Origin: an uncultured Acidobacteriota bacterium
GTDB taxonomy: Bacteria > Acidobacteriota > Vicinamibacteria > Marinacidobacterales > SMYC01
DNA length: 64,000 nt
Assembly (NCBI GenBank): GCA_963815675.1
Contig: CAWFHP010000006.1
Coordinates: forward strand, 448,360-512,359
Direction: 5' to 3'
Numbering within the stretch: position 1 is the first letter of the stretch; the number at the start of each line of letters is the position of its first letter. A model generated the notes under the pieces. It saw only the letters and a list, made by a program, of their open reading frames with translations, had not been told where the DNA came from and did not search any database. Positions 1 to 64,000 of the stretch are shown here, one piece after another. Both the position numbers and the translations under genes were made by a program.

Positions 1-1458
1 GGAGGCGCGCCCTACGAGACGGCGCAGCTTCTCAACCGTCTTCAGAAGCTCGCCAAGATACCGCTTCTGTTCTCCGCCGACTTCGAGGGAGGTCCCGGGC
101 AGCAGTTCCAGGGCGCTTCGGAGTTTCCCGCGAACATGGCTCTCTCCGCCATCGGCGACGAGCGGCTGGCGTACGAAGTGGGGAAGGCAGGTGCCATCGA
201 AGGCCGTGCCATCGGGATCCATCTCACCTACTCGCCCGTCGTCGACGTCCAGACGCGGCCGGAGAATCCCGTGCTGAGCGTGCGCTCCTTCGGGAGCGAC
301 GTCGAGCTTCTCGGGAGAATGGCGGGCGCCTACATCCGCGGATACCAGGAGAACGGCATGCTCGCCACCGCCAAGCATTTTCCCGGCCGGGGCGACGTCG
401 ACCTCATCGTCGAGGACGAGTTTCTCGTGAACCGCAAGCCCGCGGCTCGGATCGAAGCCGAGGACTTCCTCGCGTTCCGAAAGGCCATCGAAGCGGGCGT
501 CACCTTCGTCATGACCGAGCACATCGAGATCCCGGCAGTGACGGAGGGATCCGATCTCCCGGCGAGCGTCGAGCCCAAGCTCGCCACCGAATGGCTTCGG
601 AGTCGGCTCGGGTTCCAGGGACTCCTCACCACCGACGACCTCTGGTATCCCAAAGTCGCGAAGAGGTTCGGCGCGGAGAGAGCCGGCGTGCTCGCGATCC
701 TGGCGGGACACGACATGCTCCTCAAACCCGCGAACGCTCTCCGGATGCTCGACGCCGTCGTCGCCGCCGTCGAGTCCGGGGAGATTTCGACGGACCGGAT
801 CGACGCATCGGTGCGAAAGATTCTCTACTGGAAGGCACGGCTCGGTCTCCACGAGAATCGGCTCGTCGACACCGAGCGCATCGCCTCTCTCGTGGGCACG
901 AAAGCCCACCTCGATCTCGTGCGCGAAGTCGCGGAGCGGTCCTTGACGATGTTGAAGAACGACTCCGTCTTCCCCACGAGCGTGGACCGGCTGGGGAAGA
1001 TGGTGCTCGTCACCCTGCAGAAGAACGACAACGATCCCGTCGCGTCTCGTGCCGCGGCTCGATTGACCGAAATGCTCCCTGTCTCCGAAAGCTTTCTGCT
1101 CGGCCCCGGGGTCGATCCCGCGCGCTACCGAGCCGCGACCACGGCGGCACTCGGCGCCGACACCGTCCTCGTCTCACTCTTCCACCAGAGGACCGTCTAT
1201 CAGGATCATGGTGTCCTTCCGGCACGAGACCAGGAGCTCCTTGGCTCTCTCGCCCGAGGCAAGGTGAGAACCATCGGCCTTTCCTACGGCAACCCCTACC
1301 TCGCCGTCGAGACGAAGGACCTGTCGGCATTCGTCGTGGGCTACGGCGAGGGAGGCTTCTACGGGAACCAGCTCGTCTACGCCGACGCGTTCGGGCGCCT
1401 TCTCAAAGGGGAGGTCGAGGCGACGGGAAAGCTCCCCGTGAAGCTCACCACTCCCTGA
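1..1458 (+). CDS. Glycoside hydrolase family 3 (NagZ/beta-glucosidase-like); 5' end lies outside the window
   Basis: Frame 1 is open from base 1. GH3 N-domain motifs are present (KHFPGRGD, HDMLL). Translation gives one continuous 485-aa conserved sequence ending at 1458. Confidence 0.8.
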   Translation, partial: GGAPYETAQLLNRLQKLAKIPLLFSADFEGGPGQQFQGASEFPANMALSAIGDERLAYEVGKAGAIEGRAIGIHLTYSPVVDVQTRPENPVLSVRSFGSDVELLGRMAGAYIRGYQENGMLATAKHFPGRGDVDLIVEDEFLVNRKPAARIEAEDFLAFRKAIEAGVTFVMTEHIEIPAVTEGSDLPASVEPKLATEWLRSRLGFQGLLTTDDLWYPKVAKRFGAERAGVLAILAGHDMLLKPANALRMLDAVVAAVESGEISTDRIDASVRKILYWKARLGLHENRLVDTERIASLVGTKAHLDLVREVAERSLTMLKNDSVFPTSVDRLGKMVLVTLQKNDNDPVASRAAARLTEMLPVSESFLLGPGVDPARYRAATTAALGADTVLVSLFHQRTVYQDHGVLPARDQELLGSLARGKVRTIGLSYGNPYLAVETKDLSAFVVGYGEGGFYGNQLVYADAFGRLLKGEVEATGKLPVKLTTP

Positions 1459-1542
1459 GAGACGGTCCGGGATGGTGAGACGCGAAGGGATCTGACCTCC
1501 AACCTGCGGATCAAGGGTCGGGATGGTCTGAATATCTATCCA

Positions 1543-3336
1543 TCATCGCGACGTCACCACCGGCAAGATCAGCGCAGATGGGTGGTCGGCGTCGTGATAG
1601 ACGCGGTTGGTGGCGGACACGTATCTCTTCGCCGTCGCCTGTTCCGCCCCGGTGTTCAGGTTGCGGTCGAAGCGGGGGAAGTTGCTGCTGGAGACCTCCA
1701 GACGCAACACATGCCCTTTCAGGAAGACGTTGCTCGTGGACCACAGCTCGATGACGAATTTGTAGATCTGCCCGGGATTCAAAGCGCCGGTTTCTCCTGC
1801 GAGTCGCGGTATCGGGCGCGAACTGATGCCTTCCGTCAGATTCCGCGCGAAGCCATCGGGCTCAGACGTCCACCAGTTTGGCGTCGAAATCCGTATCCAC
1901 CGCGGAGGACTCGCGAAGAGCTCGAGGAGGACCGGTCCCGGTGACTTCGGTGTCCGGGTAAACGGGGCGTCGGTGTAGACCAGGACGTCGTCGCGAGCCT
2001 CGACCGGACGCTGATCGCGCGGACCCGGCGCGAGGTGTATCCCGTCGCAGCAGAGGGGACCACCAATCGTCGGCGCTGGATTCGAAGGGTCGTACAGGTA
2101 GTGGTCGAACGGTTCCGGAGCGCGGTGCGACCGTGGAAAGACTGCCGTCGCCGCGGACGGAGGTCGCCTGGCCTCCCGCCGAATGCAGGTAGTATCTCGT
2201 GCTCTCCGCGCGCGCCAGCGGCCAGTCGTCCTCCTCTCGCCACTGGTTGGTGCCCATGACGAAGATCTTCACCGGCTTGCCGGCGAACTCGTTCTTCGCG
2301 CCCTGGAACAGGTACTGGTACCACTTCAGCGTGACGTCGTTCTCGTCGAATTCGGCGGCGGCCGCTCCGAAGTCGACGTCGCCGATCTTTCGTCCGTTCG
2401 CCGGCGTGTCCGCCGATCGATGACGAGGAGGTGCTGGCCGCGACGGGCCTCTTCGCTACCGCCATGCGCCTTGATTCCGAGGTAGTTCCGCAGCGATCCC
2501 CCCTGGAAAATGTCGTACCAGGCCGCGACCGACAGCACGGGCACGGTGATGTTCTCGTAGTGCGCTTCGATGGAAAGCGGTTTCCAATAGTCGTCGTCGT
2601 CGGGATGCGCGAGCCAATCGAGATAATACGGGGCCAGTTCGTCGATGGAGACGGGAGCGGCCGAGGGCGCGGAGAAATTGAAAAGCGGGATAGCTCGGTG
2701 AGAGGAAGCGTCCCGGCGCTCCCGCGACGGCGTCGGTTTTCGTCGCGACCGTTCGATTGAGAAGTGTCTTGAGCCAACCCTGACGTCCAGGACTGGTTGA
2801 ACCATTGCTCGAAGGCGCCGCCCTGATACGTCCATCCGTCGTGATAGTTGCTGGCGGTCACCACCGGGCAAATGCCGGCCAGGTGCGGCGGGTGCGCGAT
2901 GGCGGCAAGCATCTGGGTGGCGCCCACATAGGAGCCGCCCCACATACCCACCTTCCCGTTCGAGTACGGGAAGAGACGCGGCCCACTCGACCGTATCGTA
3001 GCCGTCGTCGGATTCGTGCCGGAACGGGTACCACTCTCCTTCGGACGAATAGCGTCCCCGGACGTCCTGGACGATCGCGACGAATCCGTGCGCCGCCGCA
3101 TCGATGGCGAACGGAGCTTCGTTGCGCTTGTCGTACGGAGTGCGCTGAAGAAGTACCGGAAAGCGGCCGTCCACGCTCGGCCGATAGATGTCCGCACGGA
3201 GGAACACACCGTCGCGCATCCTCGCTCGAACGCCGACCTGAAGCGTCACCTCGTATGTCTCGGCCGCCTCCATGACGTTGGCCGTCACCACCAGGGTAAT
3301 GACGGCCGCCCACAGCCTGCCGCTGCGATGATTCAT
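1543..3336 (-). pseudogene. CocE/NonD-family hydrolase (S15 X-Pro dipeptidyl-peptidase-like), disrupted
   Basis: Homology is split over at least 4 minus-strand frames (ORFs 2326..3402, 1836..3209, 1862..2272, 1543..1782). The N-terminal signal peptide, RTPYDKR, GYDTVEWAA, MWGGSYVG and the C-terminal IELWSTSNVFLKGHVLRLEVSSSNFPRFDRN motifs are all present but not in one frame. Confidence 0.7.
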
Positions 3337-3540
3337 GCTCGTTCCTCCTCGAAAAGGACGTCGACGGGCGTCCACTGTAAGGATTGTCAGTTGTCGGTGC
3401 AACGACGGAGAAGGTGCACGACTGATGCAGACCCGGCGATGTCTACGTAGCCGCGAACAACACGGCGTCTCCGCGTGATTTCCAGGGAGATCGAGCGCCC
3501 CGAGCGGAGCTCTTGTCGGATTTGATTTGCGAGTTCGACC

Positions 3541-4081
3541 GTGTTGGTAAACGCGGCAGGCGAAGAGTTATCGAATCGAAATTTCGACTCGCCAGCCCTT
3601 GGCGCCAAGGTCGGTTGGCCAATGGGGACCGAGCGGCAGCAAGTCCACAGCGTCAAATCCGGGACTTGGGTCGGGCATTACGAGATCATCCAGGAGCTCG
3701 CGCGCGGTGGCATGGGGATTGTCTATCGAGCGCGGGACCGCAGGCTCGGCCGTGACGTGGCCCTCGAATGCCCCTGGCCCTAGATTTTGAGGAACGCCAC
3801 ACGGCGTGCGCGTTTATGGTGGAGGTCCTCCGCTATGGAGAACAGTTGGCGAGCGCGTTGGAGTTCGCGCACGGGCATCAGATCTTGCACCGACGTCCAT
3901 CGGTCACATACCGGGAAACAAAGACCCTCACCGGGGGCCCGATTTCCAGTGCGCGTTCAATCTGGCGGTGAACAAGTTCCGCGGCAAGTTTCCCGCGCAG
4001 TCTGACCCGACGGACGTTCTGACGGGGGTGGGCATTTCCGAACCGATGCTGGCTCTACGTCGCGCCCTCGGACGGGTGTAG
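3541..4081 (+). pseudogene. Ser/Thr protein kinase remnant (N-lobe glycine loop and catalytic-loop-like pieces only)
   Basis: Contains [31 protein letters not shown] followed directly by a stop. Neighbouring short ORFs carry degraded 'HGHQILHRRP'-type catalytic-loop remnants. No intact kinase ORF is present. Confidence 0.4.
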
Positions 4082-4246
4082 TCGTCGGACGTCCGGGGTC
4101 GGGCCAGCGTCAGGACGAGGGTTCAGTCGGACGTCGTCATCAGGAGGGAGAAAGACGCCGTAAGACCTCCTCCCCCACCAGAGGTCTGAGCGTCATCAGT
4201 CACCGCACGTTCTCGTGTAGAATCTCCGCCCAGATAAGGGGGAGAA

Positions 4247-5482
4247 ATGGAGACAGCTCGTCCGTTCGTTTCCGCATTCAACGTATTGTTGGTGATCGCC
4301 TCCATCCTGCTTTCCGTGGTCGTCTACGCGCAGGAAGACGAGCTTCCGACGCTGAAGCTAGACCGGATCCCGGCGCAACCCGCGTTTGCCGGTCAGACGC
4401 GGGCTCCGGCAGCGGAACGTTCGTCTTACAGGGTCGAGGCCATCGTGTCGAGCTTGACCGAGCCCTGGGCGCTCGCTTTCCTTCCGAGCGGCGAGAGCCT
4501 GATCAACGAGTACGTGGGGGACATGCGGATCGCCGATTCCAAGGGTCGCCTCAGCGAACCGCTCCGCGGCCTCCCCGAGATCTCCCACAAGGGCTGGGCC
4601 GGTCTCTTCGACCTGGCCCTCGACCCCGATTTCGCGCACAACCAGCTCCTCTATTTTTCGTATACGGCTCCGCCGAATTCTCCCGACGGGCCGAACGTGG
4701 CGCGGGTGGCGCGGGCGCGCCTCGTTCGGGAGGAGCTCCGCCTCGAGGACGTGCAGGTCATCGTCGACGGTTTCGGCGGTCAGGAGCTTCACTTCCTCCC
4801 CGACGGCACGCTGCTGGTATCGGGAGCGGGGGACAGCGAAAAGGAAGATCCCCAGGATCTCCGCTCGACCGTCGGGAAACTGCTGCGCATCCGACGCGAC
4901 GGCTCGGTCCCCGAGGATAATCCCTTTTATGGCAAATCCAACGTGCGGCCCGAGATTTACAGTTACGGCCATCGGGATATCTCCGGGATGGCGACCCACC
5001 CCGAGACCGGAGAGGTCTGGATCACGGAGCACGGTCCTCGTGGCGGTGACGAGCTAAATCGAATCCGTCCCGGCGCCAACTACGGATGGAAGGTCATCTC
5101 CTACGGCACCGAGTACTCGGGAAACCCGATCGGCAAAGGACTCACGGCCATGGAGGGCATGGAGCAGCCGCGCTACTTCTGGCGTCCGTCGATCGCACCG
5201 TCGGGGCTCATCTTCTATGAGGGCACCATGTTTCCCGAGTGGCGCGGCAATATCTTCGTCACCGCCCTGGCGGGACAACACGTAAGCCGGCTCGTGATGA
5301 ACGGTGACAAAGTCGTCGCGGAAGAACGCCTTCTCGTGGACCGGGCGCAGCGCATCCGTGAGCTCCGGGTCGGACCGGACGGAGCGCTCTACGCGCTGAC
5401 GAACGAAGAAGAGAAATCGCCGCAAGGCACGGCCGAGCTCCTCCGGATCTCGCGTCCAGAGACGACGTCTTCGCTCCAGTAA
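4247..5482 (+). CDS. PQQ-dependent soluble sugar (glucose/sorbosone) dehydrogenase, secreted
   Basis: Intact 411-aa ORF. N-terminal signal peptide. Beta-propeller sGDH/YliI-like sequence (GANYGWKV, HGPRGGDELN). Confidence 0.8.
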   Translation: METARPFVSAFNVLLVIASILLSVVVYAQEDELPTLKLDRIPAQPAFAGQTRAPAAERSSYRVEAIVSSLTEPWALAFLPSGESLINEYVGDMRIADSKGRLSEPLRGLPEISHKGWAGLFDLALDPDFAHNQLLYFSYTAPPNSPDGPNVARVARARLVREELRLEDVQVIVDGFGGQELHFLPDGTLLVSGAGDSEKEDPQDLRSTVGKLLRIRRDGSVPEDNPFYGKSNVRPEIYSYGHRDISGMATHPETGEVWITEHGPRGGDELNRIRPGANYGWKVISYGTEYSGNPIGKGLTAMEGMEQPRYFWRPSIAPSGLIFYEGTMFPEWRGNIFVTALAGQHVSRLVMNGDKVVAEERLLVDRAQRIRELRVGPDGALYALTNEEEKSPQGTAELLRISRPETTSSLQ

Positions 5483-5549
5483 GTATTCTTCTCACTCCGC
5501 ACCTGGCCTGCAGAGTGGAAGACTCAAAAGACGAACGGGAGGAAGAGAG

Positions 5550-6535
5550 ATGAAATCGAAGAGAAGCTCGCTGATGTCAGCGTGCAGTGCCGTGGTGATT
5601 TCGCTCTGCGCGGTCCTGGCGGTCCTCGCGCAGGAGGGCGGCGGGGGAGAAGCGTCGATTCCCCAACTGCGATTTCGTCTCGTCCAAGACTTCTTCAGTA
5701 TCCCCCGGGCTCGGTCATCGGCCGCACCACCGGCATTGCCATTGGACCCGATGGCACGATCGTCACCCTGAATCGCGGCTATCGCCCGGTGATGGAGTTC
5801 AACTCGGACGGCACCTTCGTGCGCTCGTGGGGCGAGGGCTCCACGATGTTCGATGGCGCCCATGTCGTGCGCTTCGATGCCCAGGGCACTCTCTGGTACG
5901 TGAATGCCGCCGACAACAATGTCGTCCGATTCGATTCCAATCGCCGCACCATGGGAACGCTGGGAACGAATCCAGAGCCGTGGACCTGGCTGACCCACGT
6001 CTACGAGCACGCCGCGCCCCCCAAGTCCGCGTTGTATCAGCCGACGGACATCGCCTGGAGCAGGGACGGCAGTAGTTTCGTCGCGGACGGATACGGCAAC
6101 TCGCGGATTGCCAAGTTCGACAAAGACGGGAACTTCGTCATGTCCTGGGGCGAGCGGGGCAGCCGGCCCGGCGAATTCAACACCCCTCACGGTCTCGTGA
6201 TAGACGACGACGACATCCTGTACGTCGCCGACCGCGGCAACAGCCGCATCCAGGTCTTCGATACCGAGGGCAATCGGAAGGCCGTCTGGGACCTGCCGAC
6301 CGCACCCTGGTGCCTCTGCCTCACGAACGGACCCTCACAGGTGATGTTCGTTGGCAGCGTGGGCCGGGTGTACAAGATGGATCTCACCGGCAAGATCCTG
6401 GGCGCCTTCGGCCGCCGGGGCCGCATGCCCGGGACCATCGACTCCGTCCACCAGATCGCATGCCCGGACGAGAACGCCCTTTATCTGGCTCACACCTACG
6501 CCTCGCGCTTCGACAAGTGGGTCGCGGAAAACTGA
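5550..6535 (+). CDS. NHL-repeat beta-propeller protein, secreted; apparent +1 frame change near 5690
   Basis: A signal peptide (MKSKRSSLMSACSAVVISLCAVLA) in frame 3 abuts NHL-repeat sequence in frame 2 (ORF 5582..6535). The two join at a CCCCCGGG run. Confidence 0.7.
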
Positions 6536-6756
6536 AAGCTCGGTTCTCACGGGATCGAAGCCCTCAACGGAGCTGAATTGCGCGACGTCACTCGTCTCCC
6601 GGGATTCCCTACCATTCATCGAACTCCCGGTCCAGAGGTTCCCTCCTGCCTTTCCAAACGTCACCGTACATCCCCTCGACTTACTGCAAACGAAAGCGCG
6701 AACACCGGTGCTCGTCGGTGTAGGACCCCTGATTGGTACTCCGTTCGACAGAGGAC

Positions 6757-8169
6757 CTAGGCGTTTGGAGCGGGCTTCAGTTCGTAGAGCCGGATGTCTG
6801 CGTTTCTGATCAACGCTTCGATGGTGTCTCCATCTTCGGGGTAGACGGCAAACCCGGCGCTCACGGAGATCGGCGGATGTTCTGAGTCCTGGGCCAACTG
6901 TCGCCGGATTCGTTCTATCACGGTCATCACCGCAGGCCGGTGGGACTCCGGCAGCACCAGCACGAACTCGTCGCCGCCATATCGAGCGGCCGTGTCCACC
7001 GCTCGGCAGGTGTCCCTTAGCGCGTCGGCCAATCGGCACAATGCGCGGTTTCCGACGAGATGGCCGTACCGGTCATTCACTGACTTCAACCCGTCGAGGT
7101 CGAACAGCAAAACCGCAAACGGGTGCTCGGTGCGCTGAGATCGCTCCATTTCGTGCTCGAGCACGTCCATCAGTCGACGGTAGTTCGCCAGCCCCGTCAG
7201 CGGATCCGACATCGACAGGTCGTGCAGACGCTGGACCAACTTCCGCCGCTCTCTCACCGTGGCCGCAAAGAGCAACGTGCCAACCCCCGTCACACCAATG
7301 TACGCCTGAAGCAGTAACAGGCTCAGTGGGGTCGACTCGCCAGCAAAGGGCCCGTAGCCGTTCACCGTACCCCAGACCGCCACTGCGGAGACCAGCAACA
7401 TTCCCGTTGCTGCCACGCGTGGACTGAGACGCAGCGCCGCCCATCCAACGAAGGGCACACATACGAAGTCGACGGGATAATTTCGCACGCCGAGCGGAAG
7501 GACCCCGCCAAACACCGCGATGCTTGCGAGGGCTATCGTCACACTCACCGCGCTGGCCTCCAGGATCTTCGCTCGCGTCCAATGCATCGGCGGGGGAAAG
7601 ATCCACAACAAGATGACCGGCGCGATAACGAGCGCGCCGCCCGCGTCACCGGCCCACCACGTCAGCCAGATCTCGCCGTAGCTCGTCCACTCGGCAAGGC
7701 CTCCGATCGTGAGCGTCGTCACGCCGATCGTTGCGGCCAGGGCGGGACTCAGTCCGGCCGCGAATACCGTATAACAGGCAACGTCGCGCACCGCCTCGAA
7801 GGATCTCGAACCATTGGCGAACCGGTTTACAAGATACGTCGCCATCACCGGCTCGAGCGTGTTGCCGAGCGCGATCGCCAAGGATGTCCACACCGACCCC
7901 GCGGTGGTTACGTTGACCACGAACGCCGCAACGAAAATAGCCGGCCATACCCACGTTCCCAGAATCAGGCATGCCGCCAGTGCGATCCCGGTCGGCGCCC
8001 ATACGAGTGTTGCGCTGGTGTGGACGACCGCCAGCTCGAGACCGAGCTTCCCGGCAACGAAATATGCTACCGCGAGCATCACGAGAAGGCCTGCGCGTCG
8101 AGGCAAGTCCCTTTCGTGCGAGCTCAAGCCGTTCGTTTCTGGTTCCATGAACGAATCAGTCTGATTCAT
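6757..8169 (-). CDS. MASE1 membrane sensor-diguanylate cyclase (GGDEF)
   Basis: Intact 470-aa ORF. Multi-TM N-terminus followed by a GGDEF domain with the RYGGDEF motif. Confidence 0.85.
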   Translation of the reverse strand: MNQTDSFMEPETNGLSSHERDLPRRAGLLVMLAVAYFVAGKLGLELAVVHTSATLVWAPTGIALAACLILGTWVWPAIFVAAFVVNVTTAGSVWTSLAIALGNTLEPVMATYLVNRFANGSRSFEAVRDVACYTVFAAGLSPALAATIGVTTLTIGGLAEWTSYGEIWLTWWAGDAGGALVIAPVILLWIFPPPMHWTRAKILEASAVSVTIALASIAVFGGVLPLGVRNYPVDFVCVPFVGWAALRLSPRVAATGMLLVSAVAVWGTVNGYGPFAGESTPLSLLLLQAYIGVTGVGTLLFAATVRERRKLVQRLHDLSMSDPLTGLANYRRLMDVLEHEMERSQRTEHPFAVLLFDLDGLKSVNDRYGHLVGNRALCRLADALRDTCRAVDTAARYGGDEFVLVLPESHRPAVMTVIERIRRQLAQDSEHPPISVSAGFAVYPEDGDTIEALIRNADIRLYELKPAPNA

Positions 8170-8271
8170 AGACCTGGACGCGGCAACCGACGAAGGTGCC
8201 TTTCGATGGCATCAACTTGTCGCCGTCCTCGGAATCTATGGAATGACCGAGGAAGGGGATCTCTCACAAGT

Positions 8272-8347
8272 TGGTGAGCCGCGAAGGAATCGAACCTTCA
8301 ACCTACGGATTAAGAGTCCGTTGCTCTGCCAATTGAGCTAGCGGCCC
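8272..8347 (-). tRNA. tRNA-Lys (anticodon CTT)
   Basis: Manual fold. Acceptor GGGCCGC/GCGGCTC, anticodon loop CTCTTAA, T-loop GGTTCGATTCC, encoded CCA. Confidence 0.8.
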
Positions 8348-8367
8348 ACAGTAATGGCTTACGTGGC

Positions 8368-8444
8368 TGGTACGCCTGAGAGGATTCGAACCTCTGACCT
8401 TCTGCTCCGGAGGCAGACGCTCTATCCAGCTGAGCTACAGGCGC
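8368..8444 (-). tRNA. tRNA-Arg (anticodon CCG)
   Basis: Manual fold. Acceptor GCGCCTG, D-loop AGCTGGATAGAGC, anticodon loop CTCCGGA, T-loop GGTTCGAATCC, CCA. Confidence 0.8.
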
Positions 8445-8533
8445 ATGCCTTCGAGAACGCTCTCGTAAACGTCTCTCCGGAAGCCCAAAGGATAGTACGA
8501 GGGCGCACCTCGCCGCAAGTCCACTGTCGGATG

Positions 8534-10502
8534 TCAGATCGAGTGGACCTTTTCGAGCTCGGGCTTGCGATCGCTCTCCGTCGCCCCCGCTTCTGATGCA
8601 GGCCCGGGCGCCTGTTCGCCGACGGGCTTCCGCACGATCCCGTCGAAGAGGAACATCGACGAGTCGGCGAGGACGCCCTGGGCGAGGCGATAGCCCATGC
8701 GGTCGGTGTTGCGGCCGACGCCCCGGAAGGCGTCCTCGATCCGCAGTCGGGAGTTCGCGCAGAAGTGCTCGACGAGAGCGAGGACTTCTTTACGGTCGAC
8801 TCCCTCCCCGATGAGCGCCTGCGCCCGGGTGGCGGAGGCGGCCTGGGCGAAGAGCTCGGTGCCGACATCCACGAATCGCGCGAGGAGCATCTGCTCCCGC
8901 TCGAGCTTGGGTCCGTACTTCACCATGGCGTAGAACATCTTCCGCGCGAGCTTCTTGCTGGTGCGACCGACATAGCGCATGTGAGAGGCGAGCGCGCGGT
9001 CCATCCCGGCGGTCGGAACCATGGCGGGAAGCGAAGGTTCGCGGATACCAGCTGAGGTAGAACAGGCCCGCCTTCATCGCGGCAGCGAAGCGCCGGCCGA
9101 AGGGAAGCTTCGGGTTCATCACCGCCCCCGCGACCTTCAGGTGCGGGTCCATGGCCTCGCGGGCGATGAAGAGGCGCATGATCTCCGTCGAGCCCTCGAA
9201 TATCCGGTTGATGCGGGCGTCGCGCATGGCGCGCTCGATCATGAACGGCTTGTCTCCGCGGGCCCTCGAGGACTGCGCGGTCTCGTACCCCCGGCCCCCG
9301 AGAATCTGCATCGTTTCGTCGACGATGTTCCAGGCGGCCTCGGTCCCGAACATCTTGGTCATCGCCGCCTCGACACGGATGTCCGTCTTCTTGCGGTCGA
9401 CGAGCGCGGAAGTGAGGTAGGTCATGGACTCGATCGCAAAAATCGTCGAGGCGATGCGGGCGATCTTGTCGGCGATGGCGGCGTGCTTGCCGATGGGAGC
9501 ACCCCACTGCTCGCGCTCGTTGGCCCACCCTTTCGCCATTTCGAGCGAGCGCTTCGCGAGCCCGACGCAAACGGCGGGGAGCGTGATCCGGCCGGTGTTG
9601 AGCGTGGTGAGCGCGACCCGGAGCCCCTTGCCTTCGCCGGCAATGATGTTCTCCCTCGGTACTTTCACGTCGGTGAAGCGAAGGACGCCGTTATAGAGCG
9701 CCTTCAGACCCATGAACTCGCATCGATGCACGACTTCGATGCCCGGTGACGCGGCATCGACGACGAACGCCGTGATTTGATCGCGCTTGCGCCCGTTCAC
9801 CAGTTTCGCCGGGGTCTTGGCCATGACGACGATGAAGGCGGCACGGGTGCCGTTGGTGCACCATAGCTTCTCACCGTTGATGACGTAGAACTTCCCGTCC
9901 TCGGTCGGCTCGGCCGTAGTCTCCATCCTTGCCGGGTCGGAGCCGACTCCCCGCTCGGTGAGGGCGAAAGCCGAGATCTCGCCCGCCGCGACCCTTGGAA
10001 GGAAACGCTTCTTCTGCTCCTCGGTGCCGAAAAGGAGAAGCGGCTGAGGGACTCCGATCGATTGGTGAGCGGAGAGCAGAGCGGAAAGGTTTCCGCAGTA
10101 GCTCCCCAGAAGCACCGCCGCACGGGTATAGACCTGCTGGGTGAGCCCGAGCCCGCCGTACTCGCGCGGGATCTTGATCCCGAACGCTCCGAGAGCGCGC
10201 AATCCCTCGATGACCCGTTCCGGGATCTCGCCTTCGCGATCGATGCGGTCGGGGTCGACCTCTTCGCGCAGGAATCGTTCGAGCTCGGAGAGAAACCGGC
10301 GCCCGCGCTCGTCCTGGTCGGAGGCGAGCTCGGGATAAGGATGGACGAGACGAAAGGGAACGTCACCCATGAACAGGGCGCCGGCGAAAGTCGGATACTC
10401 CCAGAACCCCTCGCGGGACGATTCGGTGAGCTCGAAGGCAGCGCGTTTCGCCTCCGACATCTTCGACGTGTCGAGGACCGGCTCGTTCGGTTGCTGGCTC
10501 AT
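8534..10502 (-). CDS. Acyl-CoA dehydrogenase (long form with C-terminal extension); apparent frame change near 9020-9060
   Basis: ORF 8790..10607 carries the ACAD core with the true ATG at 10502 (MSQQPNEPV...). The C-terminal extension (MVPTAGMDRALASHMRYVGRTSKK...) continues in a second frame, 8534..9022. Confidence 0.75.
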
Positions 10503-11152
10503 TTGGGTTCTCCTTCGTTCCTTTCGGGAGCGACGTGCCGCGTGAGCATCTCGGTCACTTCGTCGCGGGCCACGTCGAGGTCGATCGACTCCTCGTCGAA
10601 GACCCATTGGAGCATGACGCCGTCGATGGCGGCTTGAACGAGAGACGCCGTCGTCCGTACCGGGAGCGGCCGCATCTCTCCAGTCTTCCGTCCTTCTTCG
10701 AGAATGTGGGCGAGATAATGGCGCGACGGCTCGTACGCCTCCGCGTTCAACGAGCTCTCGTCACCCGCGCCGTACCGCTGGCCCCAGAGCGCGACGAGGG
10801 CGACATAGCCGACGCGGTGTGACTTCATGAACTCGAAGTTGGCGGCGACGTAGGCCCCGAGCTTTTCGAGGGCCGTCCCCGCGGAGTCGACTCGCTCCTT
10901 CACGAACTCCGCCGGTTTGCGCAGCAGGCTCCGCAGGATCTCGTCGAGGAGCTCCTCCTTCCCGTCGAAGTGATAGGAGATGACTCCCTTACTAATCCCG
11001 GCTTTCTTAGCAATTTCGGCGAGAGAGGCTTGTGAATATCCGTGCGCGGCGATGGTTTCTATGGCGGTCTCTACGATCTGCCGGCGCCTCGCCTCCTCGA
11101 TGAAGCTCGGCTTCTTCTGACCGATCGACTCAATATTTGACTGCACGGCCAA
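10499..11152 (-). CDS. TetR/AcrR-family transcriptional regulator
   Basis: 217 aa with an N-terminal HTH (SLAEIAKKAGISKGVISYHF). Its stop overlaps the ACAD start by 4 nt, suggesting a regulator-fadE-like operon. Confidence 0.85.
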   Translation of the reverse strand: MAVQSNIESIGQKKPSFIEEARRRQIVETAIETIAAHGYSQASLAEIAKKAGISKGVISYHFDGKEELLDEILRSLLRKPAEFVKERVDSAGTALEKLGAYVAANFEFMKSHRVGYVALVALWGQRYGAGDESSLNAEAYEPSRHYLAHILEEGRKTGEMRPLPVRTTASLVQAAIDGVMLQWVFDEESIDLDVARDEVTEMLTRHVAPERNEGEPK

Positions 11153-11259
11153 ATTTTAGCCCAGACGGCCATTCGACGTCAAGCGTTGGAAGAGACCACA
11201 AGAACCGGTCTTCGTGACTGAGGTTGGCGTATGCATTAGAATCGCAGTAGAATTCTATT

Positions 11260-11550
11260 GTGATTACCATATCCATCACGGTAGATGAACCCCTACTGAA
11301 GGCGGTCGACCGGATCGCGCGAGAATCGAAACGCACTCGGTCCGACGTCTGTCGGTTGGCGCTACGGAAATGGCTGGATGCGCAACGGGAGGCCATCCTC
11401 GTGCGCGAAGAGCGGGAGGCCTATCGGGCTCACCCAGTGACACCGGACGAGTTCGACGACCTGATCACCGCGCAGACGATTCACCTCTTCGAGGACGCCC
11501 CACTCGAGCCTGGCGAGCGTGACGAGCCTCCGGATCGGGACGAACGTTGA
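11260..11550 (+). CDS. Ribbon-helix-helix (CopG/MazE-like) antitoxin
   Basis: 96 aa with an N-terminal RHH (ITVDEPLLKAVDRIARESKRTRSDVCRLALRKWL) and an acidic C-terminal tail. The 4-nt ATGA overlap couples it to the downstream toxin gene. Confidence 0.75.
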   Translation: MITISITVDEPLLKAVDRIARESKRTRSDVCRLALRKWLDAQREAILVREEREAYRAHPVTPDEFDDLITAQTIHLFEDAPLEPGERDEPPDRDER

Positions 11551-11864
11551 CGCGTGCGGAGATCTGGCTGTACCGATTCAAGACTCCGGACAAACAGCGA
11601 CCGGTTCTCATACTCACTCGTCCGGAGATGATTGCCGTTCTGAACACCGTCACTGTGGCAGCACTGACCCGAACGATCCGTGGAGTCGCGAGCGAGGTGG
11701 TGGTAGGTCAGGAGTGTGGGCTCAAAGAGCGGTCCGCCATCAACCTCCATCATCTCTTCACGATTCCGAAGTCGGGGCTCCGCCGTTTCGTCGGCACCGT
11801 GCCCGAGCCCACAATGAAAGCCGTGCGCCGAGCTCTGCTGCACGCGCTGGCGTTCGAATCCTGA
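11547..11864 (+). CDS. MazF/PemK-family endoribonuclease toxin
   Basis: 105-aa PemK/MazF fold sequence (IWLYRFKTPDKQRPVLILTRPEMI..., LHHLFTIPKS). Overlaps the RHH antitoxin gene by 4 nt. Confidence 0.75.
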   Translation: MTRAEIWLYRFKTPDKQRPVLILTRPEMIAVLNTVTVAALTRTIRGVASEVVVGQECGLKERSAINLHHLFTIPKSGLRRFVGTVPEPTMKAVRRALLHALAFES

Positions 11865-11915
11865 GCGATTCTCCAACTCGAGCCTCCACCGCCTTGATTC
11901 CGCGTTTCGCTGCCG

Positions 11916-14375
11916 TCAGTCGTAGCGGAGGGCGCGGATGGGCTCGATGGCCGCGGCGCGGCGAGCAGGCAGATACGTGGCGAGGGTAGCGACGGCGGTG
12001 AGGAAGAGCCCGACGGACGCGAACGTCACTGGGTCCGTGCTGTCGACTCCGTAGAGGATCGCCGACATCAGGCGCGTCGCGGCGAGAGCGCCGAGGGTGC
12101 CTATCGCGACCCCCAGAAGCGTCATGACGAGACCCTGTCGTACCACCATGCGGCTCACATCCGAGCGCGCGGCGCCGAGGGCGATGCGCACACCGATCTC
12201 CCTCGTCCTTTGCCCGACGATATATGAGATCACGCCGTAGATCCCGATGGACCCTAGAAAGAGCGCCACCCCCGCCGCTATGGCGAGAAGCATCATCGTA
12301 TAGCTCGTGCGCGCCAACGAACGAGAGAGGAGCTCGTTTCCGGTCCGGATGCTGATCAAAGGAAGATTCGGATCGAGCGACCAAACGGTGTCGCGCACCG
12401 ACGTCGAGAGACTTCCCGGCGAGACCGTCGACCGCAAACAGAGGGTCATGGTGCGCACGGCCCAATCGTCGTTGTCTTCGCCGAATCCGACGACGGGATA
12501 ATAGATCATCGGGCTCACGGGTTTTTCGAGGCCGTCGTCGTGCACGTCGCCGACGACGCCTACGATCGTGTACCAGTGGTTGATTTTCCGGGGAAGGCCA
12601 GGTGTGAGGCGTTTTCCGAGAGGGCTCTTTCCCGGCCAGAACGTCTCGGCGAGTCCGCGGCTGATCACGACGGCGCCCGTTCGCTCCTCGTGGTCGCGCC
12701 GCTCCAACGTCCGACCCTCCTCGAGAGGAATCCCCATCGCCTCGAAGTAGCCGGACGCCGCCCAGTTGGTGCGGACCACGGGCGGGAGCTCGCCCTCTCG
12801 AACGGGAAAATCTTCGAGGGCCATGCCGTTGTTGGAGTCCGAGCCACCCATGGGAAAATTGCGGATCGCCCCCACCCGGGAAACGCCCGGCAGGGCCCGA
12901 AGCTCGTCCATCAGCTTCTCGTAGAATCGCGCGGCATCGTCCGGCGTCGCATAGCTCGCCTGCGGAAGAGACAGGCGCACCGTCAGGAGATTGCCGGCCG
13001 TCCAGCCGGGGTTCACGTTGCGGAGCGACCAGAACGAGCGCGCCATCAAGCCCGAACCGACGAGAAGAACGAGGGCGAGGGCGACCTGGGTCACGACGAG
13101 CGCGCTGCGCACGAGATGAGTCTGTCGTCCGCTCGAAGCCCGGAGGCTACCCTCCTGGATTGCACGTACCAGATTCGGCCGTCGATACCGCGCGACGGGA
13201 ATGAGGCCGAAGACGAGACCCGCCACAAGTGAAATGGCGGCGGCGAAGGCGACGACCGGCGCGTGGATGCCGACCTCGTGGAGGCGCGGAATGGTCTCGG
13301 GGCTCATGGCGAGAAGCACCTTGAGCGCGGCGAAGGCGATGCCGATGCCGAGAATTCCGGCGAGAGTGGCGAGCACGAGACTCTCGGCGAGAAAGTGCCG
13401 CAGCAGGTCACGACGGCTCGCTCCCAGCGCGACCCGGAGGCCGAGCTCGCGCTGCCTTCCCTCGGCGCGGACGAGAAACAGATTCGCGACGTTGGCGCAG
13501 GCGATGAGGAGAACGACGCTCACCGTTCCCAGAAGGATCCAGAGCACGCGAGACACGTCTCCCACGACGTCCTTCATCAACGGCGTCACGAAGGCGCGGA
13601 GCTGGGCGTGCTCGAGGATCGCTGCGGTGAACTCGCCTGGATAGATGTCGGGGATGCGGTGTAGGAGACCGTCGAGCTCCGCGGTGGCCGATTCCGCCGA
13701 TACGCCGGGCTTCAGTCGGCCGATCCCCTCCTGGCTGAAGTTCACCTTGCCCAGGTCCTTCGGATCGATGACGTGGGGAATCCAGATCGCCGTCGTCTCA
13801 CCCGGGTAGGTGAATCCGTCCTTCATCACTCCGATGACCTGCCAAGGAGTTGCGTTGAGCTGAATCGTCCGTCCGACGATTCCAGGGTCCCCGCCGAAAC
13901 GGCTCCGCCAGAAAGAAAAACCGAGGATCGCGACCTGGGGCGCGCCGGGATCGTCCTCCGCCTCGTCGAAGGTACGACCGAGGAGAGGACGAACGGCGAG
14001 CGTCGGAAAGAGCGAGGCCGTGGCTTCGGCCACGTCGACCTGGGCCGGCTCTCCCACCCCGGTCAAATTCATCGAGTAGGGGCCCTCGGACAGCCCGACC
14101 CCTTCGAAGGACTGCGCGAGGTCGTGGTAGACGGTGTAGGTCGTGTCGGATTGCTGGACTTGCGGAAATCCGACGCCCGGCGCGGAGTGCCAGAGGCCGT
14201 AGAGCCTTTCGGGCTCGGGATAGGGTAGAGGCTTCAGGAGAACGCTCTGGACGATGCTGAAGATCGCGGTGTTCGCCCCGATCCCGAGGGCGAGGGTGAA
14301 GATCGCGACGATGCTGAATCCGGGCGTCCGGACGACTTTCCGCCACACGAGCTTCATATCGTTTCCCAGGTTCAC
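11916..14375 (-). CDS. ADOP-type ABC transporter permease (MacB-like periplasmic domain + FtsX, duplicated)
   Basis: Intact 819-aa ORF. N-terminus typical of Acidobacterial duplicated orphan permeases. Two FtsX-like 4-TM modules. Confidence 0.85.
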   Translation of the reverse strand: MNLGNDMKLVWRKVVRTPGFSIVAIFTLALGIGANTAIFSIVQSVLLKPLPYPEPERLYGLWHSAPGVGFPQVQQSDTTYTVYHDLAQSFEGVGLSEGPYSMNLTGVGEPAQVDVAEATASLFPTLAVRPLLGRTFDEAEDDPGAPQVAILGFSFWRSRFGGDPGIVGRTIQLNATPWQVIGVMKDGFTYPGETTAIWIPHVIDPKDLGKVNFSQEGIGRLKPGVSAESATAELDGLLHRIPDIYPGEFTAAILEHAQLRAFVTPLMKDVVGDVSRVLWILLGTVSVVLLIACANVANLFLVRAEGRQRELGLRVALGASRRDLLRHFLAESLVLATLAGILGIGIAFAALKVLLAMSPETIPRLHEVGIHAPVVAFAAAISLVAGLVFGLIPVARYRRPNLVRAIQEGSLRASSGRQTHLVRSALVVTQVALALVLLVGSGLMARSFWSLRNVNPGWTAGNLLTVRLSLPQASYATPDDAARFYEKLMDELRALPGVSRVGAIRNFPMGGSDSNNGMALEDFPVREGELPPVVRTNWAASGYFEAMGIPLEEGRTLERRDHEERTGAVVISRGLAETFWPGKSPLGKRLTPGLPRKINHWYTIVGVVGDVHDDGLEKPVSPMIYYPVVGFGEDNDDWAVRTMTLCLRSTVSPGSLSTSVRDTVWSLDPNLPLISIRTGNELLSRSLARTSYTMMLLAIAAGVALFLGSIGIYGVISYIVGQRTREIGVRIALGAARSDVSRMVVRQGLVMTLLGVAIGTLGALAATRLMSAILYGVDSTDPVTFASVGLFLTAVATLATYLPARRAAAIEPIRALRYD

Positions 14376-15232
14376 GGAGCGTCGCCCTCCTTCTTCTCCT
14401 CACTAACGGAACCGGGCCCGGACAAGTTCGCGGTTTCTCGCCGCCCGACGAATTCGTCCATCGAGGCGTTGATCCCCATGAGCTCGGCGATGGAGTCGAA
14501 CCAGGAGACGGGAAGCAGTCGAATCCAGGCGATGGTCGAAACCATCGCGGGCATGAGCAGCTTTCGCTTGTCGGACTCGATGGCGCGGAGGATTCTCTCC
14601 GCCGCCGTCGTCTCGTCCAGGATGGGAAGAAGGAGGGGAAAGCGGCTCCTCGCTCCCTCGAACATCCCCGTCGCGATGTAGAACGGGCAAACGACCGTCG
14701 TCCGGATCGAGGGGGCTAGCTTCCGGAGCTCCATGCGCAGGGACTCGTCGAATCCGACCGCGGCCCACTTCGTCGCGCAGTAATCGGAAAGCCGCGGCAC
14801 CCCGATGAGACCCCCGGCGGAGGCGATGGTGACGATATGGCCCCGGTGCCGCTCGATCATCCCCGGGAGAAACGCCCGCGTCGTCCAGAAGAGCGACAGG
14901 GCGTTCACCGCGAAGCTCTTTTCGATGGTCTCGTCGGGGATCTCGAGAAGGCTCTTTCCGCTGACGACGCCCGCGTTATTAATGAGAACGTCGACGGGTG
15001 AAGCCCGGAGCGCGGCCTCGGCGACAGCCTTTCGATCCGAGACATCCACGACGGCGGTCGCGGCACGTGAGCCAAGGCTCGCGACCTCCGCCGCGACGGT
15101 CTCGAGACCGGTGTGGTTCAGATCCCACAGCGTGATCGTTCCACCTCGCCGGGCGACGCCGAGGGCCATCCGCCGACCGATACCGCTCGCGGCGCCGGTG
15201 ACGAGGACGTGGCTTCTGGCAAGCTCGGTCAT
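14372..15232 (-). CDS. SDR-family short-chain dehydrogenase/reductase
   Basis: Rossmann TGAASGIGR motif and the YxxxK catalytic dyad (YCATK). 286 aa. Overlaps the downstream permease gene by 4 nt. Confidence 0.85.
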   Translation of the reverse strand: MTELARSHVLVTGAASGIGRRMALGVARRGGTITLWDLNHTGLETVAAEVASLGSRAATAVVDVSDRKAVAEAALRASPVDVLINNAGVVSGKSLLEIPDETIEKSFAVNALSLFWTTRAFLPGMIERHRGHIVTIASAGGLIGVPRLSDYCATKWAAVGFDESLRMELRKLAPSIRTTVVCPFYIATGMFEGARSRFPLLLPILDETTAAERILRAIESDKRKLLMPAMVSTIAWIRLLPVSWFDSIAELMGINASMDEFVGRRETANLSGPGSVSEEKKEGDAP

Positions 15233-15305
15233 GCCGGCACCGATTGTACTGCCCGGGCGTTAGAATTTTCTGAAACCTTCTCCCGTTTCGCCGGTATGAG
15301 GGGGT

Positions 15306-15932
15306 ATGAAAGGGCTCGCCCCCGTGGAAAGGATCGGCATGACGTCAGCGACGCCGAGCGCGGTTCCGGAACGAGACGTGTCCGAGGACGCCGGCTTGCT
15401 TCTCGTGGCCCACCGGAACGGCGATGGGGACGCCTTTCGAAAGCTCGTCGAGCGCTACCGGCGGCCCGTCTTCTCCTACCTGTTCCACTGCGGGGTCCCC
15501 GATCCCAATCGCGACGACCTCTTTCAGGAGATCTTCGTCCGCATCCACCGGAGGGCGTCGAGCTACCAGGCGGCGCGTCCCCTTCATCCCTGGCTTTTCA
15601 CCGTGGTCGCGAACGCGGTGCGAAGCTACTTCCGAAAGCAGAAGCGGTTCTCTCTCTTCGCCGGCCCGCCCTCGGAGAGCGTGAGAGACGACGCTCCCGA
15701 CGGCGAGACGGTGGCCTCCGCGAGAGAAACGACCGCGTGGCTCGAGCGCGCCATCCAGGGACTTCCCCTTCCGCAACGAGAGGTCCTGCTTCTCGCCGCC
15801 GTCGAGAACCTGCCTCTGAGCGACATCGCGTCGATCCTCGAGCTGCCCCTCAATACCGTGAAGACGCACCTGCGGCGCGCGCGTCTGCGGTTGATCGATG
15901 GCTACGAGCGGCGCACGGGAAGTGCATCATGA
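15306..15932 (+). CDS. ECF-family RNA polymerase sigma factor
   Basis: Sigma-70 regions 2 and 4 are present (DLFQEIFVRIHRR; LPLPQREVLLLAAVENLPLSDIA). Its stop overlaps the anti-sigma start (ATGA). Confidence 0.8.
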   Translation: MKGLAPVERIGMTSATPSAVPERDVSEDAGLLLVAHRNGDGDAFRKLVERYRRPVFSYLFHCGVPDPNRDDLFQEIFVRIHRRASSYQAARPLHPWLFTVVANAVRSYFRKQKRFSLFAGPPSESVRDDAPDGETVASARETTAWLERAIQGLPLPQREVLLLAAVENLPLSDIASILELPLNTVKTHLRRARLRLIDGYERRTGSAS

Positions 15933-18452
15933 GCGACATTCCAGAGACCTGCGAACGAGTTCGAGAAGAGCTGGCCGTCGTCGGCCGCGTACCGGAGGAC
16001 GAAGCTATCCGGGAGCACGTCGCGTCCTGCGAGGACTGCGCGCGGTTCGTCGAGAAGCTCACGGCTCTCGAGGCCGGGCTCCAAACGCTCGGCAGAGAGA
16101 GACGTCTCCGACGAGACGGTGAGCCGCCTCCTCGCAAGCCCCGAGCTCCGCAAACTCCCCTCCGTTCGATGGCAGTTCTGGGCCGCCGGGCTCGCCGCGT
16201 CGCTGCTGTTGATGGTCGTGTCCTGGCGTGCGGAGTTCTTTCAGCAGCGAGCGGTTTTGCACGAGCCCGAAATCGCGGCGTCGGCCGCGAAACGACCCGA
16301 GGCGGAGGTCCGTCTCCGGCAGGACGACCGAAGCGAGCTGAAAGACGAAAAGGAGCAGGGGTTGCTGGCGCTGCAGGCTCAGCGCGATCGGGCGCAACGC
16401 CAGAACGGTGCGGCCGCTGGCGTCGTTTCGGCCGGAAAGAAAGATTCCGTGGACGCGCCCGCTGAGCCTGAGCCCTCCTTCGCCCAACGCGACGTCGGAG
16501 TCCGTAGACAAGCTCGCGAAAACCGAGGAGGCCACGCAAGCAAACCGGATAAATGGTTTCGCCTTCAAGGGCTTCGTTGGCAGCTTCGCGGAGGGACAGG
16601 CTTCCTCCATGAACACTCCCGCGCGCCGCGCACAGAAAGAGCCTGTGTATCCCGAAAAGGCGATATCTGCCCATGTCCAGGGGACGGTGGTGCTCGAAAT
16701 CACCCTCGACCCCGAGGGGAACGTCACCGGCGCACGAGTCGTTCGATTGGTCCCGGGCCTCGACGAGGCCGCCCTGGACGCGGTCCGCCAGTGGAAGTAC
16801 GAAACCTCGGATTCGGACACGCCCCGCAGGTTCAACGTCTCCGTCGGAGTTTCGGCTTCCCGAAGCGCCGAAGCCACCGAAGCCACCGGATTTGGGCTCG
16901 GCGCGCTCCTTCCTCGAGGAACGGGACCGAGTGGAAGGCCTGCCCTTCGTCGACGCGCGAGGCTACTGGGCCAACACGTACATTCCCGGAGACGCGACTT
17001 TGCGGCGGCTCGCGGCCCGGCTCGGGAGCGAGGCTCCGGAGCTCCCGCATCGAGACGCAAGACCCGCCGCCCTTCCTCTCGATTCCATCCGCGACGTCGG
17101 CGCTCTCCCTCACGCTCCACGCCGATCGCGCCGGGATCACCGGGAAGAGCCGGCTCCTGGTGCAGGTGGGAATTCGCGCCGCCGACGGCGAGTCGCGGCG
17201 GCGGCCTCCCATGAACGTCGCCATCGTGCTCGACCTTCCTTTACGAAGCTCGCCCGAAGACGCGAAGGCGACCCGTGCCCTCCTCGAGGCGTTCGAAAGC
17301 GCGCGGGAGCCTGGCGACAATTTCCGTCTCCTCGCGACCGGACCCGGTGGAGGCGAGATTCTCTCTCCCGAGTCGTTTCGACGCGGCGCTCTAATTGTGG
17401 CACTCCGGGATCTCGACGAGCGCACGCCTGGTCCTCCGGAGACGTCGTTCACCGAAGCGGTCGCCCTTGCTTACGAGAACGTTCTCGCGGAAGACGACCC
17501 TACCCAGCCGCTCGGAACGAGCCTGGTGCTCGTGGTCTCGCGGCGAGCGCACCCGGCAGAGATTGAGGAGTGCCTCCGGCTCGCGAGCCAGGGAGCCATC
17601 GGGGGCGTCACGCTGAGCGCCGTCGACCTCGGTGCCGGTGTCCAGGATGCCGCGAGCGAGGCGAAACGTCTGGCGCTCGCCGGGCAGGGCCGCGCCTACG
17701 CGCTCGCGGAACGGCAAGATGCAGAAGCGACTTCCATCGTGGACCGGGAGCTCTCCGCGGCGAGCCGCACCGTGGCCCGCGCCATCCGGCTTCGCATCGA
17801 GCTCGCGGAAGGCGTCCGCCTCGTCGACGTTCTCGGCTCCGCTCCCTTGAACGTGCGCGAAACGGAGCGGACGCGAGCGGAGGAGCGGTCGATCGACCGC
17901 AGGCTCGCCCGCAACCTCGGTATCGAGGCCGACCGGGGAAAGGACGAGGACGGGATCCAGATTGTCATTCCCGCCTTCTACGCCGGAGACACGCACAGCA
18001 TCCTTCTCGACGTCGTCGCTCCCGGGCCCGGCCCCATCGCCGAAGTCACCGCGCGCTACAAGGACCTGGTCCAGCTCGAGAACACCGTCGCGCGAGCGAG
18101 CCTCGCGCTTCCCCGCTCGGAGGAAGCGGCTGGTCCTCTCGAGACGAGCGTTCTGAAGGACTACCTCGACTACCGCGTCTCGAAAGCGCTCGGTGACGCC
18201 TCGGAGGCGCTCCGCTACAAGAACGTGGCGCAAGCCGGCAGGAGCCTCGAGAACACCCGGGGTCTTCTGGCGGGGCTGAGCGTCGCGGTCCCGGCACTGA
18301 CTCACGATCGAGACGTCGAGAGGGACATAGGACTTCTCGACCGCTACCACGATTTCCTCGCCCGACCCGTCCAACCGAACTCGATTCAGAATCTCTACGA
18401 CTCCCTGCTCTACGCCTCCTCCCTCATGAGGCTCTGGCAGCCCGTTTCCTGA
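15929..18452 (+). CDS. Anti-sigma factor (zf-HC2) with a TM helix, a TonB-C-like domain and a C-terminal YfbK-like vWA module; several apparent frame changes
   Basis: N-terminal zf-HC2 (CEDCARFVEKL), then a frame change at a (GA)n run near 16100 into the TM helix (WQFWAAGLAASLLLMVVSW). The TonB_C region (PVYPEKAISAHVQGTVVLEITLDPEGNVTGARVV...DAVRQWKYE) lies in a third frame, 16408.., and the vWA module (PPMNVAIVLD...) returns to frame 0. Confidence 0.6.
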
Positions 18453-18465
18453 AAGAGGTATCGAC

Positions 18466-21400
18466 ATGAAAAAAAGAGGGACAGGCACTCATTTCGTCCT
18501 CGCGACCATGGTCGCGCTCTCCACGCTGGCGGCGAGTGGCATGGGCTTCGCACAAGAGGACCCACCGGGCCAGGTTCGATTGCCACTCGACGTCTACAAC
18601 CAGCTCGTGGACCAATCGCGCAATCCCGTCCCGAGGCCTCGCCCAGCCCCGGTGAACTTCGCTCTCGGGAGCGCGTCCGTGAACGTACGGGTCGCGACGA
18701 CGGAGCCGAGGGCGAGCGCCGAGGTGAGCGTAACCCTCTCGAATCGAGGTCTTCGAGAACGAGTGGGTGCTGATACCGGTGCTCGCACCAGGAACTCCGG
18801 TCACCCGCGTGCTGCTCCAGGGAAATCCCGTTCAGCTCGTTCCCACGGCCGAGGGGCTCTCGTGGGGGACCAACGTCAAAGGCTCCTACAGCATGGCGCT
18901 CTCCTACAACGTCGATGCCGCTTCCACGGGAAACGGCTACGTGCTCGCGGTACCTGTGCCCGAGGCCTCGTCGATTCAGCTCGTGGCGTCCCTTCCTGGA
19001 ACCGGGCTCGACGTCTCCGTCATCCCCGCGGCCGGCGTTCGCACATCGGCTTCAGGCTCCGCGACGAGCGTTCAAGCGACGATACCGTCCACGAGCGGAG
19101 TCCAGATCGCCTGGCACGCTCCCTCGGGGAAACTGCCCTCGATCGCGCGAGCTCTCTACCGAGGCGAGCTCTCGGACGGCTCGATCCTCTGGCGGGCCGA
19201 GCTCCAGGCCGACCTCTTCACCCAGGAGACGGCGATCCTCGCGCTCCTGCCGAGGACGGTCACGCTGGTGAGCCTCGCCATCGACGGCAAGGAGGCGCCC
19301 ATCCTCGTCGAAGGCGACCGCTTCGCGACACTCGTCCGCGGCCAGGGCTCACACCGCGTCGCGATCTCCTTCCTGACCCCGGTCGTTCAGGAGAACGGAC
19401 CACCTCGCACCGATCTGTTCGTGCCCCAGGTGCCGGTATCGCAAGTCGAGCTCGTGCTTCCGGGAAAAAAGGACGTCTCCGCCGCGCCTTCGGCGAGCGT
19501 CACGACGCGGTTGCGGGGAGGCACGACCGTAGCCACCGTTCACGTCCCGCTTACCGAGAAGGTCTCGCTTTCCTGGTCCGAAGCGATTCCCGAAATGGCG
19601 CGCCACGAGCTTCGGGCCAACGCGTCCATTTACCACGTGATCCGAGCCGAAGAGGGTGTCCTCTACGCGCGGGCGCACGTCGTCTACGAAGTGCAGCACG
19701 GCGGGACGAACCGCATCGAGCTTCAGCTTCCGCCCGCGGTCGAGGTGAACCAGGTGAGCTCCGAGGCGGGTGCCGTCGCCGACTGGAGAGTCGAGACCGA
19801 GGGGAATCGGCGCGCTCTTCGCATCTTTCTCAATCGTGAGCTCACGTCGGAGCTCAACCTGGTCGTCGAGTACAATCGTTCTCTCGGCTCTTCGGGTACC
19901 GAGGCCCTTCCGCTCTTGAGTGCCCTCGGTGTGGGACGCCAGCGAGGGATGGTCGCTCTCGTGTCGAGCCGCGACCGCGCTCTCAATCCCGCGGAGGATG
20001 GCGGCGCCACGCGCGTCGGTGAGAATCAGCTCCCTGGCTTCGTGCGGGACACCATCGACCGGACAATCGCGCACACCTTCAAGTACGTCGACGCACCGCC
20101 TTCGATGAGCGTCACCGCCTCCGCTCCCGAGCGAGCCGCAGGTCGATTCGATGCCGAGGTCGACTCTCTCCTGAGCATCGGTGAAGTCACGCTCGAGTCC
20201 TCCGCCAGCATCGACGTACACGTGAAGTCCGGAGGGGTGGATCGCGTCGAGCTTCTCCTTCCCGCGGGTGCCAACCTCCTCAATCTCGTGGCGCCGTCGC
20301 TCCGTACCCACCGGGTTGTCGACGGGGACCGCCCGGTCGTGGAGGTGGAGTTCACCCAGGAAATGGAAGGCGACTTCCGCATCGAGCTCAGCTACGAGCG
20401 CCTCCTGGACGAGAACGAGTCCGAAGTCCCCGCGACCACCGTCCGGGTCCGAGGGGCGGACGTGGAGCAGGGAAGAATCGCCATCGAGGCCTCGAGCGCC
20501 GTCGAGGTCGCGCCCCGGAGCGTCGAGGAGCTCTCCCCCATGGACGTACGCGAGCTTCCACGTCAGCTCGTCCTGCGCACGTCGCAGCCCATCCTCCATG
20601 CGTTCCGCTACGTGCGCGCGGATCCCGAGCCTCGACTCACGCTCGGCGTGACCCGTCATCCCCTGGTGGCGGTGCAGGAAGCGGTCATCGACCGCGCGGA
20701 GCACCGGACGCTCTTCACCCGGGACGGCCTCGCCGTCACCACGACCCGGTTTCAGGTACGCAATACTCGAAAACAATTCCTGCGGGTGCGGCTTCCCGAG
20801 GACTCGGAGATCTGGTCCGTCTTCGTCGCGGGAAAGGCGGAAAAGCCGGCTCTCGACGAGTCGGACGGCGCCAAGCGGTCGTACCTCATCAAGATCGTGA
20901 GCTCGACCGACGGTTTTCCCGTGGAGCTCGTCTACGCGACGCGGGTCTCCTCCATGTCGTCCCTGGGGACGGTGCGCGCTCGCCTCTCGAGACCGGACCT
21001 CCTGGTGACCACGTCTCACTGGGAGCTCTACGTCCCCGACGGATTCGACTACGGCAGGCCGTCGACGAACATGACCCTCCTCATCGACGGCGGCCGGGTT
21101 ACGAGAGACGCGATGGCACGCGAGATGGCGACCGCCGCCGATGCCGCGCAGACAGCCAACGTCGCCGAGCCGTTCCGGATCGACGTGCCGTCGTCGGGCC
21201 GCCGCTTCGCGTTCGAGATGCTCTACGCCAACCACGGCGATCTCGACGCCTCGGTCTCGATTCCGTACACGTCTCGGGGCGGCGCCGCCTTCGGTCAGAT
21301 CGTGAGCCTCCTGGGAATCTTCCTCGCCTTCGTCACGCTGAGACTCTGGCGTGCGAAAGAGGCGCGATACTCGATTCAGACGAAGCTGGCAACCGCGGCG

Positions 21401-21562
21401 GCCGCGGCGCTCCTGGTACTGGTCCCGGTTGGGGTCTACGGGGTGAGCTCGACACCCGCTCTGGTACTCGCGTTGGCTCTCCTGGTGCTCTCCGTCCGTC
21501 CGGAGCTGAAGCGCGCTCTCGATCGTTTCCGGTCGTCGAGAACGGCGGAGCAGAACGGCTGA
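18466..21562 (+). CDS. Large (~1030 aa) secreted hypothetical protein with two C-terminal TM helices; apparent frame change near 18740
   Basis: Signal peptide in ORF 18466.., then the 931-aa ORF 18767..21562 with a beta-rich body and C-terminal hydrophobic helices. Likely co-transcribed with the sigma/anti-sigma pair upstream. Confidence 0.55.
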
Positions 21563-23707
21563 CGACGCGGATATCGACCTGGGGGGCCTTTCGCTCTCCT
21601 ACGCAAACGGCAGGATATCGCGCAAGGGGCGTGCCGGGCCGACGTATAGCCCTGCGCAAAGTCGACGCCGGCCTTCTGGAGCAAAGCGGACGGTCTCGTC
21701 GTCGGTCACGAACTCCGCAATGGTCTTCTTGCTTCATGCCGCGGGCGATGCCGACGATGGCCTGGACGACGAGCTGGTCCATGGGGCTCTCCACGAGACC
21801 GCGGATGAAGTCGCCGTCGATCTTGAGGTAGTCGAAGGGCAGGTCCTTCAGGTAGTAGAAGGAGCCGAAGCCGGCGCCGAAGTCGTCGAGGGCTAGCCGG
21901 CAGCCGCAGGCGTGCAGCCGGTGGGCGAAGTCCTTGGCCTCCTCGATGTTCGCGATCGCCGCGGTCTCCGTCAGCTCGAAGACGAGCCGCGACGGATCGA
22001 TCCCGGCCTCGCCAGCGCGCCTTCGGTGAGCGCCGGCGACCGGGATTGCCGATCGATTTGCCCGAGAGGTTGACATGGAGCGCCAGTCGCGCGGCCGGCG
22101 CGCTCGTGCTCGGCGATGAGGTCGATCGCCTGGCGCGCGACCCAGCCGTCGATGGCCTGGATCAGCCCGAAGCGCTCGGCAACGTAGAGAAAGGTGCTGG
22201 GCGTGAGCGGCTCGCCGCCCTCGTCGTCCCGGAGGCGCAGCAGCACCTCGTACTGGTCGTACCTCGTTCGTCCGCAGGTCGAGGATCGGCTGGCAGTAGA
22301 GGACGAAGCGATCCTCCTCGAGCGCCGTGCGGAGCTGCTCCGCCTCGGCCTGCCGCGCGGACACCGCGCTCCCGGCTCCCCGGGGGGCGTACAAGGCGAA
22401 GCGGTTTCGGCCGGCCTCCTTGGCCTCGTACATTGCCTGGTCGGCGCACGCCAGCACCTCTACCGCCGAGAGGCCGTCGAACATGGCGAGCCCCACGCTG
22501 GCCGTGATCCGGATCGACCGATCCCCGAGCACCGCGACATGCTGGCTCAGGGCCTTGACTGTCCCGTCGGCCACGACCTGGGCCTGGTCGGCATCGGTCT
22601 GCGGGAAGAAGCACGGCGAACTCGTCTCCGCCTAGTCGCGCCAGGAGGTCCGTCTGGCGCATGCGATGCCTCAGAGGCGCTCGCCACGCCCTTGAGCAGG
22701 TCATCGCCCGCCTTGTGGCCGAAGGTGTCGTTGACATCCTTGAAATTGTCCATGTCGATCTCGAGCACGGCGGCCGGAGCTCCGTAGCGCGCGGCCCGCT
22801 CGGCCTCCCGGGAGAGCTCTTGCTCGAAACGGCGCCGGTTGAAGAGCCCGGTCAGGAAATCGTGGTCGATCAGGTACTCGAGGCGTCGCGCAAGCTCCTT
22901 CCGCTCGGAGATGTCTTGGACCTGGGAGACGACGTAGAGGAATCTGTCCTCGGCATCGCGGACGAGCGAGACGGTCACCAGCGCCCAGAAGTAATGGCCT
23001 CATGGCATGGCGGTACCGCTTCTCGATCTGGTAGCTGGGGATCCGCGCCGTCGAGCAGCTCGTGCCAAGCGTCCTCGTCGAGATCGACGTCTTCGGGATG
23101 GGTATGGCATCGCAGCGTCGTTGCCTTCACCTGCCCGCCGTGGCCCGGTGATCCGGCAGAGCGCATCGTTCACTTGCAGCCATCGGCCCTCCAAGTCCAC
23201 GAGCGCCATGCCGATGGGCGCGTTGGCGAATGCGCTCTCGAACTGGGCCTGCAGCTCGCGCAGCCCCTGTTCGTCCTTCTGGCGTTTCTTCTCGACGCGG
23301 TTACGTTCGAAGATTCGGCGGCGAAGCTCCGCGTTGGCCACTGCGAGCTCTTCCTCCGTCACCTTGCCGCCGCGAATGGCGTCCTCGAATGGCGCTCCTG
23401 TAGAGGCGAGGGGAACAATGCGACCACGCAGGGACTGCTCGAGCCCATCAGGAGCGAGGCGCAAGGTATTCGCGAGACGCTCCAGTCGGCTGATCGCCTG
23501 CTCGATGGCCTCCTGTTTGCGCCCCGTGCTGTCATGCCGCAGCGCAGCGCCGGTGGCTTCGAGCTCCTGGACCCAACTGGCCACATCCCCATCGAGCTCA
23601 ATCCGGACGTTCCGGATCCGCTGTTCTATCGACGGCAGCGCCGGGGTTTTCCGTGCAGATTTCTTGGAACGCCGAGGCTCACGTTCTGATCGACTGTCCA
23701 TTGACAA
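21436..23707 (-). pseudogene. Coiled-coil-PAS-GGDEF-EAL signalling protein, fragmented over at least 5 frames
   Basis: The PAS (FESAFANAPIGMALVDLEGRWLQVND), GGDEF (DHDFLTGLFNRRRFEQEL; RLGGDEFAVLL) and EAL (FVLYCQPILDL; LVFELTETAAIA; LKIDGDFIRGL; AQGY) pieces lie in ORFs 23000..23707, 22547..22978, 22162..22737, 21333..22574, 21971..22246 and 21436..21684. Confidence 0.6.
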
Positions 23708-23923
23708 ACTCCAACCTGCAAATTTTTTTCTTGATTATAACATCCGAATATTCGGCTGTTCAATACCCATGCCCCGACCGCTGAACCCCCCTTATCCCAA
23801 CCATGAAGCGAGCTCTTCGCCGAAAGATCGTGGTATGCTGCCGCGCCGCGGCGGCGCGGAACGTGAGCAAGGGGCACGACGGCTGCGCCGGCGTCGATTC
23901 CGCGACAGCCTCTCGAAAGGGAC

Positions 23924-25783
23924 ATGAAGATGACTGCGCCGACCGACCGCCGCCGATTCTTGCGTACGAGCGTCATCGGAGGCCTCGCGTTGACGCTGTC
24001 CGGCAAACGCTCGGCCCAAGGAGCCAGTTCCGGGTCGTCGTGCCGGGAACCTCTGCTTCCTCAGGAAGCTCCCGACCCTCGCTCCCGTCTCCGGCAGCTC
24101 GAGAGGACACGCAGCCTCTATATCTACGATTACGAGCGAATTCCCTCGCTGCCCATGGTGGAAAAGGTGCCTCCCCCGGACGCGTTCTCGCTCCCGTGGC
24201 TCCTCCAGGCGGGAGATCGCGTGGGGGACCTCGTCCGAAACTTCACGACCAGGCCCGGCATGACGGGGGCGGTCGCTTGGCGTCGCGCCGCCGAGATACT
24301 CTCGCGCGGCGCCGAGCTCGACGCGGGCCGGCTACTGGATGTCGCACGGCAATCGGCGTCTGCTCGAACGGGGCTCGATCGCGATCGCCCCCAGAGCCTG
24401 GACGACTACGCGGCGCTGTTTCGAACCATCGAGCCGCCCGGAATCATCGAGACTTTCCAGGACGATCGTGTTTTTGCGCTTCAGCGCGTGGCTGGGCCCA
24501 ATCCACTGGTGATTCGACAGGTCGCCGGACTCGACGACCGGTTCCCGGTCACGGAAGCGATGTACCGCTCCGTTCTACGGCACGACCGGCTCGATGCCGC
24601 GGCCAAGGAAGGTCGACTCTATCTCGCCGACTATGGCCAGCTCAACGGCGTCGAGAGAGGATTCTACCGCGGAGCCCCCAAGTTCCTCTCCGCCCCGCTC
24701 GCTCTGTTCGCGGTCGATCGACGGACGGGCGAGCTCGTTCCGATTGCGATTCAGTGCGAGCAGGAACCGGGCCCCGACAATCCGATTCTCACGAAGGATG
24801 ACGGTCACGCCTGGTCGATGGCCAAGACCCTCGTCCAGATCGCCGACGCCAACCTGCACGAGGCCGTCAGCCATCTCGGTCGCACGCACTTGTTCATCGA
24901 GCCCTTCGTGATCGCCACCGAGCGTCAGCTCGCGGAGAACCATCCTCTCCGACTCCTCCTGCGACCCCACTTCGAGGGAACGCTCGCCATCAACGAGCTC
25001 GCCCACAGACAATTGCTGGCTCCCGGCGGATTCGTGGACGAGCTCCTCGCGGGAACGCTGGAAGCCTCCTTGAGGCTCGCCGTCGAAGGAATACGAACCT
25101 ACGCCTTCGACGAAGCGATGCTGCCGAAAGCACTTCGATCGCGCGGAGTCGACGACCCCGGCGCTCTCCCGAGCTACCCCTATCGCGACGACGCGCTCCT
25201 CTACTGGAACGCGATCCGCGCCTGGGTACGCGACTATCTCGGGATCTACTATCGATCGGACGCGGATGTGCGGGACGACTTCGAGCTCGCCGGCTGGTAT
25301 CGGGAGCTCGTCGCTGCCGACGGCGGTCGTGTCACCGGTTTCGGTCGGGGTGACTCCATCGGAGGTCTGGACGAGGTCATCGATGCCGCCACCCTCCTCG
25401 TTTTCACGTCGAGCGTTCAGCACGCGGCACTGAACTTCCCTCAGTTCGATCTCATGACGTACGTCCCCAACATGCCGCTCGCGGGCTTCGCCCCGGCGCC
25501 CGCGTCCAGGGACGCCGACGAGCAGGACTTTCTCGATCTGCTTCCACCGATTCCTTCCGCGCGTCTCCAGCTCGTGATTCTCTATCTGCTGGGAACGGTC
25601 CACCACACGACGCTCGGCATGTATCGGGAAGAGGAGCTCTGCGATCCCCGGCTCCGGCGACCTCTCGCGAAATTTCGACACGAGCTCGATCGGATCGGCC
25701 GAATCATCGAGCAACGCAACCGCGTCCGCCCGCCCTACCCGTTCCTCGAGCGCCAGGGAATTCCGCAGAGCATCAATATTTGA
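23924..25783 (+). CDS. Lipoxygenase (Tat-secreted, bacterial mini-LOX)
   Basis: Intact 619-aa ORF. Tat signal (RRRFLRTSVIGGLALTL). Exact LOX iron-site spacing H-x4-H-x4-H-x17-H-x8-H (HEAVSHLGRTH...NH...PH). C-terminal isoleucine (IPQSINI). Confidence 0.85.
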   Translation: MKMTAPTDRRRFLRTSVIGGLALTLSGKRSAQGASSGSSCREPLLPQEAPDPRSRLRQLERTRSLYIYDYERIPSLPMVEKVPPPDAFSLPWLLQAGDRVGDLVRNFTTRPGMTGAVAWRRAAEILSRGAELDAGRLLDVARQSASARTGLDRDRPQSLDDYAALFRTIEPPGIIETFQDDRVFALQRVAGPNPLVIRQVAGLDDRFPVTEAMYRSVLRHDRLDAAAKEGRLYLADYGQLNGVERGFYRGAPKFLSAPLALFAVDRRTGELVPIAIQCEQEPGPDNPILTKDDGHAWSMAKTLVQIADANLHEAVSHLGRTHLFIEPFVIATERQLAENHPLRLLLRPHFEGTLAINELAHRQLLAPGGFVDELLAGTLEASLRLAVEGIRTYAFDEAMLPKALRSRGVDDPGALPSYPYRDDALLYWNAIRAWVRDYLGIYYRSDADVRDDFELAGWYRELVAADGGRVTGFGRGDSIGGLDEVIDAATLLVFTSSVQHAALNFPQFDLMTYVPNMPLAGFAPAPASRDADEQDFLDLLPPIPSARLQLVILYLLGTVHHTTLGMYREEELCDPRLRRPLAKFRHELDRIGRIIEQRNRVRPPYPFLERQGIPQSINI

Positions 25784-25831
25784 GCGCGGAGCGGCCTATA
25801 CGGCGGCATAGCCAGCTCTCGGCCCGCCCGC

Positions 25832-26122
25832 TCAGCGGTTGAAGGCCTGTCTCGCGCGCGCCGCCTGAATCTCGTGCAAGGTCTGCATGATGTTGAAAGC
25901 AGTCATCTCCACCAGGACCCGGGTGACCTTGTCGTGGAGCTCGTCGGAAAGCTGCCCCTCCACCGCCTTCATCGCCGCCGTCAGGCGAGACTGCTGTTCT
26001 TCCAGCTCCCGGTTTTCCACCACACCATCCGCCATCGCCTGGGTGAAAGAGGCGAGTTTCTGGACCATCTCGTCGATGGCGGGAAGATCGGATTTGTCGT
26101 TCAACCAGCTCGCACGCGCCAT
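25832..26122 (-). CDS. Small all-helical hypothetical protein (96 aa)
   Basis: Clean ORF ~200 bp downstream of the AAA ATPase on the same strand. No recognisable motif. Confidence 0.4.
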   Translation of the reverse strand: MARASWLNDKSDLPAIDEMVQKLASFTQAMADGVVENRELEEQQSRLTAAMKAVEGQLSDELHDKVTRVLVEMTAFNIMQTLHEIQAARARQAFNR

Positions 26123-26328
26123 GATCGCGACTCCTTTTCCTGAATGGCATCTACTGCATTAGTGCCGTGGGGCTCCACCCCCACGGCTTCTAGTGTCGTC
26201 GGCCCATCTGCCAGTGCGCGCTCTCTCCTCGTTCGCGCGCTGTCCTCCGCTCGCAGGCTCGCTGCGGACGGCGGCGGGCCGTGCTTCCTCCGGTCGCGCA
26301 GGGTGCGTGTGACTCTTTCAGCACCCTG

Positions 26329-28143
26329 CTACAGACTCTCTACCATCCGCTTGAGGAGCGTGAGACGCTCCTGCAATTTGCTCCGTCCGCCCTGTTTCTC
26401 GACGCGGGCAAGCGTCTCGGTCGTGAGGAACTGGCGGTCGGTACACTCGAGAATCGCCGCGACTTCCTGGAGCTCGCGCTCCAGACCTTGCGTCGAAGGC
26501 ATGAACTGCTTGATCACTTCCGCGAGAGTCTCACGGGTGATCGCGGACTGTCCCGCCAGCAGGGAACGCCGGAGCGCGCGGCCAACCATCCCCTCGATGT
26601 CGGCGCCGGAGAGCTCCCCGCGCTGAGGGATCTCGGGAACGTCCTCGATCGAGAGCACGGCGCCGAGCTTTTTCGCCAGAATCACGAACATCGATCGGAT
26701 CTCGTTCTCGTCGGTGGGATAAAAAAGCGGGATGTGTACCTCCGCTCGCCCCTGACGCTTGATGTCGATCGGGAGGAGGTCGGGCCTGCAGGTGAGCAGC
26801 ATCCAGAGGATCTGGCCGCGGTAGCGCGTGTCTCCCATCTGAGCGGCGATCATCGCGAAGACGCGGCTCGACGTACCCGAGTCGCCGTCTTGATCGCGGT
26901 TGCCGAGCGCCGCGTCGGCCTCATCGACCACCACCACCACCGGCCCCATCGCCCGGAGCACCGAGAGCACGCGCTCCAGGTTCCCCTCGGTCTCACCCAC
27001 GTACTTGGAACGGAAGTTCTTGAGCACGACGCAGGGAATTCCAATCTCGCCGGTAGCGCACTGGGCGAGAAAGGTCTTCCCCGTCCCCACCGGTCCGCAG
27101 ACCAGGTACCCCATGGGCAGGCTCTCGAGCGCTCCCCGCTTGAGCAGAGCGGCGTCTTCCCGGAGCCGGCCTTTGGCGCCCTCGTGGCCGATCACGAAGT
27201 CCAGGGTCCACCGCGGCTCGATGAACTCGAGAAGCCCTTGACACTGCCTCTCGATGAGGCGCTTCTTCAGCTCGCGAAACACCTTCTCGTCGAGTCTGCG
27301 GCCGCCTTCGACGGTGGATTGGATGAGGACGTTCACGTCAGTGAGTGAAATCCCGGCGGTGAGCTTGGCGAGCTCCGGCACCTCGAAATCGGAGAACTGC
27401 TTGAGATCGCGCTTCCCCACGGTGAAGCGGATGAAGCGCTCCCTCTCCGCCTGTTCGGGAAGAGGCACCTCAATCGCGGCCACGTGCAGGCTCCCGGAGA
27501 GACGCTCGGATACGGAGGAGAGCTTCTCTTCCACGAGAACGAAGGCCATGTTGAGCCGCTTCACGTGGGGGCTCGACGCCCAGTTGAGGAGGGTGACGAG
27601 ATTGGTGGAAGCGGATAGCGAAAGCTGACCCGGCTCTCCCGCCGGCGCGATGTACGAGGCGTGGTCGATGACGATCGCCATCGACAATCGGGCGTCTTCG
27701 GGCGCCATGACGTTGAGATAGACGGCGCGGTCGAGAGCGGAGAGCACCGAGGCCGGGTCCTTCTTCAGCTGCGAGAGGTCTCCTACCTTCCGGTTGGCGA
27801 GGGCGACCATGTCCTTCAGCCGATCGCCGTCGCGGCCGGACAGCGCCCTCAGCCCGCGCGCGAGGTCGTAGTGGAGCACGAGATTCCAGCGACCGAAGAT
27901 CTGCTCCGCCAGAAACTCGGAAAGAGTGACGTAGCGGGCATCCGCCTCCTCACCGCTCGGGACGAAGTCCTGCACGTTTCCATGCAGGATGAACATCGAC
28001 GTCGTTCCCGAGAAGTAGAGCTCGCCCATCCGACGGGCCCAGCCGGGAAGCCAGGCGGGGAGCGCTGCCGGCGTTCCCAATGGGTGCGTCTCGCGCTCGG
28101 CGGGAAGCGCACCACCCTGCTCGGGATCGGCCTCAGGCTTCAC
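26329..28143 (-). CDS. Classic-clade AAA+ ATPase with a large (~330 aa) N-terminal domain
   Basis: Walker A (GPVGTGKT), Walker B (VVVVDEAD) and second region of homology are present. SKYVGETEGNLERV is typical of the FtsH/Vps4/CDC48 clade. The N-terminal domain contains a degenerate P-loop-like ILHGNVQD. There is no protease or sigma-54 activator domain. Confidence 0.75.
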   Translation of the reverse strand: MKPEADPEQGGALPAERETHPLGTPAALPAWLPGWARRMGELYFSGTTSMFILHGNVQDFVPSGEEADARYVTLSEFLAEQIFGRWNLVLHYDLARGLRALSGRDGDRLKDMVALANRKVGDLSQLKKDPASVLSALDRAVYLNVMAPEDARLSMAIVIDHASYIAPAGEPGQLSLSASTNLVTLLNWASSPHVKRLNMAFVLVEEKLSSVSERLSGSLHVAAIEVPLPEQAERERFIRFTVGKRDLKQFSDFEVPELAKLTAGISLTDVNVLIQSTVEGGRRLDEKVFRELKKRLIERQCQGLLEFIEPRWTLDFVIGHEGAKGRLREDAALLKRGALESLPMGYLVCGPVGTGKTFLAQCATGEIGIPCVVLKNFRSKYVGETEGNLERVLSVLRAMGPVVVVVDEADAALGNRDQDGDSGTSSRVFAMIAAQMGDTRYRGQILWMLLTCRPDLLPIDIKRQGRAEVHIPLFYPTDENEIRSMFVILAKKLGAVLSIEDVPEIPQRGELSGADIEGMVGRALRRSLLAGQSAITRETLAEVIKQFMPSTQGLERELQEVAAILECTDRQFLTTETLARVEKQGGRSKLQERLTLLKRMVESL

Positions 28144-29094
28144 TTCGCTGTACTCCTCTCCAGTCGGTGTCGAGAATCGCCGGCGGCTCTTCCAGCTCGT
28201 CAGAGAGGCCGGTGATGTGCTGAAGCTCGCCCATGGCTTTTTCCGTCTGCCGCATGCTCTCGGCGACGGAATCGACCTGGCTGCTGAGGAAATCCGGGTC
28301 CTGGCGGTTCACCGCCGTCTCGGTGAGAACCTGGATCTTTCCCTCGATGCGATCGAGCTCGATGGCGACGAACTCGGCGTTCTTCTTCGCTTTGCGGTAG
28401 TTCTCGAGCCTGAGCTCGTTGACCGCCACGCTGTCCTGAAGAGATCGAATCATCCGTTCGTCGCCCTGGCCCTCGCTGGCCCTGGCCCTGAGTTTGAGTT
28501 TGAGTTTGAGCGGCGAGATTTTTCTTCAGCTCCTCGACTCGGTTGGTCATTTCCTTCTCATTCGTCGACCGGAGAAACCGCTCGAGCGCGTCCTGCGAGC
28601 GCAGCAAACGGAGGAAGAGCCAGAGAAGACGGTCGAGTACCGGCGTGCGGATCTCCTCGCCCACCGTTGCTCCCTGCGCGCCCGTGCCGCCGCGTACTCC
28701 ATGGGCGATGGCCCGCATTTCGACGCAGCGAGCACGCAGCTGATCGAATCGCTTGCCGCGCGTCGTTCGGAAGGCTGTCGAGGATCTCGGCCACCGAGCG
28801 CATCGCCGGCGGCGGCGGTCCGGAGACGACGTGCCCCTTCGCTTCCTGGTGCACTCGGGCGTCGATGGCCGCGCGAAACCTGGGAATGGAGACGAGTCCG
28901 GCCAGGTAGGTGAGCTCCCCCGCCGCCACCAGAGGCAGGAGCGCACCCGGCAGGGGAGAGAGGATCGCCGCTGCGCTCGCTCCCATGAAGAGGAGAAGGT
29001 TCCAGCGAAAGAAGAAGGCCTGCTTGAGATACTCACCCAGGCCGGCACCCTCTCGCAGAGGTCGTTTCGGCAGGCCGAGCCCGGGCGTGGTCAT
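28133..29094 (-). CDS. Membrane-anchored coiled-coil hypothetical protein with a PspA-C-terminus-like tail; 2 apparent frame changes
   Basis: ATG at 29094 lies 7 nt after the ABC ATPase stop. One or two TM helices (FFFRWNLLLFMGASAAAILSPLPGALLPLVAAG), a (QT)3(GQ)2 linker encoded by hexamer repeats, and a helical C-terminus (ORF 28133..28453). The pieces sit in ORFs 28558..29400, 28200..29048 and 28133..28453. Confidence 0.5.
28461..28509. repeat. Adjacent short tandem repeats (CCCTGG/CTGGCC x~3, then AGTTTG x3) in the linker of the membrane coiled-coil gene
   Basis: Read directly. Encode (QT)3(GQ)2 on the minus strand. A frame change is inferred here. Confidence 0.8.
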
Positions 29095-29101
29095 GCTGCG
29101 G

Positions 29102-29971
29102 CTACTCGTCTCCGGCTCGTGTGGAAGACTCGAGCTTCTCGACGATATCCCGAATCTCCCAGACCCGCTCGAGGAAGTCGGGCTTGCGCTCCATTTCCCG
29201 CGGTGGAAGGGCCGGGGGTGGCATCTCCATCTCGCGCAAGATGGTTCCTGGAGACGAGGAGAAGATGTAGACGCGGTCGCCGAGGTAGACCGCTTCCTCG
29301 ATCGAGTGGGTAATGAAGAAGACCGTCGCCTCGTTCTCTCTCCACAGATCGACGAGGAGCTCCTGCATGTTGAGCCGGGTCGGAGGGTCGAGGGCACCAA
29401 AGGGCTCGTCCATGAGAATGATTCGGGGAGAGAGGATGAGGGTCCGCGCGATCGCCACCCGCTGCCTCATTCCACCCGAGAGCTGATGGGGAAACTTGTC
29501 GGCATCGCGCTTCACGTCGAGGCCGACCTTGCCGATCCACTGCCGGGCGCGGGTGTAGCGCTCCTCGGCGTCGACCCCGCGGCACTCGAGACCGAACGCC
29601 ACGTTGTCGAGAACCGAGCGGTTGTCGAACGAGGTGTAGTCCTGAAAAACCATGCCGCGATCCGAGCCCGGTCCCGAGACCGGCTTCCCGTCCACCAGCA
29701 CTTCCCCTTGGCTCGCCGGGTGATGGGGCCTCAACCCGGCGATGAGGCGCAGCACCGTCGACTTGCCGCATCCGGATGGACCGAGGATGGCGACGAACTC
29801 GCCGCGATCGGGTCGATCCTTGACGGTGAAGGTCACGTCCCGGATGGCAGTGAAGCCGTTCTGCGGATCGCCGAAACGCTTGGTCACGTTTCTGAACTCG
29901 ACCACCGCCCGGAGCTCCGCCGACGGATCGGCCCCGGCGGGCGAGGACGGCGCCTTCTCCGCCACGCTCAC
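29102..29971 (-). CDS. ABC transporter ATP-binding protein (NitT/TauT SsuB-like)
   Basis: Walker A GPSGCGKST, signature LSGGMRQR, Walker B ILMDEPFGALD. GTG start at 29971 overlaps the permease stop (GTGA). Confidence 0.85.
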   Translation of the reverse strand: MSVAEKAPSSPAGADPSAELRAVVEFRNVTKRFGDPQNGFTAIRDVTFTVKDRPDRGEFVAILGPSGCGKSTVLRLIAGLRPHHPASQGEVLVDGKPVSGPGSDRGMVFQDYTSFDNRSVLDNVAFGLECRGVDAEERYTRARQWIGKVGLDVKRDADKFPHQLSGGMRQRVAIARTLILSPRIILMDEPFGALDPPTRLNMQELLVDLWRENEATVFFITHSIEEAVYLGDRVYIFSSSPGTILREMEMPPPALPPREMERKPDFLERVWEIRDIVEKLESSTRAGDE

Positions 29972-30792
29972 TCTTCCTCCTGTCGATAAGGAAACAACCC
30001 CTTCTGGAACCACAGGAGCACCCGATCGATTCCGTACGCGAGCGCGCCGATGATCAACAGGATGAGAATGATGTGCTCCGAAAGCCCACGCCGCTGGCTC
30101 GTCATCAACAGGTATCCGAGACCATGCTTGGCGTTGATCAGCTCGGCCAGCATGATGTAGCCGAAGGCCATCCCGAAGAGCGAGCGCAGGCTCGCATAGA
30201 TGTCGGGCATCGCGAGCGCCACCAGCACCTTCCACACCACCTGCGAGGGGCGCGCCCCGAGCGTCTCGGCGGTCTCCACATAACGTTCATGGACGCCGGC
30301 CACGGCCCGCACGGTGTCGGCAAAAACGAAAGGCACGCAGGCAATGAACAGGAACATGACCTTCTGCAGCTCGTCGATTCCGAACCAGACGATGGTGAGC
30401 GGGATGAGGGCCGCCACCGGGATGTTCCGCCCGAAGAGCGAAATCGGCGCGCTCGCCGCGTCGACGACCCTCCAGGCTCCGGCCATGATGCCGAGGGGCA
30501 CCCCCACGAGGGCGGCGAGGCCGAATCCAATCAAGACGCGGCGTAGAGTCGCGGCGATGCTGGCGAAGAGCCCCCGATCGCGCACCAGCAATCCGAGGCT
30601 TCCCACTACTTCTCCCGGGCTCGGCAGGATTACCGGCGAGAGGATACGAGCCTCCGGCGTCGGGCCCCGGGTAAGGGCCCACCAGACGACGACGAGCATC
30701 GCGACCGTTCCCGCTCCCAGGAGCCGGGCCACGAGGGGAGAGGGAACGACCCGTAGCTCGAGAAGCCCGGGCCGAGCGTCCTGGGTCATGTT
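29968..30792 (-). CDS. ABC transporter permease (NitT/TauT SsuC-like)
   Basis: ~274 aa with 6 TM helices and a BPD-transporter EAA-like loop. Its start overlaps the binding-protein gene stop. Confidence 0.8.
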   Translation of the reverse strand, partial: NMTQDARPGLLELRVVPSPLVARLLGAGTVAMLVVVWWALTRGPTPEARILSPVILPSPGEVVGSLGLLVRDRGLFASIAATLRRVLIGFGLAALVGVPLGIMAGAWRVVDAASAPISLFGRNIPVAALIPLTIVWFGIDELQKVMFLFIACVPFVFADTVRAVAGVHERYVETAETLGARPSQVVWKVLVALAMPDIYASLRSLFGMAFGYIMLAELINAKHGLGYLLMTSQRRGLSEHIILILLIIGALAYGIDRVLLWFQKGLFPYRQEEE

Positions 30793-32532
30793 CAGTTGCC
30801 CGTGGGCGTGGCTTCCGCCGGAAAGACCTTGATCTCCACCCGGCGATTCTTCGCCTGATTCAACGGATCCTGCGGATCGGCAGGACGATCCCAACCCATG
30901 CCCGACGTCGAGAACTGGTTTGGCTGGAGAGTCTTGAACTTCCGCAGGATGGCCTCTTTGACCGAGTTGGCTCGGTTGCGCGAGAGCTCCTTCACCAGGT
31001 TATCCGGCGTTCTCCCCTTCATGGAGGAGTCGGTATGGCCCTCGATGACGATGCGCGCGGCCCCGTATTGGCCGGCGAGCTTTCCGACCTCTTCGACGAC
31101 GAAGTCGGCGTTGGGATCGTAGAGCTCCTCGCGATCCTTCCCGTCCACGTTCTTCGTGATCTTCTTGTTCAAGTCCCACGAGTTGGGGAAGAAATGGATG
31201 ACCACGGTCTTGGTGAGGATCTCGTTGCTTTCGGCCTCGATCGCGCCGGCGGGCGAGGGAGCGAACTGAACGTCGTACTCGTTGCGCTGATTGGCGTACT
31301 TCGCTTCGTTTCCCAGCTTCTGGATGACCGAGAAGTCCATGACCTGGTCGAAAGGAGTCTTGTCGCTCACCACTCCGATCTTCTTGTACAGGAAGTACGC
31401 GGTGTTCCAGGTACGCTCGAAATTGGTGGGGTTGTTCTGGTTCAGGAAGAACTCGCGGTTCTCGGCGTAGTTGGTGGAGTGAGCGTCCCCGAGCATGCCG
31501 AGCGCGTCCGTTTCCGGAATGGAATAGCCGTCAGCCATGAGCTTGGCGGCTTTCTGTTTGGCATCTTGCTGCTTCAAGTCGACCATGGCATCGAGGATGC
31601 CGCGCACCAGGCCCTCGGTGATGTCGGGGTTATCCTTGGCGAAGTCGGCCCGGGCGAACCAGACGTCGGCAATGAGCTTGTTGGCCGTTGCGGTCGTGAC
31701 GAGAAGGCGGTTGCCTTTGATGTTTTCCAGGTTGTAGATGTCCGGTGCCCAGCTCACGCATCCAGCGATGGACTTGTCGGCGTTGAAGGCGGCCGCTGCC
31801 TGGAACGCGTCCTGGGTGAACTTGAAATCCACCTCCCCTGGCTGCACACCGGAGTTGATGAGCGCGTTCAGCGCGAAGAAATGCGAGGGCGAGTTCTGCG
31901 CCAGCACGAGAGTTTTTCCGCGCAGGTCGGACATGGTCTTGATGCTGTCGCGCACCACGATCCCGTCTCCGCCATTGGACCAGTCGATTTGCTGGAACAC
32001 GCGCGGCATCACCCGGGAGTCCTTTCTCAAGCCCCTCGAGAAACAGGGGGATCATGTCCAGCGTGGCCCATCCGACATGGACGTTGCCGGCGGCATAGGC
32101 GTCGCGCATGGCCACCGGATCGTCGATCAAAACCAGCTCCACTTTGAAGTCCTTGCCGGTCGGGGTCTTCCACGCCTTGCCCGGCTTGAAGCCATCGTTG
32201 GCATAGATGATCGGGCTCCAACCGGCCCAGACGTTGATGGCGAAGCGCACGGTGCGGTCGGCCATGGGCTTGTAGTTGGAGATCCCCGAGACCTCGGGGA
32301 GCTTCGCCGCCGGAACGTAGTTGTACTCCTTGACGGTGGTGATGCCCCCGCTGTCGGGAGCCTCGGCGCCGCCCACCGCGTTTTGCAGGTCCTGCTGGCT
32401 GATCTTGGCGCCGCCCTCACCGCTGGTTCCGAGGGCTCCGAACCGCCAGAGCGCGAGGCCGACCAGGCCCAGGATGACGACCAGCACCGCGAGATAGAAG
32501 GACGGTTTTGGCTTTCCGCTCGACATCTTCAA
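30792..32532 (-). CDS. ABC substrate-binding protein (NMT1/SsuA-like) fused to a C-terminal OmpA-like peptidoglycan-binding domain; apparent frame change near 32035
   Basis: Signal-anchor N-terminus (ORF 31630..32532) continues into the SBP body (ORF 30792..32030) across a GGGGG run. C-terminus is OmpA-like (IVIEGHTDSSMKGRTPDNLVKELSRNRANSVKEAIL...NRRVEIKV). Confidence 0.65.
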
Positions 32533-32563
32533 ACCTCCGAAGGGGACTCGCGTCCAGACGCGA

Positions 32564-33329
32564 TCAATTCGTTTGCTCTTCCTTGGTCTTGCTCGTTACC
32601 TGCGCCGGCCCGAGCTCCTTCGCGGACTCGGCCACCGGAGTGGTCTCGGGCGACTTCAAACCCAGCTCGACCTCGTAGTCGGTGAGCGCTTGCTCGGCCA
32701 GCGCCTGCTCCATTTTCTCCTCGGCCTGGATCTCGGCGACCCCTTTCTCGGAGAGATCGACGGCGACCCGGGTCTTGCCGCGGTTCTTGTCGATTTTCTC
32801 CTGGATGACGGTCTCGAGCTGACCGAAATCGGTCGTGACGTTCATGTCGAAGCTCTCGGCGAGTGCCGCGATCTCGGCTTCGGCGGCAGCTCATCTTCAG
32901 CTCGGCGTCATATTTCTGTATCTTTTGCCTGACGTCGACGAGCTTGGAATTGGCGTGCTTGATCTTCTTCAGGTTGTTCTCGTACGCCATCTCGTGCATC
33001 TTGAGCTGCTCTTCGTTGGACACCAGCTCCTTTTGCGCCTTCTGGAGCTCCAGGGCGAACTTCGCCGCCGTCGGCCGATCGCCGGCTTTGAGGTAGGCCT
33101 TCGTCTCCGCCTCGAGCTTCTGGACGTGCTCGCGGTTGGTATCGACTTGACGGGTGACCCGCTCCACCAGGCCGCGGTACTGCTCGAGTCCGCGCCGCCC
33201 TTCCTTGAGCTGTTCGACGGCGAGGTCGTACTCGTACTGCATCTGGGCGATGGGGTCCGCTTCCCAAAAGAGGTTGGCGAGCTGGTTCAGCTGGGCGCGA
33301 AAAGCGGCCCAGATCTTTCCGAAAATCAT
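32564..33329 (-). CDS. pspA: PspA/IM30/Vipp1-family (bacterial ESCRT-III-like) protein; apparent frame change near 32895
   Basis: N-terminus MIFGKIWAAFRAQLNQLANLFWEADPIAQMQYEYDLAVEQLKEG... is canonical PspA. The C-terminal helices continue in ORF 32564..32845 after a 1-bp frame break. Confidence 0.75.
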
Positions 33330-33537
33330 CGACGTGTCTCCTTCATCCCGCGCAACTGTCGTTCATCGGTCTCACCGGCGTTACCTTCCTCGGCGAGGAG
33401 TCTCGTCCGGATAGATGTCGTCGAGCGGCCCGGGTGAGCTCGACGCGGCTGGAGAAATGGGAGCCGGGCGTCGTTTCGGACGCGGTTCGATTTCGGGCTG
33501 CTGAGGAGCGGGATCACGCGCTGCCGCTTCCAAACAA

Positions 33538-33580
33538 TCGTAACGGGGACGGGCGTAACGGGCGTAACGGGCGTAACGGG
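33538..33580. repeat. Tandem 9-bp repeat (GGCGTAACG x3 perfect, plus one imperfect copy) in the divergent pspA/kinase intergenic region
   Basis: Read directly: tcgtaacggggacgg gcgtaacgg gcgtaacgg gcgtaacgg. Located ~210 bp upstream of the pspA start. Confidence 0.9.
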
Positions 33581-33848
33581 ATCGAAAGTCGACCAAGGGC
33601 CAGCGAGAACCGGTTGATACCTGCCGCGACGGTTCGCGCGCGCTCGACGTGGAGTAAAAGCAGGGCGCGCCGAAGCTCTCATCCGACTGAAAATCCGAGT
33701 GTAGCATACTCCCCGGGCCTCGGCCTATCGAGGGATCCGCCCCCGCGGGACCGAGACGGAAAGCCGTCTTACCTCGCGGAATCGGGTCAAATCACGGAGT
33801 GGAACGGCTCACACATATCAAGTCGGGGGTAGAATAGGAACCGCCGTC

Positions 33849-34571
33849 GTGAAAGACATCGAATCGTTCGACCTCGTGCCGGGGCGAACCCTGGCGCGCA
33901 AGTACGAGATCGTTTCCCGCCTCGGCGGCGGGTGGGAAGGCGAGGTGTACCGCATTCGGGAGAAGAGGACGGGGATCGAGCGCGCCGCGAAGCTCTTCTT
34001 TCCCCAGCGCAACCTCCGGAACAAGGCGGCGAAATTCTACGCCCGCAAGCTCCACAAGCTCCGGGACTGTCCCATCGTCATCCACTACCACACCGAGGAG
34101 ACCGTTCTCCTCCGCAGAATGCCGATCACGGTGCTCGTTTCGGAGTACGTGGAGGGGGAGCTTCTCGACGACTTCCTCGCGCGGCAACCGGGCGGAAGAC
34201 TCCATCCGTTCCAGGCGGTTCACCTGCTCTACGCACTCGTCAAGGGCGTCGAGTGTATCCATCGCCTTCGCGAGTACCACGGCGATCTCCATCCGGGAAA
34301 CGTGATCGTCGAGCGATACGGCCTCCGCTTCGATCTCAAGATTCTGGACTTCTTTCACTGGGAATCCGCCCCCAAACGAGAAGGACTTCAGGACGACATC
34401 GTTTTTCTCATCCGGATCTTCTATGACGCACTCGGGGGCGCGCGCTTCTACACGCGCCAGCCCCGACAAGTGAAACAGATTTGCTGCGGTCTCAAGCGCT
34501 CACTGATTCTCCGGCGCTTTCCCAGCGTGACTCAGCTGATGCAGCACCTGGAACTGCTGCGATGGGATTGA
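33849..34571 (+). CDS. Small atypical protein kinase (PKL fold; Kdo/RIO/eukaryotic-like catalytic loop HGDLHPGNVIV)
   Basis: 240 aa with a lysine in the ERAAK motif, catalytic YHGDLHPGNVIV and DFF (DFG-like). Confidence 0.65.
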   Translation: MKDIESFDLVPGRTLARKYEIVSRLGGGWEGEVYRIREKRTGIERAAKLFFPQRNLRNKAAKFYARKLHKLRDCPIVIHYHTEETVLLRRMPITVLVSEYVEGELLDDFLARQPGGRLHPFQAVHLLYALVKGVECIHRLREYHGDLHPGNVIVERYGLRFDLKILDFFHWESAPKREGLQDDIVFLIRIFYDALGGARFYTRQPRQVKQICCGLKRSLILRRFPSVTQLMQHLELLRWD

Positions 34572-35461
34572 GGGCGAAGTCCGGGAAGCCCGAGGAGCTC
34601 GATTCCGGCGCATTCCGCCTCTTCGTGGAGCAGGAGCTTCTCGACTCCGCACGATACTTCGTCGGCAACGGCGAGGTGGCGGTCTATTCCCGGCGCAGCC
34701 CGTCAGGAGGATCTCCCAACGAGGATGCGGCGATCCTCGTTTCCACCGGAGATGAAGGGGCAGTGCTCGCGGTGGCGGACGGCCTCGGCGGCGCGCCGGC
34801 GGGGGACAAGGCGTCGTCCATCGCGGTTGCCTGTCTCTCCGAAGCGGTCCTCGCCGCCTCACGAGACGCCCGAGAAATCCGGGCGGGCATCCTCGACGGG
34901 TTCGACCGCGCGAACGCCGAGGTGCACGCGCTCGGTGTCGGCGCCGGCACGACCCTGACCGTCGCGGAGGTGAACGGCTCCTCGGTGCGCGCGTATCACG
35001 TGGGCGATTCGTTTTTTCTCGTGACCGGGAATCGAGGCAGAGTCAAGGCGCAGACAATCTCTCATTCACCCGTGGGATACGGCATCGAGTCGGGGCTACT
35101 CGACCCGGAAGGAGCGATGCACCATGTCGAGCGCCATTTCGTGAGCAACGTGATCGGAAGCTCCGACATGCACATCGAGGTGGGCTCGCCGCTCGCGCTC
35201 GGACCGCGCGACACAATCGTCATCGGAAGCGACGGCCTTTCCGACAATCTTCACACCGAGGAGATCGTCGACTGCGTGCGGAAGGGCCCCCTCGCGCGTG
35301 CATGCCGCGAGCTCGGCCGCCGGGCCGGCGAACGGATGGAAGGCGGCACGGGCGAGACGCCTTCGAAACCCGACGACTTGACGTTCCTCGTCTACCGCCG
35401 CCGCCGCTCCCCTTCGACGCGCCGCCGAAACGACGCGGGATCGATGGCGGGAAAACGATAG
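34562..35461 (+). CDS. PP2C-family Ser/Thr phosphatase
   Basis: Metal-binding motifs AVADGLGG, HVGDS, GSDGLSD and a C-terminal DDLT. Overlaps the kinase gene by 10 nt. Confidence 0.8.
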   Translation: MGLRAKSGKPEELDSGAFRLFVEQELLDSARYFVGNGEVAVYSRRSPSGGSPNEDAAILVSTGDEGAVLAVADGLGGAPAGDKASSIAVACLSEAVLAASRDAREIRAGILDGFDRANAEVHALGVGAGTTLTVAEVNGSSVRAYHVGDSFFLVTGNRGRVKAQTISHSPVGYGIESGLLDPEGAMHHVERHFVSNVIGSSDMHIEVGSPLALGPRDTIVIGSDGLSDNLHTEEIVDCVRKGPLARACRELGRRAGERMEGGTGETPSKPDDLTFLVYRRRRSPSTRRRNDAGSMAGKR

Positions 35462-35917
35462 AGCTCGCCTTCGATCGCGTCGAAGAGGCGAAGGGCTCGT
35501 TCGGGCTCGAATCCACCTCTCCTCCACCATCTTCCTCACATCGGCGAGATCCTTCGCATGGCCGCGCTGGAGCTTCGAGAGCGCCTGGGCATAGAAGTCG
35601 TAGTGATAGAAGGAAACTTTCCCCTCGCGGACGATGAACCTGCTGCGGTCCCTCCATCCGGGGAGCTCGGGAATGAAGTCCGCGGGCGAGGCGAGCTCGA
35701 CGTTCACCGCGAGCTCTTCTTTCAGGCGCGGGATGGCCCGATAGAGAACGTCATTTTCAGGAACCATCTGGATGTCGAGGCCGATGGTGCTGGGGCGCCA
35801 GCCGAAGAGAACCGCGGTGACGCCACCGGTGAAGTAGACACGGGTTTCGACCTGGGCTTCGGCTCCGAGAGCCCGGATGAACTCGCGTACCCGCGGCTCG
35901 TCTACAGGCCTACTCAT
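35096..35917 (-). CDS. Putative nucleotidyltransferase-fold protein (real product probably ~150 aa; the ORF runs on into the convergent phosphatase gene)
   Basis: The N-terminal 150 aa look real and carry a minimal NTase motif (YFTGGVTAVLFGWRPSTIGLDIQ). The distal Arg-rich part overlapping 35096..35461 is probably not coding. Confidence 0.4.
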   Translation of the reverse strand: MSRPVDEPRVREFIRALGAEAQVETRVYFTGGVTAVLFGWRPSTIGLDIQMVPENDVLYRAIPRLKEELAVNVELASPADFIPELPGWRDRSRFIVREGKVSFYHYDFYAQALSKLQRGHAKDLADVRKMVEERWIRARTSPSPLRRDRRRALSFSRHRSRVVSAARRRGAAAAVDEERQVVGFRRRLARAAFHPFAGPAAELAACTREGALPHAVDDLLGVKIVGKAVASDDDCVARSERERRAHLDVHVGASDHVAHEMALDMVHRSFRVE

Positions 35918-36186
35918 TCGGCCGCGTCCTCGAAACTGACGAGACGGCGAATGAGAGCGTTATAGCGGGAGTGAGCCGGGTCCTCGTCTTCGGCCGCGAG
36001 AAGCTCGTAAAGGCGCCGCTCCGGGTCCGGGTAGGTATTGTCGGGCACGTCGACACCCGCGGCTCGCAGGCGGGAAGCGCCGATGGAGACGAGAAGCGCT
36101 TCCTCGGTCTCCTCGCTCCCTTGGAGGTCGCGAAGGCCCTTCTCGACGATGTCGCCCCGGAAGCGCCTCGTAGCCCATCGGCTCAT
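35914..36186 (-). CDS. Small hypothetical protein (90 aa), translationally coupled to the NTase-like gene
   Basis: 4-nt overlap with the downstream gene. No motif recognised. Confidence 0.4.
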   Translation of the reverse strand: MSRWATRRFRGDIVEKGLRDLQGSEETEEALLVSIGASRLRAAGVDVPDNTYPDPERRLYELLAAEDEDPAHSRYNALIRRLVSFEDAAE

Positions 36187-36242
36187 ACTAGCCCGGCGCT
36201 CCGGAATCGATATTCGAACGTCTATACTGGGCGGGATAAACG

Positions 36243-36878
36243 ATGCGAGAACCCAGGATCGTTTCGGTGAACGTGGGCACGCCCCGTGCGGTCGACTACC
36301 GCGGGAGGCACGTGACGAGCTCGATCTGGAAATTACCGGTGTCGGGGCCGGTCGCGTTTGTGGGAGTCAACCTCGAGGGAGACAATCAAGCCGATCGCAC
36401 CGTCCACGGAGGCCCCGACAAAGCCGTCTACGCCTATGCCCTCGAAGACATCCGCTTCTGGGAAGACGAGCTTGGACGCGCGCTCGAGCCGGGAACGTTC
36501 GGCGAGAACTTGACGACATCGGGAATCGACTGGTCGCGTGCTCTCATCGGACAGCGCTTGCGAGTGGGAACCGGTACGTTCGAAGTCTCGCAGCCGAGGG
36601 TGCCCTGCTGGAAGCTCGGTATGAAGATGGAAGATCCGGCGTTTCCCAAGCGCTTCACCCACGCGCAGCGCCCGGGCGCTTACCTGCGCATCATCGAGGA
36701 AGGGTCTCTCGCCGCAGAGGACGCGCTCGGAGCACTCGAGCCCCCGCGGCACGGCGTCAGTGTCGGCGACGTATTTCGCATCTTCAGCCGCGACCGGGGC
36801 GAGGCCGAGCGACTGCTCTCGGTGCCGGAGCTTTCCCAGGACTGGAAGGAATGGGCGCGCGGGCAGATCGCGCGCTAG
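36243..36878 (+). CDS. MOSC-domain protein (YiiM-like)
   Basis: Intact 211-aa ORF with the MOSC beta-barrel and a conserved cysteine (PRVPCWKL). Confidence 0.8.
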   Translation: MREPRIVSVNVGTPRAVDYRGRHVTSSIWKLPVSGPVAFVGVNLEGDNQADRTVHGGPDKAVYAYALEDIRFWEDELGRALEPGTFGENLTTSGIDWSRALIGQRLRVGTGTFEVSQPRVPCWKLGMKMEDPAFPKRFTHAQRPGAYLRIIEEGSLAAEDALGALEPPRHGVSVGDVFRIFSRDRGEAERLLSVPELSQDWKEWARGQIAR

Positions 36879-37039
36879 CCCCGACTCCAGCAGGTCCCGG
36901 CGCCATCCAAAGAGCTCCGGACATTGTCCTATAACAATCTGGCGCGGTAGGTCACGCACGGCGGCCCGCTCCTGAAGGGGACGTCTCTTTCGCTTCCACT
37001 CCGGACAAGTTGTAGTATCTGAGTGGTTTCCGCGCCCGA

Positions 37040-37450
37040 TGTGCCGACTCGCGGCTTTCGAAGAGAGTCCATTGACCATCCGCCGGCTTGTCGCAGGTAT
37101 CGGCTGGCTCGCCGTGGCTCTGCTCGGGGCCTTCGCCTTCGCCTTCGCCTTCGCCTTCGGCTCCATCGCACTCCGGCGAGGCGAGACAATCTCGTTCTTT
37201 GTGGCTCTTGACCGAGAGGCGCAGACGCCGGTTACCGTTTCTACGCCTTTTTCATCGCTCGAAGAATCTTCGGCCTCGACAATCGACGCGCGACTCCCGC
37301 CGCGCGGCTTTCCAAACGGACGCGATTACGTCCCCACCAATCGCTGGGTCCTCTTCGGAGACCACTTCGCCGCCATTGCCGGGGCCGGCCCCCTCGTCGG
37401 ACCGACCTTCGCCGCCCAGTTCGGATACTTGCTGGGAACAATCTTGGCGG
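37040..37450 (+). pseudogene. cstA (carbon starvation protein A) 5' fragment, degraded
   Basis: [44 protein letters not shown] matches the CstA N-terminus. Upstream frames carry [17 protein letters not shown] after an in-frame stop. The body of the gene is absent, and a (GCCTTC)5 repeat lies inside the remnant. Confidence 0.6.
37129..37158. repeat. (GCCTTC)5 perfect hexamer tandem repeat inside the cstA remnant
   Basis: Read directly. Encodes (AF)5. Confidence 0.9.
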
Positions 37451-37459
37451 CGGCGGCGC

Positions 37460-38192
37460 GGGAGTGGTACGTCGTCCTTGCGGGAAGAAAGCGCGCCTCC
37501 GCAACCGCCTCGGCAACGGCCGTCTTGCCAACGCCAGGCTCGCCTACCAGGATCGGATTGTTCTTGGAGCGGCGCAGCAGAATTCGGATGACGCGGGAGA
37601 CTTCCGGGTCGCGACCGATGACCGGGTCCAGACGTCCACGGGCGGCGTCCACGGTCAGGTCGCGCCCGAACCGCTTCAGGTTCGGACACCGGCGCTCGAG
37701 CGGGGAAGTCACAGACCTCTCAGCGACGTCCGCGAGAAGGACTCGGTTCCTGCTAATCCCGCGGGAGCGGAGCAGCTCGCCGCAAAGACAGTCGCTCTCG
37801 AGCACGGCCACGAACAAGTGAGTCGTAGCGAGGAACCGCGACGATTCGGCATCAGCAGCACGTGCGGCCCGTTGGAAAAGGTCGAGGACTCCGGAACCGA
37901 TCCGGGTCTCCGGGCTCGGCCGCGCCGGAATCTTTTCCAACCGGCTCTCGAGAAAGCTCGCGAGCGAAGCGACGGAGCTTCCCAGGCGCACGAGCACGCG
38001 AGAAACGATACCGTTTTGCTGCTGGCAGAGGGCGAGAAGCAGGTGATCCTCCTCAACGGTACCGTGTCCCCGCCGCACTGCGAGCGCCTGCGCGATCGAG
38101 AGCGCTTCCCGGCAGGGAGCGGTGAATCGGCTGAAGTCTATGAAATCCTGTCCTTTGGAAGTGCGGCTCGTGTCATCGCTCATCTTCGTCAT
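37460..38192 (-). pseudogene. clpB/clpC-like chaperone 5' fragment (two Clp_N repeats and the start of AAA-1, then lost)
   Basis: Clp N-domains followed by [44 protein letters not shown], after which homology stops. The fragment abuts the cstA fragment in convergent orientation. Confidence 0.6.
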
Positions 38193-38405
38193 CCTCCCGC
38201 CCCGGTTTTGTAAAGACACACGACACCCGGCGCCCATGGAAGGGCGTTCTCGCCAGCCGTCTTGTGCCTTTGATCGTTAATGCGGAAACGCGAAGCCGAT
38301 CGGCTCAAAAAAAGTATCGCGGTGAGATTTCATTGCGGAAACTGGTCGTAATCGTGGTATCAACATAGGAGGGCCTCCCCAAGGCTTCTCCGAGCGAGTG
38401 GGGTC

Positions 38406-38945
38406 GTGACGCTCGAGCCGAAAGAAGAAACACCGAAGGAACTCGACGAGGTGATGCCCCTCGTCTACCGAGAGCTCCGGCGACTCGCGGCCCGCTACCT
38501 GCGCTCGGAGCGGCCAGACCACACGCTCCAACCTACGGCGCTCGTCAACGAAGCGTACCTCTATCTCGCGGATCAGCAGGGCGTCGTTTGGCAGAACCGA
38601 GCCCACTTCATCGCCATCGCCGCCAACACCATGCGCCGCGTGCTGGTGGACCATGCCCGCGAACGGGGTGCCCTGAAACGGGGAGGGGACCGCCGGCAGG
38701 TCACTCTGTATTCCTGGATTCGGGTTGACGATCGGGACCTCGACATCCTCGCTCTAGACGAGGCTCTTACCAAGCTCGGAGTCTTCAATCCCGCCGGCTG
38801 CCGGGTAGTGGAGCTTCGGTATTTCGGGGGTCTCACCATCGACGAGACCGCTTCCCTCATGGGCTCGTCTCCCGCGACCGTCAAGCGCCAGTGGGCGGTG
38901 GTCAAAGCCTGGCTCTATCGCGAGCTGCAATCCACCGCGAGGTGA
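38406..38945 (+). CDS. ECF sigma factor of the kinase-associated subfamily
   Basis: 179 aa with sigma regions 2 and 4 (RYFGGLTIDETASLMGSSPATVKRQW). Its stop overlaps the kinase start. Confidence 0.8.
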   Translation: MTLEPKEETPKELDEVMPLVYRELRRLAARYLRSERPDHTLQPTALVNEAYLYLADQQGVVWQNRAHFIAIAANTMRRVLVDHARERGALKRGGDRRQVTLYSWIRVDDRDLDILALDEALTKLGVFNPAGCRVVELRYFGGLTIDETASLMGSSPATVKRQWAVVKAWLYRELQSTAR

Positions 38946-40243
38946 TGAGTCCTGAGCGCTGGCAGGAGGTCCAAGAGGTCTTTCGTGCCGCCCTGGTCCA
39001 CGCTCCCAACGCGCGAGAGCCCTTTCTCGAGGATCGGTGCGGCGACGATTCAGATTTGAGGCGGGAGGTCACATCGCTCCTTGCGTCCCACGAACAGGCC
39101 GGTAGCTTTCTCGACGCGCCCGCCATCGCGGTCGCCGCTGCGGAGGTCCGCACCTTCCTCCCCGATCAGATCGTCGCCGAACGATTCCGCATCGTGAGGT
39201 TTCTGGCGGAAGGAGGGATGGGAGAAGTGTACGAGGCATTCGACACCATGCAGAACGAGAGCGTCGCCCTCAAAACCATCCGGCAGACGATTCTGGATGA
39301 CGAAGAGGCCGAGCGTCGCCTGACGCGGGAGAGCGAGCTCGCGCGCAAGGTCAGACATCCTAACGTCTGTCGAACCTATGATCTCTTCCATCACACGGTG
39401 TACTCCGGTAACTTCGAAGCGCGGATCAAGTTCCTCACGATGGAGCTCCTCGGCGGCGAGAGTTTGGCCCTGCGGCTTCGGCGAGAGGGTCCGCTGACGG
39501 TTGCCCGTGCAGTTCCTATCGCGCGACAGATCGTCGAGGCGATGCGGGCGGCCCACCGCGCCGGTGTCGTCCACCGCGATCTCAAACCGGATAACATCGT
39601 CCTCGTTTCGGGCAAACGCGGCCTGCGGCCGATCGTCACCGATTTTGGTCTCGCCCGCGACAACAAAGTCTTCGAAGGGATCCCGAAGAGCGCGAGGGGA
39701 GACCTTCTCTGGATTCTCCACGGACTCCAGGCAGACGGTCTCGACTCGCGGGGAGCGCTTGCCCGTCTCGCGAAGCGGGCACGCCGACAGATGGTCGAGC
39801 TCGGCCTCGTTTCTGATGACGGCACGGCCTTGACCGAGCTCGGCCGCATCATGGGAACCCCCGCCTACATGTCGCCGGAGCAAGCGCGCGGTGACCGGGC
39901 CGACAAACGCTCCGACATCTGGTCATTCGGCGTCGTCTTCTATCAAATGCTGACCGGAAAGCTTCCCTATCGCCCCGAGAGCTCCCTTCGCAGCATCTTT
40001 CTCCGGCTCACGGGGCGGAAGCGTTCACCGGCGGCACTGGGACGAGGAGTTCCGTCTTCGTTGAGAAAGGTGATCTTTCGCTGCCTGGAGATCAACCGGC
40101 TCGACCGCTACCAGACGGCCGCCGAGTTGGTATCGGATCTCGACGACGCTGTTTCCAAGCGAGACGTCTCCCGGCTGTGGCCGTACCTCATTGCCGTCGT
40201 CCTCCTACTGCTCGCGGCGGCGCTCGCTCTCACGGTTCTCTGA
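38945..40243 (+). CDS. Ser/Thr protein kinase with a conserved N-terminal ~80-aa domain and a C-terminal TM anchor
   Basis: The N-terminus MSPERWQEVQEVF...DSDLRREVTSLLASHEQA is the motif common to ECF-paired STKs. The kinase has VALK, HRDLKPDN, DFG and APE motifs, and the C-terminus is hydrophobic (LIAVVLLLLAAALALTVL). Confidence 0.85.
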   Translation: MSPERWQEVQEVFRAALVHAPNAREPFLEDRCGDDSDLRREVTSLLASHEQAGSFLDAPAIAVAAAEVRTFLPDQIVAERFRIVRFLAEGGMGEVYEAFDTMQNESVALKTIRQTILDDEEAERRLTRESELARKVRHPNVCRTYDLFHHTVYSGNFEARIKFLTMELLGGESLALRLRREGPLTVARAVPIARQIVEAMRAAHRAGVVHRDLKPDNIVLVSGKRGLRPIVTDFGLARDNKVFEGIPKSARGDLLWILHGLQADGLDSRGALARLAKRARRQMVELGLVSDDGTALTELGRIMGTPAYMSPEQARGDRADKRSDIWSFGVVFYQMLTGKLPYRPESSLRSIFLRLTGRKRSPAALGRGVPSSLRKVIFRCLEINRLDRYQTAAELVSDLDDAVSKRDVSRLWPYLIAVVLLLLAAALALTVL

Positions 40244-40280
40244 AGATCCAGTCGTGGCGAGCAGAGCTCGCGCGCTCGCT

Positions 40281-41729
40281 CTAGACGCCCCGGTAGGGAG
40301 CGAAGGCCGATTCCGGGGGTGGCTTGGTGAGAAGGCTCACCACGAAAAAGAGCGCTCCAGAGACGAGGAGACCGGGGAGCACCGGATCGAGCGCTTTCGA
40401 GCCCCATCCCTTCCAGAGAAAACACGCGGCGAGACCGCCGATCATGGCGGAGAGCGCTCCCGCCTCGGTGGCACGTGACCAGTAGACGCCGCCGACGACG
40501 GGAACGAAGAAGCTCGAGGCCATGAGGGCGGTGTAAAGGAGAACGATGAACTGCACCAGTTCACCCTTGCTCACACCGCTGAAGACGAGAAGGAGCGGGA
40601 CCACGCCGACGACGAGGAGGCCCACGCGGCCCACGCGGAGCTTGGCTTTTTCGCTCGCCGCTGGATGGATGCTCCCGAACAGGTCGTGAGCCAGTGCCGA
40701 GCCGGCGACGAGCATCAACGAGTCGACGGTGGACATGATGGCGGACGTGATGGCGGCGAGGAGCAGCGCCCCGAGGACCGGGGGCAAAACGGCGCGCGCG
40801 ACCATGGGCATCGCCAGGTCTCCGGTCGGAAGAGAGGGGAAGAGCACGATGCTCGCGAGCGCGATCACGAAGATGACGAGGTTCAGGCCGGTCGCGGCGA
40901 CGAAGGCGAAGAGAATGCCGCGCCGAACGGTCCGCATGTCCCGCATCGCGTAGAGACGGACGAGCTTTTCCGGGGTCGCGACCGTTCCCAGGGTGAAGGC
41001 GAGCCCCATCGTCACCAGGCTTCCGGGAGGGAAGGTCTCCCATCCGAACGTCTCGGGCTTTACGACGGTGACGTAGTGAAACAGCGCGCCGATCCCGCCG
41101 ACCTGCCGGATGGCGAGAGGGAGCGCCGCCAGAACTCCCGCGCCCATGATGACGAGCTGGAGAAAGTCCGTGTAGACGACGGCGAGCATGCCTCCGATCG
41201 CGGTATAGGCGAGAAGAACGAGGGTGAAGGCTACCATCGCCCATTCGGCTGGGATTCCGAAGACGATGTTTCCGATCAGTCCGCCGGCAACGATCTGCGC
41301 CTGTACGTAGACGACGATGGCGACGAGGATGACGACGGCGGAAAGGCGCCGCACGACGACGCTGTCGTAGCGGGACTCGAGGAACGCGGGGAGGGTGAAT
41401 TCCTTCGTTCGGGTGAAGCGAGGAGCGAGCACGGCCGCCATGAACCAGTAGGCGGCGGGAATGGAAAGGACGATCCAGGCGAAGGACCAGCCGGAGGTAT
41501 AGATGACCCCGATGGTTCCGATGAAGGTGCCGGCGCTCGCGTGAGTCGCCGCGAGCGTCGCTCCTCCGAGTAGCCAGCCGAGCTTACCCCCTGCGATCCA
41601 GTAGTCGGACTCGTTTCGAGTCAGCTTCAGACAATAGAACCCGATGGCGAAAACGACGACGAAGTAGAGGAGGAAGAGGACGGCCTGGACGCTCACGGCC
41701 GGGCCCGCCGCTCGCAGCGCATCATCCAC
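40281..41729 (-). CDS. Sodium:solute symporter (SSS family)
   Basis: Intact 482-aa ORF with 13 TM helices and SSS signature regions. Confidence 0.8.
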   Translation of the reverse strand: MDDALRAAGPAVSVQAVLFLLYFVVVFAIGFYCLKLTRNESDYWIAGGKLGWLLGGATLAATHASAGTFIGTIGVIYTSGWSFAWIVLSIPAAYWFMAAVLAPRFTRTKEFTLPAFLESRYDSVVVRRLSAVVILVAIVVYVQAQIVAGGLIGNIVFGIPAEWAMVAFTLVLLAYTAIGGMLAVVYTDFLQLVIMGAGVLAALPLAIRQVGGIGALFHYVTVVKPETFGWETFPPGSLVTMGLAFTLGTVATPEKLVRLYAMRDMRTVRRGILFAFVAATGLNLVIFVIALASIVLFPSLPTGDLAMPMVARAVLPPVLGALLLAAITSAIMSTVDSLMLVAGSALAHDLFGSIHPAASEKAKLRVGRVGLLVVGVVPLLLVFSGVSKGELVQFIVLLYTALMASSFFVPVVGGVYWSRATEAGALSAMIGGLAACFLWKGWGSKALDPVLPGLLVSGALFFVVSLLTKPPPESAFAPYRGV

Positions 41730-42425
41730 GTCGAGTAGAGACCGGCGACCGCCGCGCAGACGGCGAAGAGCCCCCAGAAGGAGAACCCGGCTCGTGACAA
41801 CGAACCCAGGATCGAAGCGTCCCCGCTATCCGGTGCGCCCACCGCCACGAACGCGGGAACGAGGGGAAGACGCCACTGGTAGCTCCTGCCATCCGCGTCT
41901 CCCACGCCGTTCGAGGGAAAGCTTTCGAGGACGTCCCCATCGCCTCCCTCACCGAGGAGGAGACGTCCCGAGAAGGCTCCTACTCGCGCCGCCGCCTGTC
42001 CATCCGCGACGATGACGGTGGGGACGGTGACGGCGCGATCGTCGCTTTGATTCACGACGTAACGAAAGCTCACGACCCGTTCCGCCGACGCCTCCGACGC
42101 GTCCGACGCCTCCGTTTCCGGAAGACCCGCAGAGGACGGAGAGATCGATCTCTCCTCGAAGGAGAGGGCGACGCGAGGGATCGAGCCGCATGGCGAGCGC
42201 GCGCTCGCCTTCGAACGCGGAAAGACTTTCGATCCGAGTCTCGCGTATCTCGAGCACCCGGAACGGAAGACTCGTCGCACCGCGAGCGTGTATGAGAAGG
42301 CGTATGTCGACCCGCGCGTCGACGGCGCCTCCGGGACCGCGAGAAGCTTCGAGCCTCGTTTCGAGAACGTCGCTCCGGATGGCCGGTCCTCCGGGCGCGG
42401 CGAGGAGCGCCACGAGGAGGATCAT
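41693..42425 (-). CDS. Hypothetical exported protein with a C-terminal TM helix; apparent frame change near 42100
   Basis: Signal peptide MILLVALLAAPGGPA (ATG 42425) lies in the tail frame of ORF 41949..43328. The C-terminal part (ORF 41693..42280) ends in FSFWGLFAVCAAVAGLYSTWMM. The gene overlaps the symporter start. Confidence 0.4.
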
Positions 42426-42432
42426 GCTCCCG

Positions 42433-42462
42433 ACTCCTACTCCTACTCCTACTCCTACTCCC
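42433..42462. repeat. (ACTCCT)4-ACTCCC hexamer tandem repeat, equivalent to (GGAGTA)n on the coding strand, spanning the dipeptidase stop and the RBS region of the downstream gene
   Basis: Read directly. On the minus strand it gives tgg gag tag gag tag gag tag gag tag gag tcg gga gc ATG. Confidence 0.9.
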
Positions 42463-43678
42463 AGACTTCCTTCAAGAGCCGGAGAGAGTTCCCCCCGACG
42501 ACTTTGGCGATGTCCGCGTCGGAGTATCGGTGGGCTACGAGCCAGCGAACGATGTTGTCGGCCGCCTCCGTCGGGTTCTCGATTCCTTTTACGTACTCGA
42601 CCTCTTCGAAGGCGGGCGCGCCGCTCGCCTCTCTTTGATGGGATTCCTGGATCGAAAGGCTCGACTTGTAGACGTGATGAAGCCCGACGTGATTGCCGTA
42701 GAGAGTGTCGGGCCCGAACGAGACGTGATCGATACCCACCAATCCCTTCACGTACTCGAAGTGCTCCATGTACGACTCGACGTCGTGCTTCGGGTGCGCC
42801 GCCGTCAATGTGGTATGAGGCGCCGCTTCGATCCCGATGATCCCGCCCTTGTCGGCGCATGCTTTCAGGACGTCGTCGGGCGCCATGCGGCTGGTGTTCC
42901 AGAGGGCACGGGCACCGATGTGGCTCAGCACGATGGGCTTCCGGCTCTTCTCGATGACGTCGAGGGTCGTCTGATCTCCGCAGTGGGAGCAATCGATGAG
43001 CATTCCCACCTGGTTCATCCGCTCGACGACACGGCTTCCGAAGGCGGTGAGTCCGCCGTCTCGGGTCTCCTTCAGCCCCGAGCCCAGTGAATTGGATTCG
43101 CTGTACGTGATGCCCATGGCTCGAACGCCGAACCCATAGAGGATCTCGACTCGATCGAGCTCGTTCTCGATGGGTGCCGCACCCTCCACCGACGCGACCC
43201 ATGCGATGCGGCCTTCCCGATGGGCGCGAAGGATGTCGTCCACCGTCAACGCATGGATGAGGAAGTCCTGATGACCGAGATCGCAGAGCCGCATGCCGAG
43301 ATCGTGGAGCACCTCCGTCCACTTCCAACCGCGCTTCGACTCGATCTGGCAGATCCCGTCCATCATGTTGTCGAAGATACAGTCCCAGTGACAGCGGGCG
43401 AGTCCTTCGAAGGCGGTCGCCATGCGCCCCTCGCGGACGTAGTCGGGTGTGTCGGTGATGGGCTCGGGGAAGAGCCCGAGGTGATCGTGAAGCGAGATGA
43501 TCACGTTCTCCCGCAAGATCCGCTGAACCCGTTCTTCTTCCTCGTCGGTGACCTTGACCGTGAAGGGGGGAACGCGGTCGACCTGGGCGGTGAGCGTAAA
43601 CTGCCGGTAGTCCCGGCCGGCGCGAAGATACCGAAACGATTCGTAGCCCGAGTACTTCTTGTCGGTTCCCATTGACAT
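42455..43678 (-). CDS. Membrane dipeptidase (peptidase M19 family)
   Basis: Intact 407-aa ORF. Renal-dipeptidase family motifs (HDHLG, LSHIGARAL, IGIDHVSFGPD). Confidence 0.8.
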   Translation of the reverse strand: MSMGTDKKYSGYESFRYLRAGRDYRQFTLTAQVDRVPPFTVKVTDEEEERVQRILRENVIISLHDHLGLFPEPITDTPDYVREGRMATAFEGLARCHWDCIFDNMMDGICQIESKRGWKWTEVLHDLGMRLCDLGHQDFLIHALTVDDILRAHREGRIAWVASVEGAAPIENELDRVEILYGFGVRAMGITYSESNSLGSGLKETRDGGLTAFGSRVVERMNQVGMLIDCSHCGDQTTLDVIEKSRKPIVLSHIGARALWNTSRMAPDDVLKACADKGGIIGIEAAPHTTLTAAHPKHDVESYMEHFEYVKGLVGIDHVSFGPDTLYGNHVGLHHVYKSSLSIQESHQREASGAPAFEEVEYVKGIENPTEAADNIVRWLVAHRYSDADIAKVVGGNSLRLLKEVWE

Positions 43679-43812
43679 CTCCTTTGATTAATGCTCACCT
43701 CGTGCGTCTACTCAGTGCCGCGGGGCCCCACCCCCGCGGCCCGTCGCTCCGCGCTTCGTGCCGCGCTCAGGCCGAGGGCTCCGCTCGCCCTGAGTATCCG
43801 TTCGACATTTGC

Positions 43813-44730
43813 CTACTTTCCGCTGATCGTCGTGTCGGCCATGCCTTCGATGAAGTTGGCGAGCGCGGAGTGATCTCGATCGCCCTTGCCGTTCACCACC
43901 AACGCCTCGACCATCTGCTGGATCAACGCCGTCACCGGGAGGGGTACGCCGAGGTCCTTTCCCGTGAGAAGCGCATTCGCCAGATCCTTGCGGTGGAGTC
44001 GAATGCGGAAGCCGGGCGCGAAGTTCCCTTCGATCATCATCGGCGCCTTGGCGTTCAGGACGTTGCTGCCCGCGAGACCGCCGCGGATGGCTTCGAATAC
44101 GACGTTCGGGTCCAGGCCCGCCTTCTTTCCCAGCACCAGAGCCTCGCCCACCGCCTCGATATTCGCGGCGACGATGACCTGGTTGCAGAGCTTCACGGTA
44201 TTGCCCGCGCCGTAGCCGCCGCAAAGGACGAAGCTCTTTCCCAGACGCTCGAAGAGGGGCCGAGCGCGCTCGAAAACGTCTCGCTTGCCGCCCACCATGA
44301 TGGCGAGCTGACCCGCGATCGCGCCGGGCTCGCCGCCGCTCACGGGCGCGTCGAGAAACTCCACCCCTTTCGCTTCGCAGCCGGCGGCGATCTTCTGCGA
44401 TACCGCGGGAGCGATCGAGCTCATGTCGATGACGACGGCACCGCGCGCCGCTCCTTCCAGGACGCCGCCCGGCCCGAGAATCACCGCCTCCGAGTCGGGA
44501 GAATCGGGAAGCATGGTGAGGACGCCGTCGCGACCCTCGGCACATTCCCGTGGAGTCTCAGCGCGCTCGGCGCCCTCCGCAACGAGCTCGTCGACCGGCG
44601 GCCGGGACCGGCTCGCCACCTTCAAGGCGAATCCGGCTTTGAGGAGATTTCGGGCCATGGGCTTTCCCATGATGCCCAATCCCACGAACCCGACCTTGCG
44701 GATCCCCTGGACGCTCTGCGTTTCCTTCAC
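43813..44730 (-). CDS. NAD(P)-dependent 3-hydroxyisobutyrate / 2-hydroxy-3-oxopropionate reductase family oxidoreductase
   Basis: GFVGLGIMG Rossmann motif and a 6-PGDH-like C-terminal domain. 305 aa. Confidence 0.8.
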   Translation of the reverse strand: MKETQSVQGIRKVGFVGLGIMGKPMARNLLKAGFALKVASRSRPPVDELVAEGAERAETPRECAEGRDGVLTMLPDSPDSEAVILGPGGVLEGAARGAVVIDMSSIAPAVSQKIAAGCEAKGVEFLDAPVSGGEPGAIAGQLAIMVGGKRDVFERARPLFERLGKSFVLCGGYGAGNTVKLCNQVIVAANIEAVGEALVLGKKAGLDPNVVFEAIRGGLAGSNVLNAKAPMMIEGNFAPGFRIRLHRKDLANALLTGKDLGVPLPVTALIQQMVEALVVNGKGDRDHSALANFIEGMADTTISGK

Positions 44731-44824
44731 CCCGGCCTCCTTCGACGGCGACGACTTCGGCGCGCCGAGGGGAATTATATGGTCGGCAGGAGAGGCGGCA
44801 AAGGCCGTCGTATCTTACAATGAG

Positions 44825-45235
44825 ATGATGAGCACGAAGGTGTCGGCGATCATGACGCGGGTGGTCGAGAGCCTGCGGCCGGGGGAGTCCTTGTCGCGCG
44901 CCGACGCTCTCATTCGCGAAAAGCGATACCGGCACTTTCCCGTGGTCGAGAAGGGACGGCTCGTGGGAATCCTCTCGGAACGCGACGTCCTTCGCGCGGC
45001 GCTGTCGACCGCTTCCGGACCTTCGCACCAGGCACAGACGGACTTCCTCGCCACCGTCAAAGTCGAGGAAGTCATGAGCCGCGACGTCGTGACGATTACG
45101 CCCGACGAAGACGTGAAAGACGCCGCCCTCACCATGCTTTCGGGCAGTATCGGATGCCTGCCGGTCGTGGAGCGGGAAGCGGTGGTGGGACTCGTCACCG
45201 AGAGCGACATCCTGCGGTTCGTCGCCGACGGCTGA
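44825..45235 (+). CDS. CBS-domain pair protein
   Basis: Two CBS motifs (VVESLRPGESLSRADALIREKRYRHFPVV; VVTITPDEDVKDAALTMLSGSIGCLPVV). Confidence 0.75.
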   Translation: MMSTKVSAIMTRVVESLRPGESLSRADALIREKRYRHFPVVEKGRLVGILSERDVLRAALSTASGPSHQAQTDFLATVKVEEVMSRDVVTITPDEDVKDAALTMLSGSIGCLPVVEREAVVGLVTESDILRFVADG

Positions 45236-45281
45236 GACCGAGCTCGAGATTCCCGGTCCTATCCCGTCCGGCGTCCGGCTT

Positions 45282-45476
45282 TCAGCTCTTGGACGGCTTG
45301 CCGGTACTTCGCGCGATGAGGCCCGCGACGAAGCCCACGAGCCCGGTGTTGACGGCGAGGATCGGCACCGCCCCCGGGATGGCGACGCCGCCGCCGCCGT
45401 AGAGAAAGCAAATGGCCGCGGTGAGCCCCGCAGTCGCCGCGCCACACAGAACCGCCGTGATGAGTGGTGAGTTCAT
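45282..45476 (-). CDS. GlsB/YeaQ/YmgE-family small stress-response membrane protein
   Basis: 64 aa with two TM helices and a glycine-rich loop (FLYGGGGVAIPGAVPILAVN). Confidence 0.65.
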   Translation of the reverse strand: MNSPLITAVLCGAATAGLTAAICFLYGGGGVAIPGAVPILAVNTGLVGFVAGLIARSTGKPSKS

Positions 45477-45511
45477 CTGTCTTTCGTCATCGCTGTGGTC
45501 GAAACCAAAAA

Positions 45512-45588
45512 TGGCGCGCCCGGTAGGGCTCGAACCTACGACCTACAGATTCGAAGTCTGGCGCTCTATCCAACTGAGCTACGGGCGC
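45512..45588 (-). tRNA. tRNA-Arg (anticodon TCG)
   Basis: Manual fold. Acceptor GCGCCCG/CGGGCGC, anticodon loop CTTCGAA, T-loop GGTTCGAGCCC, CCA. Confidence 0.7.
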
Positions 45589-45642
45589 GATCGAACCAAC
45601 AAACTATAAAGGAGCATGGAGCTGGAGACAAGGAGGCGACGT

Positions 45643-45718
45643 CTGGGGTGGGTGATGGGGCTCGAACCCACAACCACTGGAGCCACAGTCCAGTGCTCTA
45701 CCATTGAGCTACACCCAC
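45643..45718 (-). tRNA. tRNA-His (anticodon GTG) with an encoded G-1
   Basis: Anticodon loop CTGTGGC. Extra 5' G pairs with C73. CCA end present. Confidence 0.75.
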
Positions 45719-45731
45719 CGCAAGATCCCAT

Positions 45732-45808
45732 TTGGTACGCCAGGGAGGACTCGAACCCCCGACATGCGGCTTAGAAGGCCGCCGCTCTATCCACCTGAGC
45801 TACTGGCG
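45732..45808 (-). tRNA. tRNA-Arg (anticodon TCT)
   Basis: Anticodon stem GCGGC/GCCGC, loop CTTCTAA, T-loop GGTTCGAGTCC, CCA. Confidence 0.75.
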
Positions 45809-45843
45809 CACGAGCTTTCGCTCTGTTTCCTTCCAGTCCCCGT

Positions 45844-45922
<79 letters not shown>

Positions 45923-45962
45923 CGTGGAAACCAGCTATTATAGGGTTCTTCGAGCGCAGGCG

Positions 45963-46567
45963 TCAACGAAGGCGCGCGGTCTCTTCCAAATAGGCTCTGA
46001 GGGCCTTCATCGCCTTTCCCCGATGGCTGACGCGGTTCTTCGCGTCGGGGTCGATTTCGGCGAGCCTTCGGGCGAGGGGAGGATAGAAGAAGATGGGGTC
46101 ATATCCGAAGCCCCCTTCACCTCCGGGCTCGAGGGCGATGATCCCTTCGCAGGTGGCTCTATGCTCGAAGAGGATCCTGCCGCCAACAGCGAGCGCGATG
46201 GCACTCACGTAGCGGGCCGCCCTCTCTTCCCAGGGTACTCCCGCGAGAAGCTCGAGCAGCCGGGCGTTCTTCACCTCGTACGAAGTCTCCGCGCCCAGCC
46301 ATCGGGACGACTCGACGCCGGGAGCACCTTTTAGAGCGTCGACGACGAGACCGGCGTCCTCGGCGACCGCGGAAAGGCCGGTGACGCGTTCGTAGTAGAT
46401 GGCCTTCACGGAAGCGTTGTCTCGGAAGGTCGGACCCGGCTCGGCGGGAGGCTCGAGAGGTTGGGACCACTCATCGAGGCCGACGAGCTCCACGCCGCCG
46501 AGGCCGGCGAGAGCAACTCGTTGCTCGCGAAGTTTTCCTCGACTGGTCGTAGCGAGAAGAAGCTTCA
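45963..46567 (-). CDS. rdgB: RdgB/HAM1-family non-canonical purine NTP pyrophosphatase (dITP/XTPase)
   Basis: LLLATTSRGKLRE, GFGYDPIFF and similar motifs. Probable TTG start at 46567, overlapping the rph stop by 3 nt. Confidence 0.75.
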
Positions 46568-47305
46568 AGGCTTCGGTGAATCGGAGAGCGGGCCGAGGAT
46601 CTCGCGCTGTATCGCGATCAGTTGCTCGATGCCGCCGGTCGCGAGCTCCAGCATCTCGAGAAGCGATTGTTGCGAGAACGGGTTGGATTCCGCCGTTCCC
46701 TGGACTTCGACCAGATCTCCCGAGCCCGTCATCACGACGTTCATGTCGACCTCGGCCTTCGAGTCCTCTTGATAGTTCAAGTCCAGTAACAGCTCGTCGC
46801 GGACGATGCCGACGCTCGTCGCCGCCACGTGATCGCGAATGGGGATGGTCCCGATGATGCCCGCGGTCTTGGCCGCCCGGAGCGCGAGCGCGAGCGCGAC
46901 GAAGGCCCCGGAAATGGAGGCGGTGCGGGTGCCCCCGTCGGCCTGCAGCACGTCGCAGTCGATCCACACCGTACGCTCCCCGAGCTTCTTCAGATCGACG
47001 ACGGCACGAAGCGAGCGTCCGATGAGACGTTGGATCTCCTGGGTCCGGCCGGAGACCCGCCCGCGGGTGGATTCCCTGGGGATCCGTTCCTTGGAGGAGC
47101 GGGGAAGCATTCCGTATTCCGCCGTGACCCAGCCCGAGCCGCCGCCTTTCAAGAACGGCGGCACTTTTTCCTCGAGGGTGGCGGCACAGACCACTTTGGT
47201 CTCGCCTACCTGGATGAGAGCCGAGCCCTCGGCATGTCTCAGAAAGTGCGGGGTGATTGTGACGGGGCGTGGCTCGTCGCGGCTTCGGCCGTCAACTCGT
47301 TTCAT
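46565..47305 (-). CDS. rph: Ribonuclease PH
   Basis: [43 protein letters not shown]... matches RNase PH. Sits in the conserved rph-rdgB arrangement. Confidence 0.85.
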
Positions 47306-47972
47306 TCTTGATCTCGGTTCGTTCGGAAGGAGGCTGAAGGTAATCCGGTGCCCGGCCGTAAGGAATGGTGAGATCCAGGTGGCCGGCGATGGTCTGAATC
47401 TCACGACCCTCGACGAGGATTTTCGCCGTCTTGATCGCGGGAAAGTTGGCGACGAGGGTCTGCGTCAAACTGTAGACGGTGAGCTCTTCCGCTGAAGATC
47501 CCCCGGGGTGATTCGTGATCAGCTCTTGCGAGAGGTCCACGTACGCGATGCCCTGAGAGGTGATGAAGAGCTCGCGAAGCGTCACCCCGGAGGGAATCGC
47601 GGAAGAGCGTCGAAGGAGAAGCTCCACCACCGCTTTCGCCTGTTCCTGAACGGATGCGGCGAGGGGGATCTCCTGAGTCTCGGTGGCGAGCTCTCGGCCC
47701 GAAGGACCGACCACGTAGAGCGTGACCTGGATGCGACGAGCATCCGAGTCGATCGCGTCTCCCGTCGATTCTGCGGGTCCCGTCGTTTCCGTTGTCTGCG
47801 CGGTCGCAACCGTCCCCTCGGGTGTTTGTCGTTGGTTTGCTTCGGACGGTGAAAAAAGCTCTTCACTCGTCTGGGGAACCGGCTGCCGAAGGATCCAGAT
47901 GGTGCCCCAGACCGCGACTCCAATGAGCGCGAGCGCGATTCCCGCAGCGACGAGGACGCTCCGGGTTCTCAC
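47292..47972 (-). CDS. GerMN-domain lipoprotein/membrane protein
   Basis: N-terminal TM helix ([17 protein letters not shown]), a Thr/Glu-rich linker and a GerMN-like C-terminus. GTG start at 47972 overlaps the amidase stop (GTGA). Confidence 0.55.
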
Positions 47973-49696
47973 TTCCGACCCTGGGACGATCGATCCGCAG
48001 CGCTGGGCTCGTACTCGTACACGTCTTTGAAGCGCAGGACGCCGCGGTAGAGTGCTTCGGCCAATCGGTCCTGGTAGGCAGCGGAGCCGAGAAGCTCTTC
48101 CTCCTGCGGGTTCGAGATGAAGCCGACTTCGACGAGCACCGCCGGCATCGTGGCCCCCTTGAGAACGCGAAAGGTGTTCTGCTTGATCCCGCGATCGACC
48201 TTCTCCGCGGAACCGGTGGCGCCGAGCAGCTCCTGCTGGAAGATTTCCGCCAGCTTCGAGGATTGGCTCAGGTGCGATGCCTGGGCCATGTCCCACAGGA
48301 TGAAGTCGAGCTCGCCGTCTCCGCCGGAGCCCCGGGTGGCCGACGTTTGATTGTGGGCGGCCGAAACCTGACCGGCGCTGGACTCCGAACCGGAGTACGA
48401 GAGGAAGTAGACCGAGGAGCCTCGTGCGTCGCGGATCGGCGACGCGTCGGCGTGAATGCTGATGAAGAGGTCCGCCTTGTTGCTGTTCGCGAGCGCCGCG
48501 CGGTCATCGAGCCCGAGGTTGCGGTCGCCGTCTCGCGTGAGAACGACGCGAAGACCGAGACGATCCTGCAGCAGCGTACGAAGCCTCCGCGCGATCGAGA
48601 GGGCGACGTCTTTCTCGAAGAGACCTCCCTTGCCCTCGGCTCCCGTCTCCGCTCCACCGTGTCCCGGGTCGAGGCAGACGACACGAAGCTCGGCGGGGGC
48701 CGAGCGCGCATGCTCCATGATGTCGGCCGCGGATGTCGGCGTGCCGAAGTCGGAAGGAAGCTCGATGGTGGTCACGTTGTCCGGCGTCGCCGCCTCGCCT
48801 TCGGGCGCCGGCGTTGGCGTTGGCGGCGTCGCGCCCGTTTCGCGCTCCTCGATGGGACGCAGATCCTCGTGGATCGTCTCGACGTTCCCCGGTTGCGAGC
48901 CTCCCGCCGCCGTGGGAACCCGACTCCGTAGGAGATCGAGCACGACACCGCGCTCCGGATAGTCGCGCTCGAAGGCCTTCAACGTTCCGAATCGGGGCCC
49001 GAGATCGACGATGAGCTCGTAGTCTCCCGTGTGGCGCTGAAGCCGTATGCGCTGGACCACCTCGTCGAGAATCTCCTCGTCCTTGAAGTCCGTCCTCAAG
49101 TAGGGCGTGTGGATCGACAGGCGGATCTGGTTGTCCGCCCGGGACATCTCGATCGGGGCCTGGCCGGTCGTGCTGACTTCCACCCGGGTATAGGTGGGGT
49201 CGCGCGTCGTCTTGACCTCGAGGGTCGGAAAGGCGTTGCCCACCAGGAGCATTCGCTCGGACTCTCGATAGGCGACCGCCTCGCTCGAAAGCGTGGGGAA
49301 CACCTTGGTGAGAAAATCCATGGGAACGAACCAATTCCCGGATACGAGACGCACCGGTGATTGGAGCAGAACGAGCTTTCCGCCCACCGAAACGAAGTTG
49401 CGGCCGTCGGTGAGGCGCGCCTGCTTGCCGTTCGCGGAAAGCGTCACGCTCTGCTCGGACGCGGGGCGCACGGTCGCCGAAGCGAGCTTGGCGAGAGCTT
49501 CCAGAGGAAGCATCTCGACTCCCGAGAACTCGCTCAACGGTATGGTGTCGAGGCTGCCCTCCGAGACGACGGTAATCTCGTGTTGGTTCGGCTGTGCCCA
49601 GAGCGCAGTCGCGGCTGTGATCGGGATCGTGATCGTGGTGGCGGCAAGGACGGAAGCGACACCCCACGACGCGAGGTTGAGACGGTTCGTCGCCAT
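47969..49696 (-). CDS. N-acetylmuramoyl-L-alanine amidase (AmiC-like) with N-terminal AMIN domains
   Basis: ATG at 49696 (MATNRLNLAS...). The Amidase_3 catalytic domain reads VVCLDPGHGGAETGAEG...ADLFISIHADAS...PAVLVEVGFISNPQEE. The upstream 1,220-aa ORF extension is antisense of the ino1 region and not coding. Confidence 0.8.
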   Translation of the reverse strand: MATNRLNLASWGVASVLAATTITIPITAATALWAQPNQHEITVVSEGSLDTIPLSEFSGVEMLPLEALAKLASATVRPASEQSVTLSANGKQARLTDGRNFVSVGGKLVLLQSPVRLVSGNWFVPMDFLTKVFPTLSSEAVAYRESERMLLVGNAFPTLEVKTTRDPTYTRVEVSTTGQAPIEMSRADNQIRLSIHTPYLRTDFKDEEILDEVVQRIRLQRHTGDYELIVDLGPRFGTLKAFERDYPERGVVLDLLRSRVPTAAGGSQPGNVETIHEDLRPIEERETGATPPTPTPAPEGEAATPDNVTTIELPSDFGTPTSAADIMEHARSAPAELRVVCLDPGHGGAETGAEGKGGLFEKDVALSIARRLRTLLQDRLGLRVVLTRDGDRNLGLDDRAALANSNKADLFISIHADASPIRDARGSSVYFLSYSGSESSAGQVSAAHNQTSATRGSGGDGELDFILWDMAQASHLSQSSKLAEIFQQELLGATGSAEKVDRGIKQNTFRVLKGATMPAVLVEVGFISNPQEEELLGSAAYQDRLAEALYRGVLRFKDVYEYEPSAADRSSQGRK

Positions 49697-49797
49697 GAGC
49701 TCTATTGTGCTGCTGGGTACAAGATTAGCACAGAAACGACGCGCCAATCCCTGTCCCCGATTTCCGAACGACGAGAGCGCGAGCGTGAGCCCGCGTT

Positions 49798-51156
49798 TTA
49801 TTCGGAAACGAGCTCCGCGCGCCTCGTCGGATCGTGCTCGAGCACGTACTCGCCGAGGTGGGTGATCTGCTCTTCGCCCATGAGATAGCGCAGCGTGTTC
49901 TTCAGCTTGGTGAGCTGGATGAACACGTCGTGCTCGGGGTAGAGACCCTCCGGAGTCATCGGGCTCTTGAAATAGAACGAGAGCCACTCCTGGATTCCCT
50001 TGAGCCCCGCCCGCTGCGCGAGGTCGAAGAACAGCGCCAGGTCGAGTACGAGCGGTGCGGCCAGGATCGAGTCGCGACAGAGGAAGTCGACCTTGATCTG
50101 CATCGGGTATCCGAGCCATCCGACGATGTCGATGTTGTCCCAGCCCTCTTTGTTGTCTCCCCGAGGCGGGTAATAGTGGATGCGGACCTTGTGGTAAAAG
50201 CTCCCGTAGAGGTCGGGGTAGAGATCCGGCTGTAGGATGTACTCCAGAACGGAGAGCTTGGACTCTTCTTTGGTCTTGAACGAGCCTGGATCGTCGAGGA
50301 CCTCGCCGTCCCGATTTCCCAGAATGTTCGAGGAGAACCAGCCCGAGAGCCCCAGCATCCGCGCCTTGAGACCGGGCGCGAGAATCGTTTTGAGGAGCGT
50401 TTGCCCCGTCTTGAAGTCCTTCCCGCCGATAGGAATGCCCCGATCGTAGGCGAGGTGCGTGAGGGCGGGAATATCCACCGTCAGGTTGGGAGCGCCGTTC
50501 GCGAAGGGGACCCCGCACTGGAGGGCGGCATAGGCGTAGATCATGCTGGGAGAAATGTCGGGAGAGCTCTCTTTGAGCCCCTTTTCGAAGCTGTCCAGGT
50601 CCTTGAGGACGGGGGTCCGCTCGAGGAAGGTCTCCGTGGAGGCGCACCAGACCATGACCGCGCGGCTCGCCCCGGTCTTTCGCTTGACCTCGCGAATGTC
50701 CTCCATGAGCTGCTCGGCGAGGTCCATCTTCGTCTTGCCCGTCTTGACGTGGGTACCGTTGAGCCTCTTCACGTAGTTCTGGTCGAAAACGGCTTTCATC
50801 GGCTTGACCGCTTCGAGGTCGGGGCGGAGCTCGTCCAACAGATGGCGCTCCAGCACTCCCGCGTTCCGGGCCGACTCGTAAGCGTCGTCCTCGAAGATGT
50901 CCCAGGCGGCAAACGAGAGGTCGGCGAGCTCCGCGAGGGGAACGAAGTCCTTGATCATCGGAGCTCGTTTCTCCGTGCGTTTTCCGAGGCGGATGGTCCC
51001 CATCTGGGTCAGCGAGCCAATGGGCTTCCCCAGGCCCTTTCGTACCGCTTCGACCCCGGCAATGAACGTGGTGCTCACGGCACCGAGTCCGGGCAAGAGG
51101 ACCGCGAGCCCACCTTCGGGCGCGCTCACTTCGAATCGCTTTTCCGTCGCCATCGC
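49798..51156 (-). CDS. ino1: myo-Inositol-1-phosphate synthase (archaeal/short bacterial type)
   Basis: Real start MATEKRFEVSAPEGG at 51156. MIPS core motifs are present (GGKDFKTGQT; NGAPNLTVDIPALTHLA). Confidence 0.8.
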   Translation of the reverse strand, partial: AMATEKRFEVSAPEGGLAVLLPGLGAVSTTFIAGVEAVRKGLGKPIGSLTQMGTIRLGKRTEKRAPMIKDFVPLAELADLSFAAWDIFEDDAYESARNAGVLERHLLDELRPDLEAVKPMKAVFDQNYVKRLNGTHVKTGKTKMDLAEQLMEDIREVKRKTGASRAVMVWCASTETFLERTPVLKDLDSFEKGLKESSPDISPSMIYAYAALQCGVPFANGAPNLTVDIPALTHLAYDRGIPIGGKDFKTGQTLLKTILAPGLKARMLGLSGWFSSNILGNRDGEVLDDPGSFKTKEESKLSVLEYILQPDLYPDLYGSFYHKVRIHYYPPRGDNKEGWDNIDIVGWLGYPMQIKVDFLCRDSILAAPLVLDLALFFDLAQRAGLKGIQEWLSFYFKSPMTPEGLYPEHDVFIQLTKLKNTLRYLMGEEQITHLGEYVLEHDPTRRAELVSE

Positions 51157-51295
51157 CACTCCTGGAGAAGAATCGTTTCTCCCGCAACGTGCGGAAGATG
51201 AAGAGGCAGATTTTGACGCAGCCGCCGACGAGACGCAAGGGACGCCCCGGCCGGGCCGCGGCAATGCTCCAGCGAGTCATGTATACTCCGTATTC

Positions 51296-52148
51296 ATGAA
51301 AATCTCGACCGATCGCTGCGTCGCATGCGGGAACTGCATTCCCGTCTGCCCGGTGGGGGCGATCGACATCGATCCCGGCATCCACCGCGCCGTGGTCGAT
51401 CAGGACCGCTGTGTCGAGTGCTTCACCTGCTTCCGCGGGCTCTCCACCGAGCATCTGAACCCCACAATCGTGCGAACCCTCCGAAAGGTGCTGGGCTGGG
51501 CGCGGGTACGATTCGACCCGGAGCCCGACGTCTGCCCCACCGCCGCCATCGAGCCTGCAAGAGCTCTCCTGGCCTCGCATCGTGCGCCGGGCGTTCAGCG
51601 ATCCGCTCGTGCCCCACGAGAGCACGGGCATTCACGGCCGGGGAACGGAAGAGGTCAAGACCAACGACGTTACCCATCGTGTCGGGGAGGGCGAAGCGGG
51701 CTTCACCGTCGAGTTCGGCCGTCCCACGGTGTCCGCCCGTTTCCGGGACATTTCCGTCATGACCGAGGCCCTGGCGAAGCTGGGTGTGACGTTCGAGTCC
51801 AACAATCCCGTCACCCACCTCATGGTCGACCGCTCGACGGGAAAGATTCGTGAGGACATCCTCGACGAGCGCGTTCTCTCTGCCATCGTCGAGATCAAGA
51901 CGAGCCTCGACCGGGTTGCCGAGATCCTGCGGACGGTGACCGCGGTCTCGAAACGGCTCGATACCATCGTCTCCATCGGGGTCTCGACCCGCTGCAACGC
52001 CAATGGGAGGAGCGCCCTCGAGGACGTGCTGCGAGCCGAGGGATTCCCCTTCTGGAGAGGCAAGACCAACCTCGGGCTCGGGCGTCGTCCCGCGCCTTCC
52101 GATGCCGCCCGCGCCGGAGCGGAAGCGGTCACGGCTCCTTCGCGCTGA
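51296..52148 (+). CDS. 4Fe-4S dicluster ferredoxin-domain protein with a C-terminal domain of unknown function; apparent frame change near 51570
   Basis: Two Cys clusters (CVACGNCIPVCP; CVECFTCF). The C-terminal ~180 aa continue in ORF 51582..52148. Confidence 0.5.
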
Positions 52149-52828
52149 TGACGAACACTCTCCATCGCTACGGCCTGCCCGAGTCTCTCGAGAACGATTT
52201 CATCGTCTTCGCCATGGCGGCCCGGGGAGTGAACGATCAGGGATCGGTCGAGAAATTTCAGGAGTTTCTCCGCGTCGCCCGCAAGCACCGGCCCGTCAAT
52301 CTCGGGGACGCCACCAAGGGCGGGGTCTATCGACCGTCGAAACGCCTCAATCCACTGGCCCACTGGTTCAGAAGAGACGAGCGGGATCCCGAGGACCTCG
52401 TCCGCGGTGTGAACCAACCGACGGTCGTCTCGGCGGTCTTCGACAACAAGGAAGACCTCGAGAGCTTTCTGAGAGAGGTGAAGGCGGCGGACCTCGGACT
52501 CTCCATCAATATTAGTGCGCTCACCGATCGGGCCGACGAGGTCGCGAGCCAGGCGGGGATTACCCGCCACAGCGTCGAGTACTCCCTCGGTTTCTTCGGC
52601 GCTCTCGACAAGCTTCCCGACCGGGCGACGCTGTCTCTCGCCACGATGTGCGGCCACGGCATGATCTCGTTCAACTTCGCGAAGAAGATGATCGACTGGG
52701 TCAAGGAAGGACGCCGGTCGCCGAAAGAAGCTTCGACCTACATGGCGCGTTTCTGCACGTGCGGCATCTTCAATACGACCCGCTCCTGCACGATCCTGAA
52801 CGATTGCGCTCATCGGAAAACCGACTGA
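52148..52828 (+). CDS. Hypothetical protein (226 aa), translationally coupled to the ferredoxin-domain gene
   Basis: Clean ORF with the start overlapping the upstream stop. Conserved-looking Cys/His pairs (MCGHGM; CTCGIFNTTRSCTILNDCAH). Confidence 0.45.
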   Translation: MTNTLHRYGLPESLENDFIVFAMAARGVNDQGSVEKFQEFLRVARKHRPVNLGDATKGGVYRPSKRLNPLAHWFRRDERDPEDLVRGVNQPTVVSAVFDNKEDLESFLREVKAADLGLSINISALTDRADEVASQAGITRHSVEYSLGFFGALDKLPDRATLSLATMCGHGMISFNFAKKMIDWVKEGRRSPKEASTYMARFCTCGIFNTTRSCTILNDCAHRKTD

Positions 52829-53137
52829 CTTCCTTGCTCACCGCGCTCACCGGCCCGCGGTCTCCGTCCCATGAGTTAAGATACCGGCGAGGGGTTGGAG
52901 CTCCATGAATCTGGCCTGGAAACGGCTCGATGCCGAGGCTTCGGCCGTCGAGCTCGACGCCGAGGCTTCCCCGGACGAACGAATCGCCGCACCCCTTTCC
53001 GAGTCGGCGCGGCCGTGGATACTATGGCTCGGTGAGGACGACGCGGCAGCCGAACGAGCGGCTCGGCGCTTCCTGAAAGCCGTGCACGAGACGTTGCTAT
53101 AGTCTCCCCGCCGGCGGAGCTTCCGCTTCCCCTCGCC

Positions 53138-54314
<1,177 letters not shown>

Positions 54315-54335
54315 CACTGAGTAGGAGAGGAGAAG

Positions 54336-55458
54336 GTGCTGACGCTCGAGCAGGTTCGGCGTCTCAAGGAAGTTCTTCGCGCGACCTCCGCGCCCCTCTC
54401 CTTCGAGAGCTTCCCGAGCTTCGCCGAAGCGGTCTTGAACCCTCTCATCGATCTCGTCGGCGGCCAGGGCGGGAATCTCTACATTACCGACGTCAAGGCG
54501 AGCCAGAAACCCCTCTTCCTCTGGCACACGTACGATTGCGGCCTCGTACCCGAATATCAGGGCCGGTTCTTCAAAGAGTCGCCGATTCACCTCATGGTGC
54601 CCAAGCGCATCCGGGTCGGACAGACGTGCCAGTACGTCGACTACGATCAATTCATGACGACGGCCTTTTACAACGAATTCCTCGCTCCCCGGCGGATCCA
54701 CCACATGGCGACTCTCATCGCCCGGCTCCCCGAGCAGGGACGAAGCGAGGGAGGCCTCGGTATCCTCGGTCTGCACCGTGATCCGGAGCACGAAGCCTTC
54801 TCGGCCGACGAGCTCGAGATCCTGGATTTCCTCTACAACCCCGTGGAAGGGGCGCTCCACACGCTTCTTCTCGCCGGGAGCGAGAGACAGCACCTCGAGC
54901 AGGCCTTCCGCGCTCTCCCCGTGGGCGTTCTGGTGCTGAACTGGAAGCTCGAGAGGGTTTACACGAACCCGGCGCTCGACGAGGCGTTCGGTGAACAACG
55001 AGCTGACAACGTGCGAATGCGCGGGGATTCGCGCGCTCGCGGAACGGGTTCGGGATCGATATCTGGAACAACCCGCCGGCGAGCCCGAGCCCCAGGCGGG
55101 GCCTCTGCGGGTGTACCGGAACGATCGACACTTCGTCGTACGAGCAACGGTGCTGCCGGAAGGGTTGATGAGCGCCCGGCCGCATCTTCTCTGCCTGTTC
55201 GAGGAGCCCCGGGGATCGTCGCTCGCTCGTCCGAATCGCCCGCAGATCCAGCAGGCCTTCGGCCTCACCGATCGCGAGGCCGAGGTCGTTTGCCACTGTC
55301 TTTTGGGCCTCACCAACCGGCAGATCGCGGCCGAGATGAAGATCGCGACGGAAACGGTGAAACATCACCTCAAGAGAGTCTTCGAGAAGACCGGCGTCGT
55401 CCGCCGCTCGCAGCTCGCGGCGATGCTTCAGAGGACGGACGAAAGCGAGCGCCCTTGA
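54336..55458 (+). CDS. LuxR-family transcriptional regulator (N-terminal sensory domain + C-terminal HTH); apparent frame change near 54990
   Basis: C-terminal LuxR HTH LTDREAEVVCHCLLGLTNRQIAAEMKIATETVKHHLKRVFEKTGV lies in ORF 54991..55458. The N-terminal ~220 aa are in ORF 54336... Confidence 0.65.
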
Positions 55459-55492
55459 TGTCGCCCACGATCGCGGGAGAGACTGTAGCAGG

Positions 55493-56795
55493 ATGAATCG
55501 TCGCGACTTCTTCAAGCGGGCGGGAGCACTCGGGGCGTGTACGTTGCTCCGGCCACGCAGCGGCGAGTGGATTCCCGGGCGTGCGACGACCTTTCCCGAA
55601 GGCCCGGGGTTTCGGACGAAGCATCTCGTGACCATCCTTCTCGGAAACGGGGCCCGGCGCATCGACGTCATCGACAACCCGGCGCAGTGCCCTTTCCAGT
55701 CGAAGATGGCGGGGGAGGGAACCCTCTTCGTCGAGGACTACGGGGAGACGGTCAACCTCCACGGTTACATGTACAGCGAGCTCCTCACCGGCCGCGACGC
55801 GCCGTCCCAACGTCCCCTCTTTCCCACCTGGAACGAGTACGTTCGGAAAAAGACCGGCGCTCGCGCCTCCGACTTCTGGATGCTCCAGGGGGCTTCGTAC
55901 TACCGGGCGTGGGCCTGGGACGTGAAACATTTCAGCAATCATCCCGACTATGGCATTCGCTACGGCGCCACGAGCCTCACGATGTCCAAGCTCTTCGCGA
56001 ACGGTGGCAGACGCTCTCCCCGCGAGCTCTACGCTCTCAACGTCGAGCCAGGGCTCGGACACAGCGCGAGAGAGCGCGGGAGGATCGAAGAATGGATCGC
56101 GGACGTTCTCGCGAGTCGGTCGTACGAGCTCCCCTCGACGACGAGACCCGTCATCGAGCGTCCCTTCCCGATCGGCGACGCCCAGGCGATCGTTCTCGCG
56201 GGGAAGATTCCTCCGTGACTTCAAGCCGAAGATGGTCACGGTGCAGCTCCTGGCTCTCGATGACGCCCACTCCGATTTCGGCAGCGCGGGCGGCGAGACC
56301 GGATTCGAGACCTACCTGCGGCATCTCGGAGCGCTCGACGAGCTCATCGGGAGGCTATGGGCGGAGATTCAGTCGGATCCAGAACTGAAGGAGACGACCG
56401 CCCTCATCATCCGCCCCGAGTGCGGTCGCGACGAGGAGGTGGACCGATACGGACAGCTCGGCCACAGCCCCGGGGACGACCACGCGCACAGCGTCTGGAC
56501 GAGTGCCCTCGGTCCCGATTTCGAGAGGGGACGAGTCGTGCGGGAGCGCGTCGAACGGCGGGACCTGGCTCCCACCATCACGTATCTGATGAGCGGCGGG
56601 ATCGCTGAGTACGCCACCGGACACGTCCGGACGCAGCTCTTCCGGGACCCAGGCGGGATTCCCGCGTACATTTTCCCTTCCGTCGGCCGAGAGGCTAGAA
56701 ATGAGAAACGCGGTGGTGGTAGACTAAGAGTGCTATTATCGAGGACCCACGCCCAGTCGGCTCGGGCTCCGACTATCGAGGAGTACCAGACATGA
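55493..56795 (+). CDS. Tat-secreted DUF1501 (sulfatase/phosphatase-fold) family protein; apparent frame change near 56205
   Basis: Tat motif MNRRDFFKRAGALGA. C-terminal DUF1501-like block (IIRPECGRDEEVDRYGQLGHSPGDDHAHS...DLAPTITYLMSGG) lies in ORF 55950..56795. Confidence 0.55.
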
Positions 56796-57064
56796 AGGAC
56801 GATCTGACACGCCGAGACTTTCTGAAAGCCGCTGGACTCGCCGCCGCCGGTGTTGCCGGCGCCGCGGTCCTCTCCCGCACCGCCGGGGCGCAGGAGCAGG
56901 AACCGAAAAAGGACGCGGATCCGGAGCAGAAGAAAGACGACAAGCCGCCCGAGGACAGCACTCCGCAAGAAGAGACCCGGGCTTGCCCGCAGTGCGGCGC
57001 CCTCATGTACAAACAGGGCCGAACCTGGACCTGCGAGAACTGCGGATACAGCTACGTCGAGTAG
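56792..57064 (+). CDS. Small Tat-signal protein with a C-terminal CxxC...CxxC zinc ribbon
   Basis: MKDDLTRRDFLKAAGLAAAGVAGAA, a low-complexity Lys/Asp/Pro linker, then CPQCGALMYKQGRTWTCENCGYSY. Start overlaps the upstream stop. Confidence 0.55.
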   Translation: MKDDLTRRDFLKAAGLAAAGVAGAAVLSRTAGAQEQEPKKDADPEQKKDDKPPEDSTPQEETRACPQCGALMYKQGRTWTCENCGYSYVE

Positions 57065-57164
57065 CCCCGCAAATCGATTTTCTTCTCTGAATCGGGATAC
57101 GAGCCGGAGTCGCCAATAAGGCGCTCCGGCGTTTTCGTTTCCGCCCTCTCCCGCTCCCGCGAGA

Positions 57165-57992
57165 TCAGGGCCGCGGAATGAAGAGGTGACCGATGATCAG
57201 AAACAGGATCAGGCTCGCGCAGAGCGTGAAGTGGGGAGCGGTCAGGCGCGGGTAGCGCCAGAGCCAGAACTTCCCTTTCGGTTCCCGACCGTTCATCGCC
57301 ATCCTTGCGTAGAGGATCCGCTGCACGCTGATGAGGTTGGTGAAGACGGTGAGTATCCAGAGGGTGATGTGGACGTTTCCCGCGAGCAGCCCGATGATGA
57401 TCGTAACCGTCCGCTCCGCCCGCTCCATGAATCCGACTTTGCACTCCGGAATGACGTTCTCCGCCCGGGCACGGATATAAGAGGTCGTGGCCGTCCCGGT
57501 CGCCGAAAATCCCCAGAGCACGAGGTAGAGCGTCCGCCCCGGCCCGTGAACGTACCGCAGCAGGTACATCAGGATGCCGAGCAGCATCAGGAAGTCGGTA
57601 TATCGATCCGTCACCGAGTCGAGGAAGCCGCCGAACGCGGTAGAGCGTCTCGAGATCCGTGCCACGGCTCCATCGAGCATGTCGAAAGCCCCGGCACAGA
57701 TGAGCACCACGCCCGCGAGCCACTGAACGCCCTGGAACATCGGCATGAACACGAGGGAAACGGCGACGGGACCGGTCAAGGTGACCGCGTTCACCGGGAT
57801 CCCCGCGCGGATGATGCCGCGGGCAATACTGTCTCGCAGGAAGCCGAAGACACCTGCCACCGCCTTCGAAAGAGCGATGGCGATCGAACGGAGGATCTCC
57901 CTCAAACCCGGTGGCTGCGGAAGAGTGCTCTCCTTGACGCCCAACTGTTCTCCTTTGGTGGAACGTGTCAAAACGCCCATGCACTTTACCAT
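57165..57992 (-). CDS. CDP-alcohol phosphatidyltransferase (phosphatidylinositol-phosphate / archaetidylinositol-phosphate synthase-like)
   Basis: Signature D-x2-DG-x2-AR...G-x3-D-x3-D reads FDMLDGAVARISRRSTAFGGFLDSVTDRYTD. Multi-TM. Confidence 0.8.
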   Translation of the reverse strand: MVKCMGVLTRSTKGEQLGVKESTLPQPPGLREILRSIAIALSKAVAGVFGFLRDSIARGIIRAGIPVNAVTLTGPVAVSLVFMPMFQGVQWLAGVVLICAGAFDMLDGAVARISRRSTAFGGFLDSVTDRYTDFLMLLGILMYLLRYVHGPGRTLYLVLWGFSATGTATTSYIRARAENVIPECKVGFMERAERTVTIIIGLLAGNVHITLWILTVFTNLISVQRILYARMAMNGREPKGKFWLWRYPRLTAPHFTLCASLILFLIIGHLFIPRP

Positions 57993-58120
57993 ATTTTCTT
58001 GCCGCTCCGCCGCGTGCGACCCGGGCCCGAGGACGGCGCGTCTCCCCGGAAGCTTTACCTGCCGTTCGGGTTAGAATCGAGCTCGTGACCTCTTCCACAC
58101 CGGTTGCAAACGCGGCGGCG

Positions 58121-59045
58121 ATGCCGCTGGTGATCGTCAATCCTGCCTCTCGTGGAGGAGACGCGGCGCGGGACTGGCCCAAGGCCGCGGTCGCGCTCCG
58201 TTCCCATTTCGGCGCGTTCGAGTGCCGCTTCACCGAGCACCCGGGCCATGCGGTGCGCATCGCCCGCGAGGAAGCCGATCGAGGGCGAGCGCTCGTCCTC
58301 ACGTTCGGCGGCGATGGCACCATCTCCGAGACCGCGCGGGGAATTCTGGAATCGGGAAAGCCGGTGGAGCTCGGGATCCTGCCCCACGGAACGGGAGCCG
58401 ATCTCGTTCGCTCGCTCGCTCTTCCCACGAGGACGGCGGACGCTGCCCGGGCGCTGCAGGCGTGGAAAGACGGTCGCGATCGACGTCGGCCGCGTCGTCT
58501 TCGCCGACGGAGAAGAAAAGACCTTCATCAATTCCGCATCCTTCGGGCTCTCGGCGGAAGTCGCGCGGCGGATGAACGGGCGGGACCGCCGAAGCTACGC
58601 GACGGAAACGGTCCGGGCGGCGCTCGACTACGGTTTCCCCGAAGTCGCGATCTCCGTCGACGGAAAGCCGGGCCGCCGGCTGAGGGTCACCACCGTTTCT
58701 CTTCACAACGGACGCTTCTTCGGCGGCGGGATGAAAATGGCCCCGGAGGCGAGTGTCACGGACGGACGACTCGACGTGGTGGTGGTCAAGAAGATGCCAG
58801 TCACCCGGCTCCTTCGTCATGCCCCGCTCCTCTACGTCGGGGCGCACCTCGGGCTCGCGGAAGTGGAGCACGGTCAGTGCTCTCGGCTGGAAGCCTTCCC
58901 GACCCGTCCGGGAGAATCGATTCCGGTGGAAGTCGATGGCGAAGTGCATCGCTCCCTCCCCGCGATCTTCGAGGTCCGACCGCGAGCGCTTCGTTTGAGG
59001 ATTCCGTTCTTCGACGTCGCGAGTCATCGGACGGGCATGCTATAA
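58121..59045 (+). CDS. Diacylglycerol-kinase catalytic-domain lipid kinase (YegS/BmrU-like); apparent frame change near 58460
   Basis: N-terminal part (MPLVIVNPASRGG...TFGGDGT) in ORF 57965..59059. C-terminal part in ORF 58152..59045. Confidence 0.65.
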
Positions 59046-59046
59046 T
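59041..59046 (+). promoter_or_regulatory. TATAAT -10-like hexamer overlapping the lipid-kinase stop codon, ~190 bp upstream of the thrS-like ATG
   Basis: Exact TATAAT. No convincing -35 element was checked. Confidence 0.25.
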
Positions 59047-59174
59047 CCATTCGACATGAAGCTTCGAGGGACGTGGACGACCGGGCTCACTAGCGGGGCC
59101 ACGGCTCGTTCCATGCCTCGATAGCCGCGAGCCGTGGCCGCAACCCGAGAGGGCGGGCGACCACACGAGAAGTA

Positions 59175-59196
59175 GGCGCCTCCCGGCGCCTTTTTT
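59175..59196 (+). terminator. Rho-independent terminator-like hairpin (GGCGCC-TCCC-GGCGCC + T6), either the lipid-kinase terminator or the terminator arm of a thrS-like leader/attenuator
   Basis: Perfect 6-bp GC stem and U6 tract. A 12-bp perfect stem-loop (59096..59139) lies immediately upstream. Confidence 0.6.
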
Positions 59197-59234
59197 GTTG
59201 CCCTCCCCAATCCACGACCAAATGGAGGGAAATC

Positions 59235-60483
59235 ATGTCCGAGAACCATTCCGTCGAGCGTGAGCCGGGGCTCTCCCTCGACGATCATCGAAGAATCGGC
59301 CGCGAGCTCGACCTGTTCTCGTTCGCGGAAGCGGTCGGGCCCGGCCTCGCACTGTGGCACCCCAAAGGGGCACTCGTCCGTATCGGCCTCGAGGACTACT
59401 GGAGAAAGGAGCACCTCGCTCGAGGATACGATTCTCGTGTACTCGCCTCACCTCGGCCGGAGCACGCTCTGGGAGACGAGCGGCCACCTCGACTTCTATC
59501 GCGACTCGATGTACGCGCCGATGACGGTCGACGAGCAACGCTATTACGTGAAACCGATGAACTGCCCGTTTCACATGCAGATCTTCGCGTCGAGGCGTCG
59601 TTCCTATCGGGAGCTCCCCCTCCGCCTCGCCGAGCTCGGGACGGTCTATCGATACGAGCGAAGCGGTGTCCTGAACGGGCTGTTGCGTGTGCGGGGGTTC
59701 ACGCAGGACGACGCGCACATCTTCTGCCGCAACGATGAGGAAGGGGAGCTCGAAGAGGAGATTGCCGGAGTTCTGCGGTTCATCGTGGAGTTTCTCGAGG
59801 CCTTTCGCTTTCGGCGTCTCGCGTTCTCGCTGAGCACGAGACCCGAGAAATCCGTGGGAAGCGAAGCCCGCTGGGTCGCCGGGGAAGCCGCCCTGGCACG
59901 GGCGCTCGAGAGGGTGGGCCGCTCGTACGAAGTCGACGACGGCGGCGGAGCTTTCTACGGACCCAAGATCGACGTCCACGTCGAGGACGACCTCGGCCGT
60001 CCCTGGCAGCTCTCCACGGTCCAGGTGGATTTCAACCTGCCCGAGCGGTTCACCCTCGGGTACGTGGGCCCGGATGGTCGAGAGCACGTTCCCTTCGTCG
60101 TCCATCGGGCAATCTTCGGATCGCTCGAGCGCTTCTTCGCCATCCTCGTCGAGCACTATGCCGGCGCATTCCCCCTCTGGCTCGCTCCGCTCCAGGCCCG
60201 CGTCCTTCCCGTGGCCGAGCGGCACCAGAAACGAGCGAGAGACGTCGAGGAGCTCCTCCGGCGCGAGGAGCTTCGGGTGGATGTCGACGCGCGAGGTGAG
60301 CCGCTGGGCGCGCGGGTGAGGGACGGCGAGCGCGAGAAAGTTCCCTATCTCGTCGTCATCGGCGATCGAGAGATCGCTTCCGGCTCGATCTCCGTCCGGA
60401 AACGGGGCGGGTCACCGAGCGAAAGCGTCGAGCTTGCACCCTGGATCAGCGCGGTCGCGGAAGAGCAGCGGAAGAGGCTTTGA
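59235..60483 (+). CDS. Truncated threonyl-tRNA synthetase (catalytic + anticodon-binding domains only, no N-terminal TGS/editing domains); apparent frame change near 59425
   Basis: Starts at [14 protein letters not shown], the first motif of the class II core. Core motifs in ORF 59260..60483 (FRDSMYAPM; [13 protein letters not shown]; GPKID; HRA) plus a C-terminal anticodon-binding domain. Confidence 0.7.
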
Positions 60484-61657
60484 CGGGTCCGCGCACGGAA
60501 GCGAGCACCCGCTCGAGCGCCATCTGCGGGTCCAGCGGCCGTTTGTCATAGATGTTCCAGCCGGTGAAGACGGCGATGACGTCGTACTCCGGAACGACGA
60601 AGAGGTACTGCCCTCCATACCCGCGGCAGGTTGGAGCATAGGACCGGGTGGCTCCCTCGTAGGGTGTGAGCCACCATTGGTAACCGTACCGAGCTCCGGA
60701 CTCCTCGCGCGATGGATTTACCGCGGGCGCCGTCGACTCTTGGACCCACCCCTCGGGAAGGATCCGCTGGCCGTCCCAGACGCCGTCGTTGAGATACAGG
60801 TATCCGATCCTGGCGAGATCGCGCGCGGTGAGATAGAGGCCGCCCTCGGTATCGGAAAGCCCTTTGGGGGTCTTCTTCCAGTACCAGCTCTCGATTCCCA
60901 GAGGTCGAAAGAGGTGCTCGGCGGCATAGGCGTCGGGATCTTTTCCCGTGGCCTTCAGAAGAATTTCCGCCAGAAGCTCGGTGACCCCGCTGTTGTAGAC
61001 GAAGGTGGTTCCCGGATCGGCGGCCATGGGCTGGTCGAGTACGAACGCGACCCAATCGTCACTCCCCTCCATGCGCGCGCAGCTGTTCTTCGGATCGGTA
61101 TAGCTGACGGTGCTCTCATCCCATTCGATGCCCGACGTCATCGTGAGCAGATGCCGCAAGGTCACGTTCCGCCACCGGTGGTCCGTGGGAAAGCGAAGGC
61201 CCACGAAATAGGGACGGATCTCCACCCCCACGCCGGGGATTCGGTCCGCGCCGATGGCGATACCGATGAGCGCCGAGGTCACGCTCTTGGAGACCGATTG
61301 CATGGTGTGGAGCGGACCTTTCTGGTACCAAGGATGCCAAGCGGGATCGTAGTAGTTGTAGATTCCGGGTTTGGAATCCTTCATCGCCGCGAAGAGACGA
61401 TCGTAGTCGCGGCGGTGATCGTAGGACTTCTCGTAGACGATGCGCCCGTGGCGGATGACGAGCATGCCGTCGACGTAACCGTGCGCTCCCGACGCGAGCT
61501 CCCGGTCGAACGCGTCGAGAACCGACGCGTCGACCCCCTCGTCCGCGGGCGACGCGGCGACGCTCCAGTCGTGAGTGGGCCAGACGCGCGCGGTCTGGGC
61601 CTGGGCCCCGGAAGCCAGAAGACTCAAAGCGATTGTCAAACGAGCCGAGCGGATCAT
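60446..61657 (-). CDS. Secreted serine hydrolase of the beta-lactamase/PBP4* (class C-like) family
   Basis: Signal peptide, SVSKS (S-x-x-K) active site, YNS-like and later GW motifs. Intact 403 aa. Confidence 0.75.
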   Translation of the reverse strand: MIRSARLTIALSLLASGAQAQTARVWPTHDWSVAASPADEGVDASVLDAFDRELASGAHGYVDGMLVIRHGRIVYEKSYDHRRDYDRLFAAMKDSKPGIYNYYDPAWHPWYQKGPLHTMQSVSKSVTSALIGIAIGADRIPGVGVEIRPYFVGLRFPTDHRWRNVTLRHLLTMTSGIEWDESTVSYTDPKNSCARMEGSDDWVAFVLDQPMAADPGTTFVYNSGVTELLAEILLKATGKDPDAYAAEHLFRPLGIESWYWKKTPKGLSDTEGGLYLTARDLARIGYLYLNDGVWDGQRILPEGWVQESTAPAVNPSREESGARYGYQWWLTPYEGATRSYAPTCRGYGGQYLFVVPEYDVIAVFTGWNIYDKRPLDPQMALERVLASVRGPVKASSAALPRPR

Positions 61658-61751
61658 CCTTGCGCCTCTCTTTCCCGTGGCCGGCTTTCGAGAATAAGAG
61701 CGGTTGCCGCGAAAGGCAAGTCTTCCGGGGCTGGATCAGGTGGAGATGCCG

Positions 61752-62282
61752 TCAATTTGCGGGCCGCATCATCGAGGCGTCCGCAGGCCTCAGCTCGGCG
61801 CATGCGTTGGGCTCGACCGTCCACATCGAGTTCGACACGCGCCAGACTCCATCCACCTTGACGAAGTCGAACACGTCGACACCACAATGGCTCGTCTTGC
61901 CGTCGATCCTGAACTCGTACGGCGCCCACACCACCGCGATTCCGCCGCGAATCAACACCGTCGGCGACCAGTAGCGCTCGCGATACGTGCGCCCGTCGTC
62001 GTGGGACGGATCGACCCAATAGGAATTCGGGTGCGCTACGACCTCCATGTCGCCACTTTCCGTGGCGCGCGCCCGGTACGTCATCCCTTCCGGCGTCTGC
62101 ATCGCCGCCATCGTCTGGAGATCATTGGCGGAGATCGCGGCCATGTAGCGGTCCATCACCGCGAGCACTGCCGTTTCCTCGCCCGATTGATGCCCGGCCG
62201 GGGCACCCGGCGCCGCGGAAGCGCCGGGCGCGCGTAGCACGAGGAAACTTAGCAAAGCACCCAAGCACATATTTCGACTCAT
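61752..62282 (-). CDS. NTF2-like (SnoaL/DUF4440) exported protein
   Basis: Signal peptide plus a cone-shaped alpha+beta fold signature. 176 aa. Confidence 0.5.
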   Translation of the reverse strand: MSRNMCLGALLSFLVLRAPGASAAPGAPAGHQSGEETAVLAVMDRYMAAISANDLQTMAAMQTPEGMTYRARATESGDMEVVAHPNSYWVDPSHDDGRTYRERYWSPTVLIRGGIAVVWAPYEFRIDGKTSHCGVDVFDFVKVDGVWRVSNSMWTVEPNACAELRPADASMMRPAN

Positions 62283-62398
62283 CTCATTCTCCTGATTGGA
62301 TCGTTTCTGTCAGCAGGCGGTCCACCGACGGTCTGGTTCAGCGCGAGGTTAAGCGACGATGCGAGAGCGGGACGCGGAGAGCGTTGTGGAGGCAGCCC

Positions 62399-63100
62399 CT
62401 AGTGCGAGAAGTCGCTGTTCCCTGTATGTTTGCATGCGGACGACGTTGCGATTTGCTCCTTACGGTTCTCGAGCTCCCGTGCCTTCGTCTGATCAGCCGG
62501 GACACCGAACGCTCCTTCCATGTATACGTAGGCGAGATATCCTAGCGCGTCCGTATCGTCCTGCTCGGTCGATGCCGTGAGCCACCGGATTCCCTCAGCT
62601 ATGTTCTGCTCGCCTCCCTCGCCGTTGAGGTACATGGTTGCCAAGTTGAACTGAGCTGAGGCATGACCTTGCTCGGCCGCTCGAGAATACCAATGACGCG
62701 CCTGCCCTTCATCCTTGGGGCCGAACCACTCACCGGTCGCGAAGTAAGCGCCGAGGTCTCGTTGAGCCTCGACATATCCTAGTTCCGCTGCGCGGATCAA
62801 AAGATCGACGGCTTGCTGCGTCGTTGGCGTCCCATACTCGATACCATCCTCATCGTAGTGATGGAAACGTGCGAGCTCGTACGTCGCTTCGGGATGCCCC
62901 GCGTCGGACGCGCGGCGAAGCCAAACGAGTGACTCTTCCATGGGGACCAGTTCCAGAGCATGAAAGAATCGAGTCCCGAGCAGGAACTGCGCATCGGGAT
63001 TGCCCGTTTGTGCGGCCAGCTCGAGGATAGCTAGGGCCGTCTCTCGATCGTTGTCGTCGATCGCGGCTCGCGCGCGATGCAATAGGTCGTCGGCTATCAC
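62399..63100 (-). CDS. Sel1-repeat (TPR-like) protein
   Basis: Multiple Sel1 units (AQFLLGTRFF; ATYELARFH; AQRDLGAYFATG; AQFNLATMYLNGEG). Confidence 0.75.
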   Translation of the reverse strand: MIADDLLHRARAAIDDNDRETALAILELAAQTGNPDAQFLLGTRFFHALELVPMEESLVWLRRASDAGHPEATYELARFHHYDEDGIEYGTPTTQQAVDLLIRAAELGYVEAQRDLGAYFATGEWFGPKDEGQARHWYSRAAEQGHASAQFNLATMYLNGEGGEQNIAEGIRWLTASTEQDDTDALGYLAYVYMEGAFGVPADQTKARELENRKEQIATSSACKHTGNSDFSH

Positions 63101-63277
63101 TGGAGTTCGCTTAACATTGAATTGAGCCGCGGCGCTGCGCGAGCGCCAACGAAGACTGTACGATCACTACGCATCCACTCTCTTTCCGAAGCCTCGGCGC
63201 CGTCCGCTCCAATTCATGGTTATGCCGTCATTTCAAATTGACTCTACTTCGGTACGATGACGGAACGTCTACAGACA

Positions 63278-64000
63278 TCAGAGGTTCACTACCACTCTGC
63301 CCGACACCGTTCGCTTCTCGATCGCCTCGTGAGCGTCCGCGATCGACTTCAGCGGAAACCGCGCCTCAACCTCGAACCCTGGCCACCCTGCCTCTAATGC
63401 CTCGTTCAGGGCGTGTGCGGCGGTTACTTTGGCCACGGCGGGAAAATCGTCGCTCCCAAGGAAAAACAGGCGAACATTCTTGAACACGAGTGGCCAGAAA
63501 GGGATCCCAGGTGTCGGGTCTCCCGTCGCGTACGTGGCAATCGAACCGCCTTGGCCCAATAAGCGCTCGTCCACCTCAATGTTCGCATGGAAGGCAACCT
63601 CGACAACGTGGTCGACTCCGTCGGGTGCGTGGGCGCGGATCCGTTCGACGACTTCGTCAGCAGTGAGCCCATCTGTAACGACTACGTGGTGAGCGCCCGC
63701 TCGGCTTGAGAGTTCCACATCGCCCCCGGAGCGAACCGTTGCGATAACCAGTGCTCCTGCGTGCCGGGCCAGGCCGGCGGCGCACTGCCCGACGGCGCCA
63801 GCTCCACCTTGCACAAGGACTGCACGCCCGTGCAGGGAGCCCGCTACATCTACTGCGCGGTGCGCCGTGATACCAGGAATGCCCAGGCATGCTCCCTGCT
63901 CGAATGAGACACCATCCTTGAGTGGAACGGCCTGTTCAGCCGGTACCACGACGTACTCCGCCGCCGTCCCGAACGGCCGATAACTCTGCGCGCCGAAGCA
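63278..64000 (-). CDS. Zinc-type/medium-chain dehydrogenase-reductase (quinone oxidoreductase-like); N-terminus beyond window end
   Basis: Nucleotide-binding GGAGAVG and an MDR C-terminal fold. Reading frame is open to base 64000. Confidence 0.7.
   Translation of the reverse strand, partial: CFGAQSYRPFGTAAEYVVVPAEQAVPLKDGVSFEQGACLGIPGITAHRAVDVAGSLHGRAVLVQGGAGAVGQCAAGLARHAGALVIATVRSGGDVELSSRAGAHHVVVTDGLTADEVVERIRAHAPDGVDHVVEVAFHANIEVDERLLGQGGSIATYATGDPTPGIPFWPLVFKNVRLFFLGSDDFPAVAKVTAAHALNEALEAGWPGFEVEARFPLKSIADAHEAIEKRTVSGRVVVNL

Follow-up and report, generated by a model that had tools for sequence, protein, structure and literature searches.

Putative inositol-phospholipid genes and a candidate autonomous iron-sulfur protein pair on one conserved chromosome stretch of Vicinamibacteria

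In Bacteroides thetaiotaomicron, the formation of phosphatidylinositol (PI) via phosphatidylinositol phosphate (PIP) has been demonstrated experimentally for BT_1526, BT_1523 and BT_1525, which belong to the inositol-lipid cluster BT_1522-BT_1526 (Heaver et al. 2022, PMC9246714). The mycobacterial PI pathway includes Ino1, the PIP synthase PgsA1 and Rv2252, the last of which is a diacylglycerol (DAG) kinase that supplies phosphatidic acid for PI/PIM synthesis (PMC3229680). Archaeal points of comparison are archaetidylinositol-phosphate synthase and the inositol-3-phosphate synthase (MIPS) of A. fulgidus. Among redox systems, the electron module of the tungsten aldehyde oxidoreductase AorABC is laid out as a Fer4_11 protein plus a Pyr_redox_2 flavoprotein (PMC10413684). 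The beta-hydroxyaspartate cycle with its aminotransferase BhcA is a further system with which the present locus can be compared.

The window, that is, the whole analysed stretch of 64,000 nucleotides, comes from a soil acidobacterium of the class Vicinamibacteria. The original prediction had placed five genes in it, and all of them are found there: MIPS, a 2x[4Fe-4S] protein (FER), a 226-aa protein (X226), a PIP-synthase-like transferase and a YegS/Rv2252-type kinase (Table 1). Our main reading, to which we assign a probability of roughly 0.6, is that the region combines two functionally separate things on a chromosome stretch conserved within the class, namely an inositol-phospholipid route and an autonomous FER-X226 module, that the closeness of this module to MIPS is inherited gene order, and that the frameshifts of the window probably arose in sequencing or assembly.

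Table 1 Features of the analysed region (window positions)
Feature	Position	Strand	Basis
MIPS, inositol-3-phosphate synthase, BT_1526 type, 452 aa	49798..51156	-	Pfam and PDB matches
Divergent intergenic region MIPS/FER, 139 bp	51157..51295	.	Read from sequence
FER, N-terminal 2x[4Fe-4S] domain and C-terminal domain of ~190 aa without known family	51296..52148	+	Fer4 9.6e-10
X226, 226 aa, unnamed family	52148..52828	+	Start codon overlaps FER stop by 1 nt
TPR-repeat protein (464 aa in L001)	52900..54314, start approximate	+	TPR_1 1.6e-32
LuxR/GerE-family regulator (373 aa in L001)	54336..55458	+	GerE 9e-14; 1-bp insertion at 54994
~410-aa protein with TAT signal, no known family	55493..56795, end approximate	+	Frameshifted at 56208
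90-aa protein, TAT signal and C-terminal zinc ribbon	56792..57064	+	Weak TAT-signal and Zn-ribbon matches
PIP-synthase-like CDP-alcohol phosphatidyltransferase	57165..57992	-	PF01066 5.9e-16
YegS/Rv2252/BmrU-family soluble lipid kinase	58121..59045	+	DAGK_cat, YegS_C, TIGR00147

MIPS matches the Pfam families NAD_binding_5 (2.5e-98) and Inos-1-P_synth (1.3e-30), and its best solved relative is PDB 7NWR (E 1.3e-158, residues 7-433 covered), the BT_1526 enzyme of B. thetaiotaomicron (PMC9246714). The bit score against 7NWR is 532, three times that against the A. fulgidus enzyme (172; yeast, 171), and the label "archaeal-type" that had been given to this gene thus fails. Nor is it of the actinobacterial type (TIGR03450, E 0.003). 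The divergent orientation of MIPS and FER, which had been predicted, was found as expected; neither a sigma-70-like promoter nor an Rfam match was detected in the intergenic region between them. MIPS and the transferase share a strand, but they are ~6 kb apart with six genes in between and hence form no single operon, which sets the locus apart from the B. thetaiotaomicron cluster.

The coupling of FER and X226 could also be verified, in that the X226 ATG shares one base with the FER stop codon (TGATG). With 5888 homologues of FER and 4637 of X226 (822 representatives at 50% identity, and ~590 encoding matches in species-representative genomes), both are conserved real genes, and chance ORFs are ruled out. 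In FER, the predicted ferredoxin domain is present, and the eight cysteines of its two 4Fe-4S motifs (C8, C11, C14, C18, C39, C42, C45 and C80), as well as C233, are invariant in alignment A2; its description as one ORF does not hold in the window, where a 1-bp insertion at 51557 splits the gene into 51296..51853 and 51582..52148. Past residue ~50, FER has no Pfam or PDB match. Its AF2 model is mediocre (pLDDT 64) and leaves the most conserved stretch, residues 85-125, unmodelled; the C-terminal part forms a confident alpha/beta domain, for which Foldseek returned no match below E 1e-3.

X226 has no match in Pfam, NCBIfam or PDB sequences. The term "Cys/His-rich" overstated its composition: it has five cysteines, and its invariant residues of these two types are three cysteines (C168, C203 and C205) and five histidines (H6, H47, H72, H141 and H170). 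Invariant stretches are the N-terminus MTNTLHRYG, HSVEYSLGF, TMCGHG and FCxCG; distant members retain a core of T2, R7, C-G-H and CxC, and the N-terminal MT(N/H)TLHR is invariant and never extended. The N-terminal half of the AF2 model (pLDDT 70, again mediocre) is ferredoxin-like, and comparison of the model with PDB folds gave no match below E 1e-3.

Does this pair take part in inositol metabolism, as had been suggested? We considered 55 additional loci in NC10, Nitrospirota, Acidimicrobiia, Binatia, Verrucomicrobiia, Deltaproteobacteria, Terriglobia and Blastocatellia, almost all of which belong to other phyla. In 47 of these, X226 directly follows FER, and four more end at contig edges, but MIPS occurs within 8 kb of the pair in none of the 55. 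In a distant subfamily (Bacillota, Chloroflexota), a FER-like gene accompanies the X226 homologue in 74 of 87 loci, with a median start 728 bp upstream, and MIPS is absent from the recurrent neighbour clusters. Between phyla, the pair retains 55-70% identity, which argues for a single conserved function. Its neighbours are heterogeneous, and no single substrate emerges from them. Those that recur in the 55 loci are DctPQM (18), a BhcA-like aspartate-glyoxylate aminotransferase (10), ACS-family MFS transporters (9), amidohydrolases (9), NMT1-type ABC systems (8) and TctABC (6); in the distant subfamily they are HIBADH-type dehydrogenases (17), TctC/TctA (14/10), tungsten AFOR (12 loci) and GntR-FCD regulators (10). 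Among the adjoining uptake systems, TRAP and TTT are of the carboxylate type; MFS and ABC systems also occur.

Two of the described systems resemble the pair in part. The 2x[4Fe-4S] domain of FER is of the kind seen in polyferredoxin-wired Fe-S oxidoreductases such as AorABC, and in one lineage a natural fusion of X226 with Fer4_11 shares its operon with genes for a Fer4_11 protein and a Pyr_redox_2 flavoprotein, which resemble AorA and AorC. However, none of the known catalytic subunits is related in sequence or fold to X226 or the FER C-terminal domain, and a pterin-binding domain is absent; the likeness is confined to operon architecture. The gene directly 5' of FER is, in Binatia, Deltaproteobacteria and related loci, closest to BhcA (9.7e-140); in one locus (L088) it overlaps the FER start. 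Glyoxylate-reductase-like and HIBADH-type dehydrogenases and an HpcH/HpaI aldolase likewise recur near the pair outside Vicinamibacteria. Yet the aminotransferase scores 466 against an equivalog cut-off of 650, and BhcB, BhcC and BhcD were not seen. This context gives FER-X226 a metabolic neighbourhood, not an assignment.

Most likely, FER-X226 is an Fe-S oxidoreductase of a new kind that serves the metabolism of small organic acids. It would be an autonomous two-subunit iron-sulfur protein in which the two [4Fe-4S] clusters of FER serve as an electron wire, while catalysis is probably the role of X226, which has a three-Cys (plus His) site and an invariant N-terminus. For the module, an oxidoreductase linked to ferredoxin or NAD(P)H, or else a redox-dependent lyase, appears most likely, and the putative substrate is a small molecule taken up by the cell, either a 2-oxo acid, a hydroxy acid or an aldehyde, possibly of glyoxylate-related metabolism. 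Since the pair is widespread on its own and lies beside organic-acid transporters in other phyla, it is probably no inositol enzyme.

Within the class, the predicted adjacency is real: wherever a Vicinamibacteria-type locus contains MIPS and FER, the two genes adjoin each other, either divergently at ~115-160 bp (7 loci and the window) or as a same-strand MIPS->FER tandem at 10-33 bp (16 loci), and in two loci (L005 and L013) the pair lies directly between MIPS and the PIP-synthase-like gene. Such an arrangement would also fit a lineage-specific link, and MIPS and FER-X226 may be co-expressed or functionally connected in Vicinamibacteria. A stronger form of this idea is that the pair was recruited there to inositol metabolism, being co-expressed with MIPS and modifying inositol phosphate or the PI headgroup by oxidation, reduction or otherwise, or regulating MIPS by redox; one Moorellaceae genome has, next to the pair, a zinc alcohol dehydrogenase that partly matches the scyllo-inosose 3-dehydrogenase IolM (1e-44, below the cut-off), which points the same way. 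We regard recruitment as unlikely, given the pair's conservation between phyla, its carboxylate-type transporters and the lack of MIPS within 8 kb of it in the 55 additional loci. Moreover, both arrangements retain amiC, an unrelated amidase gene, beside MIPS in all loci of sufficient length, and in the marine (tandem) clade X226 and FER are separated by inserted lysine-biosynthesis genes (LysX, AA kinase, semialdehyde dehydrogenase, Aminotran_3). Synteny by descent thus suffices for the MIPS/FER adjacency, and the position of FER-X226 next to MIPS would reflect gene order inherited within Vicinamibacteria, not a shared pathway.

A further question is whether the interrupted genes of the window are functional. 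At least four lie within 8 kb, which could mean that the locus is decaying in this strain and that FER, the kinase, the LuxR regulator and the 410-aa protein have become pseudogenes. This is improbable, as the interruptions mapped against contig L001 are single-base insertions (51557, 54994 and 56208) scattered in otherwise 96.5% identical sequence, the corresponding L001 genes (FER, with 283 aa, the regulator and the 410-aa protein) are intact, and the coding signal runs on undisturbed in the shifted frame; the L001 MIPS (451 aa) is 99% identical. Scattered 1-bp indels are a typical pattern of assembly errors. We therefore regard the frameshifts as probably sequencing or assembly errors rather than gene decay. 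For the kinase, which is frameshifted near 58455-58470, the interruption may be real decay in this strain; L005, L007 and L013 each carry its homologue as a single ORF (305-309 aa), which aligns to the window across two frames.

The best family and structure matches of the transferase are inositol-phosphate transferases without exception. They include the NCBIfam models for archaetidylinositol-phosphate synthase (6.8e-37), the BT1523 type (2.8e-29) and PIP synthase (3.3e-28), and the best PDB relative is M. tuberculosis PgsA1 (6h53, 4.1e-15). The translation reads DMLDGAVAR-x8-GGFLDSVTD and thus holds the catalytic motif DX2DGX2AR...GX3DX3D, which BT_1523 shares. All scores lie below the equivalog cut-offs (127/180, 103/350 and 99/170 bits, respectively), and the inositol headgroup specificity therefore stays putative. 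Translation of the transferase probably begins downstream of 57992. The transferase and kinase are mutually divergent (~128 bp apart) and ~6 kb from ino1, as predicted; the kinase is not one ORF in the window, its DAGK_cat match (2.4e-23) and its YegS_C match (3e-30) lying in different frames (TIGR00147, 4.2e-20). Among 28 Vicinamibacteria-type loci, MIPS is present in 23, the transferase in 22 and the kinase in 18.

The predicted capacity for inositol phospholipid synthesis is supported by these matches, by the motif and by the retention of the genes together; it can reasonably be inferred and represents a pathway of an already known kind, that of mycobacteria and Bacteroides. Judged from their sequences, the genes probably make PI, and by analogy with B. 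thetaiotaomicron a two-step route via PIP would be the natural reading. With the gene identities established in this analysis, we infer the substrates and products: MIPS would convert glucose-6-phosphate to inositol-3-phosphate, the transferase would join this with CDP-diacylglycerol to form PIP, and a phosphatase would then release PI, while the kinase, in the manner reported for Rv2252, would most likely phosphorylate DAG to phosphatidic acid and so supply CDP-DAG. Among the subset of ORFs checked, neither a PIP phosphatase like PgpA nor an inositol monophosphatase was found, and, unlike in the described systems, the PgpA-family phosphatase (BT_1525) and PI-ceramide synthase (BT_1522) were not seen nearby, nor were PIM mannosyltransferases seen. 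That the product is instead a soluble solute of the di-myo-inositol-phosphate type or carries another headgroup, as the sub-threshold scores and the matches to the DIPP-synthase part of IPCT/DIPPS (1.9e-13, 50 bits) and to AF2299 and 4mnd (~5e-06) might suggest, is hardly likely, as lipid-forming models score far higher, the transferase has no cytidylyltransferase (IPCT) domain fused to it or encoded next to it, and its conserved partner is a lipid kinase.

Between X226 and the transferase, the ~410-aa protein has TAT_signal as its sole family match and no PDB match. It is kept in 19 Vicinamibacteria-type loci and the 90-aa protein in 14 loci; the TPR-repeat gene, whose 5' part is disturbed by indels in the window and intact in L001, is kept in 25 Vicinamibacteria-type loci as well as the window.

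The original prediction had its gene list and coordinates essentially right for the region at 49.8–59.0 kb, as judged by inspection of open reading frames (ORFs) and domains (see the table below). The G+C content of the window is ~64%, and it is most closely related to Vicinamibacteria MAGs (phylum Acidobacteriota). Window positions 44.2–57.4 kb were aligned to the metagenomic contig L001, which is 96.5% identical and carries all of these genes intact. Relative to L001, the window carries single-base insertions at 51557 (in the gene for FER, a protein with an N-terminal 2x[4Fe-4S] domain), 54994 (LuxR) and 56208 (the 410-aa protein), together with further small indels at 51199, 55557 and other scattered sites. 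The lipid kinase gene is split near 58455–58470, and its homologues in the Vicinamibacteria-type loci L005, L007 and L013 are single ORFs of 305–309 aa. Since the indels are scattered single bases and the coding signal is clean in the shifted frame, the frameshifts are read as assembly errors; real gene decay is the less probable alternative. ORF-based readings of the window should allow for such frameshifts. No RNA or promoter elements were found in the MIPS-FER intergenic region.

Features of the inositol-lipid and FER-X226 region (window positions)
Feature	Position	Strand	Remarks
MIPS	49798..51156	-	both Pfam MIPS domains
MIPS-FER spacer			139 bp, divergent
FER	51296..52148	+	Fer4
X226	52148..52828	+	ATG shares one base with the FER stop codon (TGATG)
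TPR protein			after X226, before the LuxR/GerE regulator
LuxR/GerE regulator			between the TPR protein and the ~410-aa TAT-signal protein
TAT-signal protein, ~410 aa	55493..56795	+	without Pfam or PDB match
90-aa protein	56792..57064	+	TAT signal and C-terminal zinc ribbon
CDP-alcohol phosphatidyltransferase	57165..57992	-	PF01066
YegS-type lipid kinase	58121..59045	+	~128 bp from the transferase, divergent

Outside this region, four consecutive tRNA genes (45515..45924, minus strand; Rfam RF00005, 64–71 bits) form a row just upstream of the rdgB/RNase PH/gerM/amiC block, and the long ORF at 45732..46334 is a translation across them. On the other side, a short threonyl-tRNA-synthetase-like gene (59235..60483, plus strand) has only the catalytic and anticodon-binding parts when its translation is inspected by eye, and is apparently split between two frames near 59430.

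The product of ino1 is a full-length inositol-3-phosphate synthase (MIPS), scoring 329.9 bits with NAD_binding_5 (cut-off 25) and 106.2 bits with Inos-1-P_synth (cut-off 27) in Pfam. Its description as archaeal-type was not borne out. In a search of PDB sequences, residues 7–433 matched 7NWR (BT_1526 of Bacteroides thetaiotaomicron) with 532 bits and an E-value of 1.3e-158, far above the scores with the enzymes of A. fulgidus (1U1I, 171.8 bits) and yeast (1JKF, 171.4 bits); on these scores, the window MIPS is of the Bacteroides type. Deletion of BT_1526 in B. thetaiotaomicron abolishes inositol lipids (PMC9246714).

The CDP-alcohol phosphatidyltransferase matches PF01066 with 59.7 bits (cut-off 22) and has the motif DX2DGX2AR...GX3DX3D, which reads DMLDGAVAR-ISRRSTAF-GGFLDSVTD in translation. 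Its best solved relative in the PDB is M. tuberculosis PgsA1, and its three best NCBIfam matches are archaetidylinositol-phosphate synthase, BT_1523-type PIP synthase and PIP synthase (6.8e-37 to 3.3e-28). We label it PIP-synthase-like because all three scores are below the curated equivalog cut-offs (NF040950, 127.2 versus 180; NF045883, 98.7 versus 170; NF052561, 102.5 versus 350); its predicted substrates are inositol-3-phosphate (Ins3P) and CDP-DAG. The kinase belongs to the YegS/Rv2252/BmrU family, with 82.5 bits for DAGK_cat and 105.5 bits for YegS_C in two reading frames (Pfam), while TIGR00147 matched a C-terminal fragment only, below its cut-off (71.9 versus 118.65). Mycobacterial Rv2252 is a DAG kinase that feeds PI/PIM synthesis (PMC3229680). 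Within the fetched stretches of 28 Vicinamibacteria-type loci, MIPS was present in 23, the transferase in 22 and the kinase in 18, and the divergent orientation of the last two is retained across these loci.

With these gene identities, the window would encode a phosphatidylinositol pathway of the PIP route. MIPS would convert G6P to Ins3P, the transferase would combine Ins3P with CDP-DAG to give PIP, a separate phosphatase would release PI, and the kinase would phosphorylate DAG to PA and so replenish CDP-DAG. The expected capacity for inositol lipids thus holds as far as the identities of the MIPS, transferase and kinase genes go; it is tempered by the transferase scores and by the phosphatase step, as no PgpA-like PIP phosphatase was found among the 49.8–59 kb genes and 10 further window ORFs scanned. 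There was also no IMPase match in these 10 ORFs. Compared with the Bacteroides BT cluster, no counterparts of BT_1522 and BT_1525 lie near the inositol genes of the window, and the YegS-type kinase is a fixed partner. Literature searches on inositol lipids in Acidobacteria/Vicinamibacteria and on known inositol-lipid pathways yielded no report of such lipids in this group, and nothing on a ferredoxin pair beside ino1. The inositol part would add a class of acidobacteria common in soil and sea to the Actinobacteria and Bacteroidetes, in which the PIP route is proven, and suggests that a YegS-type kinase is the fixed partner of the synthase in Vicinamibacteria; it is helpful for the reading of environmental lipidomes and is not surprising.

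The PIP-synthase-like gene is adjoined in Vicinamibacteria-type loci by a gene for a 410–446-aa TAT-signal protein (19 loci), followed by one for the 90-aa zinc-ribbon protein (14 loci); both are also found in L001 (11323-12555 and 12625-12897). In the larger protein, alkaline-phosphatase-like motifs (LDDAHSDFG and GHSPGDDHAH) can be discerned by eye; provided that this protein is exported, it is a possible candidate for the lipid phosphatase of the route.

A key question is whether FER and X226, the 226-aa protein encoded directly downstream of it, belong with the inositol genes. The adjacency of ino1 and the pair is indeed kept in related genomes, with MIPS present in 23 of the 28 Vicinamibacteria-type loci, and is limited to Vicinamibacteria/'Marinacidobacterales': in another 55 loci, almost all of them from other phyla, MIPS was never found within 8 kb. 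These 55 loci (L029–L083) originate from NC10/Methylomirabilota, Nitrospirota, Acidimicrobiia, Binatia, Verrucomicrobiia, Deltaproteobacteria, Rokubacteria, Terriglobia and Blastocatellia, and include two Vicinamibacteria-type Acidobacteria loci (L032 and L034). The proposal that the redox pair modifies inositol therefore finds no echo beyond one lineage.

Two arrangements exist within this lineage: MIPS divergent from FER and X226, as in the window (7 loci), and MIPS followed on the same strand by FER at a distance of 10–33 bp, with X226 on the opposite strand at ~1.4–7 kb (16 loci). The tandem could reflect co-expression of MIPS and FER. In both arrangements, the cell-wall amidase gene amiC adjoins MIPS, and the order amiC-MIPS-FER...X226-TPR-410aa-90aa-transferase-kinase is largely kept class-wide, with single-gene inversions only. 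Loci with the tandem have amino-acid biosynthesis genes of the LysX, AA-kinase, semialdehyde-dehydrogenase and Aminotran_3 types between X226 and FER. In marine and sponge-associated Acidobacteria (L010–L024), where MIPS and FER have come to form a close tandem, this insert lies between X226 (~8.0–8.6 kb) and FER (~13.4–14.2 kb) and represents a LysW-type lysine/arginine route (LysX-type ATP-grasp, amino-acid kinase, semialdehyde dehydrogenase and class-III aminotransferase). The retention of amiC beside MIPS, the class-wide order and the amino-acid genes between X226 and FER argue for plain inherited gene order as the origin of the MIPS-FER adjacency. Moreover, the identity of the pair is 55–98% across phyla, and such high similarity argues for one conserved function. 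Co-option of the pair in Vicinamibacteria for the modification of inositol phosphate or the PI headgroup, which the adjacency in this class would suit, is accordingly improbable.

If inherited order accounts for the adjacency, what kind of proteins are FER and X226? The intact FER has 283 aa, and its eight cysteines (C8, C11, C14, C18; C39, C42, C45, C80), invariant in 25 sequences, make up the cluster motifs CxxCxxCxxxCP and CxxCxxC-x34-CP, the second with a 34-residue insert; the Fer4 score is 38.3 bits (Pfam). Behind these motifs follow an extremely conserved stretch, WPR(I/V)VRRAFSDPxVxHESTG(I/V)HGRGTEEVKTND, and a C-terminal alpha/beta domain that terminates in RGKTNLGLG. Beyond its ferredoxin part, FER had no match in Pfam, NCBIfam or the PDB, X226 had zero matches in Pfam, NCBIfam and PDB sequences, and neither X226 nor the C-terminal domain of FER matched a PDB fold below an E-value of 1e-3 (Foldseek). 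AF2 models of moderate quality (pLDDT 70 for X226 and 64 for FER) display ferredoxin-like beta-alpha-beta domains in both proteins. A domain shared by X226 and the FER C-terminus was considered and rejected (hhalign of the two alignments, probability 1%), as was the label 'DUF362 domain-containing' that one NCBI record gives to a homologue of FER, since hmmscan at E<=10 gave no DUF362 match.

The N-terminus of X226 reads M-T-x-T-L-H-R-x-G throughout 21 close and 30 distant homologues and is hardly ever preceded by further residues, and the motifs H(S/T)VExSLG, TMCGHG and CxCGxFN are also conserved. The three invariant cysteines and the adjacent histidine likely form a metal or cluster site. 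One distant homologue (P0452) is labeled by JGI as an 'S-adenosylmethionine/arginine decarboxylase-like enzyme'; this label, the never-extended N-terminus (Thr2) and the conserved ExSLG raise the possibility of a putative N-terminal or self-processed catalytic residue. The conserved H-S/T-V-E-x-S-L-G was compared by eye with the E-S or G-S cleavage motif of the pyruvoyl type and does not fit it.

X226 is widespread, with 4637 matches in a 90%-clustered database (822 representatives at 50% identity) and at least 594 confirmed matches in bacterial and archaeal genomes taken at one per species; tblastn gave no match in 72,556 plasmids. All named copies are called 'hypothetical protein'. Judged by these searches, FER-X226 falls in no described family and is the novel element of the locus.

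Neighbor statistics come from clustering the ORFs of two sets of loci (55 and 87), many of which are on short contigs. FER is the gene immediately upstream of X226 in 47 of the 55 loci, and another 4 lie at contig edges. DctPQM TRAP transporters occur near the pair in 18 of the 55, ACS-family MFS transporters in 9, amidohydrolases in 9, NMT1-type ABC transporters in 8 and TctABC in 6. A BhcA-like aspartate-glyoxylate aminotransferase (9.7e-140) is found near the pair in 10 loci and overlaps the FER start in L088; D-2-hydroxyacid dehydrogenases, an HpcH/HpaI aldolase and an FMN-dependent hydroxy-acid dehydrogenase also recur. The 87 loci represent a distant X226 subfamily of 205–215 aa from Moorellaceae, Desulfoscipio, Clostridiaceae, Dehalococcoidia and Anaerolineae. 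In 74 of these 87 loci, a FER-like gene clusters close to the X226 homologue, starting a median of 728 bp upstream. Here, where the sequence on a given side is longer than 3 kb in only ~40 of the 87 loci, the neighbors include HIBADH-type dehydrogenases (17), TctC/TctA (14/10), tungsten aldehyde:ferredoxin oxidoreductases (12), amidohydrolases (11), GntR-FCD regulators (10) and PanB-like enzymes (7). Thus, outside Vicinamibacteria, the company of the pair is carboxylate uptake and the metabolism of 2-oxo acids, hydroxy acids and aldehydes.

One additional piece of evidence comes from a lineage in which X226 is fused to a Fer4_11 polyferredoxin domain. The operon, found at L090:1233-5059 and in L091, encodes a Fer4_11 protein (178 aa), a Pyr_redox_2 flavoprotein (435 aa), a FER-like protein (246 aa), the X226::Fer4_11 fusion (411 aa) and then a metallo-beta-lactamase-fold protein. 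By its domain composition, the fusion is a Rosetta-stone link between X226 and polyferredoxins, and the operon shares its electron-transfer layout with AorABC (PMC10413684).

Starting from the observed pairing of FER and X226, the two cluster motifs, the Cys3/His site, the fusion and operons with electron carriers and the linkage to uptake systems, we propose, with a probability of roughly one half, that FER-X226 is a previously undescribed family of heterodimeric Fe-S enzymes spanning at least ~600 species and at least 10 phyla. X226 would be the catalytic subunit, with a new fold, a 3-Cys/His site and an essential free N-terminus, fed by the two FER clusters, and the enzyme would carry out a redox reaction during the breakdown of a small 2-oxo acid, hydroxy acid or aldehyde taken up by the cell, possibly around glyoxylate/tartronate semialdehyde. 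FER would relay electrons between ferredoxin or an NAD(P)H-flavoprotein and the catalytic site of X226, which would oxidize, reduce or redox-dependently cleave such a substrate. From gene context, the best guess for the substrate area, and a tentative one, is glyoxylate and tartronate-semialdehyde chemistry. The module, conserved, widespread and without a family name or structure, is a more valuable by-product of the analysis than the inositol part. Its consistent placement beside four organic-anion uptake classes and glyoxylate, hydroxy-acid and aldehyde enzymes marks it out as a concrete target in the search for new enzymes of carbon turnover by uncultured soil and sediment bacteria.

Two further arrangements of the pair were observed. 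In six Bryobacteraceae/Solibacteraceae-type loci (L041, L051, L055, L059, L070 and L074), the pair lies divergent to the gene for a membrane fatty-acid desaturase, with a phosphofructokinase gene 1–4.6 kb downstream in four of them and an adjoining transporter in none; these loci make up a second lineage where the pair happens to have a lipid gene as its neighbor. In two NC10/Methylomirabilota MAGs (L036 and L039, ~5444-8657), the pair is tandemly duplicated as FER-X226-FER-X226; the second copy has diverged, and the X226 copies are 53% and 62–64% identical to the window protein.

Follow-up and report, generated by a model that had tools for sequence, protein, structure and literature searches.

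The window, which is the whole 64-kb stretch of DNA that was analysed, contains a lipid kinase gene followed on the same strand by a short gene for threonyl-tRNA synthetase (ThrRS). Between the lipid kinase stop codon, which ends at 59045, and the thrS ATG at 59235 lies a leader of 189 nt. The locus is made up of the following features, in which segments are numbered by their place in the predicted pairings.

58121 to 59045, plus strand: YegS/DAGK-family lipid kinase gene (upstream context), frameshifted between about 58415 and 58465
59038 to 59046, plus strand: extended −10 element TGCTATAAT, read from the sequence, with TATAAT at 59041–59046
59056 to 59124, plus strand: leaderless upstream ORF (uORF; thrL-like leader peptide) of 22 codons in a conserved frame, predicted translation
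59061 to 59125, plus strand: hairpin P1 (segments 1:2), from folding; 5′ strand 59061–59088, 3′ strand 59096–59125
59071 to 59103, plus strand: putative regulatory Thr codons, namely ACG at 59071–59073, tandem ACG-ACC at 59077–59082, ACT at 59089–59091 and ACG at 59101–59103
59097 to 59139, plus strand: hairpin P2 (segments 2:3), an inverted repeat with arms 59097–59108 and 59128–59139 and a 19-nt loop
59155 to 59164, plus strand: segment 4, GGGCGACCAC, predicted to pair with segment 3 or with the terminator 5′ arm
59174 to 59197, plus strand: intrinsic terminator AGGCGCC-UCCC-GGCGCCU followed by U6, from a terminator scan (inverted repeat I5)
59198 to 59232, plus strand: anti-Shine–Dalgarno (anti-SD) sequence UUGCCCUCC (59198–59206) with the thrS SD region GGAGGGAAA (59224–59232), inverted repeat I3
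59235 to 60483, plus strand: short thrS, encoding the ThrRS catalytic core and anticodon-binding domain, 415 aa after removal of one T at 59433/59434

A leader of about 190 nt with a TATAAT box at its start, a 12-bp perfect stem-loop and a GGCGCC/GGCGCC-U6 terminator had been reported in the preliminary description of this DNA, and each of these was located at the positions given above, the TATAAT box as part of TGCTATAAT.

The thrS ORF of the window is broken by a +1 frameshift, an extra T in the sequence GATTCT at 59433/59434. The frameshift had been overlooked in the preliminary description. A contig of 96% identity (L090) lacks the extra T and codes for an intact 415-aa protein (P0121), which agrees with the repaired window protein across the frameshift junction; because of this intact ORF, the extra T is most likely an assembly indel. 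The lipid kinase gene next to thrS is likewise frameshifted, and both interruptions look like assembly indels rather than the marks of pseudogenes. The repaired product matches TIGR00418 with 518 bits over model positions 171–562 (cut-off 384) and contains PF00587 (tRNA-synt_2b, 8e-41) and PF03129 (HGTP_anticodon, residues 320–408, 2e-17). It aligns with residues 240–635 of E. coli ThrRS and residues 241–640 of S. aureus ThrRS, and comparisons with PDB ThrRS chains give E values of about 1e-107. Its zinc-ligand motifs MNCPFH, DDAHIF and VVHRAI have aligned counterparts in E. coli ThrRS, where Cys334, His385 and His511 are the active-site zinc ligands. These matches describe an active-looking ThrRS core.

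Besides tRNA-synt_2b and HGTP_anticodon, no Pfam match to the N1 (TGS) or N2 (editing, tRNA_SAD) domain is found in the short ThrRS. This result, along with a family match that begins at model position 171, bears out the earlier claim that the protein starts at the class II core and lacks N1/N2. An in-frame N-terminal extension, the observation named beforehand as the one that would count against this claim, is not seen upstream of thrS: the frame there is occupied by the leader and closed by a stop codon, and there is neither a TGS or editing domain nor room for one. A tblastn alignment that reaches into 59121–59234 was considered as an editing-domain remnant in the leader and was rejected, as it shows no real similarity there. 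No editing-domain match occurs anywhere in the 64-kb window. The short ThrRS is part of a conserved clade of about 50 protein clusters with lengths of 392–444 aa, and the absence of N1/N2 is genuine and not an artefact. Clade members are 63–82% identical, retain intact catalytic motifs and branch deeply on their own, not as a recent duplicate of a neighbouring full-length type. One further candidate for a short ThrRS, P0105, proved to be a scaffold-gap artefact (a run of N), with the editing domain encoded upstream.

At least 80 loci were obtained from a protein search of genome contigs, and among the matches listed all encode full-length ThrRS with at most 61% identity. The sampled acidobacterial ThrRS are full-length and 49–56% identical to the short ThrRS; an ADOP permease, which is typical of Acidobacteriota, is encoded in the window. 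The short thrS lacks the linkage to infC that canonical thrS shows (e.g. L037), and neither a second thrS nor a biosynthetic cluster was found within the 64 kb. The lipid kinase gene is kept upstream of short thrS in L001, L002, L085, L086, L087 and L104, but not in L084 and L105; at the leader-bearing loci L083, L084 and L105, the upstream gene encodes a SnoaL protein, a kinase fragment or a divergent peptidase. Finally, the window short ThrRS has a Thr content of 1.9%, and the range for short ThrRS is 1.2–2.8% versus 3.7 ± 0.7% in the corresponding region of 81 full-length enzymes.

The same leader is present at 19 of 19 readable short-thrS loci, which are related sequences, so that this and the following counts across loci are not independent. 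A TGnTAnAAT-like box, for which TAAACT and TACTAT variants occur, occupies one and the same position in each of the 19 leaders, irrespective of which gene lies upstream; in the window, it overlaps the lipid kinase stop codon (59043–59045). A full sigma-70 scan gave no −35/−10 pair, and no −35 box was recognized. The uORF begins with an ATG 9 nt downstream of the −10 box, a distance that implies a leaderless start, and has no SD upstream of it. Across the 19 leaders, an ATG or GTG invariably lies 6–9 nt after the box and opens a frame of 21–33 codons. The TAG stop of the window uORF (59122–59124) is inside the P2 loop, and the stop codon falls in this loop in 18/19 leaders. Insertions of 9 nt in L091, L099 and L102 keep the frame, and one codon between the Thr codons varies freely at all three positions without indels.

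The predicted peptide is rich in Thr. Five of the 22 codons specify this residue, versus 5.2% Thr in the other ORFs of the window (binomial P = 0.005), and each of the 19 leaders has 3–6 Thr codons. In the 15 leaders tested, 3–6 ACN triplets lie in frame versus 0–2 in the other two frames (15/15). Thr is the sole residue that is consistently enriched: its positions shift between lineages and the enrichment stays. The Thr codons are few and not always tandem (L085, L093), and L087 has only three (P = 0.09). The start, frame, Thr enrichment and stop position of the predicted uORF are kept in every lineage compared.

Downstream of the uORF start, the leader can fold in alternative ways. P1, the 5′ strand of which carries the early Thr codons (59071–59082), has a minimum free energy of −36.5 kcal/mol (z = −4.26), and none of 200 shuffled sequences folds as well; in L087, the corresponding z is −5.1. 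Its outer 9–15 pairs are built from different sequences in 10 lineages and its apical pairs are conserved. The 12-bp stem of P2 is 100% complementary (−30.1 kcal/mol, z = −3.0). This stem is near-invariant, with only G-U-compatible and no double-sided changes in 15 leaders, and it has no covariation support because of this invariance. The 5′ arm of P2 is part of the 3′ strand of P1, and P1 and P2 are mutually exclusive because 59097–59108 is common to both.

Two terminator-like sites, the terminator among them, are present in 58700–59500, compared with a mean of 0.5 in shuffled sequences. The GGCGCC arms of the terminator are present in six leaders (those of the window, L090, L001, L002, L084 and L105) and in a U-poor version in L086, and many homologous leaders have no U-tract terminator. 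Segment 4 can pair through 59157–59164 with segment 3 (59134–59141) or with the terminator 5′ arm (59172–59181), and in folds of sub-sequences both pairings appear in 5/5 terminator-type leaders. In L087, the same 14-mer as in the segment 4 region is followed by a U-run and is the terminator itself; the dependence would be direct there (3:4). Because the 3:4 and 4:5 complementarity is no better than that of shuffled GC-rich sequence (p = 0.06–0.6), a role for segment 4 as an antiterminator that couples P2 to the terminator is one that we infer from these models. Alternative terminator and antiterminator folds, raised in the preliminary description, thus stand insofar as both pairings of segment 4 can be modelled; they fall short in not exceeding the shuffles and in that the terminator wins thermodynamically in every modelled state at equilibrium, as a result of which antitermination would have to be kinetic. 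Further downstream, CCCUCC...GGAGG pairs like those of the anti-SD hairpin recur in most homologous leaders, and equilibrium modelling gave no consistent on/off difference in SD accessibility between the states.

The leader is specific to the short genes. In a metagenome scan, 9/9 true matches to its motif lie directly upstream of short thrS, and neither the 80 full-length thrS loci nor the remainder of the window contain the motif. A search for Thr-rich uORFs 5′ of 80 full-length thrS genes yielded chance-level candidates only. Rfam 15 holds no match to the leader, nor a T-box or other credible one in 58900–59400 even at E ≤ 10, which agrees with the earlier remark that no canonical T-box is visible. 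At the gathering threshold, no T-box (RF00230) was found in the window or in eight homologous loci, and the scans gave only tRNAs and spurious sub-threshold matches from terminator-containing sRNA models. Taken together, these results support a genuine cis-regulatory element that is conserved and can adopt alternative structures.

The 189-nt leader is proposed to work as a leader-peptide attenuator in which the ribosome mediates the sensing of charged tRNA-Thr and thereby the control of a ThrRS without N1/N2, a reading to which we give a probability of roughly 0.65. Of this model, the analysis shows the conserved uORF with its Thr enrichment, the choice between P1 and P2, and the terminator. 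We infer from the sequence that transcription would start a few bases past the extended −10 box, which would place the mRNA 5′ end at or next to the ATG at 59056, and that the 22-codon uORF would be translated as a leaderless message, leaderless initiation being assumed for this probably acidobacterial lineage. When Thr-tRNA is scarce, the ribosome would stall at the Thr codons at 59071–59082, inside the 5′ strand of P1, and free 59097–59108 to form P2 with 59128–59139. With P2 formed, segment 4 (59155–59164) would be left without a partner and could hold the terminator 5′ arm (59172–59181), and RNA polymerase would read through into thrS. When Thr-tRNA is plentiful, the ribosome would reach the TAG in the P2 loop and cover the 5′ arm and the start of the 3′ arm of P2; the remainder of segment 3 would pair with segment 4, the GGCGCC hairpin with its U6 tract would form and transcription would stop. 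Termination would also be expected when the leader is not translated, for example upon read-through from the lipid kinase gene, as P1 (−36.5 kcal/mol) would then prevail over P2 (−30.1 kcal/mol). The anti-SD/SD hairpin downstream may add a translational layer.

The same leader could instead sense a ligand or macromolecule without translation, as a degenerate T-box for tRNA-Thr, a riboswitch or a ThrRS operator, and the uORF would then be a by-product. Nucleotide conservation of the leader is indeed far above that of the coding region, the uORF variants (6 synonymous versus 22 non-synonymous) show no third-position excess, and GAGGGCGGGCGACC loosely resembles a T-box sequence by inspection. These observations are set against the absence of a T-box or any other Rfam family at E ≤ 10 and of UGGN from most leaders. 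Nor does ACUAGCG, the apical loop of P1, resemble an anticodon loop, and CGU is in the P2 loop of some lineages only; upon inspection of the leaders, no UGGN, CGU loop, CUAG-CUAG pairing or pseudoknot was found to be conserved across lineages. A sensor of this kind would also leave the start-codon spacing, frame-keeping indels, stop position and in-frame ACN bias unexplained, and we regard it as quite improbable. Of the modes of regulation suggested in the preliminary description, attenuation is therefore kept, whereas T-box-like logic, a riboswitch and a ThrRS-binding operator are set aside because there is no Rfam match, no UGGN, T-box box or anticodon-like loop seen on inspection, and a Thr-rich uORF at the core of the element. 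Alternatively, the hairpin and terminator might merely end the lipid kinase transcript, with the rest due to chance and the frameshifted thrS a decaying pseudogene. The terminator does lie 129 nt past the kinase stop codon, and both genes carry frameshifts. We consider this barely credible, since the leader is retained 5′ of short thrS where the upstream gene differs (L083, L084, L105), and the terminator is often missing in homologues that have the kinase upstream (L085). The single extra T is missing from the 96% identical contig, and the catalytic motifs are intact throughout the clade. That the hairpin belongs simply to the kinase gene had been noted in advance as a possible refutation, and the persistence of the leader next to different genes speaks against it.

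It is also conceivable, if improbable, that the uORF is translated and the signal is something other than Thr-tRNA, such as the general status of translation and its coupling, an arrest peptide, or a leader RNA or peptide that acts in trans. The low number of Thr codons (3–6) and the conservation of an 11-residue core of the leader peptide would fit, and termination would leave a stable leader RNA some 140 nt long; trans action has been described for rnTrpL/peTrpL in Sinorhizobium (PMC6614838, PMC7298713). On the other side, only Thr is consistently enriched while its positions shift, the downstream gene encodes a Thr-specific synthetase that is itself Thr-poor, and trans roles are compatible with attenuation in cis.

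The proposed attenuator has several relatives among known systems. In E. coli, pheM-pheST is governed by a leader-peptide attenuator in which pheM has a normal ribosome-binding site. Both systems place a synthetase gene behind a short ORF rich in cognate codons, alternative hairpins and an intrinsic terminator. The window element differs in its amino acid, its unrelated sequence, an apparently leaderless uORF, and a terminator hairpin that is distinct from the 3:4 pair, lies 3′ of it and precedes the anti-SD hairpin. A structured 5′ leader likewise couples ThrRS expression to tRNA-Thr charging or to ThrRS level in B. subtilis, where thrS and thrZ have T-box leaders and shortage induces thrZ as a back-up, and in E. 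coli, where a translational operator ties thrS expression to the level of ThrRS. Unlike in B. subtilis, the window leader has no T-box and sensing is proposed to occur via the translating ribosome; as for the E. coli-type mimic of the anticodon arm, no conserved 7-nt loop containing NGU was seen on inspection, and the hairpin adjacent to the SD is the anti-SD pairing. In Streptomyces lividans TK24, a leaderless thrL (MKRVRPFLETTPGFVPAR, then a stop) directly 5′ of thrS was predicted from RNA-seq (PMC8079986). This arrangement also comprises a leaderless short ORF with tandem Thr codons and then a hairpin, but its peptide has two Thr only and no U-tract terminator was reported (PMC8079986), whereas the present element has 3–6 Thr across its lineages, an explicit P1/P2 alternative and, in the window, a canonical terminator. 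The S. lividans thrS is actinobacterial and is annotated simply as threonine-tRNA ligase; no sequence relationship is detectable. Mycobacterial polycysteine leaderless uORFs are described as attenuators that act on the expression of operonic genes (bioRxiv 10.1101/834739). In these systems, too, an operon opens with a leaderless AUG/GUG uORF and the supply of one amino acid is sensed by ribosome stalling; they differ in the use of Cys rather than Thr and in the genes downstream.

With regard to the enzyme, a catalytic core and anticodon-binding domain alone are also found in the E. coli ThrRS delta-N fragment (PDB 1EVL/1EVK) and in crenarchaeal ThrRS-cat. Along its full length, the window protein can be aligned with the crystallized delta-N (E = 7.5e-107), which is an engineered fragment, whereas the short ThrRS is a natural bacterial clade. 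ThrRS-cat is archaeal and is paired with a free-standing ThrRS-ed, and no editing partner is found within 64 kb here. E. coli ThrRS engineered to lack its editing domains mischarges serine. In the literature searched, reviews included, no description was found of a natural bacterial ThrRS without N1/N2. Anabaena T2 keeps a degenerate N2, is induced in low zinc and relies on editing in trans by apo-T1, and its engineered delta-N form has no editing activity (PMC4787780). By analogy, the short ThrRS may resemble the T1/T2 pair, in which a second, poorly or non-editing ThrRS is expressed only under a specific stress (PMC4787780).

The enzyme may be a paralogue, a resistance copy, as raised in the preliminary description, or the sole ThrRS. 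An auxiliary ThrRS that is induced by Thr shortage is probably the better description than a sole housekeeping enzyme, and it is favoured because the short ThrRS has half the usual Thr content. That very low content suggests a role during Thr shortage. It is nevertheless quite possible that the short ThrRS is the sole ThrRS of its lineage, with fidelity secured by an unlinked trans-editing factor or better active-site discrimination, or with errors tolerated. The clade is stable and syntenic, it retains all catalytic and zinc motifs, and its deep branch is not that of a recent duplicate; moreover, the housekeeping pheST of E. coli is likewise under attenuator control. The missing linkage to infC argues against a sole enzyme, as does the occurrence of an Acidobacteriota-typical ADOP permease in the window when the sampled acidobacterial ThrRS are full-length and only distantly identical; the Thr depletion, too, suggests expression under shortage. 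In cyanobacteria, a mis-acylating ThrRS is apparently selected against as the housekeeping enzyme (PMC4787780). A wider reading, which we regard as rather unlikely, is that a whole lineage uses a Thr-poor ThrRS without editing domains, be it the sole or a starvation enzyme, that is switched on by a leaderless Thr-codon attenuator when Thr-tRNA is scarce. If so, Ser-for-Thr mistranslation under Thr limitation would be tolerated, exploited, or corrected by an unrecognized trans-editing factor.

For annotation, these results imply that the frameshifted thrS of this assembly should not be labelled a pseudogene and that its "structured leader" is better named as a small ORF with an attenuator. To our knowledge, documented leader-peptide attenuation of synthetase genes is limited to few cases, mostly in enterobacteria and actinobacteria. 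To these, the present locus adds an element that is conserved, has no Rfam match and comes from an uncultivated, probably acidobacterial lineage. This leader appears to combine leaderless translation, a relay of several hairpins and a hairpin that sequesters the ribosome-binding site, and the gene to which it is linked encodes a naturally occurring bacterial ThrRS devoid of editing domains. Should induction of the enzyme prove specific to Thr-tRNA shortage, the locus would offer a testable system for the trade-off between fidelity and charging capacity, and for whether a low content of the cognate amino acid is adaptive in rescue synthetases.

The short thrS gene, which encodes a threonyl-tRNA synthetase (ThrRS) without the N1 (TGS) and N2 (editing, tRNA_SAD) domains, is preceded by a leader with a Thr-rich open reading frame (uORF) and two overlapping hairpins. 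The features of this region are as follows.

58121-59045, + strand: YegS/DAGK-family lipid kinase gene, upstream of thrS; frameshifted
59056-59124, + strand: uORF encoding a 22-residue peptide, with conserved start, frame and stop
59061-59088 (5' strand) and 59096-59125 (3' strand), + strand: hairpin P1 (segments 1:2), from the uORF folded alone
59097-59108 and 59128-59139 (arms), + strand: hairpin P2 (segments 2:3), -30.1 kcal/mol, z = -3.0
59235-60483, + strand: short thrS, a ThrRS-like frame starting with the ATG at 59235

The thrS frame is broken in the window, a point missed by the preliminary description: residues 1-66 lie in one frame and the remainder in another. Deletion of one T from GATTCT at 59433/59434 yields a 415-aa product. 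Exactly this T is absent from JGI contig L090, which is 96% identical to the window over 2.7 kb; its intact 415-aa product (P0121) agrees with the repaired window protein across the junction. The lipid kinase is also split between two frames (break at ~58415-58465), and its orthologues at the homologous loci L001 and L002 are intact. Both frameshifts were treated as assembly indels; together they suggest an assembly with indel errors, in which further ORFs of the window may be disrupted. The absence of the N-terminal domains, as originally described, holds after repair: the lipid-kinase gene extends to 59045, which leaves no room for them, and a search for an N-terminal extension found the frame upstream of 59235 closed by a stop, with no editing-domain similarity.

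The repaired protein scores 518 bits against TIGR00418 (model positions 171-562), matches tRNA-synt_2b and HGTP_anticodon and nothing else in Pfam, and keeps the zinc-ligand motifs. Its full length can be aligned to the crystallised E. coli delta-N fragment, and likewise to residues 241-640 of S. aureus ThrRS. By these comparisons, the protein looks like an ordinary ThrRS catalytic core with an anticodon-binding domain. A protein search returned ~50 clusters of 392-444 aa with 63-82% identity to it, and full-length ThrRS with tRNA_SAD ranked below these (at most 61% identity). A neighbour-joining tree groups the short enzymes in a single clade, apart from every sampled full-length group, including that of Acidobacteriota. 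One apparent member, the 427-aa P0105 from L089, was rejected because a run of N at L089 1285-1294 interrupts the gene and the editing domain lies immediately 5' in the scaffold; catalogues of truncated synthetases compiled from metagenomes by length thus need a check for scaffold gaps.

The gene order CDP-alcohol phosphatidyltransferase, lipid kinase, short thrS is partly conserved. The phosphatidyltransferase (57165-57992, -) has its best matches, at scores under the respective cut-offs, among models of archaetidylinositol-phosphate and phosphatidylinositol-phosphate synthases; it and the lipid kinase are divergently oriented, an arrangement kept in several homologous loci that may represent a gene pair for inositol phospholipids. 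A neighbouring 90-aa ORF (56792-57064, +) has a twin-arginine-type signal and a CxxC...CxxC zinc-ribbon-like C-terminal end, and L001 and L086 have small ORFs of comparable size in the corresponding place. Downstream of the short thrS in loci with terminator-less leaders, a DinB_2/MDMPI_N-family gene overlaps the thrS stop (L083 6209-6700) or begins 6 nt past it (L085 6185-6655), and is probably co-transcribed with thrS in both.

Alignment of intergenic DNA from the first homologues shows a block at ~59066-59197 that is near-identical between loci, though the proteins share only 80-82% identity. A pattern drawn from this block and scanned over the metagenome collection matched 13 places. The whole motif is present at nine. 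Eight of these directly precede a short thrS, and one is on a contig that stops short of the gene; the remaining four places lack the rest of the motif and are chance matches. The window has a single copy of the motif, and none was found in 80 loci with full-length thrS. The earlier suggestion of T-box-like logic or an autoregulatory operator is not borne out. The leader is neither a T-box nor an E. coli-type operator, and Rfam 15 contains no family matching it in the window or the eight homologous loci scanned. The alternative that the hairpin simply terminates the lipid-kinase gene fits its position in the window, but the same leader lies 3' of other genes in L083, L084 and L105, and is thus more than a lipid-kinase terminator.

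The TATAAT box noted in the preliminary description is present at 59041-59046, as are the perfect 12-bp inverted repeat that forms P2 and, at 59174-59197, the GGCGCC-UCCC-GGCGCC hairpin with its T6 run. All 19 leaders have a TGnTAnAAT-like extended -10 box followed 6-9 nt on by ATG or GTG, and none has a Shine-Dalgarno sequence between the two, which is the geometry of a putative leaderless mRNA. From this start, a frame of 21-33 codons is open in 19/19 leaders, with its stop within the P2 loop in 18. In L104, the 33-codon uORF (2829-2930) crosses the P2 3' arm to a TAA 9 nt beyond; a terminating ribosome there would cover segment 3 itself, and the attenuator geometry differs.

Each leader peptide contains 3-6 Thr, as in MVVRGILKTTTGLTMWAAARRVP, MAVVFRTQTTTGLTRGAAARLLS and MVFGSHTMSRLTTWAAARRVI (each ending at a stop codon) and the window's 22-residue peptide. 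Across 15 leaders, ACN triplets number 3-6 in frame versus 0-2 in the other frames, and the 5 Thr in 22 codons of the window uORF have P = 0.005 against 5.2% Thr in the window's other ORFs. In three loci, 9 nt inserted in the hairpin loop keep the frame, and one codon located between Thr codons is free to change at each of its three positions with no indel. The variants (6 synonymous, 22 non-synonymous) indicate no obvious purifying selection on the amino-acid sequence, as expected if the constraints are reading frame, Thr codons and RNA pairing.

P1 (-36.5 kcal/mol, z = -4.26) holds the early Thr codons (59071-73 and 59077-82) in its 5' strand. Because its 3' strand contains the P2 5' arm, P1 and P2 are mutually exclusive. 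The apical part of P1 is conserved. Its outer 9-15 pairs have quite different sequences in ten lineages and are complementary every time, for example GCUUCGAGG/CGUGGA (window), UUCGGAUCGCAC (L087), GGCAGU/CAGGA (L105) and AGCGA/GGCAC (L104). These rebuilt pairs are the best comparative support that the predicted structure is real. P2 is nearly invariant among the leaders compared and has no covariation of its own.

A ribosome stalled with ACC (59080-82) in the A site would cover the RNA to ~59092, leaving the P2 5' arm free so that P2 could form. A ribosome at the TAG (59122-24) would instead cover ~59107-59134, blocking P2 and exposing the 3' half of segment 3. In L087, exposed segment 3 (GUGGCCGC) pairs with GCGACCAC, directly followed by a U-run, and in the modelled folds this reads as a classical terminator for which P2 would be the antiterminator. 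The window has the same GGGCGGGCGACCAC 14-mer as L087, but it is followed by the separate GGCGCC hairpin and U6. In sub-sequence folds, segment 4 (59155-59164) takes segment 3 as its partner when the latter is free and the terminator 5' arm (59172-59181) when P2 is locked; both pairings recur in each of the five terminator-type leaders, L001 with its different segment 4 sequence among them. Stalling would thus be relayed through P2 and the antiterminator to read-through, while no stall, or no translation, would lead through 3:4 pairing to the terminator. The 3:4 and 4:5 complementarity does not exceed that of shuffled GC-rich sequence (p = 0.06-0.6), and the modelled states all favour the terminator thermodynamically, so that any antitermination would be kinetic. 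Many homologous leaders lack a U-tract terminator and have anti-SD/SD pairings instead, for which equilibrium modelling gave no consistent switch. In this attenuator model, the sensor half has good support and the output half is inferred.

The proposed mechanism belongs to the class of leader-peptide attenuators, among which E. coli pheM-pheST is one of the closest cases. In Streptomyces lividans, a leaderless thrL is predicted 5' of thrS and similar leaderless peptides precede leuS, trpS and alaS (PMC8079986); the abstract of a mycobacterial study describes leaderless polycysteine uORFs (bioRxiv 10.1101/834739). The present family resembles thrL and, by that abstract, the mycobacterial uORFs in having a short, apparently leaderless ORF, but has no sequence relationship to either or to pheM-pheST. 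New here are the element family itself, which is absent from Rfam, the lineage that carries it, and the fact that it is found strictly with a natural bacterial ThrRS without N1/N2, a form not listed in the reviews consulted.

The sole taxonomic hint in the window is an ADOP-family duplicated permease (11916-14375, -; TIGR03434, 909 bits), which points to Acidobacteriota. A 619-aa ORF (23924-25783, +) carries a strong lipoxygenase domain (PF00305, 5e-56), which is uncommon in bacteria. Neither a second thrS nor an editing domain nor an antibiotic gene cluster lies in the 64-kb window. Its tRNA clusters are Arg(TCG)-His-Arg(TCT)-Pro (45512-45924, -) and Lys(CTT)-Arg(CCG) (8272-8444, -), with no tRNA-Thr in the window. 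Sampled acidobacterial ThrRS, among at least 80 loci listed, are full-length and only 49-56% identical to the short enzyme; infC follows the full-length acidobacterial thrS at least in L037, and does not follow the short gene. In cyanobacteria, selection appears to disfavour editing-impaired ThrRS in the housekeeping role, and a delta-N form made by engineering lacks editing activity (PMC4787780). The permease, the full-length acidobacterial enzymes, the infC linkage and the cyanobacterial findings lean towards an auxiliary copy, which is favoured at roughly 60:40 over a sole ThrRS.

Short ThrRS (a set including those of the window, L001, L002, L083-L087, L091, L093, L096 and L097) contain 1.2-2.8% Thr, versus 3.7 +/- 0.7% in the same region of 81 full-length ThrRS; the window enzyme has 8 Thr in 415 residues (1.9%). 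Ser is 6.6% in the short and 4.1% in the full-length enzymes. A protein needed while an aminoacyl-tRNA is limiting is expected to have a low content of the cognate amino acid. The low Thr content is consistent with the attenuator and suggests that the short ThrRS may be an enzyme for times of shortage.
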